A stretch of DNA of 64,000 bases. Source: Phallusia mammillata. Taxonomy: Eukaryota. How positions within the stretch are numbered: position 1 is the stretch's first letter; every line of letters starts with the position of its first letter. The stretch is taken from NCBI GenBank assembly GCA_965637545.1, contig OZ281497.1, positions 15,190,001 to 15,254,000 of the forward strand, given 5' to 3'. The notes under the pieces were generated by a model. That model was not told the DNA's origin. It saw nothing but the letters and a program-made list of their open reading frames with translations, and did not search any database. Both the position numbers and the translations under genes were made by a program. Positions 1 through 64,000 of this stretch are shown here, piece by piece.

Positions 1-648
1 GTCACGTACTGGGCTGTGTGCAGGCAATCCTAACGCAGGACTGAGGGGTATTGGTAGTACGACTGCCAACCCTAAAGTAACCGTCATATATTATCGAACA
101 TTTCTTTACCAGTAAATGAATATTGGTTACAAAATGAAGCACAAAAAACGTGTACCGTGATATAGACATCAAAAATACATGAATATTAAATGCCCATGTT
201 TAACCTATTTTGCTGCATCGTGGGACGATTGCATTGACGTTAGTATTTTTTTAAACGACAATGTACGTTTTTATCGACGTGACATTGCAAAACCAATAAT
301 TAAAACATGACACATGTAATTAAAGCAGAACGTAATATAAGAAGCAACAATCGCTACAGTCATAAACCAACAAGGGTAAAAAACAAAATACAATATTAAA
401 ATTATAAAAAAAAGTTTTTGTACATACTGCTCATTTTAGGAAATACTGTTGGAAATCATGTTGTATAACACTTAACTCGACGTCGAATATATATAACTTT
501 ATACACATTACGTTGCTAAAGTCGACAGTCATATGTAAATTAACTTTAAAACGATTGCAGTGAGTGGTACTATGAATATCAACTAGACATGCTGCTAAAC
601 GTATTTAAAACCCGGTTTGATAAACCGTTCTATGAAGTAAACTTGTGC

Positions 649-2542
649 TTAAATGGATGCCCGTTTCTTTCGAATAGTCGCGTGTGTGCTGCTTTTTGGA
701 CTTTCAGGGGCTGACGAGGGTTGATGTGATTCTTGGCTGTTTGTGTGTGTTGAAATGTTATCGAAGGTGAACTTGTACGGGCTCGGATTGAGACGTGAAC
801 CATTATCAAAGCGGGTCTCCGCCGCTCGCTTTAATCCAGGTGAAATGTCGCTTACGTTTGGTGCATAAGAACCCTTCGCAAATCCCAGCTGTGATTGATT
901 GCGCTTCGACGTTGGGCCACAAATCGGAAACAATATTTCGCGCCATTTGCTGTATGTCGCTATCAGACACAGCTGGTTGACAACTATATTAAAGTTGTTC
1001 ATTGTGCTGATAAGCAGCAGTGGCGTGCCAACCCCGAAGAGCAAGGCAACTGTAACCATCGTTACGTCTGATATGATGCACATAGTGGTCCACATTACAG
1101 CGCGAATAACTGATTGCTGCATTCTTTTACTTAACATGTGCGTGGATGTGTTGACACGCAATTCCGATTTTCGACGACTGGATGCTGAAACACCAGGACC
1201 GTCTTTACTCTCCGAAAACCTTCTGCCGAAGAGTCGACCTTTTAGAGATCGATAAGGAGCATATAGTTTTGCCGCATGCAAGCCCAGGTTTTTTTGTCCA
1301 TGTTGTTTCTTTTCACCATTTATCTGCACAAAAATGTGGCCGTTATACCTTGCATGTTCTGCTAAAAATAAAGGACAAAATTGCTGCTAAACACGTAAAC
1401 AAAATATTTTCCTTTGACGATGATTACCAAGTCTCTGGACAACAAACAAACAATTATGGCATGTTGGCGGCGGTCCTATTCTATTACTTCCTACTTGAAG
1501 TACTTACCGACGCCGGTGATGATGCTGCTCCCTGGGGAGGTTGCCCTGGCGGTGCCAAAAAGCTGTCACGTGAAATACTTCTTCCGTCAGCTTTGTAGAC
1601 GTCAAACTGAGATGAACGAAATGCGCTGGACCTGCGACTGTGGTGAGAAGGGCTTGGCGACGGACATGCAACCCTGCCCATTCGATAAGCATCGATTTTT
1701 CGTCTCACGAGCGGATAGAGAAAAAGACCCAAAAGTGATAACTGAAATGTCGAGGTCAGCGCAATATAGAAGAATATAGGCAAGGCCTCGTGTGTATTTG
1801 CTATGTCGTATACAGCGACACAGCCAAGGTAGTAAATTCCAACCCCGTCATCTGCTCTGTACTTAATGGGAATAAGATGAAACACAGACAGCACGAGGAG
1901 TAAGGTCATAATAACTATAGGCAAATAGCGACTAAACCGAATCAAGTGCTTTCGGTAGATTAGGTTTTTGACCGCCGGATTGTGGTAAAACATCCACTGT
2001 CGCACCCACAAAAACCCGTAAACGCAAACCATCGTTGAACCGTACAAACCAACCTCTGTGATATCGTTTATCACTTCACAAGCATCGTCAGATCTTGCAT
2101 CCCAGGCGTAAAAGAACTTTACTTGGTCGACGAGGCATTTTAGTAGCGCTGAAGAAGACGCTCCAAGACCAAATATAAACATCCAACGTCGATACGAACG
2201 TTCTCGTGAATTAGTACCCCGATTTGGTGGACCTTGAGGCACCGGGTCCACTGCTGTATTCCGACGACTGTTATTGTTTATTGATGCTATTCGCGATGCT
2301 GTGCTGCCCCATTGGGAATCGTTGCGCTTACGTGCACTTTTACTGAAGTACTGTTGACGAGATTTCGACTGTTTCCACCAAAACAATGACAAGCACACGA
2401 TGAAGTAGATGTCAAATAAGGAACAAACCACTGTCACGACCTGACAGGCAACCCATAGGTCATGTCCGCTTTCGACAAATCGCTGTACAGGCAAGAGTGT
2501 CCCTGTGGTATTTAGCTGTTCAAGCTTGGCTGATTCTGTCAT
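649..2542 (-). CDS. Orphan 7TM GPCR-like protein, paralogue 1; complement(join(649..1323,1508..2542)), ~569 aa
   Basis: ORF 1484..2542 carries TM1-5 (WVACQVVTVV..., YGFLWVRQWMFYHNP, FQLSLLGLFLYP); ORF 649..1329 carries TM6-7. A phase-0 intron joins them in frame: donor TCG|GTAAGTA at 1507, acceptor TTTTGTGCAG| at 1324. Cys at the top of TM3 and in ECL2. Confidence 0.85.
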
Positions 2543-4388
2543 CTTCTTATTCTTTCCAACATCATAAATTGTTAAAAACGTTTTTTACAACAGCTTGTAT
2601 CAGACCTAAAGTGAACGCTGCATATAACAGATCAACTTGTTACAATTGGCAGGCACTGATATTTAATTAGATAAGCGATGTGTCATACTTGTCCAATGAA
2701 ATGATGACGTATAACAACACGTAAGCTTTTGTGTCGTATAGGGTAGTCATAAAAACCAAAAGTTTTATGAACCACCATACAACCTTTGTGATTGCCTTAA
2801 TCGCGCTGTGTAAACATCTGGTAGATGATAACTTCAACTAGCACATTAATAACGTATTGTTCTTCAAAGCATAGTAGCTGTTTAATTGATTTATTCTGGT
2901 CAATGCCGTGGTCTTGGCAGACATTCTTTGGTCTATAAATCATAACAGCAAAAGTTGTGGCTACATCATCTTTAACACTACAGGCAGCAGTTTAAGACAA
3001 ATTTAACACACTTTTTATGTGCAAGTACAACAATAACAAACTGATCTATTCATCGCTCAAACACAGCAAGCCTTGTACCCGCGTACACTATTTCCTCCTT
3101 CTCCTATAGACGTCGGCTTGGTTGGTGCTTATTATTTTGGCACTAATTTCCATTTCATGCAATGAGTCGAATTTCGTTATACAAGTTCTAAAACATTATA
3201 TCTCTTGGCGTGTTGCATATTAAACAAAGAACGTGGAAAATGCAATACTTTCATTAAAAAGTGTAAAAAGACATCAACACTTGTCCCCTAACTTCTAAGG
3301 CGCCTTGTGAAGTTTCTGCTGCTTTTAAAGTAGTAAACAAGTCAGTTTTGCATTCGCAAAATGAAAACAAACTGGTGTGTGGCGACGTTTCATTGATGCA
3401 GTTCAATTCGTGACGTGGCGGACGTTTATATCCTGTTACCAAATTTTGCCCCCAAAACACACAACGGAGCTGGTTGTTGGGTTACGACGTTACGTACTAC
3501 GATCATACGCATTGACTACGGGTATAACTTCTCTTAGCAATAGCTGTACTGTAGTTTAACATATTGCACCCAGCTGCATAGTCCAGGTACTTCAACTTAC
3601 GCGATTCACTGCCTAAAAACACATGCGGCAAGACAAAACACTTATGTGGAACCAAACACAGACAAATGTTTTAGGTTGGCAGGCTGGCTACCACTAGCGA
3701 AATATAAGCTTAACTTTTGACTGTGTGATAGAAATACAGTACCAGACACTAACTATACAATGCTTGTGTAAAAATTCTAAATACCTTATGTCTGGCTCAT
3801 AGTCAAATACCTAGTCGCCCAACATTACCTCACAAGACATTAAAAACCCTGAATGTGTAAATTATATAAAAGGGAGTTAAACAGAGTAAGGTGGATTAAC
3901 TTCGATTGAATTCGTGTCCGATAGTTATTTGCCAAGATAATAGGGATCATTTTAATTCCTTTAGGTTGTATTTCTTTGATGTCTGCCTGGTTGGTCACGA
4001 TTTGGCTTTAACTGCTGTTTCAACATCAACGTAATAACTCGCAACCGAGAAGTTATAATGAGCCATACAATAATTTGTTGCGTGAATCGCTGGTGCATTT
4101 TGTGTCATGATTTGTATCATTTCCAACAATATATCACCAATTTGGACCACTCGTTGACAGCACATAAGTGTGTTACATTTATTACCAGCCTAGGTATAAA
4201 ATTTTGCATGAGGGCGATGTTACTGTGCACACATTTGCGTCAAAATCAAGATAGAGATACGAAAAGAGCAAACATAAACTGAAAATCGAACTGAAAAACA
4301 CTGAGGTGTATATAGGGCAAAACGTACATGAACACAATACAAAAAGTAGAAAAAAGAGGAAAAAATTAACATGCACAAAAAAATCAAT

Positions 4389-5876
4389 TTACGTGCATAA
4401 GTTCGCTGCGCGTTTGCCGAAAAAGATTATTTTCCAAGTGGCGTAGGTAAGCACAATGCAGTAGTTACCTACCACTGTGAATGCAACCTGGGCCACCACC
4501 CCGGTCACAAACAAATCACTTCCATTCAAAGCATTGGTTAACGCAAATCCCACAGCGGATGCTATGTAAATGGCAGCGGCCGCAACTGCACGACGAACCG
4601 CGGCCGTTTCTTGCGCCTCTTCATTGGTTGCAGGAACATCACCATGACGATGTATGCATGCATGCACTTTTCCATGTAACGTTTTCAGTTTAGAAGCTTT
4701 ATTCGACGCTTCATCGGTTAGTGTGTTAAAGATGTGATCAGTTCGTTTATCTTGCTCCGCTGTTACACAGCTTGGTGACCTTGTGTATTGAATATTGCCT
4801 GTAGCCCGTTGCGGCTGTTCGGTTTGTGAAGGTGCTTTCCCTGGTTCCAGCGATATGGCCGCATTAGTAGATGTCGTAACGGGTAGTTTCGTGTCAATTT
4901 CCTGCCCTTCATTTGCATTTGTAACGACTCCATTGAAACTCATACCCTGTGACGCAGTTCGAGTGAAACTCAACGTTCCCGATTTCTGCGTGGACTCCCG
5001 CGCTGCCCGAAACCTGCGTACTTCTCGCAAGATGAATGGGTAAACGAAAAGTGCAAGTAAAAGAATTTGAAAGAAAAACAACAGGAAAATTTGAACTGGG
5101 GGCAACACATCAGGAGGCAATTGGGATTTCAAAATCGGCCAGCAGCTTGTAAACATGCCGTTCATCGCAGAATTTACAGCTGGCGCAACAAACAACAACA
5201 TGCTAACAATGATCAAAAGCACCCCCGCTAAACGACTCATCCATATAAGAACGGGGCTGTACAGAATTTGATACACGACTGGATTACTGTAGAACAGCCA
5301 TTGCCGAAGCCACAAGAAGCCAAGGACTGCTGACCGTGCCAATGAGTTAATTAGATAAATGAAGAAAACCAGCCATCCGGTACAAAGCACACTAATTTGC
5401 CCTGGAGCGACTGACTGGTATTGTTGCATGTCCACAAGCTTCAATATCACCAGGCAGTTGCTGACGATGTTTAACAGTGGGGCTAAAATGCACAACCTTG
5501 TCATCCAGCGTTGACTTCTGAGTTGACTTGAGCTGCTTTTACTTTTTGAGTGATTAGACAGTGCCTTGCTGTTATGTTCACGAAGCTTCTTTATGTGACG
5601 TCCCAATTCAGAAGGTGATCGGTTTTGCCTTTGTTTCTCCCGCAGTCGCAAACTTGCATCATAAGCTCTAATCTTCTTTCGCTTTTTTAGCCACTTTCGA
5701 TATTCTGTATAAATCAAACGAACGGCCAGGTATAAGTCCAACACCAGACTTACTGCGCATACACTAAGATTGCTGACAATAGAGTGTTTGTATTCCTTTG
5801 GTATCCAAGTAATGTAACTTGTTGAGTTGGTCCCGTTTCCACCTTGAAATACCTCATAATCATGACCCTCAACCAT
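4389..5876 (-). CDS. Orphan 7TM GPCR-like protein, paralogue 2; intronless CDS, 495 aa
   Basis: Single ATG-to-stop ORF with 7 hydrophobic segments, N-terminal N-glycosylation sequons (NGT, NST) and family motifs GFLWLRQWLFYSNP and FQILLLALFVYP. Long basic ICL1 and long ICL3. Confidence 0.87.
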   Translation of the reverse strand: MVEGHDYEVFQGGNGTNSTSYITWIPKEYKHSIVSNLSVCAVSLVLDLYLAVRLIYTEYRKWLKKRKKIRAYDASLRLREKQRQNRSPSELGRHIKKLREHNSKALSNHSKSKSSSSQLRSQRWMTRLCILAPLLNIVSNCLVILKLVDMQQYQSVAPGQISVLCTGWLVFFIYLINSLARSAVLGFLWLRQWLFYSNPVVYQILYSPVLIWMSRLAGVLLIIVSMLLFVAPAVNSAMNGMFTSCWPILKSQLPPDVLPPVQIFLLFFFQILLLALFVYPFILREVRRFRAARESTQKSGTLSFTRTASQGMSFNGVVTNANEGQEIDTKLPVTTSTNAAISLEPGKAPSQTEQPQRATGNIQYTRSPSCVTAEQDKRTDHIFNTLTDEASNKASKLKTLHGKVHACIHRHGDVPATNEEAQETAAVRRAVAAAAIYIASAVGFALTNALNGSDLFVTGVVAQVAFTVVGNYCIVLTYATWKIIFFGKRAANLCT

Positions 5877-6725
5877 TTTCGACTTTGACTATTTGATTCT
5901 GTAGGCTGCCTTACACTTGAAGTTATACGACCGAAAACAAGTCAAGTAGTTTACGAGTGCATTTGCTGTCTAAGTCGGACAAGGGCTAATGTATCGTACA
6001 CTCAACGTTTCCGTGACAAAATGACGCAACCGCACTTGAATGGATGCCAGCAGCAGTTACGTGCGCCTTTTTTGCCTTCGTTATCTGATTCTAACGTTTC
6101 AATGGGAGAAAATCTCCAATTCATGGCGTCATTTCGATGACGCAGCAGCCAGCGAAAACAACCTCAGCGTAAAAGTGGGGCAAAGAGAACAGCACTTACA
6201 CGCATAAACGATTATACATGCAAAATATGTTTTGAACAATAACACATTATTTAACGCACTAAGTAAAAAAATATGTTGCCTATATTGTTCAACTTGGAAC
6301 CGGCCGGCAAAATGACTGAAACTCGGTCCACTTTGAAACTGTACATACGTTTGCGAAAAGAAAACATTTGCAGGAAAAATATTTTTACTGGTATTACTGA
6401 AAAACATAATATGTAAACAGACAGTTTCAAAAAGTCTCTTAAATAAGTCACTTGACCTATACCCAAAACGTAAAGTGAGCGATTTTTGCGGTAATGTTAT
6501 GTTTAGCAACGTTTATGCAACAACGTAAGGCCTCAAAGCAGTAAAATAATTTATAGTGACAGTTATTCTTAAGCTTCGTCCTATGGCTGATTATACTACT
6601 TTTCATCATCATTACGTTTCATTGATTCATGCATCTAGGTTATCCCCGTGAGTGGTTTTTCGAACAAACATATTTTCGTTAGTTGCGTTTGCGGGAGATT
6701 TACCGAATCGGCTTAGTTTAGGTTC

Positions 6726-7097
6726 GACCGAAACCGAATGTTAGGCAGTTTTGTCGTATAAATTCGTCAGAATTCACCAAACCATTTATGACCTTTTGCG
6801 AAGTCTTGACAGGTAAACATAGGTTTTTCTACCAGGCATACAGCGGTGTTACACAATACAATAGTTGTGTTTCATTATTATTTTAATTTTGTGGGGTTTA
6901 GGGGTTCCTTGGCCATCATTGCCAGCCTACCAATGAATTTGTGTTAAGAGTGGGAAAAACGATAAAGTTTTGAAAAACATAATAGTTAGACGCGATTTTA
7001 GTTACGGCGTAGTTGAAAGATTGTTTGGTACCTTTTTAAGCAGAAAAGACACATTTTGCGCTTTAAATTTTCGTTCGTAAAAGATTCGGTTTCGGCC
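6726..7097. mobile_element. Degenerate MITE-like relic with short inverted repeats
   Basis: GACCGAAACCGAAT (6726-6739) versus ATTCGGTTTCGGCC (7084-7097), 13 of 14 inverted match. No TSD recognised. Confidence 0.4.
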
Positions 7098-7212
7098 AAA
7101 TCGCAACGAATTATTAAGCATTACTACATTAGACCGATCAACATGGAACTGCAGGTTTTTATGAGAGTTCACTTCGCCACACGCTTAAAGAATTGAACTG
7201 ATATGTTTATTA

Positions 7213-7749
7213 CAGTGGCTCCCAACCGCCGGTCCGCGTAAATATTTTGCCGGTCCGCCAATTATCTCACTTTATGCCAAGCTACTTTTTAAAATAGAAT
7301 GATAAGTAGGCCTATTGCTTAGTTGTTGGTGCATGCAAAAATTATTTTACGCATGACTGTAAAACTGGGGTAGCTCTCCATCGTTGATACCCGCAAATTG
7401 TTTAATAAGCTTTTGTGACGTTTATGATTGTTTTGTCATAAACTGTGCCTAGCATTCAACAATTTTTTGTAAAACGAAGTTATTCTTCGCTTTTGAGATA
7501 GCATTGATTTTGTATGTAAATGGATTTGCGTTTTGTTGTTTGAGTTGACTTGATTTCCGTTTGGTTGTTATTTTACGCCCTAAATACACAGGCTATGACT
7601 AAATTTTGCATTATGTTGCGCAGCGACAACTTTGGTGAACAAAAAGCTTACAAATATCTGTTGCATTCACTACGATCTTTCGTTGCCGGTCCGTGGATTT
7701 TTTGACATTTTCCCACAGTCCCACAGTGTAGAAAGGTTGGGAACCACTG
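7213..7749. mobile_element. Non-autonomous hAT-superfamily MITE, 537 bp
   Basis: Terminal inverted repeats CAGTGGCTCCCAACC / GGTTGGGAACCACTG (14 of 15 match). Perfect 8-bp target-site duplication GTTTATTA at 7205-7212 and 7750-7757. No coding capacity. 8-bp TSDs and CAG.. termini are typical of hAT elements. Confidence 0.9.
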
Positions 7750-9049
7750 GTTTATTAGAATTCTCTGGGACTGAACACAGATGATGTGGTTATTAAGCCT
7801 TTTAAATCTGCTCCTGATACATTACTGCATATTAAACAACGTGTGTTGCCGTCAATGTACTTTGCCAATTTAAACCCAATTCGTTCAACGTAAATTCAAA
7901 AACTACATTTACAGAACCACCAGGCGAACCGTTCAAAAGTTCAAAGCAATTAAATAATTCATCCCGGCAGTCATTATTAACCTTCGTCCTATGGTCGGCT
8001 GTTATGCTACTTTTCATCATCATTACGTTTCATTGACACTAAGCTATGACACTACTACTATGCACTGCACAAAAACTTTTTTCTATTAACTTTGTCTTTT
8101 AAACTCAAAAAAGTACAAAAAAGAAAAACTTAACCAAGCTCCGCCACTTAAAAACACTCTAATTTAACAAAAATATTTTGAGTTTTGGTAGCATTTTGAA
8201 ATTGCTCGAGATTGAAAAAAAGTAAATAACTAGCTTTACTTTCTGCCAAAGTTCTATAAAATAGCTTAGCATGATGTTTGTCGCACCTTACTGTTACCAA
8301 TACTGTCGTGGCGCCTGTCACAATAGAACCGTCACCGATAATAATAATCGCATGTGTGAACTCGCAGCAACTGCCTGAGTTCTCCATCTATAGCGCGCTA
8401 ACTAAAACTCCCCAGAGATCTTAGGCGACCCATCACCCTGATGCTGAATGAGTTGACTGATGGCAGTTTCCACATTTAATTTAAATTTAAACAAGTGCCT
8501 TAAATAACCTTCCACCATTCACAAGTTATTAAGTTTAAAGTCAGGTCAAGGCTGTTAAAAACTCGTGTAAATGGAAATTGAACTCAATACAAAGCATTTT
8601 TTTGAAAAAAGACGATTCTTAAACGCTTTACACGAAATACGGCAATAAAAAACAACGCCAGTACAAGGATAACACTGCGTCCTCAGTCATCGATATCATA
8701 ATGACGGTACGTCACAACAACAAAAATGGACGTCGCAAGTAATATGATGACAACACAAATTATGGTAGTGAAGAATTGTTTGCTGTTCTTTTATTGAATC
8801 GAGACTTTAATCGTTGGCATTTTTAAAGTCAACCAACTCAATTTACTTCAGGTTTGCACCTTCTCAGAGTTCATAGCTGAAACTGGGCGATAGTTTGCAC
8901 TGATTAAAGGGTAAAATGCTCATTTGCACAGATAACCGGAAAATCAATTCTAAAGCAATTGCGCCTCCGAGTGTGACAGGCAGTGATCTCAATCTCTTCG
9001 AGCAGAAACACTTTAAATGCACATTTAGTGCCAAGTCGGTTTCCCCACG

Positions 9050-11478
9050 TCAAAGATGCTTACTGTCAAAGATCCACAACTTTGACTTGGCAAGAAGTGA
9101 CGCTGCGACCTTCTCGTTTTTCTGTTTAAACGATGACGTGCGTGATGTCTGCATAACCAGAGACGAGGATCTCTTGCGTTGGCGCTCGGGTCTCGCCAGT
9201 TGCAGGACACTGTCTGAATAGTTTTGCAAGTCCGGGTCGATGTTTTGATTTAAATCAGCGAGTAGTGACTCAGTGTACCAGGCGTTCTCCTCTGATTCGT
9301 TCGACTTTCCAGACACGTGGCATTCAAGCATCGGGAGCAGCACGTCTGGCACTGGGTCTGGGACTTGTTTCTCGGGCTTCTGCTGAACTGGCATTTTGTT
9401 TGACTTATAGCGGATTGAGCTTACGCCACTCCTTTCCATGTTTGACATCGTATCAACAGAAAAGACCCGCCGCATCCGCCTGTCTGTCCTGTTGATTATA
9501 TAAATGCCCGTGGTGCCAGGTCTTGAACGGCGCGGGCAGTTCGACATCCAGTCGAACATTGTCCGGCAGGTGTCAGTGTAGAGCCATGGAAATAGCATGA
9601 CTCGCCAACGACGAAACGTCATGATTATGCAAATAAGGTTGATAATGAGATTGATGTCATACATGGCTAAAGGCGCAAAAGCCGCACTGGGAAAGCTGTT
9701 GTACACAGTTTTGACCAGGATAGCAATGGCGACGTCGGACAGAATACATAGTCCAGCTAATACAAACGACCTTCGTATGAGAGTAAGCAGACCAACGCTA
9801 CCGCTTCGCATGTGGTTTGATCTCACTGCTCGCAGCTTATTGTCCATGATCGGATACAAGAATAAGGCGAGGAAAGACATCTAAAAGACAGAAAAAAATG
9901 TTGAAGAACCTAAACCAAACTAAAATAAATGAAACGACATAGTTTTTTCACAGAGCCAATTTGTATGCGACAGACATCAAATGAAAACAACCCAATTTAC
10001 TTCTAAAATTTGTTATAATTACGTCGCGTTGCCCTTAAACCGATAAAATTTTAGGTGGGCTACAAAAACTCACTGAAGTTCCATATTTGATACTTGACGT
10101 TCTTTGCAATAACATTAAACGATACATACCTGAATGCCGCCTCCCAAAAGTCCCGCCAGCGTATTTACTATGACCCCTTGCCGTCGACGTCCTTCGCCAT
10201 CAGGGAACGTGTAGTTCTCTTGACCTGTGGTAGTTCGCATGTCTTCCAGTATTGTGTAGTGACAGACTCGACCACTTGCGCTGTTTTGTGGGTCCACTAC
10301 AAATATCACCATCGATACAATGGTCACTGCTATGAAGCACACAAGGGCCGCCCAGCTTAGAAATCGAACAGTTTTGCTGTACAGATGCTTCAATGCTCGA
10401 TTTGAGTAGAAGATGCGCTGTTAAAAAACATATCGAGATAAAATTAATTTGCTGTTGAGAACAAATCGAGATAAAAGGTAAATTACACATTGGTGAACTT
10501 ATGTTTGAATATGTTTCTTTGTGCTTAGTGTTTGAACAGATTTATAGATTTCAGAACGTTATTTAAATCGCATTATTTGCCATTAGAAATATGTTTTTGT
10601 AAAGGCAACTGGCTTTTCCAACACAATAGTTTTTAGTTATACGGTGTTAAATGTGTTTTTTTGTGAAAACCTCGTTTTTATGGTGGACATAACACATGTC
10701 GTATTATGTTTTCCTGGGGTTACTGACAAAATAAGCAGTTCAGTCACCAACGTGAATCATAAAAACAAATCTACATCTTACCTGGCGAACCCACAGGAAG
10801 AAGTACACAGGGTGTATTGTGACAAAGTACATCGCTATGCTAATGTTGATCAGGATGGAACACCTTGAACCCGATATCCAACCAGTGAAAAGCAGAGCTT
10901 GATTATTTGCAAATCGAACCAGGGCGAAGAGAATACCAATGATACAAAGGTTCTCCAACCAAATGCCTCCCTTCCGGTGACGATCTGTTGAACAAAATGT
11001 TTAGATGTTTGTTTTATTCAGGTATAAACTACGTCAAGCTCGCTGGAAGCTAATTACGTCCAGCTCATGTACGAGACGATTAATCTATTGCATTTGCATC
11101 TGGTCATTTTTAAGTATCTATAACCACTTCGGTAATTTTATCGTATCACATTAATGATGGAAATTTGCTTCAAGCTTCGTTTACCGCTTTAGTTGATATA
11201 AAGGTATTACCTGACAATTTTGGGTGTCTCATCTTAATTGCTCTATAATGGAGCAGCGCATAGAGCAAATAGAGAGCCATGATCACACAACTCAAATGAA
11301 TGACTTCACACGCGATCCAGGCCGTATTGCCGAAAGGGACCATCCTGGCGTCGTAATCCAAGCGACCAGAAGTCATTGCCATGGTCCTTTTGCGACTCAT
11401 TGTAGCTGCCATGGCGTCAGTCGCGTTATTGACAGCCAATGTCGGTTCCGTTGCAGAAATAATCTCGGCGCGCGTCAT
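9050..11478 (-). CDS. Orphan 7TM GPCR-like protein, paralogue 3; complement(join(9050..9880,10130..10417,10782..10984,11211..11478)), ~529 aa
   Basis: Four ORF fragments join with canonical GT/AG sites and consistent phases (1,0,0). Splicing rebuilds family motifs across the junctions: FFLWVRQ|RIFYSN and GGGIQ|MSFLALFLYP. The start ATG at 11478 is the first in-frame ATG; an upstream 5'UTR exon ending near 11907 is possible. Confidence 0.83.
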
Positions 11479-12481
11479 TTCGGAATGCGTCACAGCGCCA
11501 CGGTGGGGATGTTGGTGTGGGAATATTTAGTATTGCTTTACAACTTACAAAATTGACTTTACACTGTGGAAACAAAAACATTAAAATAATCTGATGCCCT
11601 TTTTTACCCCAAAACTAAATACATGACATGGTTTTATTTTTAGCTAAACAGTCACGACACGCATTACATACATTCCTGAACTTTAGAAACGGAGAAAAAA
11701 TATCGTCGTTTCAGAGTTTTAAAGTCAGCAAAAATGTCGAATCAATTTCTTCTCAATTCTAAACGAAAAAATCTGATTGACATAAACCATCTTTTCGACA
11801 ACATCTTAAACATCTACGTTGCCTTTACTGGTACATTGGAGTTGCTGCCTAAACTCAATCTCCTGTCACAAACAAACGGGTCTGGGTCGGTGGTGTCTCT
11901 CACTTACACAGTTCAACCTTTTTCCTACCGCAGCAGACGGGGTCGTGTCGCCGATTGCACCCAATCTGTTTTTTCTCTCGACTGACGACGGGCTCGCCAT
12001 GTCCAAAACAAGTTTTCCTCATTCTTGGCATGTGGAAAATCCGGAGGTTGACTCTTTTATGTCTGAACTCGTAAGCTGGACCGTGAACCCGTGATTCACC
12101 CGAGGTTTCACTTCCCAAAAAATGTTGAAGCGGTCGGTTTTAGTCATTACATCACGGTTAATTGCTCATTGACGAATTGAAATCTTTGCCGCGACATTTA
12201 AACATGTGGAACATTCTATTTTCACTTGTTTTGTGACTTATTTGGGTGCAGAGTTTCCTATGAGAGTAGTTCACCGTTTTTGAGAAAATTACATTCCTTT
12301 TCAAACTTCATATATTTGTACCTTTTACACAGTGCCCTTTGGTATTAATGAAACTTTAAAACACGAAGGTAATTGCTTGCAAAACAATTTTCTTATCTTC
12401 ATACATAATGCAATACCGTAAATCGATTTAATGGCGTTCGTCTGTTAGCAAATTAACAATTGATTACCAAAAACTATTCTT

Positions 12482-12631
12482 TTTCTTCAACCGGAAAATA
12501 CAAACAAAACGTTTCGACGCCTTCACCAGGGTATGCCAGCTACCCTACGCATGACTGCAGTCATTCTTATAACACTAATTTGGACGACGAAACGTCGGAT
12601 GTTTTGTTTCTATTTGCCGGTTAAACAGAAA
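12482..12631. mobile_element. Degenerate foldback element with a decayed hammerhead-like core
   Basis: Imperfect ~30-bp inverted arms (AACCGGAAAATACAAACAAAAC versus GTTTTGTTTCTATTTGCCGGTT). The minus strand reads CCTGGTGAAGGCGTCGAAACGT, which matches the 47796-47831 motif with stem II deleted. Confidence 0.55.
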
Positions 12632-14639
12632 GATATGTTTATAAAATATGCCTGACAACAACACTACATTATTTATTGATTACTTGTCTTACATTAAACA
12701 CTTTGCCTTTCTGGATTTCCTGACCCTGAGGTTCTTTCACAACACCTCCTGATCATTGCCTATTACCTCTTGTATGCGAACCGTTCCGTTTTCTAAATCA
12801 GCTATTATAACTCATTGTCGCCATCCATAAAGGTGTAGTAACAAAGAAAAAAAGTCTTGGCATATCGGTAACCAACGAACCGCAAAAACCTTCACTTGGC
12901 GGCGGAAGAAGGTGGGCGAAAATATTCTCCTCGCTTTCCTGTGGCCTCCGCTCAGTGATCATGTTTCGGCAACGCCAATCAGAGTCCCGGCGTGTTTGTT
13001 CCCACGAGCAATGCGGAAGTGCTTGCAAAATTAAGTCGCCTAGCTTGCGAATGAAGTCGGCCAACCTAAATAAGGCACCGATCACAACCTTCATCAAAGC
13101 TTCAAGCTCTCGCACCGCTATGATACGCATCGTCCCATTGCCTATTGCGTCACGATAACATGTTTATGCTAGGCCGACCTCGCGGTGGTTTGGGAACGGA
13201 CGAACGAAAGACTAATCAGTCACAGCAATGCAAGTGACAGTCGATTCCGGCCGTGAAACGTGCCAAGATCAATTTCTTCTGTCTTTGCGCAAACACCGAG
13301 CCAAATAAACTGCCTTGATATCTGATAGTAAATTTTCCCAGTAAAAGAAAACACTAAAAATATATATGATTAGTTTAAAGGCTTGCACTCGACATTAAAG
13401 ATAACTTTTTGTGCAGGTTTTTACCATGTGACCTTGCCAATAAAACCACAACAAATACCTTGACTTTTAATATTGTGTTAAATTAGTATATTGAATCATC
13501 TATAAAGATTTGACACTTTTGACCCTTTGTTTCTTTAAAAAGGTTACACGTTTGTGTGTTGAATTTGATTCCAAAACAGGCTTGGAAACCGACCCAAGTT
13601 CCTGTTTTCCTCCGGTTTTATTCAGTTTTTCGCTTTGTACTGTGCAAGTAGCCAAGACCCGCAGGTTGTTTAATTAATTGACAGGATATTGCTGTAAAAT
13701 GTGGTTAACCAACTTCCCCACATCAGTTGTCGCTACACGAATGCGGCGATGGCAGTATGCAAAATCCTTCCAAAGATAGTGTATTCCGGGCCTGTGACGA
13801 GCACATTCAACTTGCTTGTTTTGACTAACCCCTGCGTTTCAAGTGGCAGCGGCGGGCGACTGCAAAATCGGCGCTCTAGCTTAATGCATTTGTGCCAGCG
13901 TTATCTTTGTCCACTTTATACTCGGCAATTAGGGTGCGCTAGGCATTGGAAAACGTGGTGATGTGGGAGCAAGGCGAATCGATTGATTTGCTGCAGGATT
14001 TAGTTTCAAGGCCGCCAATTTTGATAGCAGTGCACCTTATCTCTTCCCAGGCCTGACAAGTGTTGCTGATGAAATTGCCACTTGATCGTTGGCAGATCAC
14101 AACGTGTCAGCAGTTCCTTCAACAGCAGATTGCGCCTTCGTGGCAATCAATCGCACCCGGCTAAGAGGGTTTGGCTGCTAGGAAGCGAACCCGCAAAGAC
14201 TGAGTGCGGCGGAGCGGGTCCAAGGCTCTTGTTGACGAGATTTGGGATTAAGAGCCGCCTGACATTGATAGTACGCACACCTTCCACCCAATGACAGGGC
14301 TCTTTCGCTGCTTCTCTGATAAACAACTAATTCTTGTTGTTGAAGCATCACTCGATGTTACATGCTGTCCTAGTTAAACTGTTGGCATTTTTATGACAGT
14401 TTGTCAGCGTTATATGCCAATTACATGCCAGACTGTCACAAACCTGGACCACATTTTGCGAACCTTGCTCCTATGACCTAATCTAAATCTCATTCTGGAG
14501 GCGGTGGCCATTTCTATATGCGTAGGCTTCGATTGCCAGAAATGCTCAATTAATTTCGATGCTCCAGCCTTAAAGGCCAGTGATTTCACAAAGGCTCTGA
14601 CTGCTACGTGACTCGCCGTAACCACGGTTACGTCGTCTC

Positions 14640-14900
14640 GGCCAATCAGAGGCGGCGGTGTAGCGGGTCAAAACGAGTAATCAGCCAGCGGCTAGGAAGC
14701 AATACTGAAGGGCGAAGTCGTTTCACACGCTGCGACTTTTCGCGACATTTTGTCGCATAAAAATATACCGCCGAAATGCCGCGAAGTCGTACCTAGCGCT
14801 TCCTGTGCCTAATAGGTGTCCGCACCCCCGCGTATTCTTGCAACATTCATAACGACCTATACCCGCCCGGTGTTGCTACTGCCCATATGCGCGAACTTAT
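14640..14900. promoter_or_regulatory. CpG-rich promoter-like segment (CCAAT box, GC-box-like motif)
   Basis: GGCCAATCAGAGGCGGCGG near 14640-14660 within a locally GC/CpG-rich, ORF-poor stretch. Which gene it serves cannot be determined from sequence. Confidence 0.3.
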
Positions 14901-15430
14901 ACAGAGTCAATCGCTATTTCCGAGCCAGTTCAATTTGTACCAACAACGAAGCCTATTAAAAATGACGTCCAAATATCGTTACACTAAATTAAGATTCGTG
15001 GTAGGTACATGTGCAAATTTTGGCGATTGATATTTTTGACATAAATTACATCTAAACTCTTCGGACAAACTGTTGTAAATGAAAGTGCAAAGCAAAAGAC
15101 TTATTTTCCAAAATGTTTTTCAGCAGGAAATGCCTTGAGTATCTTTTATTGTATAGGCTTCTGATTTCTGTTTTTCTTTTGTTTCCCAGAAACTTTTTTT
15201 TTCTTCTATATATCTCATTCGCAGACAAAGTTTAGCTGGATGATTTTTTTGTGATTGCATGCAAACGAGAATAACACATTTTTTAGTAAAGTGCTACTAA
15301 TAATAGTAAATCGGCAACCCAATGTATCGTCTGAGCTACATGTTTTTTTATTTCATAAATTTGTGATGTTTTATTTTGCCGACAGAAAATATGATATCGA
15401 GCACTTCTTAAATTTGATTGTTTATATCAG

Positions 15431-18400
15431 ATGCTGAGGGTGGCAACTACCTGGTCGAGGACAATCATTACTGTCATAAGTTTTGTGCGGGCGAAAACTG
15501 CTGTCACTCGCTTGGCAAGTGCAGATGCGGAACAACTACCGGAATATACGAGTGCGTGTGCGATGCCGGATACTTTGGTTTCGGATTACTGCCGGACGGA
15601 TGTCTACGTAAGTATGATGTGAATACTTGAACTTGAATTATATTGGACTTGTCCCATAATTAATATCGTTGCTGTGTAACTGCACAAAAAATCAACTAAG
15701 TTAATGAATATTTGTAATTGTATTAGGTATCCTGTAGGTACATGTGGTTCTTCGGACTTGAATTGTGTCCCTGACTCGATTCAATGCAAGGTCTGACTTT
15801 GGTCAAGTCTCTAGACCAAAATTGATTTCTAAATCAAAAATTCAAACTGCCCATGAGAAGTTTCCTTATCACTCTACAATTGTTATTGTTGGCGTCTAGA
15901 AATTAACCAACTGGAAATTTATATTGCACACAAAAGCGAAACCTTATTTTACAGCATGTCCCGCCGGCACCTACAAAGTCCACCCTCAGCCAGGAGGACC
16001 TGAGTCATGTACCCCCTGTCCAGACCGTAACATGATCTCTGTCAACGGTAGTTCCTCTATTGATCAGTGTGTGTGCATTGAAGGATATGAGAAGGTACGT
16101 CGTGGTTTGATATTACCGACTTCTATCAATGGTCTCACTACTGTGAAAAATTGTTGTGGAAGTTTCGTGTGTCAGTCAACAGCCGAGTTCTACGTCATTG
16201 TGGCCACTTTAGCGCCATCTGCGGTCATTTTGTGGCTCCATATTGATTTCCTTAATGTGACCTCAATGTTTTTGTTGTGTGAGAACTGGAGCGTTGTAAC
16301 AATACAGTTGGTTGCAACATGTGAGTGGTCCAATATAAACACTCACGGTAGGTTGCACAAGCCAACTTAGGTAGCACAAGTAATTGGTAAAAATTATTGA
16401 ACTGTGCTGCATATTTTTTGAAAACCAATCACACAAGCCATTTGAATTGAACATTTTTAAACCACATATTTACGTATTATCTCAAAAATCCTTATATTTA
16501 AGTCTTATCTTTAAACAGCTCTGTTTTATCGCAGTTATATTTTCTGCAAATTAGTTACTATATAAGCAGTTAACATGGATCCAGGATGAATCTTTGTAAA
16601 TTAACCCATTTTCTGTTGCCTATTTCTAATGTACATCGTTATTTTAATTTCTGTTTAAATCTGCAGGTTGATACAAGGTGTGACGTGATCCGATGTTCAG
16701 TTTTAGCCCCACCCTACAATGGGCGGTTTCAAGGTCTTCAATGTGACAACCAGTACAGATCAACGTGCAAGGCTATGTGCGACAACGGATACGACCTGTT
16801 GGGGACAGAACGTATGACGTGTGCAATCACAGGCCACTGGATAGCTACGGATGGTTCACAATTTATTTTTCCTCGCTGTCAAGGTCAGTAGATGGTTTTC
16901 AGTGTGATTTTGTTGGATTGTGCAAATATGTGTCAAGAAGTTTGTAAATGTCTACGTAATGACATTTTTTGTTTTTTGTTTTTCATTTGTAAAGATGCCA
17001 AAGGTCAAATGTATATCCAGCTGTGCACGTTCAAATATCAATGATTCACGTTTCCTGCCCTTGCGTAACGTTGCGTTATGTTGAACTAGCTTGTAATCTT
17101 TCTTAACCCTTGTTTAGTAATGGGTTACCACCGTTCAACAGACGGTAATTTTGTTTGTATGCGGACTAATTAAATCTACGTCGTTTTGCTTTCCAATCGG
17201 AATTTACAAATTTCCCTAATGACGCAACATCTCGAACGGCACGCAAAACAGCGCACGTCCGCTTCAAAACAACCTCTACAAGAACACATTGCAAATGGCG
17301 TGTCTGTACACCTGAAGCAGGGCAAATATTAATTGCCACCGCCTGTCGATAATCGGCTGACGCACAACGAAGCGTCGCTCTTTTCGTGGGATATTTTTTT
17401 CAATCGGTTGGAAGTCGCGCTGTTTCCCACGCTGAAAGTCGCCTATACCCCGCCAGTCCACTACCTTAGGCGACTTTGTGTACCATTCCCGCCTAAGATC
17501 CGGCATCAGACGCCAGAATTTGGGATGTCTCCCCACCAACCTTGTAGGTGTCGCTTTCAATACTCAGTGGGTGGTATGTGTTCATGGACTGTGTGGTTAC
17601 GTAATTGTCTGATATGGTTTTGTGGTGAAAGTTGTGCAATCCCACGTGAAAAGTTAAATCTATGGTTTAACTACAATGTCTGAAAGTTTGTGTAATCCCT
17701 ATTGGAACCTTGTACTTCGGATTCGTTTGTAAGTTTTGATCTCAATACACCCCGTAATACAACATGCGATACGCGTTGTTACTGAAAATACGCTAAAACA
17801 ATATTCTTCAGGCCTGATCCCGGTTATAAATGTATGTTTATCTTAACTTTTCATCCAATTACATGTTACGTAGAATTGATCAAACTGGCCTGTCTTAGCT
17901 TTAACTTGTGTACATACAAATGTCGTTTTGGTAAATATTTTTCTTGATACAGCTAACTTACATGTATTACGTCAATAACAAGTGTGATTATGCAGTGTAC
18001 ATTTTTCCACATTTGCTCACTGCTGATTGCCTTGCTAAGTTAATATTGAAGCATGCGACTGTTCAAATTGTACTATAACAGTACTTTTAAAATCACGTGA
18101 TAGCATCGGTCTTATAAAACCTACTTGTTTCACAGTACGCTACTGCCCTGCTCTAGCGCCACCTAGCCACGCGTCTCTCAACTGCAGCAGCGTCGATTTG
18201 TCGTACAAGACTGTGTGCAAATTCAAGTGTGCTGACAGCTTTGCGTTTATCGGTGCAAGCAGCCTCTATTGTCAGGCCAACACTGAGTGGGATGCTGAAA
18301 CAGGACAATGTCAAGGTTTGTCTGTCTATTGTTTTTTGCATTTTATTAAGTATTAATGCCGTTTATATCCTAAACACGGTGATCAAAATGCACTATGGTA

Positions 18401-21400
18401 TATTTTTAGGATACAAACGTATCAACAACCTTTGTTGTGATCATCAGTGCACTATCAAAGTCGCGCTATCATTTTCTTGTTATACTGGAAACTTTATTAT
18501 TTTATACAAGTCTTTTAGAATACTGTCGTTCTATGAGTGTTAATGCTTTGTTAACAACAGAAATTCGGTGCAAGCCGCCGCATTCACCAGTTGGGGGCAG
18601 TACATCTGAAAGTTGCATGGTATCTGAAGGACAGACATTGGCATTTGGTCATACTTGCACTATGTCGTGCCCGAATGGTTTTGCTTTATCTGTTCTCAGC
18701 GAAACGACTTGCTTCCAGATAAACAGGTGGACGGTTGACACATCAACAGCAAAATGCATAGGTACCGTTTTTTTTTCAATGCTTATTTATTTTCAATTAT
18801 GTCGATTTTTGTAGTCTTTACAAAATAAATAAACAAATAAATAAATATAATATTATTTACATTGACGTGAAGATATCGAGGCACCAACACTCGAGTGTCC
18901 GAATGACATCGAGATTGAAGCCAATCCTCAACTCACAACGACTGAAGTAGACTGGATCATTCCGGTTCCTAACGATAACTCTGACCAGGTGACAAATTGT
19001 TACCTTAATTGTATCAATACTTTCTAAAACGCAGTATTTTTTAAATTATACATTAGTATAGATACATATTTTCCAAATGTTTGACTGATTTTGTTTCTTG
19101 GAAACTGGTTTCATATCTCATTTATTTATGCACTAAAATCAGCGATTGGCAGTGACCACGTTGTTTGTTGGGCGGACAGATACTGTTGGTTTTTAAGACT
19201 ATAAAACTGGAATAATGTTTTTGGTAGGTGACACTGAATGCGATTCCAGCATTGAACCCGCCCTCGTCGTTTTTCATGGGCTATCATACGATTATCTACC
19301 AAGCAGTTGATGGGTTTGGTTTACATGCTGAATGTAACTTCACTATCAACATAATCGGTAATAAACTGATATAAACTTATAGACAAAGTGCCTTGAATTG
19401 GTATTTAATATACGTATAGTATAAGGCACCGATATTTTTCCACTGCAAACATGCCAAGTTTTCAACTAACTGCCGAAACAACGATGATTAAACAATATGT
19501 GAATTAAAAAGAAAGCCGCTACTTTTACATTATCTAGATGATAAACAAATTTACCTTTTACCATTTTGCAATATGTCATGTTACCTTCATTACTGCTTGT
19601 ATGAGTTGTTAACAGTCGTAATAAACGTAAAGCAACAACTTTGTTTATTTAACGACAGTAAAAGACTTCGCAACAGTAAAAAACACTGTAGTACTTGTAC
19701 CGCGTTACTAGAAGGCCTGACATGTAAGTTTTCTGCAGATTGTGGCTTTGAATAAATTGTACAAACTTTTATAGACACTTCTCCACCAATGATCGAGAAA
19801 TGTAAAAATCCCTTACCGTTCGTCGTAGAAGAGGGAGAAACTTTTGCGAGATATGCCACCTGGGAGGAACCAACATTCTCTGACAACTCAGGTTTAATAG
19901 TGGCTGGAAATAATGTTTATAAAATGCAACTAGAGATTTTCGTACATCGGTGTGCCAATACTGACAACATTTATGCTATAAAACCTAAATTAGTTTTGCC
20001 ATTTGTAAAGTAAAACTTATTTTGCTGCATTTAATTATGTTGTATACGACAATATAGGAACTGTAACAGTGAACTCCTCACATTCATTCGGTGACATGCC
20101 GTTCGGACAAACAAAGGTGACGTACGTTGCACGTGACCCTACTGGAAACACAAGGACCTGCGTCATCACAATTTTTGTACAAAGTAAGAGGGTTTGGCAG
20201 AATGTTAAACTAAAATTAGAAACCGTTTAGATTTGTTGAAAACCGTGATTCGGCTGCATTGGAAAAAATTAAAATATAAGCTCGGTAGAACTACAACAGC
20301 TTGCAAACATGCTCTTTTTGCAACGCCACTGCAAGCAAAACAAAATCTGAACTGGTAGTTGGTTTTCTGTTGTTAGTTTTATACTGACAAAATACTATGC
20401 TTATTTGTAGACAACAATTGTCCACCCCTGGAGGATCCTAAATATGGCCACAAACTTTGCCAAGTGGAAAATAGTGGAGAAGTCGGTTGTGAATTGGTCT
20501 GTGACAGCAAAAGGTAAACAAATCGACGATACTTTGCAATAGGGGGGCACCAAACTTTTTTTATAGCGGGCCGGATAACATGAAAATAACACGCGAGGGC
20601 GACAGAGCTTACATACCTGTGGTTCGTGAAGAGCTGGGCAGGAAGTTGGCCGAATGGTCTGGCGCGCCTGACCCACATACAGACATAAAAAAAAACTTGA
20701 TCGGGATTCGTCCCCGGGAGTGTCCTGGGTTCGAACCCCGTGAAAAAAAGCTGGACTTAATACACTCTTATTTAGAGTCAGATAGTGCTACTGTTTATCT
20801 TAAAATTATGTGGAATATTAAGTAGAAGAATCTCATCTACTGGCAATACTCATGTGTTTTATCACAATTAACGAAAGAAAAAAGAAAGAAGTCATACATA
20901 TCTAAGATTTACTTTCGTGTGCCAGTTGAAATAGCGTCAGGTAGCCTCATTGGTTTCCCTGTCACACAGATACGGAATGGCGATGCACGAATACGGTTCA
21001 CCCTACTATGAATGCGGTGATTATGGAGTATGGGAACCAGAGCAAGACATTCCTAAAGACTGCTCTCGTAAATTTTATTATTTTATTTTGGATACAAAGT
21101 CTTTTTTGAAATATCAAGTTAAAAACCATGCGCTAATTTAAAATGAACAAAGAAACAAAATTATAACATCTTGTAACTTTTTAACTGCCAACTGTATTTA
21201 CTGATTAAAGTTAAACAATAGCTTTGTCAATGTGAGTAACATTTTAATGTTTAGGAAGGATTTGTTTAACCAATGTTTTCTAATGTTATGACCGAACATT
21301 ACAGAGATGGTTTAACGTTTTTCACAGACCAGCGTTACGCAAGTGAGGTGATAAAAAGCTTCAGAGGCCGCTACACGATTATTAACAAAGATCGATGCAA

Positions 21401-24400
21401 CGACACTCAGCTTCTCGAGTCAATCCGCCTCAAACTGGTTGAACTATATACTGTGGAGGTCAGTAAAAATTCGGAACCAGGAGACTAACCAACTTATTAT
21501 GTACGGGCTGCTCACTTGTCGGAATCGCTGGCCAGTATACGTTAACCCGGTGAAACTTTTTTAATGTTTGATCTCATCTTTTCAACCATACAAAACGGGT
21601 ACGATAATGTTACACCAAAAGCCCAGCCATTGCCACCTTAAAAAGGGTGGAGATTTTTTGTTTTGTTTTAAGAATCATAAAAATCCACTCTGACGTTTCA
21701 TTGCATGTATTTTGCCTTTTAAAGTGGAGAAAAAATAAATGATCATGTGCTGTATAGTTTAATTACTTATCCTTTTGAAAGCTCTTGGACACTTTTCTAG
21801 ATACTGCTGCACCTTTTTAGTTGTAGGTTGGCGTCCCTTGGTTAATACTAAACAAAGCACAAATTAGTATTAAATCTCAAATTAAAATTTAAATTATTTA
21901 GGTTCCGAAATGGTGTGTGGCTGCCACAGTCCCGATGAGATGTCACCTGGTGTCAGTTGACGTGACTTGTGTGAACGAAGAGATTATCGAAACAGCCACG
22001 ACTGGTGGTATTGACGATGAATACGATTACGGTTACGGTGATGAGTATAGTTACGAAGTAGAACTGGAACCGGGTGAGATTTAAGTCTTCTCTTGTTCGC
22101 CTTGGTGTGCGAAATTTAACTGTATTAATACAGGGTAATGTAATACTTAAACGTTTGGCAGTAACAATAGCACATGCCAAGCGCTTACTATGTGCTTGTT
22201 AAAATTGCAGAATTTAAAAGTACAAAGGTTTGGTAACTAAATTTTAGTTGAATGCCTGCGTTCTTATCTCTTGTTCTTAATTTAAATCTTTCAGCAGTTT
22301 GTAGATGTATCCATTTTGAAATATGGTGGTGATAAACGCTAACATACAACAGCCAATAAATTTGTAAACTTGTACTTTTTAATGTTACTTTTTAATACAG
22401 CGGAGTACAGAACAAGGCGACACATCAAGATTAAACCGAAGCAAAAAGTGGAAAGAAAACGCAGGTATCACATTTAAAATACGTTAAAACCATCCACTAT
22501 AATGTTAACATAAAAGATTCGTATTGTTTTTTGGTCATTTACAAATAGCGTTGTACACTTTAACTTTGATCTTATATAAGCTTACGTAACGATTTTTGCA
22601 CAAGAAACTAAATATACCGAAGTAACTTAGTTGATGTAACATACTGCCTGACTTTACATTTTATTTCTGTCGAGTGTGCGGCCGATTCGGTATCATTTGT
22701 CAAATTCAAGTAAAAAACAAAATGAAAAAGCTTTTCACTTAATTAATTTCTAGTAGGTTGTGTTTTATGTGTAAATTTAGCATCACTAAAACGTAAAAAA
22801 GCAAACCAAGGGTAGTTACACTACTTCGTAAGATTCAGTTTTACTTTTAACTTACTACATGCTTATAACAGACGAGCAGATTATGAACCAATTCCACCCG
22901 ACGCCTATTATCCGTACGATGGCTACGAGATTCCTGGTTCAAATCCCGCAGCAGCTGAACCAACACCTTCGGAGAATCCGCCAGATATACTATCTTACCT
23001 TGACTTGGACGATAATGTGATTCTTAGCATGAACCCGGAGTTGCGTAATCTAGCCCATTTTCTCGAGATTACAATCGTTGTACATGGTAGGTCTTAGTTT
23101 TTGCGATTGGCGAACCTCGTTTGTAATACAGACGATTCCGGTTCCTGCTTATTGCTTGTTATTGCATACTGAATTATAAACTTCATCCTGTCGTTAGCTG
23201 CTATACTATTTCGGTTAAGTGCATCTTTCGGTTTATTTCATGTAAGTTAAAGTTTGGACATTGGGAATTACTAATAGCCAGAATTGTATATGCCAAGCTG
23301 ATACTGTAACCGTTGTTCGGTACAAGACGAGAATAAACCGCTATACATAGTAAATTTACTGCAAATATTCAAACAGACTTCAGTGTAACATCATTTTTGA
23401 AGTAACTGGGCAGTTACAATACTCCTGGCTTTGTTACAACTAAGGCAGAAATGTCGTGATGATATCAGATAGCCTATAAACCTAATTTCACCACCCAATC
23501 CCCCTATTTGTTAAAAATAGAAGCCCAAGGTTAATTTTTGTTGTAAAATATTTTGAAAACGTTAGGTGAAATTGAATTGGTGAATGACGACAACGTCGAG
23601 GAGAGTCGACAACAGCACGGACAGATGAGCGAGTTCTTTGGTCTGATGGATGCGACGTCCGTCATGTTCCGCCCTGTGTACGGATTTGTAACTTTATGCC
23701 CTTTTGAACTTAAACTAATAGTTTTCTGTTTTTTAAAGAGATACCATCAATCACCTGAACACATCGGAGCCAATCGACATCGTGTACGAGCATAACACTT
23801 ACGCCCATTCCCTCACTCCCGAATTGCAGTGTCCACTAGGGGCGGTGCTGCGCGAGTCTGCAACGTGTGGTAAGGTCATATGACCAATTAATAGTTTTAT
23901 GTCATTGGTTAAGTTTTTACGAGTGACAGTTTACACAAAACATGTAAAAATACACTGATTTAAAGTAAATATGTTTTTGTTTTTAATTTTTGCATTTGTC
24001 TGATTTCTTTCTGGTAAATTTTGACAAAACCCACAATTTTAGTAAACTGCCCGATCGGTGCATATTATGATGTTTCAACAATGGAGTGTGTGAGCTGCCT
24101 AATAGGATTTTACCAAGACGAAGAGGCTCAACTTGCGTGTAAAGCTTGTCCAGTTGACACATCAACAGCGAAAATCCACTCAAGAATACTAGAGGAATGC
24201 AAACGTAATAAATTTGCTTTGATACAACAACATTTTCAATGAAAACCAAGCATACATTTTAGCCTTATGCACCCCTGGAACATATTCGTCGGATGGTCTT
24301 GAAACCTGTATTGCTTGCGCCCGTAACACTTACAGCGACGAATATGGAGCAAAAGAATGTGTAACTTGTCCTCCAGAAATGGGAACAACTGTTGCTGGCG

Positions 24401-27400
24401 CTTCGTCTTATAAGCAGTGCGGATGTAAGTTGTTGATTATGATTAGTTAGAAAAAAAACTTTAAGAATGAGAACAATTGGTTTGAATTAAATGTTACGTT
24501 TTAGATTTTGTTTAGAAGTTTTTCTATGTTCCAATCGTATGATGTAAAACAGTTTCGTCTAATGTAGTTTTTGGTATTCAATGTTTCAAAATGTATACAG
24601 TTGTTGTTCCCTCTAATTTTTAGGGATCGTAGCGGTCATAACCATCAAACGATAAATAAATAGTAACATTCAGTTTTGTAACAAAACTCGTTTTTCAGCG
24701 TGGTAGTTTTGATAACAGTAAACCTAAAAGCGTTACTTTGTAAGTGCGATTTCATATGTTACCATTTTGCCAGTTCTGTGTGCTGCTGGTCAAGCATCAT
24801 GGACAGGCATTGGACCATGTTACCCATGTCCAGTCAACACTTATCAACACTTAATCGGACAGACATTTTGCTTCGAATGCCCTAATACTACTTTGACAGC
24901 CGATAAAGGATCCACTGATGTCAGCCAATGTATAGGTAAGCTTTAGTTTTTTTTTCTTGTATGCGACTTTGATCTACTGCTGTTTAGCCTATGTTTCAAT
25001 GTTGCCTATTTACAAGCCGATTGGAATTTATTCGCTTTATTGGTTTCTTAATTTGATTTTCTTTGCACGATAACAAAACATCTGCCTATCTAGGAAATCG
25101 CGCGTTGCTAAAAAATATACTTGGGACTTCAAAACAGTTACAGGGTTAAAACAGTCCTCCAAGACAGTCTGCATACAACTTTGCATATAACATGAAACAT
25201 TTTATTCAAGATGAACTTGTATTAGTGCAGTAACTGTTGATTGAACACTTCTCAAAAAAGCATCACATTGTGCCCAAATCAAACATCTCGATGTCAGTTG
25301 AAACGTCATCGGTGGATGACTCTGCAACATCAACATAAAGTCGCTTGAGGTCTGATGCGTTGAACACCAGTCTCCGCACATCGTCACTTGACTCCGTTGG
25401 ATGAACTAGAATCGACGGAACAATTCCCGAATGTCCACCTTTGTTTTCTTCCGGTGCTCGACCGGAATACATGCGCCGTAAGGCTTGATATGTGCTTTCG
25501 ACCGTAGGCGAGCTCATGCTTCCGTATTCAATAGAAGAAACGCTTTCGGAACCTTGACTGGATTGGGATACTGAACGTGATTTGTTCTCGTGTGGGGCCC
25601 CTTGTTTTGTCCACTTTTCGTGGGGTTCGTCTTTGGCTTCCGTGACAGTTTCAGTAGACCCGATAGAAGAACGCCTGCTCGACAGCTGAGCCTTTTTGGT
25701 GCTTTCGCGTGTCACCGAGTTCTCCCACTCAGAATCCGAGAGCGACAAATCAAGGCGCGAGATTGGGAAATGCTTTTCTAAAGCATCGCTGTCGTTGAAG
25801 CGGTTTACTGACTTGTATATGTAACCGTCTGATCCATTAAGAACGGAATTACCAAGGCGGTTTGCATCAACTCCGGGCAGCGCATGCAAAACCGACCGAT
25901 TAAAAACTGGCATTGACCGTCTGAAATCGTTTCTTGTGGCGGCTCTTAGTCTATCTACAGGTTGCCTGTAGTGCACCTCACTGTAGTCATATCCAGTATG
26001 GGATGGATCTTTCTGGAAGCGTGTGTCAATACTTGATTCGTCCGAATTTGATAGCGACTCGCAATTAGTGTCACGTGACGCGTGCATCGAGTCAACCGAA
26101 TCCAATCGACGGTGCAACGCTGATTTAAACTGCCTTTCGGCTCTCGACTTATTGTCCCTATTTTCGTCCCGAGCCTTGTCACCGGTCGCACAGAGCGCGA
26201 GGACCGTGTAATCTTCCGATGACTGGCATGCTTCCTCACGGAGATCGCTACTAGAAGTTGGAGTTTCGAATGCAGCTTCGACTGGCGGTGGGGGCAGATC
26301 GAGATCGTATGATGCTTCTGATAGCGACAGTGTGTCGACTTGACTTTCTTCGCTACATGTGTGGGCACAGGGAGGAGGCGGTGGAAACTCGAAATCGATG
26401 TCGTCCAAGTTTGGTGAATGTTGTCTCATGCTGACTGACCGTCCGACCCGATTTCCCCTATGTTCAACTTCCCTGCGCTCTGCATTGATTTCTGCCAACT
26501 GTGCCTTTCTAGAATTGTAGAAGTGTTCGACAGGTCGTTCTCCAGTTCGTCGCGCCGAAGCGCCTCTGCGCACCTTGCGTGGCGCCACTGATCCCAAAAC
26601 GCATGTGTCATCAAAGTTTCTGCCTTGAAAGATTTGGGACTTGGTCGCTTCCGGGGCTGTGCGTGATTTTTCTTTAAATATTGGTTTATTGTGATATTTC
26701 TGGTGTTTGCTGCGATGTTCTCCGTTTGACCGGGACGTTTCTATCTCTCGAAGAATTCCAAGAGCTTGATTCACGTCCCGATCACGCTTGGAGCGGCGCG
26801 ATGACCTGCCAAGTCGATTTGATGCGTGGCGACTGACGGGTGCTGACACACTTTCTTCATTCATTCGTCTCCGGTGATGGTAGCGAACCGGGGTGATTTC
26901 CTCATCTTGGAGTGCTCTCTCTCTGCGCTCATCAATTTGCAACGACCGTCTGTTGTTTATCCGCGGAGAGTAATCATGATGTGATGCATCAGTGCGAACG
27001 TCCATGAAACTTGATGCCCCCCTCACGTACAGAATCTGTCTTTGACGGTCTGATGAGACAAGGTCCATCATCGAACCACCTTGACGCGGCTGATCGCTGC
27101 ACGCGCTTTCGGGTGTTCCATTATTCCAGGACTTTTCAACTGGATCGCGAGGTGGCACAACTGGTGGTGGACAACTCGAACTGAGTCGGGATATAAAGCG
27201 ACCAGGAATAAGCGAGCGTTGACGCGGGGGTACGGACGGAGTTGCCTCACCGATGCCGAAAGATCCACCGCACGTCCATCTAATGTCAACACCTTTGTCT
27301 GCTGTCGAAGAAACGCTTGGACGGAGCTCTCTGCTCGTTGGAAGAGGTTGCCGAGGCAGTGGGCGACGAGCAAGCGGATTATCGTATAGTAGAGGATAGT

Positions 27401-30400
27401 TGCTGAAAGATCTGCGAGAGTGTTAAGTTGGGTTACTCAAACAAAGTGAAACTGTGCCTAGGGAAACTGCAGCCTTTAAAGTTTTGAAGATGTAAAATAT
27501 GTAACAGACTAGTATGTGTAACATTCTTTAAAGGGTTACACTATGAAGATGGTAAGGTTGTACCTTATAGACTCGGACGTACACTGACGTGTTTCTTCTT
27601 TGTCTGCACAGCATCTGTGTGAATAACAATTCGAATGTGGTTAACCAACATTTAACATTAATCACATAGGGATACTAAAACGTTTATCATCATGAAATGT
27701 GGATTATCACACGATCGAAACTTTTTCTTACCCGCATCGAGTTCCATCTGAGTTGAACTGCCGATTTAGTCCCACGGCTCCACAAACTACGATTGCGAAT
27801 ACACTAGCGAATATGGCCACAACCAGTAGCCAGGAGATCACCTCGTCCTGTGGTATCGGAGGCTCAAGTGATCCGTCGTTGTCTCGACTCGGAAAACCTG
27901 TTGCCAAAAACAAGGGGTTACCTAATGATTCTGAATGCAAAACTTCAACACGGGCGGCTGTACGTACCAGGTCGGGAGCGTTCTGTGCTGTTTTTGTCCG
28001 TCAGTCTGAACAACAAGAGGTTAAATATAGATTAGTCAGAGCAATTACCTGTGCAGTGCGATATTGCAAGTTTTTGCGTGCAAATGACCCACCCGATGCC
28101 AACCGTATTCGGCGGCAGTCGGACGTTGATCATGGCTGGCAAGCAGCGAATCGCAAGGTCGACAGCCGGAAGAAAAACTCACCTAAGGCCATCAGTCCCC
28201 TTTTCCAACTCGTTCTCTGCCAGTTCTGACTTGCCATTCTGATTGGACGTGGTGTTCACGTGGGTGGTGACGTATGGTCGCTTTGTCGAGTCGGCATCAG
28301 GAAATGAAGCAGTGTTGCGGCTCCACAATGCCGGCTGGAAAAGCAATTGGGCCTTACTGGATAAGCCCACCCTTGATGCCGGGGTCGTTTCGAGGTCAAT
28401 AAGAGCTTGTGTTGAAAACGTTGCCACCTGACTGGAATTCACTGTTGTTGTGATTGGCAGGGTATGATGTCCATTTATCTGATAAACCAACAAATATTTT
28501 TTGTAAAACTAACATATGCGTTAACGATCAAGGAAAGCGAAGACAAACTTGTCCCTGAACGAAAAAGCGCAAGGTGTGGAGCAAATTTTAGTTTCAGATG
28601 TCAAAAACATATTTTTATTTCTGTAGGTGTTTATCATTTTCAACCAGAATATTAATTATTACAAAATCGAAAATTCCTGTTTATACCGTTTTGGTTTTTA
28701 TTCTATTTTTCCACTTTTCGCGATGACCATGTTGCAAGTCGGGATAAAACGAATAGTTTGTGAAAGGCTCTAGTTCATCGACGTCAAGTTGCTCTATAGA
28801 AACACGTCGAAATCGGAGCGGATACCAACACCGAATCTGGTCGTGCGCCACCGCATTGTTGCCATGGTCACGACGCAAGCGATCTAATGCCCACTTGAGA
28901 TAACAATCGCACCTAAAATATAAGATTGTAACATGCAATTAGGTTAAATTCGTGAGTTCTAGAGACGTTTTTCGTGGACACGTTTTAATGGCTCTATTGA
29001 AAAGTCTGGAACCCGCACATTACTTAATCCTATTCCTTTGCGCAACGCTTATTCTGTGTGGAATTAAACGAAAGTTAAATCGTTTCAACTACTTATCGGT
29101 AACAAAAAAAAAATTGAACAGCAGCGTACATTCATTTCAGTGGGTGGTAATTGTTAGCAATTACAGTAATAAAACAAATATAACACACCTCCAACGGTTT
29201 TTATCCAATGAAACTGATTCGAGTTTGATTAGTGTTTTAAAACTGCTGTAGGTCAAGCGCGAAAGATCGTTGTTGGAAAGATTCACATATCGTAGTTCTT
29301 GCAAGGACATGAGACACCCTCGCCTTGGCGCCCTTTCGTTTGGATTGTTCCTTAGCTGCGTCAAACAAAGAACTTGCATTGCAACCGGTGAACACTAACA
29401 ATTTGTTTACAAATTTAATAGCAATGTTGGGTCAACAAGCGTTTCAGTCTACTTAGAAGTGCTTTTTGTCAGGACATTGAAAAGATAAATGGTAAAAGTT
29501 TAAGGAAGTTGTGAAGTAGAAAATCATGGTTTGTAAAGATAATATAAACTGTGTGTTGTATATTATGAATCACGAGTCACTAGAGACTCAGTCCGACAGA
29601 TAATTGTAACTTAAATGTTGTGTTAGACCAGGTACTTTAAATTGTGTATCACAGAATGGCCAAACATTCACAGACTATGTTCTTTGCAGCTGTCAAAAGT
29701 TGTTCATTCCTTATTAAGTCGGTAGTTAAATGCATAGAACAGTAAATCGATTCTAGAAAGTTACAAAGTTGCAGCTTATTGTCGTCGTACGTACTTCGAA
29801 ACAAGTGGCGTCGGGCGGGCGAATGTGAGTATCGAGGACGTCGATGTGGTTTCCTTGCAATTCCAGTCGACGTAACTTGCCCAAGCCTCGAGTGGTTGCG
29901 GAAGTAATTCGTTGAAGTCTGGAAACTTACAAGCTTAGTTCGGATGCAAATGCGGGAAGCGATACGATCGGAAATTGTCCACTATGCGTAATCCCTTGAA
30001 TTTGGCCAAACACATTTCACAAACATCAAACCAATTGCAAGAGTCGCTTCTATGGAATCAATGCTGTCATATGCATCAGCTCACATTAATTGTCAGTTAC
30101 ACTTTTAAGATTAAAATGTTGAATTCCACTTTACTTTATTTAATTTTATCTTCTGATAAACATACTGGCTATATGTAAAGCCCTAGAAGCACACTTTATT
30201 AGTGTAACGCTTTTGATAATTACTCATGCATTCATCGTCAGTGAATAATGGGGTTAGACATATATATGAGTTAATAGGGTAACTGAAAACGTACGAAATT
30301 TTATTTCTACAAAAAGGTATTTGAGACATTTACATTTGTAAGCCTAAAAATCACTTAAAATGTAAAAAAACTCCTTTACCTGTTGCTACTTAGATCAAGG

Positions 30401-33400
30401 TGTGTTAATTTGTTGAGTTGTCTGAATATTCCACCAGGAATATTCCGTAAATTGTTTTGCTTTAACTTGAGGATGCTAAGGCTGGTCAGTGAGGAAAATG
30501 TGGTCGCGTGCAAGTTGTAGATTTGGTTGTGGGATAAGTGCAGTTCGCTCAGACAAGTCAAACCGGCGAATGCATCAAAAGATATTGCTGCAATACACCG
30601 TGGTTTTAAATTACTTCAAAGTTTAAATGTTTGGATTAGGTTTCAGGCTTAAGTTTGCTTTTTACGTGTATGCGAAATTTGATGTATGACAAACGAAGCG
30701 AATTGCATAAGCATAAGAGAGAAACAGTAACTTATTGAAAAAAAAAATTTTTTTTATAGTTGTTTTAGCGTTGTTTGTGCTTTCATGACTTAATACCGAT
30801 AAAGTCATTTCGTTTACAGTCAAACACTTTAAATAATTTGCGTTTTGTTTGCTTGCATGATGTTTTAAATAGAATAGATTGATAAAGGGTTGTTTTCTAT
30901 TAATCAACAAAAAATTTACTCACTCTTGATTAAGTTGTGGGTCAAGTTGAGGAAAGTAAGTTGTTTGAGTGAAGCGAACACTCGGTCAGAAATAATCGTT
31001 AATTTGTTGCCTCCAAGGTCAAGATACTGGAGTCTTTGCACAAAGTGGAATGTGTCCAATGAAACCGAGTCGATCCTGTTATCCTGAAGTTGTATCGAGA
31101 TCAGTTGACTGTTGTTTGCCAAAGCATCAGCTGGAATCTAACAATAAAAATGCATTTAATACCATTTTTACACTTTTTTTGTGACCCAGTCAGTTGAAAA
31201 TAAAACGTTAATTACGCGAAAAACTTTGTTTACATCATGCAAACCTCAATATTCTTTTAATGTAATGTTAGTTTACTCCCGGTCAAAACGAGCTATGGGA
31301 AGCAAAGCTGCGACAGCAACGCACACCTTGATGGATTACATTATATTTTTAACACACGTGATTCAACTAAGAACGAATAATCTTGTATTTATGACAGCTT
31401 TTACCTTTTGTATGTTGTTTCCATTGAGAAGGAGGACAAGCGTTGTTTGTGGAAGGGGCAATGGGAACTGATCTACTGACTTGCAATGTACTGTGCTGCT
31501 GCTACAGATACATGATGCTGGACAAGACTCTCCCGTCAGTATAAACTGTAGAAGGGATAACAGGACTATCTTCAACATTGTAATGTCCAGTATGTTTCCT
31601 TGTGTCTTCCGTGTCAATGTACTGATCAAAGACTCTCAGTTTCAGCCATTTCCAGTTCGCAAATTATCACGTCCGCACTGCTGTTGAGGGAACTTGACCG
31701 CCAGTAATCTGTCATAATCTAAAATATCAAGCCAAGAGCAAGACTGACGTTTCTTGCCGCCCAGGCCTTTTTCAGTGTAATGTCGTTTCCGCCCGAACGC
31801 CAGGACTTAGTCTGTCGAGGGCGGTGATTACTTCCGCTTGAAGCCGCTCCTGCGCTCGGCTGTGAGAAACAAAAACCGCGCAGCTTTGCGCAACGTGGGA
31901 AAGTGCCGGGGCAATTGCATGCCCGCCCGTTTGTAATGTTAATAACTCCGCGCGTGGAGCAATACAAGAAAGGCCGGTGTAGTTTTGTTGTGCTTGGTGG
32001 TTTGACGCGGCAAAGAATGGTGGTCGATTTCCTTTTTGCGATGCAACTTGCGACTTGGCGTCATTCAGAAAAGGCCGACGCGATGTTGACATTTACGTAA
32101 CAGATGATTGCGCCATGTCGCTCGAAGTTCAAGCGTCTGCGCTTGTTGATTCAGGAACGTTCAAATAATTTTTGTGGTTTCATTTCCATATCTAAACTTA
32201 TCGCGACATTTCTACATAAGACACATAGACTTGCACATTTTGCTCATCTATGAATATCAAAAACATATTACATAACCATTATTACCAATTTGTTGTAATC
32301 GCAGGTTCCGGTGCAATATTAGACGATGTTCTTTCGCTTGAACGGCTCAGACCCTTCAGCAGTTGCTTTATGGGTCAGTAATGCATTGTCCTTATCTAAA
32401 GCTTCTTTTTTAATACTTCAACTTTACTTTCCATCTTTAGATCCGTGTCAGAATGCAGCCACCTGTGAACCAAGCTCGGCTGGTTACATTTGTTTGTGTC
32501 TGCCGGGTTTTGACGGTAAGCCATTTGCACTTTATTTGTCATGTACATTTAAGGCTTGTTTCGTTTGATATTTTCCAGGAGTCGATTGCGAGATCAATGT
32601 GAACGAATGTGGAAGCGATCCTTGCCAAAACGGAGGCACTTGCAATGACATGATTAACGGATACAAGTAATCTCAAACATTTAAAATCTCATACAATTTT
32701 GTAAATTTGTGTAAATAAATTTACTTTAAATGTGACGTAGCTTGTATGTTTGGCATAAAATGGAGAGATTTACTTGTTGCCATAGTAACTGTGATTTACT
32801 TCTCGTTTCAGCTGTTCTTGTGTTGAGGGATACGAAGGTGACAATTGTGAAACCGAAACGAATGAATGCGAATCCGATCCTTGCCTAAACGGAGCTACTT
32901 GCGTAGATCAACTTGCCTTGTATTCTTGTTTGTGCGCGCCTGGATTCACAGGTAACAACCAACAATTTCCAAAAGCTAGACATGGTGAAAACGTTTGTTT
33001 GTGCTTGGGTCAGTGTCACATTATTATTTTCAATGCAACCTGGCATACTGAGATGACACAAAACCGTTTAATGTAAACAGTTTGCAAACTTTTGCATTAT
33101 GTGCCGCCAATGGACACAAAAATGATTATTGACACAACATCGGCATCCAAATTTAAATGACAAACAAAATTCTAGGAAAAATGAATGGAAGATATTGATC
33201 ATATTTGATTTAAAATACATTTTTATGTTTTAGTTCTTAGTGCATTATTTAGTTGTACGTTATACCTATTGTAGAAAAAATATTTTTTCCGCTTAATAAC
33301 CAGCAACATGCTTGCGTAGAAAAAAAAACGAATTTAAGTCATTCTTTTGATTATTGTTGTAGTAGGCGAAATGCTTGACGGCACCTGCAAAATGCTAACA

Positions 33401-36400
33401 ATTTGAGTCCCAAGCAAATTGTAAACTTAAAACATGCAAGTTATTACCATTTTAGGAATCCACTGCGAGGTCAACATTGACGATTGTACTCCAATGCCTT
33501 GTGAGAATGCGATACAGTGTGTGGACGGCGTGGATACTTTTACATGTGAATGTGAATCGGGCTTCACTGGAGTCGTGTGTGATATTGACATAGATGAATG
33601 TGCGTCAGATCCATGTATTAATGGTGGAACGTGCAGCGATCGAGTAAACGGTTTCACGTAAGTTCGTGTTTATGAATATTGTACAAAATATCACAACAGT
33701 TACCTCAATGAATTTAGATGAGGTGTGAGAATGGTTTGTTCGTTAAGATTAATTTTCCTTTGTTAAAACTATCATTGTTCGTCGTTAACCCCATTCTCGT
33801 ATACTTGTGCTCAACCAAGTAACGTTTTACTTTGTTCCCGAAGATCTCTTCTGTTGTCTTTCCATTACATTGTTTTTGGTTATTTTAACACTAAGTAATT
33901 TTAACTCTATGGTAACGACAGAGTAATATTTTAACACCATCAATGAATCTGTTCATAAATGTAAAATGTAACATGTTTTGTTCTCAAGCGTTTCAGCGAA
34001 TGTTCATCCGATTGCCAGTAATATATGTCACTCCTGGTTTGAAAGCAAATCGCTTTTTGCGCCTATTTTGCCTATTATTTTTTATGGCTGTAAGGCTATA
34101 AGTTTTGTAGTAATAAATTCTCCAAATATTTGTTTTTCCAAGATGTGAGTGTCCGATTGGTTTTACGGGAGAGTTGTGTCAGATCAACATCGATGACTGT
34201 GTCGGACAAACTTGTAACAATGGTGGCTCTTGCGTTGATTTGGTAAATGGATACCGTTGCTTCTGCGCCCCTACATTTGCTGGAACTCATTGCGATGATG
34301 GTGTGTTCTTCTTGTTTCCAATGCCATGTAAAAAAAAACATGAAACAAAAGTTAGGAAAAAAAACATTTTTACAGGTTGACAAAACGTGACCGTTTGGTC
34401 TAGTTTGATTTTTTTTTAAAAACATTACATTTTTCACCCTTTACCAGAATACAACTAAACCTTAGGTATGACTGTGGAATACATAAAACATTATTCTTTT
34501 TAACAGAGGTTGAACCGGATTTCGATTTGCACTTTAACAAACCACACGTGTATCACCACGTCCACTTTAAGGAGGGCTTCCGAAACATGACCGAAATCAC
34601 CGTTTCATTTTTTATGTTTTCAAATAACACTGAAAGTGAAGGGACCCCTTTCTCGTACGGTGTCGGCAAAGGTCGACTTGCTGATGCTTTTACTCTGACC
34701 AACATTGAAGCTCTAACCTTGTAAGTTTCTCTGCGATGTTCATAAAATGTGCAAGGGTATTCCTGCAAGCTTGATTTAGCTGCATCTACACAGGAGAATG
34801 GTGTCTACAAATTAATGTATTTTTAAACAGACTGCACCCCACAAAATTCCCAACGACGACGAATTTGAAGCCAATTTATTTAAACTTGTGTTAATGTTGT
34901 ATCAGTTAAAGCACATGCTTTTTACAAATGTGTGTGTACATGTAAATGTTAAAAGGGCTGCACGAAGATGGATTTTCAAGTGCTAGCTTCTTTCAAGTCG
35001 AAAAATGTACACACGTTATTTGTAGACCTGAATATCAGACAATAAGTTTTGACTTGCCATCCATGCACATCTGTGCCAATAGCTTGAAGTTGCAGTTAAA
35101 TTTAATGCGATTTTAACATTCAGATATGTGAATGGTGAAGCTGTCGTGACAGACGTGCAAAAACTGAACGACGGTCAGTGGTATCACGTGGTTGTCACGT
35201 GGAAAAGCGAGGATGGATCGTGGAACATCTTCATCAACAGAGTGAAGACGGCGAGCGGAATTGGTTTGCAAACTGGGACAGTGATTCCTGGAGGAGGGAT
35301 TATGGTGATCGGACAAGAACAGGATTGTCTGGGAGGTTGCTTCTCATCATCACAAGAGTTTCTCGGTAACGCTTTTTAGGATTTTGATTTTGACGTTTTA
35401 CACTAGAGGTGCACAGCACGGGGGCCGTGGACTAAATTTGGACGTCAATTTGTTGACAAATGACTCGCGAAAAGTTTGTTTAGTTACTACTACGTCCTAA
35501 AAAATAAATGTTCTAAAAACACCGTTAATAACGTGGTGTTTCTTTTGTTACACCGTACTGAGTTCGTTCACGATTTTGGAACAATTAATAACTGTTTGGG
35601 TAATTAAAGGATATCATTTTGCTGACAACACTTAATTTACAAAAAACGTGGTTCTAATGTGACTTGAGTATTATTAGTAATCACATTTAAAGGTCTTTTG
35701 ACAACAAGTTTTGTGTTTATACGACGGTTTTACACAGTAACCTAATAAACAAACTATGTAAGATTATTCCAACAATTTTAGAAATTGTTTAAAAAAACTC
35801 ATATTTTTTTGCAGGCATCATCTCTCAGTTCAACGTTTACGATTACAGATTGACGGATCAGCAAGTAACCAGCCTTTACCTTAATTGTGTAAGAAACAAA
35901 GGAAATGTACGAGCTTGGCCCGACGCACTAGGTGGCATTGTTGGGCAGCTTGATATCGTTAGACCACCTTCGTTTTGCCAACCGTGTCCTGATATTCCAT
36001 CAGTCAACAACATGAAAGTCAGGAAACCAGTAAGTAAACAAAATTTCTTACAATAACAGAGGCACTTGTTGAAACAGGTGGTGTTTTAAATACTTACACA
36101 AAATTATATTGTTTTTGCAACATTGTACATTGTAACCACGGGGCCTGCTGTAAAGTAAGTGTTTTGCTAAAACCTAGTTTAATTGTAATGCCTTTTGATT
36201 TAATGTTTGCTTTAAGCTGACTATAAGTCCGCCGTCGTGCTGGCTTTTTAAATTTTAGTCCATTACAATTCTCTGCACCATCGCGCCAATCACTCGGTTA
36301 TCTAAATTATCTTATTGTATCGTTCAGCATTATGTATCAAGCTAAACTGTGTTTTAGTTTACGTTTTACGTATTCATTAGTACAAAGTAATGAAAACATC

Positions 36401-39400
36401 CTTTTTTGATACAAGTCAACAACACTCACCAATAACTTCGACATTTTAACCGATTTATGCTTGAAACAGGAGACGTACGTGAGTTACTTGCAATGTGATG
36501 TCGGTCACAATATGTACATGAGAGTGGGGATCGGAAGCCGACGAGTGCGAAACGGTTTAGTTGTTCGTTGTGGCAACGCGGGCAAATGGAAATATAAAGG
36601 AGTTGACCGTGAAAACCCGTCAAGGTTATTTTACTGCTCCCGCAAAAGCTGCAGACCATACACTGCCGTAAGTCTTGCGCTCACCAGTCCATCACATATT
36701 TGTCTAAAACTCCTAACTCTTCCCATGTGGCAATGCATATGTGTCTTAGCATGTAAAACGTCAAAAAAACGAAAGCTTAGTTTCACGTATAAAAGTTAAA
36801 TTTCACATTCTCTCGATAACATGAATATTTCTTTCAGCTAGTTACCTAGGATTGCGCATAATTTTATCAAAACAACAGTTTCAGTAAAGTAACCATCAGT
36901 GACAGGACATTTTAACAAGTTTTTTCCATCTCTGTTTTTTACATGCAACAACTATTGCATGCACTTGCAAATATATGTTTGAAAATGCCAAGAACTTTAC
37001 CGCGTAGATAAAACAATTGAAACATCATTCTCGCTTTTTAGCCCCTTCGTGGCAGTGTTGAAGCTACCGGTCGTCTTTACGAGGACACAGCAACATTTTC
37101 GTGCAATGAGGGTTATAAGATCGAAGGACTACAAGAAATATCTTGCCTCGCCAACCAGGTAATGGCTTGATTTCGTCTTTATGTTGCCTTTGCTATATGT
37201 TTGACTGTTATTTTCAGAAATGGTCGGGGCCTACTCCAAGTTGCGTTGATGTGAACGAGTGTGCGACGAGTCCCTGCCACAACATGGCTACATGTGTTAA
37301 CTCTGATGGAAGTTTCACTTGCACCTGTGATTATGGATATACGGGTATGAATATAGTGCGCCAAATACCCGAACTTTCTTGTCGATATCATAAATGTGCA
37401 TACATAGTTTTGCAAGATATATAGGTAATTAAGGGGCAATTGTTTTAAGTCATAGGCTACGTTTTCATTATCCCCATGCAAATAAACGGATTATGCAATT
37501 AAGCGGTATGTAATAAAATAAACTTTGTCTGTAGTTACGTTTTTCAAGTTTGTTATGCCAGCGCAAAAACAGTTAGTCTTTATGATAGTTATCCTGACCT
37601 GCGACCATTTTTGTAGATCAAAATTGAGAGCTCATTTGTGTGTTTAGTGTTAAAACAATCACTGTGATTGTTGCAGGCGATGGTTTTAATTGCATCAATA
37701 TCGATTGTGGCCGACCGAGTGCTCCTGTTAACGGAGAGGTCACTGTCGAAACGTTTTTCCTCGATGACGTCGTCTCATACCAATGTCACGTTGGTTACGA
37801 ACTCCATGGTCCAATCGAAAGAGCCTGTCAAGAAAATGGTGGTTACTTCACTCTATTAGTTGTGCACAAACCATACACAGCTGTTCGTACCAAACAAATC
37901 ATCAATATAGTTTTTGTTGACAGAAACAAATAATAAGAAATTTGTTGCCCATTATTATGTGATAGTTTGTGGTATAAAATTTCGTTTGTTCGTTAAGCAT
38001 TGGTACAGAATTGGTAAGTTGCCTTGACGGTATAGTGAGACCAGATAATAAAATGTGGACATTGTAATCTCTTATCATTCTTCTAACAGTGGTCAATTAT
38101 AACACTGGGCAACAAAAAAATATTTTTTTACTGGTGTCTGGAATGTTTTAACTGATTTTGACTAATTCTAGTGCTCTGATTTCAAAAATGCAATCAGTTT
38201 ATCTGTATCACGTCTAGTTTTCCTGTTATGGTACATCCACATTTGAAAAACAATCTATATGTATACATAAAAGTAAAACTGGTTTTGAGTATTTTATTTG
38301 GAATTAACGTTATTGCAAGAACAAAATTTCGAATTTAATTTTAAATGTAACAGGTGGACACTCCTAACAAACAAAATTCAAAACAAAAAAATGTTTCAAA
38401 TTTGTAAGTTATCAGGTATACCCCTACACATGTACTTTGGTAACTTTCGGAACTGAGTGGCAGCAATATCGTCCCGTTTAATTGACCAACAGCAGTTAGC
38501 CAGGACCACATTATTCCTTCTTCCCTGACACATTTTGTTTTACTGATATCCTGTTGGAACCTTTCAGCTTAATTCTGATCATTTATATCCCCTACGTTTT
38601 AAGGGAAGTGTAGCTTTATACTGATTTTCGTACCGAATTTTTCAGACCGCTTAATAACTTAGTTATGTACTCTTTCTAATAATTTCAGTCCCTTTCTGCT
38701 GTTTTTGTCCATTACTGCAATATTCCAGTCAACATTAGGTAAGTGTAGCCATTTGCTTGTCCTAAACCCCTAAGGCCACATCGAAGTGTGCAAGATATGC
38801 ACATTTGATACAGACCTTTTTTTCTTTTTAGTTGTGTTGTATGGGTTTACACCAGAAATGTAGCATAAAACATCTTGGTAATTCATACAACACCTTATAG
38901 ATGACCTAGCCACTATTAACTTTAGTTTTACCACCTTGCTTTACTAGCCTGAAAATCACTCCATAAAACATGTATAGTTTAAAGTTGCCGTTAGCCTGCA
39001 CCAACCATTTTTAGACAGAGCATAAGCATAGAACGCATATTCATGCTATAAAACTGACTGCACTGTAGGAAATTGATATGTATAATGTAACAAAACTTTA
39101 ACAAACACATAAAAGCATGAGTTTAAAGTCATTGAATCAATATGGTCATAAATTTTGATTTTGTAAATAACTTAAAAAGTTGATCTGATTGAAGAAAACC
39201 GTAATGATTTTTGAAATCAGCACCCCAAAATTAGTCAATATCAGTGTTAACATTAAAGACACCAAAAATTGTGTTGGCTTGATTATATAATCAAATTGTT
39301 ATAATGGTTTCCCCAATTTGTGACTGTAATATGTTGTTGAACAAGGATTTATAATTGTATAATGTTTCGGGTAGGCAAGTGCAAGCTAGTAACTTTCGGT

Positions 39401-42400
39401 ATTTAGGCCAGTGGACAGAGGTGGATCCTACATGCGACATCATACAGTGTGTGGAAACAACCAGTGTGGAAAATGCCCAGGAAACACGCGGAGATGGGAA
39501 TTACTTGAGCGAAATATCATACGAATGTAATCCAGGGTTCGAGATAAACGGACCTTCGGTTCTGGGTAGGTGTATAAACAAAGTTTTGCACTGTTTGATT
39601 TCCGCAATGTATTTTTTTCGTGTAGCCGTGGTTATTTGTTTGCCTCAAATAAAATCCGACGAACTATAGGCTTAATACCTTTTTGACATCCAAATTTTTA
39701 AACAGTGACATTGGATCCATTGCTGGCGCCTTTTTGTTTGTTTGTCGTCTTTTTTGTTTAATATCGTTTGTTTGTCGTCCAAAACAAATATATTTCCGTC
39801 GTTGTGTTCAGTGTGTCTGGAGACGAAGCAATGGTCGAATCCACCGCCAGTGTGTAACCGCGTTCTATGTCGAAACCCACCAACTATTGATAACGCGATT
39901 GTCAGTCCCCAAAGGCCGTCACACTACTTTGAAGACCGGATCAATATTTTGTGCCACATTGGATATAGGTACAAAAGGACAGAATGTCATTTGTATTGTT
40001 TGTAGCTTTTGTTGTAGCCTACAACAATATTTTTTTGTTTAGCATAAACGGCGACGAATCTCTTGTATGTGGAACAAGCGCCACATGGGAGGGACAACAG
40101 CCTGTATGCAATCCGAATTCATGTGGACCTCCATCTGAAACACCTAACGGTCGAATAGAAGGTATAGTTACATGGCGTTTCTTCAACGATTTTAAACCAT
40201 ACATTGACCAACATGCTTCACAGCATGTAAACGAGGATGACCTGACCAATTTTTTTCTGAGGCAAAAAAAATTTGACTTCCACTTTACAAACTGTAATGC
40301 TTATATCATATGATGTAATTCTTAAAGTAGCACAAATTTACCCAGGAACAAGTTTCCTTTACCTGAGCACGGTGGAATATATTTGTGACACTGGTTATAA
40401 CTTGCATGGATCGTCTGTGATTCAATGTCTGGCTGGTCCCGTGTGGAGTGACCTTCCACCTACTTGCGATCCGGTACCTTGTGGTTCTCCTCCACCGACA
40501 GGCAATGGACAAGTTTCAGGTAAAAATGCAAATTTGATGATGGATGAGTTTGGCTTCAAATAAAAAAGCGACACTGATTTTATTTGAAAGTCTTTAGTCA
40601 TTGGGGCTATTAAATTTTAATTAAAAAGGTTCGTAGGTATTAAGTTGTACATGATTAGAGAGCCCCAAAAAATTTCTATGGTGTCTGTTTCTCAGCCACA
40701 AATATTGAATTTAATGCGAATAATCTGTTCATAAGTTTAATGATAAAAATAACGGCCGAAATAGACGTAAAAAGCGACAAACGGTTGTAAGTAATGTGAC
40801 CCTCATATCACTGATGATGACATAGGCGGTTTCCGAAACGTTTAACGTTTTAACCAATAAAGTATGTCGCTTTCTACGTCTACTTGGGCCTTTATTTTCA
40901 TCATTAAACTTAGGAACAGATCCATAATGACGATACATGTATAAAAGGAATATAGGACACAATTTTTAAACATAAAACTCCGTCAGGCAAAAAAAACAAT
41001 TAATTTTTATTGTTGGTGAATTTTATGATAACACAACCAGTAATTGCAAATCTTGTGTTTTTGCAGCGGATAGCACTGTGTTCATGGGCGTGGCCACATA
41101 TACTTGTGACGAAGGATATTACATGAGTGGTGAACCAGAACTTATGTGCCTTGCATCTGGTTTGTGGGGCGACAGGACAACTGGTATGTCAAGAGTTGAT
41201 GGTTAAGTTTATTTTTTTTAAAGAAATTGCTCAAAGATTTTCAGTTATGGTGCCTTTAAACACATTTAAATTCGATGATCAAAAACATAATGGACAGAGA
41301 GTTTGCGTATACATAATACATCGCAATGCAGATGTTTCAACAATCGCTGTTGTTTAGTGTTAGTGAATATTGTCTACTGAGCTTGAACCCCAGCTGGTAT
41401 GACAACTCTAACCATTCCGACTGTTTTCATACACATCTTTTGTTCTCCTTTTTTCTTATTGCATAAACCCTACTTTAAGCTCAATGACAACCTGCACTGA
41501 TGATGGCAACAGCGATCGTTCAAACATTTGCAGTGCGATATCTGCCATATATTGAAGCTCTCTGGTAGCCATTTGTTTTAATTAGACTACTTTTTGGTCC
41601 TATATATAATTTATTCCTTTCCAAAACCATCAAATTTAGTACGGTTTCGCCTGGTAAACATATTTTGCACTCGATATTTCTCGTTGGTGCAGATATTTCC
41701 AAGACACCACCTACCTGTCCTCCTGTTCCCTGCGATCGCCCATCTGATGTTAATCATGGATCTTACATGTTATTTGGGGCTGAAGATTTCGTGTTTGGAA
41801 GTCACCTTCGGTTAGAATTTACACCAATATTTTGTTCCAGCAAACTGTTAGCGTACAAAAACACATTTTCTAAAATATAAAAGCAGCATTTTTTTAAAAT
41901 TGTTAAATGCTGAAATTGGTGGAAAACTCACAAAAAAATTCTTGTTTAACACATACAGTTGCCTCTCTTTTTTTGAGTCACGTCTTGGCAAATCGCTGTA
42001 GCGACAAACTCGCTGTGGAAATATGTATACATAATAAAATCCACCGTTACAGAACTAAAGCTGTGCAAAAACAAGCGACTTTATTGCAAATGTCGTTGCA
42101 TTGAATCCTATCTATTATTTAGATATACTTGTGAGGAGGGATATTTTCCTGTCGGACAATCAGTTGTGGCATGTAAGAGCGATCGAACATGGAATACATC
42201 TGCTGATGTTTTCCGCTGCGATCCTGTACCATGCCCAGCACCCGAAGCTCTCAAAAATGGAGTTGTTACACGAAAACAGGTCGGTTTCAGTGTTCTTTTG
42301 TCTCACTTACATTGTCAAATATCGAAAACTTTTTCTGGCATTCTTAAATTTTCCGCACGGGTGTTTGTGTAATTAAAATGTAACATGAAACGATTTCTCT

Positions 42401-45400
42401 TTTACAATGATACATTTGTTGGCGTTTAATGTTATTTTGTTGAATTTGTCCATCATGATGTTCTTTTCTAGTTTTTGGATTTTTGAAAACTAAAAAAGTG
42501 TGGTTGGGACATTCTTAAGTTAGAAGTGGTCATTTACATTTCAGAAAATTATCAACGGAGATTACACATTTGGGCAAACTGTTTCCTTTGCTTGTAACTC
42601 CGGATTTAATTTGGTCGGTTCAAACGAGGGTATCTGTCAATCAAAGGGCACGTGGTCAACAAATCCACCTCTTTGCGAACCTGTGCATTGCGGGGAACCA
42701 CACATGGTCAAGAACGCCGCTACAACGTAAGACGGCGTTCTGAAAGTTGGCATTTTACAATAAATTTTATGCATATCTATAGTGAAGGTAACTTTTTTGT
42801 CTGTTAAATGAGAAAACAAGTAGTTGCCCTATCAGTCATAAAAACAACGCGTTGCGTTTACACTTTTATGTTTTTTTGCAGTTTGAACGATGGCCCACAC
42901 CGTCCAGGACCTCACTTTCAGAGCCAGGTGATATACGCATGTCACGACGGATATATTTTCACCGAATCACACAACGGGAATCGAATTTGCGGAAGTGATG
43001 CCAAGTGGACGGGTACAAAAAATATCATACGGTTTAGTTAAGCAAATATGTTTGGCGCAGAAATTAACGAAGTTGTGAAAGTGTTTAAACGCTAACTCGG
43101 CCAATGCCAGATTGTGAATATTTTTGGCATTGAAAACTTTGTTTTTCAGTATATTGCAATACAAACATGATAGAGTTTCGGTTTAGCTGAAAGATCGTAA
43201 TATATGACCTAAGCAAATACAATGTGCGGCTGTTATTCAATTCGTGGTGCACAACGCCAAATTTTTGTACATCTCTCATTGTCCTATTGTACATTTTACA
43301 AAATTCTTAAAACGCAAGAACTTGATCGTAATGACACAATACAAATATTTGCTACAATATTAACTGTTTTTTGTCGCAACAGGCAACCTTCCTAGTTGTG
43401 AGCGAAAATCATGTTTACATCCGCCCATTGTCCAGCACGCTACGTCATCACCATACGACGACTTCAACGAGATGTTTTTCGGTGACGTCACAGTCTATTC
43501 GTGCGACACAGGATTCCAGTTGGCACCCGATCATTCCGGCTCACTCGAGGTTTAATATACATGTTGTAAACATTTAATTTGATGATAATGTAAATTATCT
43601 TGTTGCCATATAATCGCTGTCTGTAAATGTGTTAGTTATAGAAAGGGGTGGGCAACATAGAACAGCGAATCCAGGGGAATGTGAATCCTGTACAATTCGA
43701 AACTTATAACAAACTTTTCTGATCCACGGTTTATACCGTGTTTGCGAACATATCCACGTGTTTTCGGTTTGAAGTGACTATGTGCGTTTTCGCGTGATGC
43801 ATACACGCACAAAAGATAAAGATCATATTCCAGTTTTGCTGTGATTGCTTCTTTTCCAGTGCTTGGCGTCTGGCAGCTTCAGTACTGCACCAGTATGTCA
43901 GGCAATCCCATGCGGTCCACCACCTGTGGTAACTTATGCTGAGACAGTCGGTTACCATCCGAACGCTGAGCACTCGTTCGAAAGTGAAGTGACGTATAAC
44001 TGCGAGCCGGATTTTGTCATGAGCGGCACCAACACACTTACATGTTTAAAATCCGGCGAATGGTCGAGTGCTCCGCCAATATGTAATGCTGTGCTTTGTT
44101 CAACACCTGGTAAATATTATGCAGAGTATGTGTTTAAAGTTGTATGCAAATACGTTATTATTAATAAATTTACATTTACTCAAAATATTCTTTTCAATAA
44201 ACAAAAACAGAAAGTAATCTGGGAATATAAATTTTGTACAGCAGATTCAATTTGTGGTCAGTTGCATTTCCTAAAAATGTTCATTAGTAGATTACTGCGA
44301 CACTTACTAATTTTATGAACATAGTAACGGCATGAAAATTGTAGATTCGGTGCCACACGGTTTCACGATGACGGTGAATTCTGATGACGTGCGACATCCG
44401 GAGGTTTATGACGCAAGCACATTTTCACCCCGTTCTGCAGCGATTACTGCATGTGACGATGGTTATCATGTACGTTGATAAAACTCAAGTTTTTCTGATC
44501 AGGTTCACAAAGAAAGCTGTCATTACCGTATTTTGTAATTTTTTGGCTCAGATTATGGAAACCATTGCTCATCTGACAGCTGGAGAAGAAATGCCTGAAC
44601 TTGAAAAGGAAACTGTTTTACCGATTGTCAATACCAGTAAGTAGAACTATATAAAGAATCAACAAATGCAATTTGTCATGCTCTAAGCATCAAAATCAAA
44701 GTGACTTAGAAACGCAGATTTCACATCAAATTTTTGATGAAGACAATTGGGAGAAGTTTATCCTATGTTTGACGGAGACTTCCGCCCACTGAGGATTGAA
44801 CTGCAACAAACTAACATCTACTTTTGCAGGCAATTTGTCATCAAGGCAACAAGAGAAGCTGGGCAGTGCTCTGAAAGCAATGTTTGACAAAATCGAAGCC
44901 GAGTACGAACTTGATGAATATGATGACGAACCCAAACCAGCAGCCCTTACAGCTTCAGAGGCGGCAGCACCACCTGATTTCCTGATTAGAAGATGTTCCC
45001 CCGTTGGAGCGTGGTTAAGAGCTGCACCAGTTTGTCAACCCATGCTGTGTCCTCCACCGCAAACACTTATCCACGGACATGTGGTAGTAGGTCAGTGATG
45101 TATACCTATTTTGGTTTGTTTTGGCTTTATTGTAATATGAATGGAGCAAACCAAAATCTTATACAGCTGTACAGGATGTATATTTTTAAAATACACATTA
45201 AATTGTTTCTCTATGATAAACATGCATTCATTACTGGAGCCAAGCCTGAAGATTTTATGAAGACCAGCGATTAGGACACACCCACAGAAAATCGTAGTAT
45301 TGGAGGCGTTATACCGAGTCAAACTTGTCTCACAAGCATTTTCATGCATGTGACAAAGTATAGGCTAGAAAAGTCTAGGCTGCAGTGACCTCATGACACC

Positions 45401-48400
45401 GCTCGGTAAAAGATGAAAATATCAAAAAAGATGATAATATTTTCCTTCAGATCCCAGTGTCATTCTTTCCGCCGAGTTTCTTAGTCAAATCACATACCAG
45501 TGCGATGAGGGGTATGCATTCAGTGATAATTCGGTGGAATCAAACTCAACCTGTGCATGGCAACCTGATACAGCAACGGTCGATTGGACTGCCTTGCCAC
45601 AATGTTGGCCCGTTCCGTGCCCCATGCCAGTGGTAGCTGACAACGGATATTATACTGTTGATCACCAGCAACTAATCGGTGCCTTTGTTTTTATGGATTC
45701 CATCACGTATTCGTGCGACTCAGGGTAGGTTTCATTTTATTTCTGCCTTTATGCTTGTTGACACAGGGGGTTCTGTTTGGGCAAATGAGATGATTATGAC
45801 TGTAGTAGTATTGTATCAATGAGCGCATTTCATTTTGCGGAAAAAAATGAAATATGTTCTTCAGATTTGACTTGATTGGGGCTCCAGGGACAAGTTGTGA
45901 TAGCAGCGGCAAATGGGATCACCACCCACCGCTGTGCAGTCCTGTCAAGTGTCCAATAAATGCAGACTTGGCGAACGGACTGATGCTCTACACAACAATT
46001 ACTTACCGGTCTACCATTTCATTTTTGTAAGTTTTTTTTAGTGAGTAAAATTTATCACAATTGAAGGATACAGTACATTTTGAGTCGTTTCAGAAATCTT
46101 AACACTGAAATTAAACAAGAAACTCTTTCAAAATTTCAAATTAACTTGTTTGCATATCTTGGTGCATGAATTTTGATTTGCTTAAAATAATTTTCTTGCA
46201 GGTGTGACGTTGGTTATGAGTTGCACGGGGCTGTTGAGATCACATGTTTGGCGAACCGACAATGGAACGATTCGATTCCGACCTGTGAACCGGTTCCTTG
46301 CGGTCCTTCCCCATCGTTACAACACGGGTTTGCTGATGTAACGTCGGAGGCTTACGAAGGCGAAGCCACATATTCGTAAGATTACATGCGTTTGGACACA
46401 TATGTAGTAATTCTATATAACTTAGTCCAATATGTTGACATTTCTTTATTTTTGATCTACTGTAAGCTCTGTCGGAGCACAACAATATTTGAACAATTGC
46501 AAATATAAATTGCATTCCAGAAAGTCTCTCGAAAATTAATTAGTTTATCAAACTGTACGATTGTTTTTAATGTTTGATCTATAAGTTAAATCACTTTTTA
46601 TATGTAGTACATACAATTTTATTTTACCAAAAATAACAAAATGTTTTTTTTAAAACATAGAAAAAGCACATTTTAATCATTATGTACTCAGCTTGTCACA
46701 ACACCGAAACAGAAACGAGTAATAAGATAATCTTGTTTCCTACCCCGTGTATTCTACTAGTCGCTGAAAATTTAGTGATTTTTATGTGTGCTTTCAGATG
46801 CGACCCGGGCTTCTATTTAAATGGATCAAGTGTTTACATTTGCTCGGAATCGGGTTTGTGGATACTTCAAGAGGTTTGGTTGGGAGACCAAGCATCTCCC
46901 CCTAGTTGTCACCGCGTGAACTGCTATGAACCGCTCATGTGGGACTTTTCTACCTCTCACGTGATTTCGTTCCCGGAAGTTGATGACGTCGATCTTCTTA
47001 CTGACGATGAATTTTTGGCGTAAGACCATACGGCGCATTTTACGCATTTTTTTGGTGAAAAAAATTAGTAACGATTTTTATTGTACTATCAAATACAGGA
47101 AGTAGGTGCTTACCATAAATATGCTACGCCAAGAGCTGGTACGTTATGGGGCAGATCCGCAATAGGAGTAAACCCGAAATGCTTGGCCGCTTCTAATTTC
47201 TTGTAATATCCCTGGCCGTCGAAGTGCAATTTGCAATTATTTATACAGAGTTTGTTCTCCTCGTTTGTCAGCATGAATGTTTTCGGGTAGAGTTTGTCAA
47301 GAAATATGCACTTGCACTTAAAAAAAGATCAATTTCAAGATCTAACGAAAAACTTTTTCTTAGGTTGCGGTATATTTTCTTTTAGTCTAAACGTAATTGC
47401 ATGTTTGGTTGTAATTTATTTGTGTAATTCTTTCTTCATTTCAGCTTGTCCTTTGTTTTCGAAACGGTGATTCATTTCGACTGCGATATTGGTTACGAGA
47501 CTTTTGAACCCGAGCCAATAGAAGCAGTTTGCCTCGAAACCGGATTCTGGTCGCGTGAGTTTTCCTCCCCTGTTATTTAATTCAAAACAACAGTATAATT
47601 GGTGTTAACTTGTGTGGAATTGCAAACAACCGTAAATCCTTTGTTTTTGCTGCTTGTAAACGGTCAAATGCAAGGTTTTTACTACCTTGTTGACTCGCTG
47701 TATTGAGTTTTGCTGTATTTTTTGGCAAATGCCTCCAAACGATCATTACGTATAACAAAGTATTGCTCATCCAGCAGTTTTTATTATAAATAATCGACGT
47801 TTCGACGTCCTATACAAGACGCCTTCATCAGGATAATGACGTAACTTGGAGAACAAAACGTCGATTATTTATAATAAAAACTGCTGGATGAGCAATACTT
47901 TGTTATACAGTATGCCTGGCAGCAATAGCCTATTTCGATCATTACGTATATTTAGGTGATTCCCCGTATTGCGAACCGAAAAATTGCGGCCCACCTCCTC
48001 CCCCTGACGTCAACGGGTATCTAGAAGGGGATTCCCCGACGTTTGGCAACGAATTTCTTTACTACTGCAACCTCGGATATTACACACTGGCTCCCTACAT
48101 TAAGATATACTGCAATGAACATGGTTAGTTTATTGCGCAAGGTCAAAAACATTCGAAGAAAAAAATTTGGCACAAGAAATCGAAACTGCTTTAAGGGGTA
48201 AAATCCTTTAAATTCGGACTCAAATCTGCTATTATTGGGTCTACATTGAAATTACCTTATTTGTGGCTTAAAATTCTTGAAACTGTACTTTCACCGAAGT
48301 TTTTTTTTAAGTTTAAAAACTGATCTACAAAATTATTTTGAAATGCAAACGTTACAGGGGAATGGTCATCCACTTCTATTCCACCGTGTCTACCGGTGGA

Positions 48401-51400
48401 TTGCGGAATGCCTCTTGATCCGATCAATGGAGGACATAATGGAGACATCTACATCTTCCCTGATAGCGTCAACTACACTTGTGACCTCGGTTATGACCAT
48501 TTCGGCACTGAACAAGCATTTTGTGGTCCTTCTGGTTAGTTTTGGAGTCGCTTTGTTTTCTCCATTTATATTACCTTATGATGGTATTTAAAAATATTGC
48601 TTGTTGTTTGATTGACAGGCGAATGGGACGCTGGACCTCCGGACTGTGTCCCAGTTGACTGCGGACTTCCTGCAGATATTGACAATGGAATACTAAACAT
48701 GTCAAGTAAGCACACAGAATAAGCAAACAATGTAATGTTGCGGTAAAGACATTATCTTCGTTGCTTAATTTTAAAATGACAAACAAAGTTTAAAAAATAT
48801 CATTAGATTAAATAAAAACTCCGTCGAGTTATCGATTCGTCAAGAATTTACAACATTCGTGGTACAAAGGAATTTAGTTAATTACATACTGATTAATCGC
48901 ACATTTATTCAACAATGATCCCAAGTTTAACATTTTTTAAGAAAAAATAATTGCATAATCAGGATAAATGCTTGCGATTTAACCAAAATTTGATTTGCAG
49001 CTCGGTCACGCGTCGTTAACATATGATGTTTAGTGTGCTCCATCATCAGAGCAGTTGCCTATCTCCACAAAATATATAATAATCATTTTGCAGAAACGTA
49101 TTTTCCTTCGCTTGCTTCGTATCGCTGCCTGCCAGGGTACGAACTGTCAGGAATTGATTTACTTCAGTGCGCGTGGAACGGGATGTGGGACGCACTGCCC
49201 CCAGATTGCCTTCCTGTAGATTGTGGACCACCAGCAACACCTGTAAATGGTTTCTCGTTTGGTACGTTGCTTCCCAATTTACTTTGTAGTAAAAATAAGC
49301 TGGTAGTAAACCAACGTATAGATAAAAAAATTGTTTTCAACAATTTGATTGTAATTTGGTTGTTTTACTTTAGATTCAGAAACAAATGTGACTAGTTTCA
49401 AATTTTATTAGCCAAAAATTTTATTAGCCGATTTTATCTATTATTTCCAGGTGATAGTTTTATTTTTCAATCACTCGTCCATTTCACGTGCGACGACGGT
49501 TATATTCTGCACGGAGCGGACAACACGACTTGTCTGGCAACAATTGAATGGTCACATCCGACCCCGGATTGTATACCAGTCGACTGCGGTCAACCTCCGA
49601 ACGTGCCCAATGCACATGAATTATGGGATGGTATTTCCACAACCTTTCAAGCTGTTGTTTTGTATCAGTGCGACAGTGGATACGAAATGGAAGGCAACAC
49701 ATCGGCCATGATCAATTGCGTGGTAAATCTCGTTACTTTGTTTGTTCATTATGTTGATTTGCGGAATCAGAGGTCGGGTTGAATAAATCGAGTACCCAAA
49801 TATTTTGCACCGATTAACATAAATAACGTGAACAGTTTTAAATCAGAACTAGATTCAATGCACTGTGCCAGAAAAGTCAAACCTTTAGATATGCTAAACT
49901 GACTCTCTCAATGTCAGTTAATTCTATACACACGTGACAAGTTCGTGTGATTGTACCGAAAAAAACTGTTTTGTATTTAATTGTCCCACTACAAAACCTC
50001 CAAGAAACTCAGCTAATTTTACATAAACGCTCAACTTACAAATTCGACATGAGAATATTTTTAAGTTAAAAACAACATCACTTTTCCAGGCTGACGGAAG
50101 TTGGAGCACAGCGCCCTCGTGTGTTCGAGTTCAGTGTCCGTTTCCCACAATTCCAGAGCACGGACAGGTTTGTTTCTTGTTGTGTCAACATAAAAGCTCG
50201 TTATCAACTAATGTTTGTCACAGATTGCGGAGGCTGCCCCTGAATCCTTCTTTTATGAAGACGTTATTCATTATGTGTGCGACAAAGGGTATCCGTTACA
50301 AGGAAATGACACTGCATCATGTACATCTGATCAAACGTGGTCCAAGTGAGTCGACCTCAAACCTTGTTGTTTATAATAAACCTGTTACATGTTACTTCAA
50401 AGCAGTGGTTCTCAACCAGAGAGAGAGATTTTTTTTCTATTGTGGTTCGATTATTATTTTGTGTGATTTAATGTTTTGTAATACCTCCACAGTATCCCAC
50501 CCACATGCGAGCCGATCGATTGCGGAAGGTTACCCGATGTCATCAACGGGGTAAAAGACAAAAACGAAACCCTCTTTATGGCTGTTACCACATACCAATG
50601 CCACCCAGGGTAATGAAACTACAAGAATAATAATAACATAAAATTATAAGTCATAATATTAACAATACCTTGAACAACGTGAATTTATTATCTCCCCTTA
50701 GGTACGAAGCAGTTGGTGGTGTGGTCTTGGAATGTTTACACACAGGCTTGTGGGACAAAGAAGCACCAGTTTGCACCCCTATAAGTTGCGGTGCGCCCCC
50801 ACCCTTGACCCATGGGACTATACTTGGTGGTAGCACCTCACAGACCCAGTTGTTTGAAAGTCTGGTGGCTTACGACTGCAACGAAGGTTGTTCCAGTTTC
50901 AATAACATTTATTTGGAATAAGTAGTTACTTAAACAGCAGGTTTTACCTTAAATACAGCAAAACACTAAGATTTTTAACTGTACAAAATGGGGAAAAAGT
51001 AAAAAATGTCTGGTGCTTTAACGCACCATTTACAATTTTGGCAGATACTAGATTTTTTAGCGTTACTCGCTGGTAAAGCGAAAAATAACTTGAAATAACT
51101 TTATAATAAACAACATTCGGAATTTAAGGAAATTTGAAAAAAACATTAAAATCTTGCATCAGGTTTCTTCTTATCTGGACCGGTCAGCGCGAAATGTACG
51201 GCTGATAGAAACTGGACGTTCGGCGACGTGTTGGGTCCGGGAGGGATGACCGCCACTCACCGACCAGTGTGTAGAAAAATATTTTGCCCCGCTCCTCCCA
51301 CGGTGGCCAATGGTTACCATGACAACCTCAACTATTCCTACGCTGACGTGGTGACGTATGCTTGCAACATTGGATACGACCTTAGATTGCTGTCGGAAAG

Positions 51401-54400
51401 TTTTATGTGCACAGCAGCAAAAGGCGATGTACAGGTATTTTTTGTTTCTTTCAAGGTGAAAGCGGCATAACTGCTGTTCAGTGCTGCACCATATTTCAAA
51501 ATACAGCGATTAATAAAAACGTTGTGTTGAAATCTGCGCAAAAATTCTGCTATTATTGCCAACAGGGCTTCTACACGGGTATTCCCCCAACATGTGATCC
51601 TGTTTCATGTGGAATGCCTGTAACTGTCGACAACGGATTTTTCGTCAATAAAGGCACAACTTACCTGAAAACGGCGACATATTCCTGTCACAACGGACAT
51701 TATTCACTCGGTAAGTCAATAATACTTTACTTCAGAAAAAATGCTATCGAACCATTAGTTCTGATGGTTAAATTCGCGGTTCCAAACATTTTCTCGTGGC
51801 ACACTCGGTATACTTTGGTCGGTGACCCTTTTTATTGACTGAGGTAGTAGATTTCCAAAGTGGTAGTTGTTCTGTGCGTTGAAGATAAAATCAATTTGAA
51901 GACGTGTGTGGTGGCGGCCGTGTTGGATGCCTGTCGAAAGGTTCGGGATGTTATTTACTGTAAAAGGGTACACGACAAAATCGCGACGATTTGATTTGCA
52001 ACGTAAAACGCAAGCCCAAGCAAGCGTTTCTAATTTTAAATGCACTCACATTCAATGGAGAAGCTTGCTGACCCTTGCACATAAGTTGTAGTGTATTTTA
52101 CTTTTTTACGCTATGGGTATCTTAAACAATACTTGCACATTTAAAATCAAGGACAAACGGAAATCGTGTGCCAAGCGAACCGAACCTGGTCTTCTCAACC
52201 AACTTGTAATCCCCACGACTGCTCTCAACCACCAGTGGTCGCCAATGCGCACGTTCAAGTGACGTCAACTCTATTCCGTACAGTTCTTCAATACACATGT
52301 GACACTGGCTACAACCTCAACGGTACTGTAACATTAAATCTGTAAATATATTGCGGAGTTGCTTTACGTAATTCCTATGTCAAGTAGGGTTAGTTTAAAT
52401 TGTAAGTTTAGACATGACTGAAATCACTGCAAAATTGTACATCATACGTTTTTTTGTAAACGTTTAATTTAGGAACTGGATCCACGGAATGCCTTGCGTC
52501 TGCCATGTGGTCTGGCGTCAGCGGTTGGTCATGTGACCCTGTACCCTGCGGAAATCCTGCGTCGGTTGCCAACGCTACACACGTGACCACTGGACAAGTG
52601 TTCGGGGATATGGTAAATCACGATACCTTTCGGGGATGGTAAAAACATGATATTCATGCAGTCTCACTAAAACACTTTCTACCTATCTAGGTGACGTACA
52701 CTTGCACGAGAGGTTTTCTTATCGAGCCTCCCAATTTCTCCAATGCACAAACTTATGCCTGTCAATCAACCGGTAGTTGGGAAGAAACTACGTTCACCTG
52801 TCGACCTGTGTCATGTGGTCCTGCTGCTCGTGTTACTAACGGGTATAAATAATGGGCTTTGTATTTTGCCATCATTTGTTTCTTATTCTGTTTTGAATTG
52901 GTTTAAATGTGTCATGAGTTGATTTTTATTGTAGCAAAGTAATTCTCGCCCAAAGTGATTGGTCGCATAGCAACGTCGACATGGTTCACTACCCAGACAT
53001 TTTAGAATATTCGTGCAACACCGGATATTTTCTGGAGGGAAATTCCAGACCTTCGTGCAACGAAAATGGTAAGACTATACGGGATGTTGGTCAATAAGCC
53101 AAAATGAATTGTTAATTAGAAGTGAAAGATTTTCATAAAAACACTCAATATGTGATTTCAGGATTGTTTAGCTCACCCGCTCCGAAGTGCCTTCCGGTTT
53201 TGTGTGGACTTCCCGACGATGTGTCCAATTCAGCCCTGACTCTCAGCGGGGTTACCTTTGGTCACAATGCAACGTTTACGTGTGACGTTGGCCACGTATT
53301 AAGGTTGTGAATGATTGTTTGCAAATTTTTGTGATGAATCAAATTAAGTACCGTAGTTGCTCGACAAACGGCATGGCAAAAACTTTATAGGCTGCGGCTT
53401 ACATTTTATGAATACGGTATGTTATTTCGTTCTCTGTGCTGATAATAGAAAATCAAAAACGCGATATTACTGCCTGTGACGTGTTCTGAAAAATCAGTTA
53501 ATGACGTCACTACAAGTTTCTACAAGTTCACTACCGATTTCGCAATAATGCGGTTATTAAATGAATAAATGTTTTCGTATTTTAGGCAAGAAGGCAAAGA
53601 ACTACTTACCCACTACCACGAATGTACTGCTGACGAAACTTGGTTGCCTCCAGCGCCACCAAACGGATGTGAGCCTATAATTTGCCCGTCCCCACTGCCT
53701 GTGGATCATGCATCGATTTCCTCAACTCATTCCAGCGTTTATAAGTACAGAGACGTAATAACCTATCAGTGCGATTCTGGTTACGAATCACTTCCCGAAG
53801 AACTTGCTATTACATGTTTGGTTAGTGTTAAAGTTTACGTAGTTAGTTAACAGATTTTTAATATCACTTAAATTAAACATGGTACCCAACCATGCAAATA
53901 ATTTTTCATGCTTTGTTCGTTTTAGTTTCTAAAAGCAAATTTTTTTGGCAAGGATTTTTTTTGTATACTTTTTGACACAGTATGTTTTTTTTACCAAAAC
54001 TTTTGCAATTGAAAGTTGGTTTGTAACAGTTCTCTGCTTCGTGATATGAATGCACATTTTTAAACTACAGGCTAACAAGCAATGGAGCGGTCTTCCCAAA
54101 TGTACACCAGTTGATTGCGGAATTCCAGCCTGTCCTTTACTGTCGGATTGTCAGCGAACCGGAACTACTTACCAGCAAACTGCCTCTTCGTCCTGCATTG
54201 TTGGTCACGAGTTCTCTCCTGACGTCACATCTTTTCAGGTCACGTGCAACGCTGATCGCCAATGGAGTGTGCCACCTTTTGCGAACGAAGGTACCACCTG
54301 TTTTAATAACATAAAGTAAAACAGCCGAAAGTTCAAATGTTTCAATTGAATTAAGTTAATATTGCATTAAACGCTTTAGTTGATTGTTAATATTAAAGAA

Positions 54401-57400
54401 ATTAATCTGTTTCCTATGCTTTGGTAGCGTGAAGTAAAACAGCTAAAGCCATTTTATTTATACTGTATTATTGAAGTAGACGTTTTCAGTTGATTTTTAA
54501 TGTTCTTCGTGGGCAGCGAATCAAAAAAAGGAACAAAAATTAACCCGTTTTATATTTGCAAGTCGATACGTCATCATGTCGACGTCACTCCTGCGGCGCT
54601 CCTAGCACGATTGAGAACGGCCAATTCCAACTCAACGACCATCGAATGACATTTGGCGCCATAGTAGCATACCAATGCGACACGGGGCACGAATTTTCAC
54701 TTGGTTCTAACCCCAGTATGGAATGTTTGGCCGATAAAAACTGGGGTCCTGACCCCACACCTGCTTGCCAACCAAAAGATTGCGGACCAGCTGTTTGCCC
54801 TTCACATGGTAAGTTTTATAGCACCTGATTATTTTTTCGCAAAAATACGACTACAAAAAGTTACAGATTTTCAAAACACAAAACATTTTTTTGAAAATAT
54901 ATTCACATGAAAAGTGTCCCAGAGGGCGTTGATTTGAAAGATAACTTATAAAACTAAATTGCTGTTTTTGTTTGTGCTGTTCATGTTTTTATAAATTTCT
55001 CTATTGTGATGTTTAAAAGTTTTTCTGAGACATTCAATTAAAATAAAAAAATTGTCGCAAAACCGCAGGAAATCGTTTGTTAATATTTTATCAACCAAAT
55101 TCAATATCCCACTAATTTGATATCGTCAGGTTCCTGTGTTTCGGATGGCACAATATTTGAATCCACTTGGCACTTGACATGTGACACCGGATACGAACTG
55201 TCCTATGACGTATTTGACACGACTTTGACGTGTTTGGACACCGGTATGTGGTCATCCAATCCAATTGACCACCAATGCTTACCAGTAAAGTGCCCAATAC
55301 CCGGACAAGTGGAAAACGGTCATATCAACAGCGGAAACGCTCATACGTAAGATTGTAAAGAAATATTTTCCTTGTATTCAGTAGAGCTGAAGTTTGCTTA
55401 GCACTCCAGTCAATCTGATTCTTAGGGCAATGTCATAATAAAAATATATTTGTTACACACAAATTCCTTCATCAATCTTAAACTGGATAATAACAAACAA
55501 CGGATGCCAAGACATCAAATTTAAAGTAACTAAGCTGTGTCACTGTTTTGTTCTTCCTGGTTTTGAATAAATAACCAAAAACTGTGCCATTGTGTCATAA
55601 ATTGTAACAAAATAATCAGTCGTAAATAACAAACAACTTTTTTATGCTTCATGCTCTGTCCAAACTTTCTAAAGATTGCGTTTAATGAAAGTGGTTGTCG
55701 GCAACCGCCGGTCCGCGGTCCGGTGCCGGGTCGCAAGGAGTTCGTTACCGGGCCGTATACTTTTTCAGGTTAAATGGTTTAAAACATTTTGCCCATATAT
55801 CCCGAAGATTATAAACTAATTGATTTGTTTTCATTGCTAATTTTTTTTACGACCGGTCCCCTGGTTTCAACAAATCATTTTTTTTTTACTTTGCTTTGCA
55901 TAAAAATGTGACTCATGTTACGGTCAAAAGCAGAATTGTATCTGCACAAGAAAAACAACTTTGATTATTTTGTTGGGGTTAGATCCCTTGATTTCAAGAC
56001 AGAAGTTGAATACGCATGTGATAAGGGATATTACATGGTTGGATCACCTGTACTAACTTGTACATCAGATCGAACTTATTCCCATCCAACTCCACATTGC
56101 TACCCAGTGTCATGTGGCGAACCACCATCTATCGGCAACGGGCTTGCTAACTTCGATGGTATGTTAATGTTGCCAGTATGATTTCGCTATATCAAAACTT
56201 AACTAAAAGCTCATGAATTAAATATGTGCGATAATGGAAATCGTCCTAAACCACATGCGCTCGCACCCATAACTGTTTGTGTCATGTTTTTTGGCAAAAT
56301 CGATATCCACAGTAATTTACTAAAAACACATTGAACGAATACACAGGCTGAATTAAGTGTGCTAAAAGTTTCAGCTGTGCTATCTCATGAATACATATTT
56401 GTTTGGATTTGTGCTTTTCCTTTACATACTGCCTAATTACTCTGTTATATTCTTTGTTCTTACAAAACGTATGGGCTATTTAATGCTGCATTTTATCAAA
56501 TTTTGTATCATAAACTAAGTATTTTTTATATTTGTGCACATTTCACAGGCGTCACTTTCCTGCACAATGCAAAATACTCGTGTTTGCCGGGTTACGATAT
56601 GTTTGGTGGCGTAGAATGGTTTTGTTCCCATGACAAGCAATGGACACCGCAAGTGAAAGTGGCAGTTTTGCCTGCTCCTATCAGTAAGTTGTTGCTCTGC
56701 GTAATGATTTACCTGCAAATATACTGCGTAAAAGTATAATTTATCACAATATCATGTTGTAGTTCCCAGAGCGGCGCTCTTTAGTTTGCCAGCTGAATTA
56801 GGAAATGAAAATGTGGGCAGCGGGAGTGGTGACGCACCAGGCTCTGGAATGACGCCCTTGAGTGGTAAGTTGCGACGATGGAGTATAAATAAAAAAATTT
56901 GAAGGAAGTTGTTAATCGACCTGTACAATATTCTTGTGTTTTTGGAAACCTCAAGCGTGAAACTTGGCCGATATTCATTAAGAAGTTTATGAGTCACTTG
57001 TATAAACGAAATACTGCGTGTAACGAGATTGAATTTTATGCGGTGTTGTCAATTTGTCGTATTCAAGTTTTTAACCCTTTTTAATTTGTTACAGATGTCC
57101 CAGCGGCATTTGCTCCGTTTTCCCTTCGATCTGCTGTTTCCGCCGTGCCAGGTAGAAAATAAAGTCACGAAGCTTTACTCAACTTTTAAATTTGTGTTTG
57201 TATTTATAGAATCGAACAGTCCGCCAGTCTGTAAACCTACACCTTGCGGATCGGCACCACATCTTGCTCATGGAACTTCAGTTAACGGATCAACTAATTT
57301 TGTATTCAAGCAGTCCGTGGCATTTATTTGTGACGATGGATTTTTTCTGCAAGGTAAACAGTATTTTTAAGTGGAAAAATACTAAAAATACATCACATAA

Positions 57401-60400
57401 CGTTGAGATTATTAATCTATAGGTGCGAGTGTGATGTTTTGCCTGGAAGATGGAACGTTTGGCCCAAACTCAAAACCTTCATGTGAACGGGTTCCATGCG
57501 GTGATCCCCCTTCTCTGACACACGGATCCTTTACCGCTACGTCTGTAACAGGTATATATATTATGAAGGTACAAAAATAAAATAACCTAACAATTTAGTA
57601 GAAAATTAATATCTGCCAAATCAAAGCTCGAAACCCGTCGTGAAGGGTTTGGACTATTTTGCAGTAATGATAATTGCACATGGCCTGAGATACTTTGTTT
57701 GCAATTTATAAGACAGAATACTATCATCCAAACAGTGCAAAATTTAAACCATATAGACAACGCTAGAAAATAAACATCTGCCAAATTAAAGGTGGATACC
57801 CATCATACAGAGCTAGACTACCTTGCAAGCCATTTAAACTCTGCCGTGTAAATATAAAGGGTGAATACCGTACATTTTTAGGTGGACCCGCCCGCTTTGT
57901 ATTCGAGGATGTCGCAACCTACACTTGTAACAGTGGTTACGAGCTCCAAGTTACTTCCCCAGACACCACACTGACATGTAACGACCAGGGTGCTTGGACT
58001 CCCCATGCACCAAGTCCCTGTCATCCTGTATCTTGTGGGGTACCTGCTTTCCCCATTCATACCATCACAACTGGTTCAGAGTACACGTTTGGTCAGACTG
58101 TGAAATATTCTTGTGAAACGGGTTATTATTTGGTTGGCTTTCCCGTGCTGACTTGCACAGCTAATAGGTGAGCATTTGAGTTTTAGAAAAAGTTTTTATA
58201 CTTTATGGTTTTATTCTTTTAAATCTTCTAGGGAAAACTTCATTACGTATTTTAGTTTCGTTAAGATCGTGTGTGTATTGCAAATGAATACTCGTAGTCG
58301 GTTTATCGCCACTCTTGTACCTTTGTTCCTTAGATACACATCTCATCTTTTTGTACATTTTCCTACTTGACTATAGCAATGGTTTACATTTACTACATAG
58401 CTATAGATTAAGGCTACTACAATCAAAGACTTACAAGTTTGGTCAAAATGTATTTAAAAAGATTACTCCCGATATCTACGTACAAAGAGTAAAAAAAATG
58501 CAAAATCAAATGCATCAGATAATAAAAAATAAAAATAAAAACGAAAAGTGGAACCAAAAAACAGCTTTTTGTCATAACGCCAAAAAACTTATTGAATGTT
58601 GCGAATTGGGGCAGCGCCAAAAGTTACTTGCCACTAATAAGTATTAACTTACTACAATTTTCAACTCATAGCCTACTTTACAAGTTATTTATCAAGAAAA
58701 ACACATTTCTTCTTCAGGCAATGGTCGCCAAGCGACGCCCCAACATGTGCTCCAGTGCCGTGCGGTCATCCAAGCAAAATTCAGCACGGTTCTTACACCA
58801 ACGAGCAATCCACAAACGAACTCCACTTCACTTATCAACGTAATGTCACTTACTCCTGCGAATCTGGATATGAACTCCACGTTAATCCCCGGGCTGGAGA
58901 AAGTGCGACCATGACTTGTCAAGCGAACGGTAATTGGGATGCAATGACACCAACTTGTCCACCTGTCTCCTGCGGGCAGCCACAACCAATTAGAAACGGA
59001 CACGTTAATGGTAGCGTGTTCTCATACGGAAATGAAGTGACCTATGGATGCAACGTTGGCTATGAAATGACGGTTCGTTTAGTTCTTTCTTTATCATATA
59101 ACTCGTTTTTAGGTTTATTTACAAAGACTTTATCCAATAAACTACTTCCACAGATAACAGTAAAACTTTTTAATTTCAATTAATGATCATTTCAGAGTGA
59201 ACCAGTAAAAACTTGTCAAGCTGATAAGACATGGACTGGTCCAGTCCCTATTTGCTCCCCCGTGTCATGTGACCGCCCTCCACACGTCGAACACAGTCAA
59301 TATACTCTGACTCCAGCCTTAACATACGGGAACTCTGTTAGCTATCAATGTGATGCAGGCAAGTATAAAACAATCGAAGTATATCTCGTCTTCGTACTTA
59401 AACTGCGCAACCACAGTGTAACTGCATCGAATTCTCTTTTTAGCTACCAATTACGCGCTTCTTTTATGTCGCACTGCTTGGGTGAATTATTTTAAAGTAT
59501 ATGTCGGTTTTCGCAAAGGAAAACTCACCACAACTCAACTAAATACAAACGTCCTTTCATTCGAATCAATTTCTTTCATTCGGTTTCCTCACAAGGCTAT
59601 TCTAATTTTATAGTAAATTTCTTTCTTGCCCTGGGTACTGTGATTAAGCCGAAATCTAAAGGAATATAAACAAACATAAGAAGGTCATGTTGCATTGTTG
59701 GGCTTCACTACATTTTCTATGTACTTGCAGGATACGACATGTCCGGATTTTCAACACTTACCTGCACGGCGGCACGGGTATATGACTTGCCGTCGCCTGT
59801 CTGTATTCCCGTGTCATGCGGAGAACCGGGAGCAGTTGCAAACGGACGAATTACAGATAGAAGTGGCGCTGTAACGTTTGGACACAACGTCACTTACGCA
59901 TGTGACATAGGCTATGAATTACGATCAGGTAAACCTTTTCGTTTTAATAAACGGATGCAGACGAAACCGGTTAATCGGGATTCCAATTTAACAGACAAAG
60001 GATCATTTGTAACTGTTTTCAGGGGCTGCGAGCAAAACTATTAGGTGTACAGCTGCCAGATCGTGGAGCGATCTTCCACCCATCTGCGACCCTGTATCGT
60101 GTGGAAAACCAGCTTCAATAGAACATGGGAACGTTGCATCAACTGCCAACACTTACTTGTCTATTGCAGAATTTACATGCAACCCAGGTGCTTGTTTGGT
60201 ATCTTACACAACTGTACACATTAAAAAGTAGTGCCAGTTACACTGTGCTTTGTTATTTCGAAAAACCGAAGTATAATCCATAGTGTCGATTGGGCAGCAA
60301 ATTGGAAATAAACCGTTGTTAACTATTCTTTCACTTTTATGAGTTTTTGGTACACATTGTGTTTCAGGGTATGAACTTGGAGGATCAGGCACAGGTGACA

Positions 60401-63400
60401 ACTGCAAGCCCGGACATACTTGTTTAATTTGTCAAGCAGACAAACTGTGGGGAACAGGTAGTGGTGGACATCCAACACATCCTGTGCACTGTTCTCCATT
60501 GTCGTGTGTGGAACCAACCGGTATCAGCAACGGAAGGTTGTAGTCAGTTTTGAAAGAATTTTGTGGTTATTGAGTGTTCTCAGCCGTTTTCGTACTTGTG
60601 CAGCTTTTGAAGATATACTTTTATCCCGAATTTCCGAAACATAATATCGTGTCCCGTATATAGCAATTGAAAATCCCAACAGTGTTTCCGAGAATCTGAT
60701 ACAATGATAACAACTGCATTTATAATTGCAAGCTATCGTATATAGGTAGTACATGTTTATAAAGTTTACACATTTCACATTCAAGCGTTATGCTCTTAAA
60801 TCTAAATGCAAAAACGTATCCACCAGTCCAGATCTTTAGTTTTTACCATGGTAAATTATAATGTTGCTTGTGATTATTTTAGGGTGAGCGTTACCTCGTA
60901 CCTTTATCTGAGTACGTTGGAGTACATCTGTGACGAAGGGTACGAACTCCACCCAGAATCCAGTCAACATCTTCAGTGCCAGACCAACTACGAATGGGGA
61001 CCACAGGCTCCCCCAACTTGCCGACGAATTGCTTGTCCAGATCCGACACCGATCGAAAACGGCCAATTTTCTTTAGTTCGGCCACCTACTTCGAGCCGTA
61101 CTGACGTTGCACGCCAATATCTATTTGAGGATTTGGTTCAGTATAACTGTCATTCCGGCTATCGCTTTGACAACACAGGACTTTCTGAAAGTGTCGGAAC
61201 ACTCTTTTGTTTAGCAACTGGTTCATGGGATCAAGTTCACCCGGTATGTGAACCAGTGCCGTGTGGTATTGCGCCACCTAGAGAACACGGTCATCTGGTT
61301 GGAGATGTTAGCCAAGTGTTTGTTTACAGCGAAACTGCTTCGTATGCTTGCGACACAGGATTTGAGTTTATCGGTGATTCGACTGAGGAAGCAATCACTT
61401 GCACCGCTAACGGGTAAGGTTCAAAAAAGATTTTGTACTGTAAATACATTTTATCTAAACCATTTTGTAAGTCATTGTTGTTTACACCATCGCGTACAAG
61501 CAACTATTTAAACTTTTTGACTTTTCTGTCAAGCGTAATTAAGTAAATTAAGTTGTTGGACCGAGATCTTTAGATATATGGAGGACTGACTCGGGATCAA
61601 ATTATCCATGTTACGCTTTCTCCTTTGTTACAGACAATGGTCATCCAACAGTCCACCTGCTTGCCACCCTGTTACCTGTGGTCCTGATCCTCATGTTACA
61701 AATGGAATGGTTAATACTGCTGAAGGTGGAACAAATTTACGAAGAATTTTCGGATCCGCTGTGACGTATGCGTGCTTGCATGGTTACTACATGACCGCCA
61801 CAGGTTTGTCTTTTAAGCCGTCAAATAGTCGCACAGAAAAGGTTTCTGAATCGTTGTTTTATTACTTTTTTTGTGTAGATACCATTAACTGTGGTTCAGA
61901 CCGGCAATGGTCTCCCAAAGCTCCACAGTGCCACCCAGTGCCTTGTGGCCCACTTCCAACCGTCGCTCATGCTAGTCCTCTTTCTTTTGTTGCACCACCC
62001 GCCCTTCTTAGATCCTTTGTGTCCTTTACTGCTTCTGGTTCTGGAAGTGGTGATGCTCCTTGGGCCACGACTAGTTCTGATGTTGCAGCTGAACCTGTAC
62101 CACCAGATGCGACAGCGCGGTTTTCGTCTAACGGTGATTCTGGTGTTGAACCTGTACCACCGGACGCTGTACGTCAGCGGAAGAGGCGTTCTGCTGGGGG
62201 TTATACATATGGAGACACAGTCCATTACCAATGCGACTTTGGGTATAGGCCAACACAGGGTTCTGTGGAATTTACAAGTTGTGGTGCAAACGGTGAATGG
62301 ATGAGGCCGTTTCCACAGTGCGAACCTATACCGTGCGACCCTCTGCCGCCAATGTAAGTATGGATTGTAAAGCAATTAGGTTAAATATTCTTTATTTGCA
62401 CCAGGTCAACTAATATGAAGTTTCAAATTGTAATGAACTGGTTGCTTTACAATGACCATTTTTAACAACGATTTCATGACATGCATGGACTTAAACAATG
62501 TTAATTTTCTTACAGAGCCAATGGGCGGAGAATCGGCAACAAGTTTACTTTCGGTCAACAAATCTCCTATGCATGTAACCAAGGTTACGAGAGTTCATCA
62601 CGTGATACATTTGTGTGCAAAGCGGATGGTCGATTCCATGTAGACTCGGAAATCAACAGTGAAACTGCTGCTGGCCTCAACTCCCTCCCAACCTGTGAAA
62701 GAGTTTCTTGTGGAGCCACACAAGGAGTTGTCAATGGAATCGTGAAAAGCAGCAACACGGAATACCTATTTACGGTGGGTCTTACAAATTGAATTTACTC
62801 GGAAGGTATAACAACTGTCAAGGATGCAAAGTTGTGTCCTCAACTTTAAATGCCATTCGAAAACCGTACATACTAATGTCTGTTTTATTAGTTGAAAGGC
62901 ATAATTTAATTTGTTGATCGTTGTAATGTTTTGCCGTTTTAGATGTATTTACCGGTATTTCTCCAAAAAAATGATTCGGCTCCATTGTGTGTCTTAACTA
63001 CACAGAACATCAAGTATTGTTGGTTTAATGATCTGCATTATTTGCTTCAGGACAAACTGCGCTATGAATGTCTTCCTGGTTACAACTTGCGAGGTGAATT
63101 TGAGTTGACGTGCCAAGCAAACAAAGCATTCGATCATCCTCCACCAACATGCGACCCTGTGTCGTGTGGAAACCCACCAACACTGCCTAACACTCAACAG
63201 CATGGTAAGACATTAAACTACTTCGCATTTTAGGCATCATTTACGTTAATGGTGGTTCGAATCTTGTTACGTTTTTCTATTCAAACGTGTTTTTTTCTGT
63301 TTATTTTTGCTCCTCTGATTGTGGATATTTTTTGTTTATCTTTATTCTGTTCTAGTTACTTCGACTGTTTACCGAGGCACGGCAACTTACACCTGTTCTA

Positions 63401-64000
63401 ACGGCTACGTTAATCTGGAGGACACGATAACTTGTCAAGCTGACGGACTTTGGTCATCCACGTCATTGCTTTGCGCCAAAGTTGACTGCGGTTCTTCGCC
63501 TGCCCTTAACTTCGGCTATGTGGGTAAGTTGCAAAACTGAAAACCATAAAGTTTCGCCCTTCACGAGCACCCTGAACCATCAACCGATCGGTCGGTACCG
63601 AGAATAGCAATTTTATCTGGTTGCTTGACAAAGTTTTTCGAAAAGTCAAAATAAGTTCAGTTCTGAAAATTAAACATGGTCCAAAGTGACGCCATTATTA
63701 CAAACAAAAAATTTTCGGTTTTATATTTCTGAATAGGCATGTATCGATACGTAGCTGTTGACCAATTCAATAATTTCAGATATCAACGGGACAAAGTACG
63801 GCGATGTTGCAGTTTATCACTGTAGATCTGGTTATATACGATCTGGCAGCTTCCAAAGAAACTGTCTGGCTAATGGAAGCTGGTCAGGCGCGTGTCCAGT
63901 TTGCACACCGGTGGACTGCGGACCTCCAACTGACCCTATCAATGGTCAACATATTGCCCAGGGCAACTACACGTTTGGGGAAATTGTGCTTTATAGCTGT
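15431..64000 (+). CDS. SVEP1: SVEP1/polydom-like giant extracellular matrix protein; multi-exon, 5'- and 3'-partial in this window
   Basis: Domain order matches SVEP1: Cys-rich post-vWA segment ([27 protein letters not shown]), ephrin-receptor-like/GCC repeat, 3 CCP, 2 HYR, CCP, linker with furin-type sites, 3 GCC repeats, 6 EGF, pentraxin ([13 protein letters not shown]...[12 protein letters not shown]), 2 CCP, cbEGF, then a long CCP array. Exons have GT/AG ends and consistent phases wherever checked. Confidence 0.93.
20541..20580 (+). mobile_element. Fragment resembling the 5' end of a hAT MITE
   Basis: AGGGGGGCACCAAACTTTTTTT...GCGGGCCGGAT resembles hAT MITE termini and subterminal motifs. 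No partner end found. Confidence 0.4.
20640..20745 (+). mobile_element. tRNA-derived SINE-like relic or tRNA pseudogene
   Basis: Pol III A-box TGGCCGAATGG (20647-20657) and B-box GGTTCGAACCC (20728-20738). The acceptor stem does not pair and no T-run terminator follows, so this is not an intact tRNA. Confidence 0.5.
25263..31578 (-). CDS. Single-pass LRR transmembrane protein (LRRTM/FLRT-like ectodomain), ~1,299 aa, nested antisense in a SVEP1 intron
   Basis: Model complement(join(25263..27411,27564..27614,27732..27897,27968..28005,28049..28135,28183..28478,28687..28912,29189..29355,29795..29918,30380..30587,30924..31137,31405..31578)) = 3900 nt, with all phases consistent. It gives a signal peptide [30 protein letters not shown], ~10 LRRs, [16 protein letters not shown]...IRC, an S/T-rich stalk, a TM segment [25 protein letters not shown] and a ~750-aa low-complexity tail. 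The small stalk exons are the least certain part. Confidence 0.85.
31700..32150 (-). promoter_or_regulatory. CpG-rich upstream region of the LRR-TM gene with two CSL/Su(H)-type motifs
   Basis: Locally GC-rich. TGTGAGAA at 31861-31868 and CGTGGGAA at 31894-31901 match YGTGRGAA. The region lies just 5' of the minus-strand ATG at 31578. Confidence 0.35.
32305..36030 (+). other. SVEP1: SVEP1 six-EGF array and pentraxin domain
   Basis: cbEGF repeats ([42 protein letters not shown]) in exons 32305-34300. Pentraxin exons near 34508-34720, 35125-35366 and 35816-36030. Confidence 0.9.
38133..39263. mobile_element. Degenerate ~1.1-kb non-autonomous DNA-transposon relic with inverted repeats
   Basis: 38133-38189 (GGTGTCTGGAATGTTTTAACTGATTTTGACTAATTCTAGTGCTCTGATTTCAAAAAT) is an imperfect inverted copy of 39207-39263. 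It lies inside an unusually long SVEP1 intron. True termini and TSD were not resolved. Confidence 0.6.
40723..40921 (+). mobile_element. Foldback element with a degenerate minimal hammerhead core in the spacer
   Basis: Imperfect ~60-bp inverted arms at 40723-40782 and 40862-40921. The spacer contains CTGATGA (40811) TGACATAGGCGGTTTCC GAAAC GTT, followed by AATAAA. Confidence 0.7.
47755..47935 (-). mobile_element. Non-autonomous Penelope-like foldback insertion, 181 bp, with a 15-bp TSD
   Basis: Perfect 53-bp inverted arms at 47750-47802 and 47856-47908. Flanking direct repeat CGATCATTACGTATA at 47740-47754 and 47936-47950. Hammerhead core on the minus strand. Confidence 0.8.
47790..47837 (-). 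ncRNA. Minimal type I hammerhead ribozyme motif
   Basis: Minus strand reads ATTATC-CTGATGA-A-GGCGTC-TTGTATAG-GACGTC-GAAA-C-GTC-GATTAT. This gives a conserved core, a 6-bp stem II, stem I with 5 of 6 pairs, a GUC cleavage triplet ending at 47796, and stem III reduced to a self-complementary ACGU. Confidence 0.75.
50403..50417 (+). mobile_element. Solo hAT-type terminus
   Basis: CAGTGGTTCTCAACC, one mismatch from the 3' TIR of the 7213-7749 MITE. Confidence 0.4.
55690..55865 (+). mobile_element. Truncated relative of the 7213-7749 hAT MITE
   Basis: CAACCGCCGGTCCGCG at 55702-55717 is identical to 7223-7238, followed by further CCGGTCC/CCGG motifs. The second terminus is absent. Confidence 0.55.

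What the first reader, a model, noticed from the sequence alone, without database searches (positions are those of the whole stretch)
24936..32304. Complete 12-exon LRR receptor-like gene nested antisense in the intron between the SVEP1 GCC repeats and EGF array
Seen: scattered ORF fragments assemble with consistent splice phases into signal peptide, LRRNT, ~10 LRRs, LRRCT, stalk, TM and a long tail, filling most of a 7,369-bp host intron. The 631-aa ORF at 25263 is only the end of the last exon, which extends in frame to an acceptor at 27411. Established: vertebrate LRRTM genes are nested antisense in alpha-catenin introns. I know of no described LRR-TM gene nested in SVEP1. Inference: a matrix protein and a candidate cell-surface receptor are held in one locus. 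Two modelled introns are only 43 and 47 nt.
Basis: partly seen in the sequence, partly recalled or inferred. Interest (0 to 1): 0.7.

Follow-up and report, generated by a model that had tools for sequence, protein, structure and literature searches.

The report
LRR receptor gene nested in SVEP1
A real, transcribed gene for a cell-surface leucine-rich-repeat receptor with a very long flexible tail lies backwards inside one intron of a sea squirt's SVEP1-like matrix gene, and six other tunicate-type loci (Clavelina, five unnamed contigs) keep it in that same intron, yet databases call the protein only 'uncharacterized'.

Summary
On the minus strand of 25263-31745 lies one gene: signal peptide, LRRNT, nine full LRRs plus a tenth merging into LRRCT, Ser/Thr stalk, one TM helix and a ~770-aa cytoplasmic part, mostly a 715-aa last exon. 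cDNA contigs confirm three splice joints exactly and carry a template-switch oligo that marks a 5' end at ~31745, inside the host intron. The tail exon finds full-length proteins of Ciona intestinalis (LOC100176386) and Clavelina lepadiformis (LOC143460540) with the same LRR-TM-tail layout. The LRR exons and the large 3' exon are therefore very probably one gene, though no RNA joins them here. Eleven of the twelve modelled exons match the Clavelina gene in order and in all ten intron phases. The twelfth, E8 (28135-28049), lies between the 47- and 43-nt introns and has no support. In Clavelina and in five anonymous contigs from other genomes, the gene sits antisense in the same intron of an SVEP1-like gene, between the third GCC2/GCC3 exon and the EGF array. 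The tail has no Pfam domain and relatives were found only in these genomes. It keeps short motif islands, including an invariant RPLPxxP box and, in four lineages, FPPPP. This is a new member of a known kind, and any functional link to the host is untested.

The parts
31579..31745 (-). 5' UTR. The cDNA 5' end is at about 31745. It holds a 29-codon uORF (31715-31626).
   Evidence: RNA contig 31504-31745 of run X2 ends in 20 loose letters. Their reverse complement is the 3' end of the Smart-seq template-switch oligo (oligo as given in bioRxiv 10.1101/2022.01.12.476004). uORF.
31405..31578 (-). E1: ATG, signal peptide, LRRNT (Cx3CxCx6C), start of LRR1. Ends in phase 0.
   Evidence: The joint 31405|31137 is in an RNA contig. 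Aligns to Clavelina residues 11-64 and Ciona 8-64.
30924..31137 (-). E2: LRR1-4. Ends in phase 1.
   Evidence: Pfam LRR_8 E 1.6e-16. Both borders are confirmed by RNA joints.
30380..30587 (-). E3: LRR4-7. Ends in phase 2.
   Evidence: Pfam LRR_8 E 1.5e-18. The acceptor is confirmed by the RNA joint 30924|30587. The donor is inferred, and its position and phase equal those of Clavelina.
29795..29918 (-). E4: LRR7-8 and the first Cys of an inserted loop. 41 codons, ends in phase 0.
   Evidence: The donor is confirmed by the RNA joint 29795|29355, whose short side is only 25 nt. Clavelina exon 4 is also exactly 41 codons.
29189..29355 (-). E5: rest of the Cys-bounded loop, LRR9, start of LRR10/LRRCT. 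Ends in phase 2.
   Evidence: RNA joint. Aligns to Clavelina 262-303 and Ciona 277-332.
28687..28912 (-). E6: LRRCT (CxC...C, three Cys) and start of the stalk. Ends in phase 0.
   Evidence: Matches an LRRCT exon in L001/L006 (E 3e-9). Borders are inferred.
28183..28478 (-). E7: Ser/Thr-rich stalk with NxS/T sites. Ends in phase 2 at AG|GTGAGT.
   Evidence: Only a weak match to the Ciona stalk (E 7e-5). Borders are inferred.
28049..28135 (-). E8: doubtful 29-codon exon (phase 2 to phase 2) between a 47-nt and a 43-nt intron. It can be skipped in frame.
   Evidence: Open in frame with AG/GT borders. No RNA contig lay on it and no homologue was found in six other loci or in the Ciona protein. 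Clavelina has no such exon. The 47-nt 'intron' has GC 0.55 against 0.29-0.37 for the longer introns.
27968..28005 (-). E9: 38-nt micro-exon with an N-glycosylation site. Changes phase from 2 to 1.
   Evidence: Needed to keep the frame. Same rank and phases as Clavelina's 51-nt exon 8. No significant sequence match.
27732..27897 (-). E10: juxtamembrane stalk, TM helix, basic stop-transfer. Ends in phase 2.
   Evidence: KD mean 2.94. 53-60% identical to the TM exon in L001 and Clavelina (E 8e-17 and 1e-19).
27564..27614 (-). E11: 51-nt exon, CC...RQ..SESI. With the preceding C-G it makes a C-G-C-C cluster. Ends in phase 2.
   Evidence: Aligns to Clavelina 598-614 and Ciona 606-621. Same phase as Clavelina exon 10.
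25263..27411 (-). E12: 715-codon cytoplasmic tail plus stop codon (25265-25263).
   Evidence: Open frame. 36-40% identical to P0001 over 97% of its length. Profile hits the tails of the Clavelina and Ciona proteins (E 3e-76 and 1e-64). RNA contigs lie at 25800-25965 and 26206-26443.
25027..25206 (-). 3' UTR region with three AATAAA/ATTAAA signals, whose first bases are at 25206, 25041 and 25032.
   Evidence: The 3' end itself was not observed.
24788..24935 (+). Host exon: third GCC2/GCC3 (Ephrin_rec_like) repeat. Donor GT at 24936.
   Evidence: Pfam PF07699 E 2.6e-14. Donor. Orthologous exon lies beside the nested gene's 3' end in L001 and L004-L010.
32305..32375 (+). Host micro-exon after the intron (peptide ends ..RPFSSCFMG).
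   Evidence: AG at 32303-32304. Weak matches lie on the host strand just upstream of the first EGF exon in L004, L008, L009 and L010 (E 0.004-0.33 within each locus; the L010 one is not that locus's best hit).
32441..32520 (+). Host exon: first EGF domain of the array. The end coordinate is approximate.
   Evidence: Pfam EGF E 2.8e-8. Acceptor.

Best explanation
This is one single-copy, transcribed protein-coding gene with 11 coding exons, possibly a 12th cassette. It has its own transcription start inside a 7.37-kb intron of an SVEP1-like gene, on the opposite strand.

It encodes a type I membrane protein of the extracellular-LRR kind. The parts in order are: signal peptide, LRRNT, nine LRRs plus a tenth capped by a three-Cys LRRCT, a Cys-bounded loop inserted in LRR8, a glycosylated Ser/Thr stalk, one TM helix and a C-G-C-C cluster. 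About 770 cytoplasmic residues follow.

The tail's composition suggests that it is disordered. It is the orthologue of the 'uncharacterized' proteins Ciona intestinalis LOC100176386 and Clavelina lepadiformis LOC143460540. The nesting is old: the same intron holds the gene in Clavelina and in five unnamed contigs.

Inferred, not shown: the LRR arc binds an unknown extracellular partner. The tail works as a docking scaffold through short linear motifs kept against a fast-changing background. These motifs are:
- an invariant juxtamembrane box Y-P-L-[LV][14 protein letters not shown], which fits the class I SH3 ligand pattern +xxPxxP and a pYxN site;
- FPPPP and LPPPP, which are Ena/VASP EVH1-type ligands, in four of seven lineages;
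- Ser/acidic clusters;
- a conserved acidic C-terminus.

The most likely role is therefore cell-surface recognition or adhesion coupled to adaptors and the actin machinery.
For: Gene model:
- All borders are GT..AG with consistent phases.
- Three joints and a template-switch-marked 5' end are in cDNA contigs, and contigs also lie on the last exon (oligo).
- It is single copy in the 240-Mb genome.

One gene, not two:
- The profile of the tail hits 1,419-aa and 1,341-aa proteins at residues 616-1417 and 623-1103.
- Their N-terminal halves carry LRRNT and LRR_8 and align colinearly with E1-E6, E10 and E11.
- Those proteins are annotated Clavelina and Ciona gene products.
- Clavelina's ten intron phases, 0,1,2,0,2,0,2,1,2,2, equal those of this model without E8.
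- Tail homology begins at the first residue after the acceptor.

Nesting:
- The Clavelina gene lies inside the opposite-strand 6,508-aa VWA/Sushi/HYR/Ephrin_rec_like/EGF gene.
- GCC exons flank its 3' end and EGF exons its 5' end.
- The same order holds in L008, L009 and L010. In L001 and L006/L007 the 3' half of the gene and the GCC exons are seen.
- Tails are only 20-40% identical between lineages.

Motifs.

Host domains.
Against: - No RNA covers the joints E3|E4 or E5 through E12. The link between LRR exons and tail in this genome rests on orthology, phase and colinearity.
- The orthologues are computed gene models, although RefSeq models usually use RNA data.
- E8 is unresolved.
- The runs are only guessed to be RNA by the tool. 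Their cDNA nature is my inference from the GT..AG joints and the oligo.
- The function is wholly inferred. No ligand, no expression site and no tested motif is known.
- FPPPP is absent from three of the seven tails.
Confidence: 0.85

Rival explanations
1. The full 12-exon model is right. E8 (28135-28049) is a real exon, constitutive or cassette, removed from its neighbours by 47- and 43-nt introns, and adds 29 stalk residues.
For: E8 is open in the needed frame with a CAG acceptor and a CAG|GTAATT donor, and its length keeps the frame. Its GC of 0.54 is exon-like. Without it, the E7-E9 intron would have GC 0.49, unlike the other introns at 0.29-0.37. E7 + 47 nt + E8 add up to 430 nt, close to Clavelina's single 393-nt stalk exon.
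Against: No RNA contig covers it. No homologue was found in any of six other loci or in the Ciona protein. Clavelina has one exon fewer, with phases matching the model without E8. The 47-nt intron is GC-rich (0.55) and far shorter than every confirmed intron here (267-439 nt). An 87-nt GC-rich stretch is open in a given frame by chance about one time in four (my estimate).
Confidence: 0.35
2. There are two genes: an LRR ectodomain or LRR-TM gene ending near 27564-27732, and a separate gene for the 631-719-aa ORF.
For: Prokaryote-style gene callers report the tail ORF alone in the metagenome contigs.
Against: Annotated Ciona and Clavelina proteins join both parts. The conserved tail box starts at the acceptor, upstream of the first Met of the ORF. 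E10 and E11 end in phase 2 and E12 completes the codon. The exon order is kept in six other loci.
Confidence: 0.04
3. It is the tunicate member of the LRRTM family, so that its nesting echoes the LRRTM/alpha-catenin nesting by descent.
For: Protein-language-model look-alikes of the Ciona ectodomain plus TM are led by LRRTM2 and LRRTM4 clusters (score 0.96). Both have about ten LRRs with caps and one TM. LRRTM is among the PDB sequence hits (E 3e-29).
Against: LRRC15, LRIG1, IGFALS and TLR3 score better by sequence. The cytoplasmic part is ~770 aa and ends ..DLGTM, not a short tail with a PDZ ligand. The host gene is SVEP1-like, not alpha-catenin. Uvarov et al. found no lrrtm in Ciona or amphioxus, and their best Ciona hits were Slit2 and vasorin-like, not this protein (PMC3933685).
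Confidence: 0.04
4. It is a decaying pseudogene or an assembly artefact.
For: E4-E5 encode an irregular LRR, the LRRCT has only three Cys, and an in-frame TGA follows E7.
Against: The irregular loop and the three-Cys cap are shared with Ciona and Clavelina. The TGA sits in a GTGAGT donor. The 1,270-codon reading frame is intact and spliced cDNA exists. The motif islands have been kept over deep divergence. A colinear 17.4-kb DNA contig and synteny in six other loci argue against a mis-join.
Confidence: 0.02

Closest known systems
Ciona intestinalis LOC100176386 (XP_002122405.3, XP_026690529.1, XP_026690530.1) and Clavelina lepadiformis LOC143460540 (XP_076814213.1 / CAK8675858.1), 'uncharacterized protein'
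   Same: Same architecture from signal peptide to the C-terminal ..[12 protein letters not shown]-type end. Colinear exon-by-exon alignment. The Clavelina gene has the same ten intron phases and lies in the same host intron.
   Different: Only 31-35% identity in the tail and 31-60% in the other matching exons. Stalk lengths differ. Ciona isoforms X1 and X2 carry a 29-aa insert after the first exon that this gene's confirmed E1|E2 joint lacks. Nesting in Ciona could not be checked.
Vertebrate LRRTM1-3 nested in CTNNA2/1/3 introns (PMC3933685)
   Same: A type I LRR membrane protein with about ten LRRs, encoded antisense inside a large conserved intron of a bigger gene, with the nesting conserved over long evolutionary time.
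   Different: The host is different (SVEP1-like). The gene has many exons and a ~770-aa cytoplasmic part instead of a short tail. There is no sequence-specific affinity, and no lrrtm has been reported in tunicates.
FLRT2/FLRT3 and LRRC4B/C (NGL) ectodomains
   Same: The Ciona orthologue aligns in one stretch from LRRNT to LRRCT (residues 24-345) with the FLRT2/3 LRR domains and (63-347) with LRRC4B/C. This means the same repeat number and caps.
   Different: There is no FN3 domain (FLRT) or Ig domain (NGL) between the LRRs and the TM helix, since Pfam finds only LRR families. The tail is unrelated.
LRRC15, LRIG1, IGFALS (best PDB sequence hits)
   Same: Highest-scoring typical-type LRR runs (E 5e-48 to 6e-43).
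   Different: The scores come from several overlapping repeat matches. These proteins have 15 or more LRRs or added Ig domains, and no comparable tail.
Roundabout (Robo) CC2 motif and other FPPPP/LPPPP receptors that recruit Ena/VASP (established knowledge, from memory)
   Same: A guidance or adhesion-type receptor tail that is long and, by composition, probably disordered. It carries conserved proline motifs of the EVH1-ligand type (FPPPP at tail residue 342, LPPPP at 372).
   Different: No sequence relation. The motifs are present in only four of seven lineages. Binding is untested.

Membership tests
Extracellular-LRR (eLRR) type I membrane proteins | N-terminal signal peptide | tested here: met
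   E1 begins [14 protein letters not shown], with KD mean 1.56 over 19 residues, followed by the LRRNT cysteines. No dedicated predictor was run.
Extracellular-LRR (eLRR) type I membrane proteins | Tandem typical LRRs flanked by Cys-rich caps (LRRNT, LRRCT) | tested here: met
   LRR_8 is above the Pfam cut-off in E2 and E3 and matches in 4 stretches in both orthologues. The Cx3CxCx6C cap is in E1. LRRNT is below cut-off (window E 0.65, Ciona 3.5e-4). LRRCT is seen as W-R-C-D-C...C with three Cys, and is not detected by Pfam.
Extracellular-LRR (eLRR) type I membrane proteins | Single TM helix after the ectodomain | tested here: met
   Only one segment has KD above 2 (E10, 2.94). The tail maximum is 0.59. 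The TM exon is 53-60% identical in L001 and Clavelina.
Tunicate orphan LRR-TM family (Ciona LOC100176386 group) | Tail with the juxtamembrane box Y-P-L-[LV][11 protein letters not shown], the R-W-T-x-G-G box and the acidic C-terminal S-T-D-I-E-M box | tested here: met
   The first two boxes are present in all seven lineages aligned. The C-terminal box is present in six of seven. Profile E-values to Clavelina and Ciona are 3e-76 and 1e-64.
Tunicate orphan LRR-TM family (Ciona LOC100176386 group) | Position antisense in the GCC3|EGF1 intron of the SVEP1-like gene | tested here: met
   Seen in the window, L004, L008, L009 and L010, and on the GCC side in L001 and L005-L007. Ciona was not testable.
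LRRTM | Short cytoplasmic tail ending in a PDZ-binding E-C-E-V (feature recalled from memory) | tested here: not met
   The cytoplasmic part is ~770 aa and ends D-L-G-T-M.
LRRTM | Orthology by reciprocal best hit, or presence in tunicates | tested here: not met
   PMC3933685 reports no lrrtm in Ciona. Its Table S4 best Ciona hits are Slit2 and vasorin-like, not XP_002122405. PDB hits rank LRRTM behind LRRC15, LRIG1, IGFALS and TLR3. I did not build a tree.
FLRT | FN3 domain between the LRR domain and the TM helix | tested here: not met
   No fn3 hit in the window's stalk exons or in either full-length orthologue.
Slitrk | Two separate LRR domains, each with its own caps | tested here: not met
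   One LRRNT, one LRR run and one LRRCT.
Toll/TLR | Cytoplasmic TIR domain | tested here: not met
   No Pfam family in the tail at E up to 1 except a chance-level TMEM171 hit. None in the orthologues.
SVEP1 (host gene) | Combination of Sushi, VWA, EGF and pentraxin domains, with GCC2/GCC3 and HYR | tested here: inconclusive
   The window holds Ephrin_rec_like, Sushi, EGF and Pentaxin exons on the + strand. VWA and HYR are not in the window, but they are listed for the Clavelina host protein. Orthology to vertebrate SVEP1 as such was not tested, and Ciona has several Svep1-like genes (PMC12816324).

The most novel reading that the evidence does not exclude
The nesting is kept because the two genes are functionally tied. 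Either the LRR receptor binds the SVEP1-like matrix protein encoded around it, making a ligand-receptor pair in one locus, or antisense transcription through the host intron forces reciprocal or coordinated expression of the two. That would explain why the pair has stayed in the same intron while the receptor's tail has diverged to 20-40% identity.
Probability: 0.1. Interest if true: 0.7.

Novelty: new member of a known kind. Interest (0 to 1): 0.4.

Why it matters
- **An orphan receptor gets a checked structure.** The gene now has a verified exon structure, its own start site and a family signature.
- **The nesting looks old.** Seven lineages, this one included, keep the gene in the same intron although their tails are only 20-40% identical. 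They appear to be distantly related tunicates.
- **A testable question follows.** Conserved nested pairs are rare enough to be useful test cases for transcriptional interference versus shared regulation, and Ciona is an experimentally tractable system.
- **The tail gives concrete hypotheses.** Its conserved short motifs (the RPLPxxP box, FPPPP/LPPPP, the acidic C-terminus) suggest how an LRR adhesion receptor might reach adaptors and actin regulators.
- **It corrects gene calls.** The 631-728-aa 'ORF proteins' in metagenome collections are the last exon of this gene. The Ciona X1/X2 insert may be a retained-intron artefact.
- **It is not unexpected in kind.** eLRR receptors and nested genes are both common. 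Other reports of this scan, which I did not check, list further conserved nested pairs in this same genome.

Tried and rejected
- **Extra micro-exon or short intron between E4 and E5.** I considered alternative frames at 29790-29650 and an acceptor at 29394. The RNA joint 29795|29355 and the Clavelina exon borders ruled this out.
- **Host intron ending at 32440 instead of 32304.** Rejected, because the micro-exon 32305-32375 is conserved in four other genomes.
- **E8 as a frameshifted continuation of E7, or an assembly indel.** Frame 0 has stops at 28194-28192 and 28185-28183. The DNA contigs show no indel.
- **Word search with the tail.** It found only an ORF-level protein. The full-length orthologues needed the whole-library HMMER run.
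- **First tblastn of exons against L001.** E6, E8 and E11 were in the wrong frames. It was redone.
- **Looking up the Ciona protein's locus.** Not on record.
- **Literature searches.** Searches for the locus tag, for SVEP1 with nested or LRR, for SVEP1 with Ciona, and for nested genes in Ciona found no description of this pair.
- **Findings search by five words.** Blank.
- **Joined spliced protein.** All searches were made exon by exon by reference, or with database proteins.

Full report
**What is in the sequence**

The window has no N runs. I rebuilt the model base by base:

| Exon | Coordinates (minus strand) |
|---|---|
| E1 | 31578-31405 |
| E2 | 31137-30924 |
| E3 | 30587-30380 |
| E4 | 29918-29795 |
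| E5 | 29355-29189 |
| E6 | 28912-28687 |
| E7 | 28478-28183 |
| E8 | 28135-28049 |
| E9 | 28005-27968 |
| E10 | 27897-27732 |
| E11 | 27614-27564 |
| E12 | 27411-25263 |

Every border is GT..AG. The phases at the exon ends are 0,1,2,0,2,0,2,(2),1,2,2. The CDS is 1,299 codons, or 1,270 without E8.

Pfam gives LRR_8 well above cut-off in E2 and E3, weaker LRR hits in E4 and E5, a sub-threshold LRRNT in E1, and nothing in the stalk, TM or tail exons. By eye the ectodomain has these parts:
- a Cx3CxCx6C cap;
- nine 24-residue LRRs, with LRR8 interrupted by a Cys-bounded loop that spans the E4|E5 joint;
- a tenth LRR running into a W-R-C-D-C...C cap.

There is one strongly hydrophobic segment, in E10 (Kyte-Doolittle mean 2.94), and none in the tail. 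The tail is 67% disorder-promoting residues.

**RNA evidence**

Only one search for runs and one laying of reads were allowed. Three small runs of the same organism, guessed by the tool to be RNA, gave contigs with three joints: 31405|31137, 30924|30587 and 29795|29355.

All three have CT..AC ends on the + strand, which is GT..AG on the minus strand. All three fall exactly on my E1|E2, E2|E3 and E4|E5 borders. The third has only 25 nt on its short side, but it coincides with the exon border of the Clavelina orthologue.

A further contig covers 31504-31745 and then runs into 20 letters that do not match the genome. Their reverse complement is the 3' end of the Smart-seq template-switch oligo, which marks RNA 5' ends (the oligo is quoted in bioRxiv 10.1101/2022.01.12.476004). 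I draw two conclusions:
- the runs are cDNA;
- the gene has its own 5' end at about 31745, 167 nt upstream of the ATG and 560 nt inside the host intron.

Contigs also lie on the last exon, at 25800-25965 and 26206-26443. No contig covered E3|E4 or any joint from E5 to E12. A 17.4-kb DNA contig is colinear with the whole stretch, but it may be the assembly's own data.

**One gene or two**

The tail exon alone (window:25266-27410:-) found by word search only a 728-aa ORF-level protein, P0001, from metagenome contigs. It is 36% identical over 97% of the query. Their alignment shows islands of identity in a variable background.

A profile of the two, run against 1.84 billion representatives, found six proteins. 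Two are full-length:
- P0002, 1,419 aa, tail matched at residues 616-1417;
- P0003, 1,341 aa, tail matched from residue 623.

They are Clavelina lepadiformis CAK8675858.1 / XP_076814213.1 (LOC143460540) and Ciona intestinalis XP_002122405.3 (LOC100176386, three isoforms). All are named 'uncharacterized'. Both carry LRR_8 in their first 350 residues, and the Ciona protein also a sub-threshold LRRNT.

Exon by exon, E1-E6, E10, E11 and E12 align to them in order. E7 aligns weakly to the Ciona stalk. E8 and E9 give no significant match.

I mapped the Clavelina protein back on its genome (L004). That gives 11 coding exons whose borders fall at the same aligned residues, and exon 4 is 41 codons in both species. 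Its ten intron phases are 0,1,2,0,2,0,2,1,2,2, identical to this model without E8.

In every relative the tail homology starts at the first residue after the acceptor, with the box S-x-S/T[16 protein letters not shown]. That is upstream of the first Met of the ORF.

I therefore take the LRR exons and the large 3' exon as one gene (0.85). The two-gene reading keeps about 0.04.

**The doubtful exon**

For it:
- it is open, in phase and well bordered;
- it is GC-rich like an exon;
- without it, the E7-E9 intron would be unusually GC-rich (0.49 against 0.29-0.37).

Against it:
- no RNA contig lay on it;
- no homologue was found in six other loci or in the Ciona protein;
- Clavelina has one exon fewer there;
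- the 47-nt 'intron' itself has GC 0.55;
- every confirmed intron of this gene is 267-439 nt.

I give it 0.35. E9, a 38-nt micro-exon, is needed for the frame. It corresponds in rank and phase to Clavelina's 51-nt exon 8.

**The host and the nesting**

On the + strand the window holds these exons:
- Ephrin_rec_like (GCC2/GCC3) at 15900, 24018, 24223 and 24728;
- Sushi at 16574, 18039, 37628 and 43845, with further Cys-rich exons onward that were not scanned;
- EGF at 32323-37421;
- Pentaxin at 35083-35376.

This is an SVEP1-like architecture. I first suspected that the true acceptor was at 32440, but the 71-nt micro-exon 32305-32375 has weak matches (E 0.004-0.33 within each locus) at the same place in four other genomes.

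The nested gene runs from about 31745 to a polyA signal at 25206 or 25041/25032. It therefore fills roughly 6.5-6.7 kb of the 7,369-bp intron without touching host exons.

In Clavelina the public annotation places the orthologue wholly inside an opposite-strand gene for a 6,508-aa protein with VWA, Sushi, HYR, Ephrin_rec_like and EGF domains. The three GCC exons lie just past its 3' end and the EGF exons just before its 5' end.

The other contigs show the same:
- The contigs carrying P0001 (L001, L006, L007) show E4, E5, E6, E10 and E12 in order, followed by the GCC exons on the other strand.
- The three weak profile hits P0004, P0005 and P0006 are the tail exons of three further genomes. There the LRR exons, the tail, the GCC exons and the EGF exons stand in the same order and orientation.

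Pairwise tail identity among the seven lineages is 20-40%, so the arrangement is old. The named relatives are ascidians. The five anonymous contigs could not be assigned to species, and nesting in Ciona could not be checked. The gene is single copy in this 240-Mb genome.

**What it probably does**

Shown: a type I eLRR membrane protein with a very long cytoplasmic part that has no known domain.

Across seven lineages the tail keeps short islands:
- the juxtamembrane box above, which contains R-P-L-P-x-x-P (the class I SH3-ligand pattern +xxPxxP), Y-x-x-hydrophobic and Y-D-N;
- R-W-T-x-G-G-x-F-G-x-G;
- P-P-x-x-P-P-R;
- Y-S-x-L-x-x-C-S-S-G;
- R-K-D-S-x-D-S-M-F;
- Ser-rich S-V-S-S-I-E;
- Y-Q-x-L-x-x-M-Y-S-G;
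- the C-terminal Y-F-D-V[20 protein letters not shown].

Four lineages also keep [11 protein letters not shown], and three of those a nearby L-P-P-P-P. These are the classical EVH1-ligand forms used by Ena/VASP partners (established knowledge, recalled from memory). The C-G-C-C cluster after the TM helix is a plausible palmitoylation site.

Inferred: the protein is a recognition or adhesion receptor whose tail, probably disordered, recruits SH3/SH2 adaptors and actin regulators. None of this is tested.

**Comparison with known families**

By sequence against PDB chains, the Ciona orthologue is closest to LRRC15, LRIG1, IGFALS and TLR3. These are multi-stretch repeat matches. It aligns cap-to-cap in a single stretch with the ten-LRR domains of FLRT2/3 and with LRRC4B/C.

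A protein-language-model search puts LRRTM2 and LRRTM4 clusters first. I treat that as a lead only. The membership tests fail for each named family:

| Family | Why it does not fit |
|---|---|
| LRRTM | No short tail. Uvarov et al. found no tunicate lrrtm, and this protein was not their best Ciona hit. |
| FLRT | No FN3 domain. |
| Slitrk | Only one LRR domain. |
| TLR | No TIR domain. |

The honest filing is a tunicate orphan eLRR-TM family. The LRRTM/alpha-catenin case is an analogy of gene arrangement, not of descent.

**Novelty and score**

The gene and its nesting are visible, unnamed, in public annotation of two ascidians. I found no paper that describes either.

Notes from other agents of this scan say that this genome is Phallusia mammillata or a close relative. 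They also say that several other antisense nested pairs in it are conserved among tunicates, for example LRRC4-like in SND1 and GPR22-like in COG5. I did not test these notes. If they are right, conserved nesting is a recurrent trait of these genomes, which lowers the surprise.

I rate this a new member of a known kind, with interest 0.4. The most novel reading not excluded is functional coupling of receptor and host, as a ligand-receptor pair or by antisense regulation. I give that 0.1.

**Limits**

- The joined spliced protein was deliberately not assembled or submitted to any search tool. All searches used single exons by reference or database proteins.

Noticed in passing
window 29542-29603 (intron 4 of the nested gene): Several unrelated DNA contigs of run X4 and one contig of X6 match only this ~60-nt stretch at 90-95% and then diverge, and depth rises from 274 to 1,174. 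It is probably a multicopy element.
   Followed up: no
window 31715-31626, minus strand: A 29-codon upstream ORF in the 167-nt 5' UTR, ending 48 nt before the main ATG. An A>G difference at 31592 appears in the cDNA contig.
   Followed up: no
window 32305-32375, plus strand: Host micro-exon between the GCC and EGF parts. Its ending motif R-P-F-[ST]-[ED]-C-F-[KM]-G is kept in L004 and L008 and more loosely in L009 and L010. It has no domain assignment.
   Followed up: partly
window 29830-29290, minus strand (E4|E5); P0002 residues 236-265; P0003 residues 263-295: LRR8 carries a 20-27-residue insertion bounded by two conserved Cys (I-x-P-P-D-x-x-C ... C), and an intron splits it at the same place. 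The LRRCT has three Cys instead of four in all three species.
   Followed up: partly
P0010 / P0003 residues 67-95 (Ciona isoforms X1, X2): A 29-aa insert that is absent from isoform X3 and from this gene's RNA-confirmed E1|E2 joint. It may be a retained-intron artefact in the Ciona models.
   Followed up: partly
L005 (ENA ERZ27241799 contig), 1-9900: It has the same tail ORF and GCC exons as L006/L007, but no match to E4-E10 in the 10 kb upstream. This could be a haplotype with an insertion or a chimeric metagenome contig.
   Followed up: no
window 34404-36053, plus strand: Pentaxin domain of the host. The middle ORF (35083-35376) hits PF00354. Two flanking ORFs look pentraxin-like by eye but gave no Pfam hit.
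   Followed up: partly
window 28182-28049, minus strand: This GC-rich (0.54-0.55) stretch downstream of the E7 donor is open in two frames. It may be a remnant of a once longer stalk exon, since E7 + 47 nt + E8 = 430 nt against 393 nt for Clavelina's stalk exon.
   Followed up: partly
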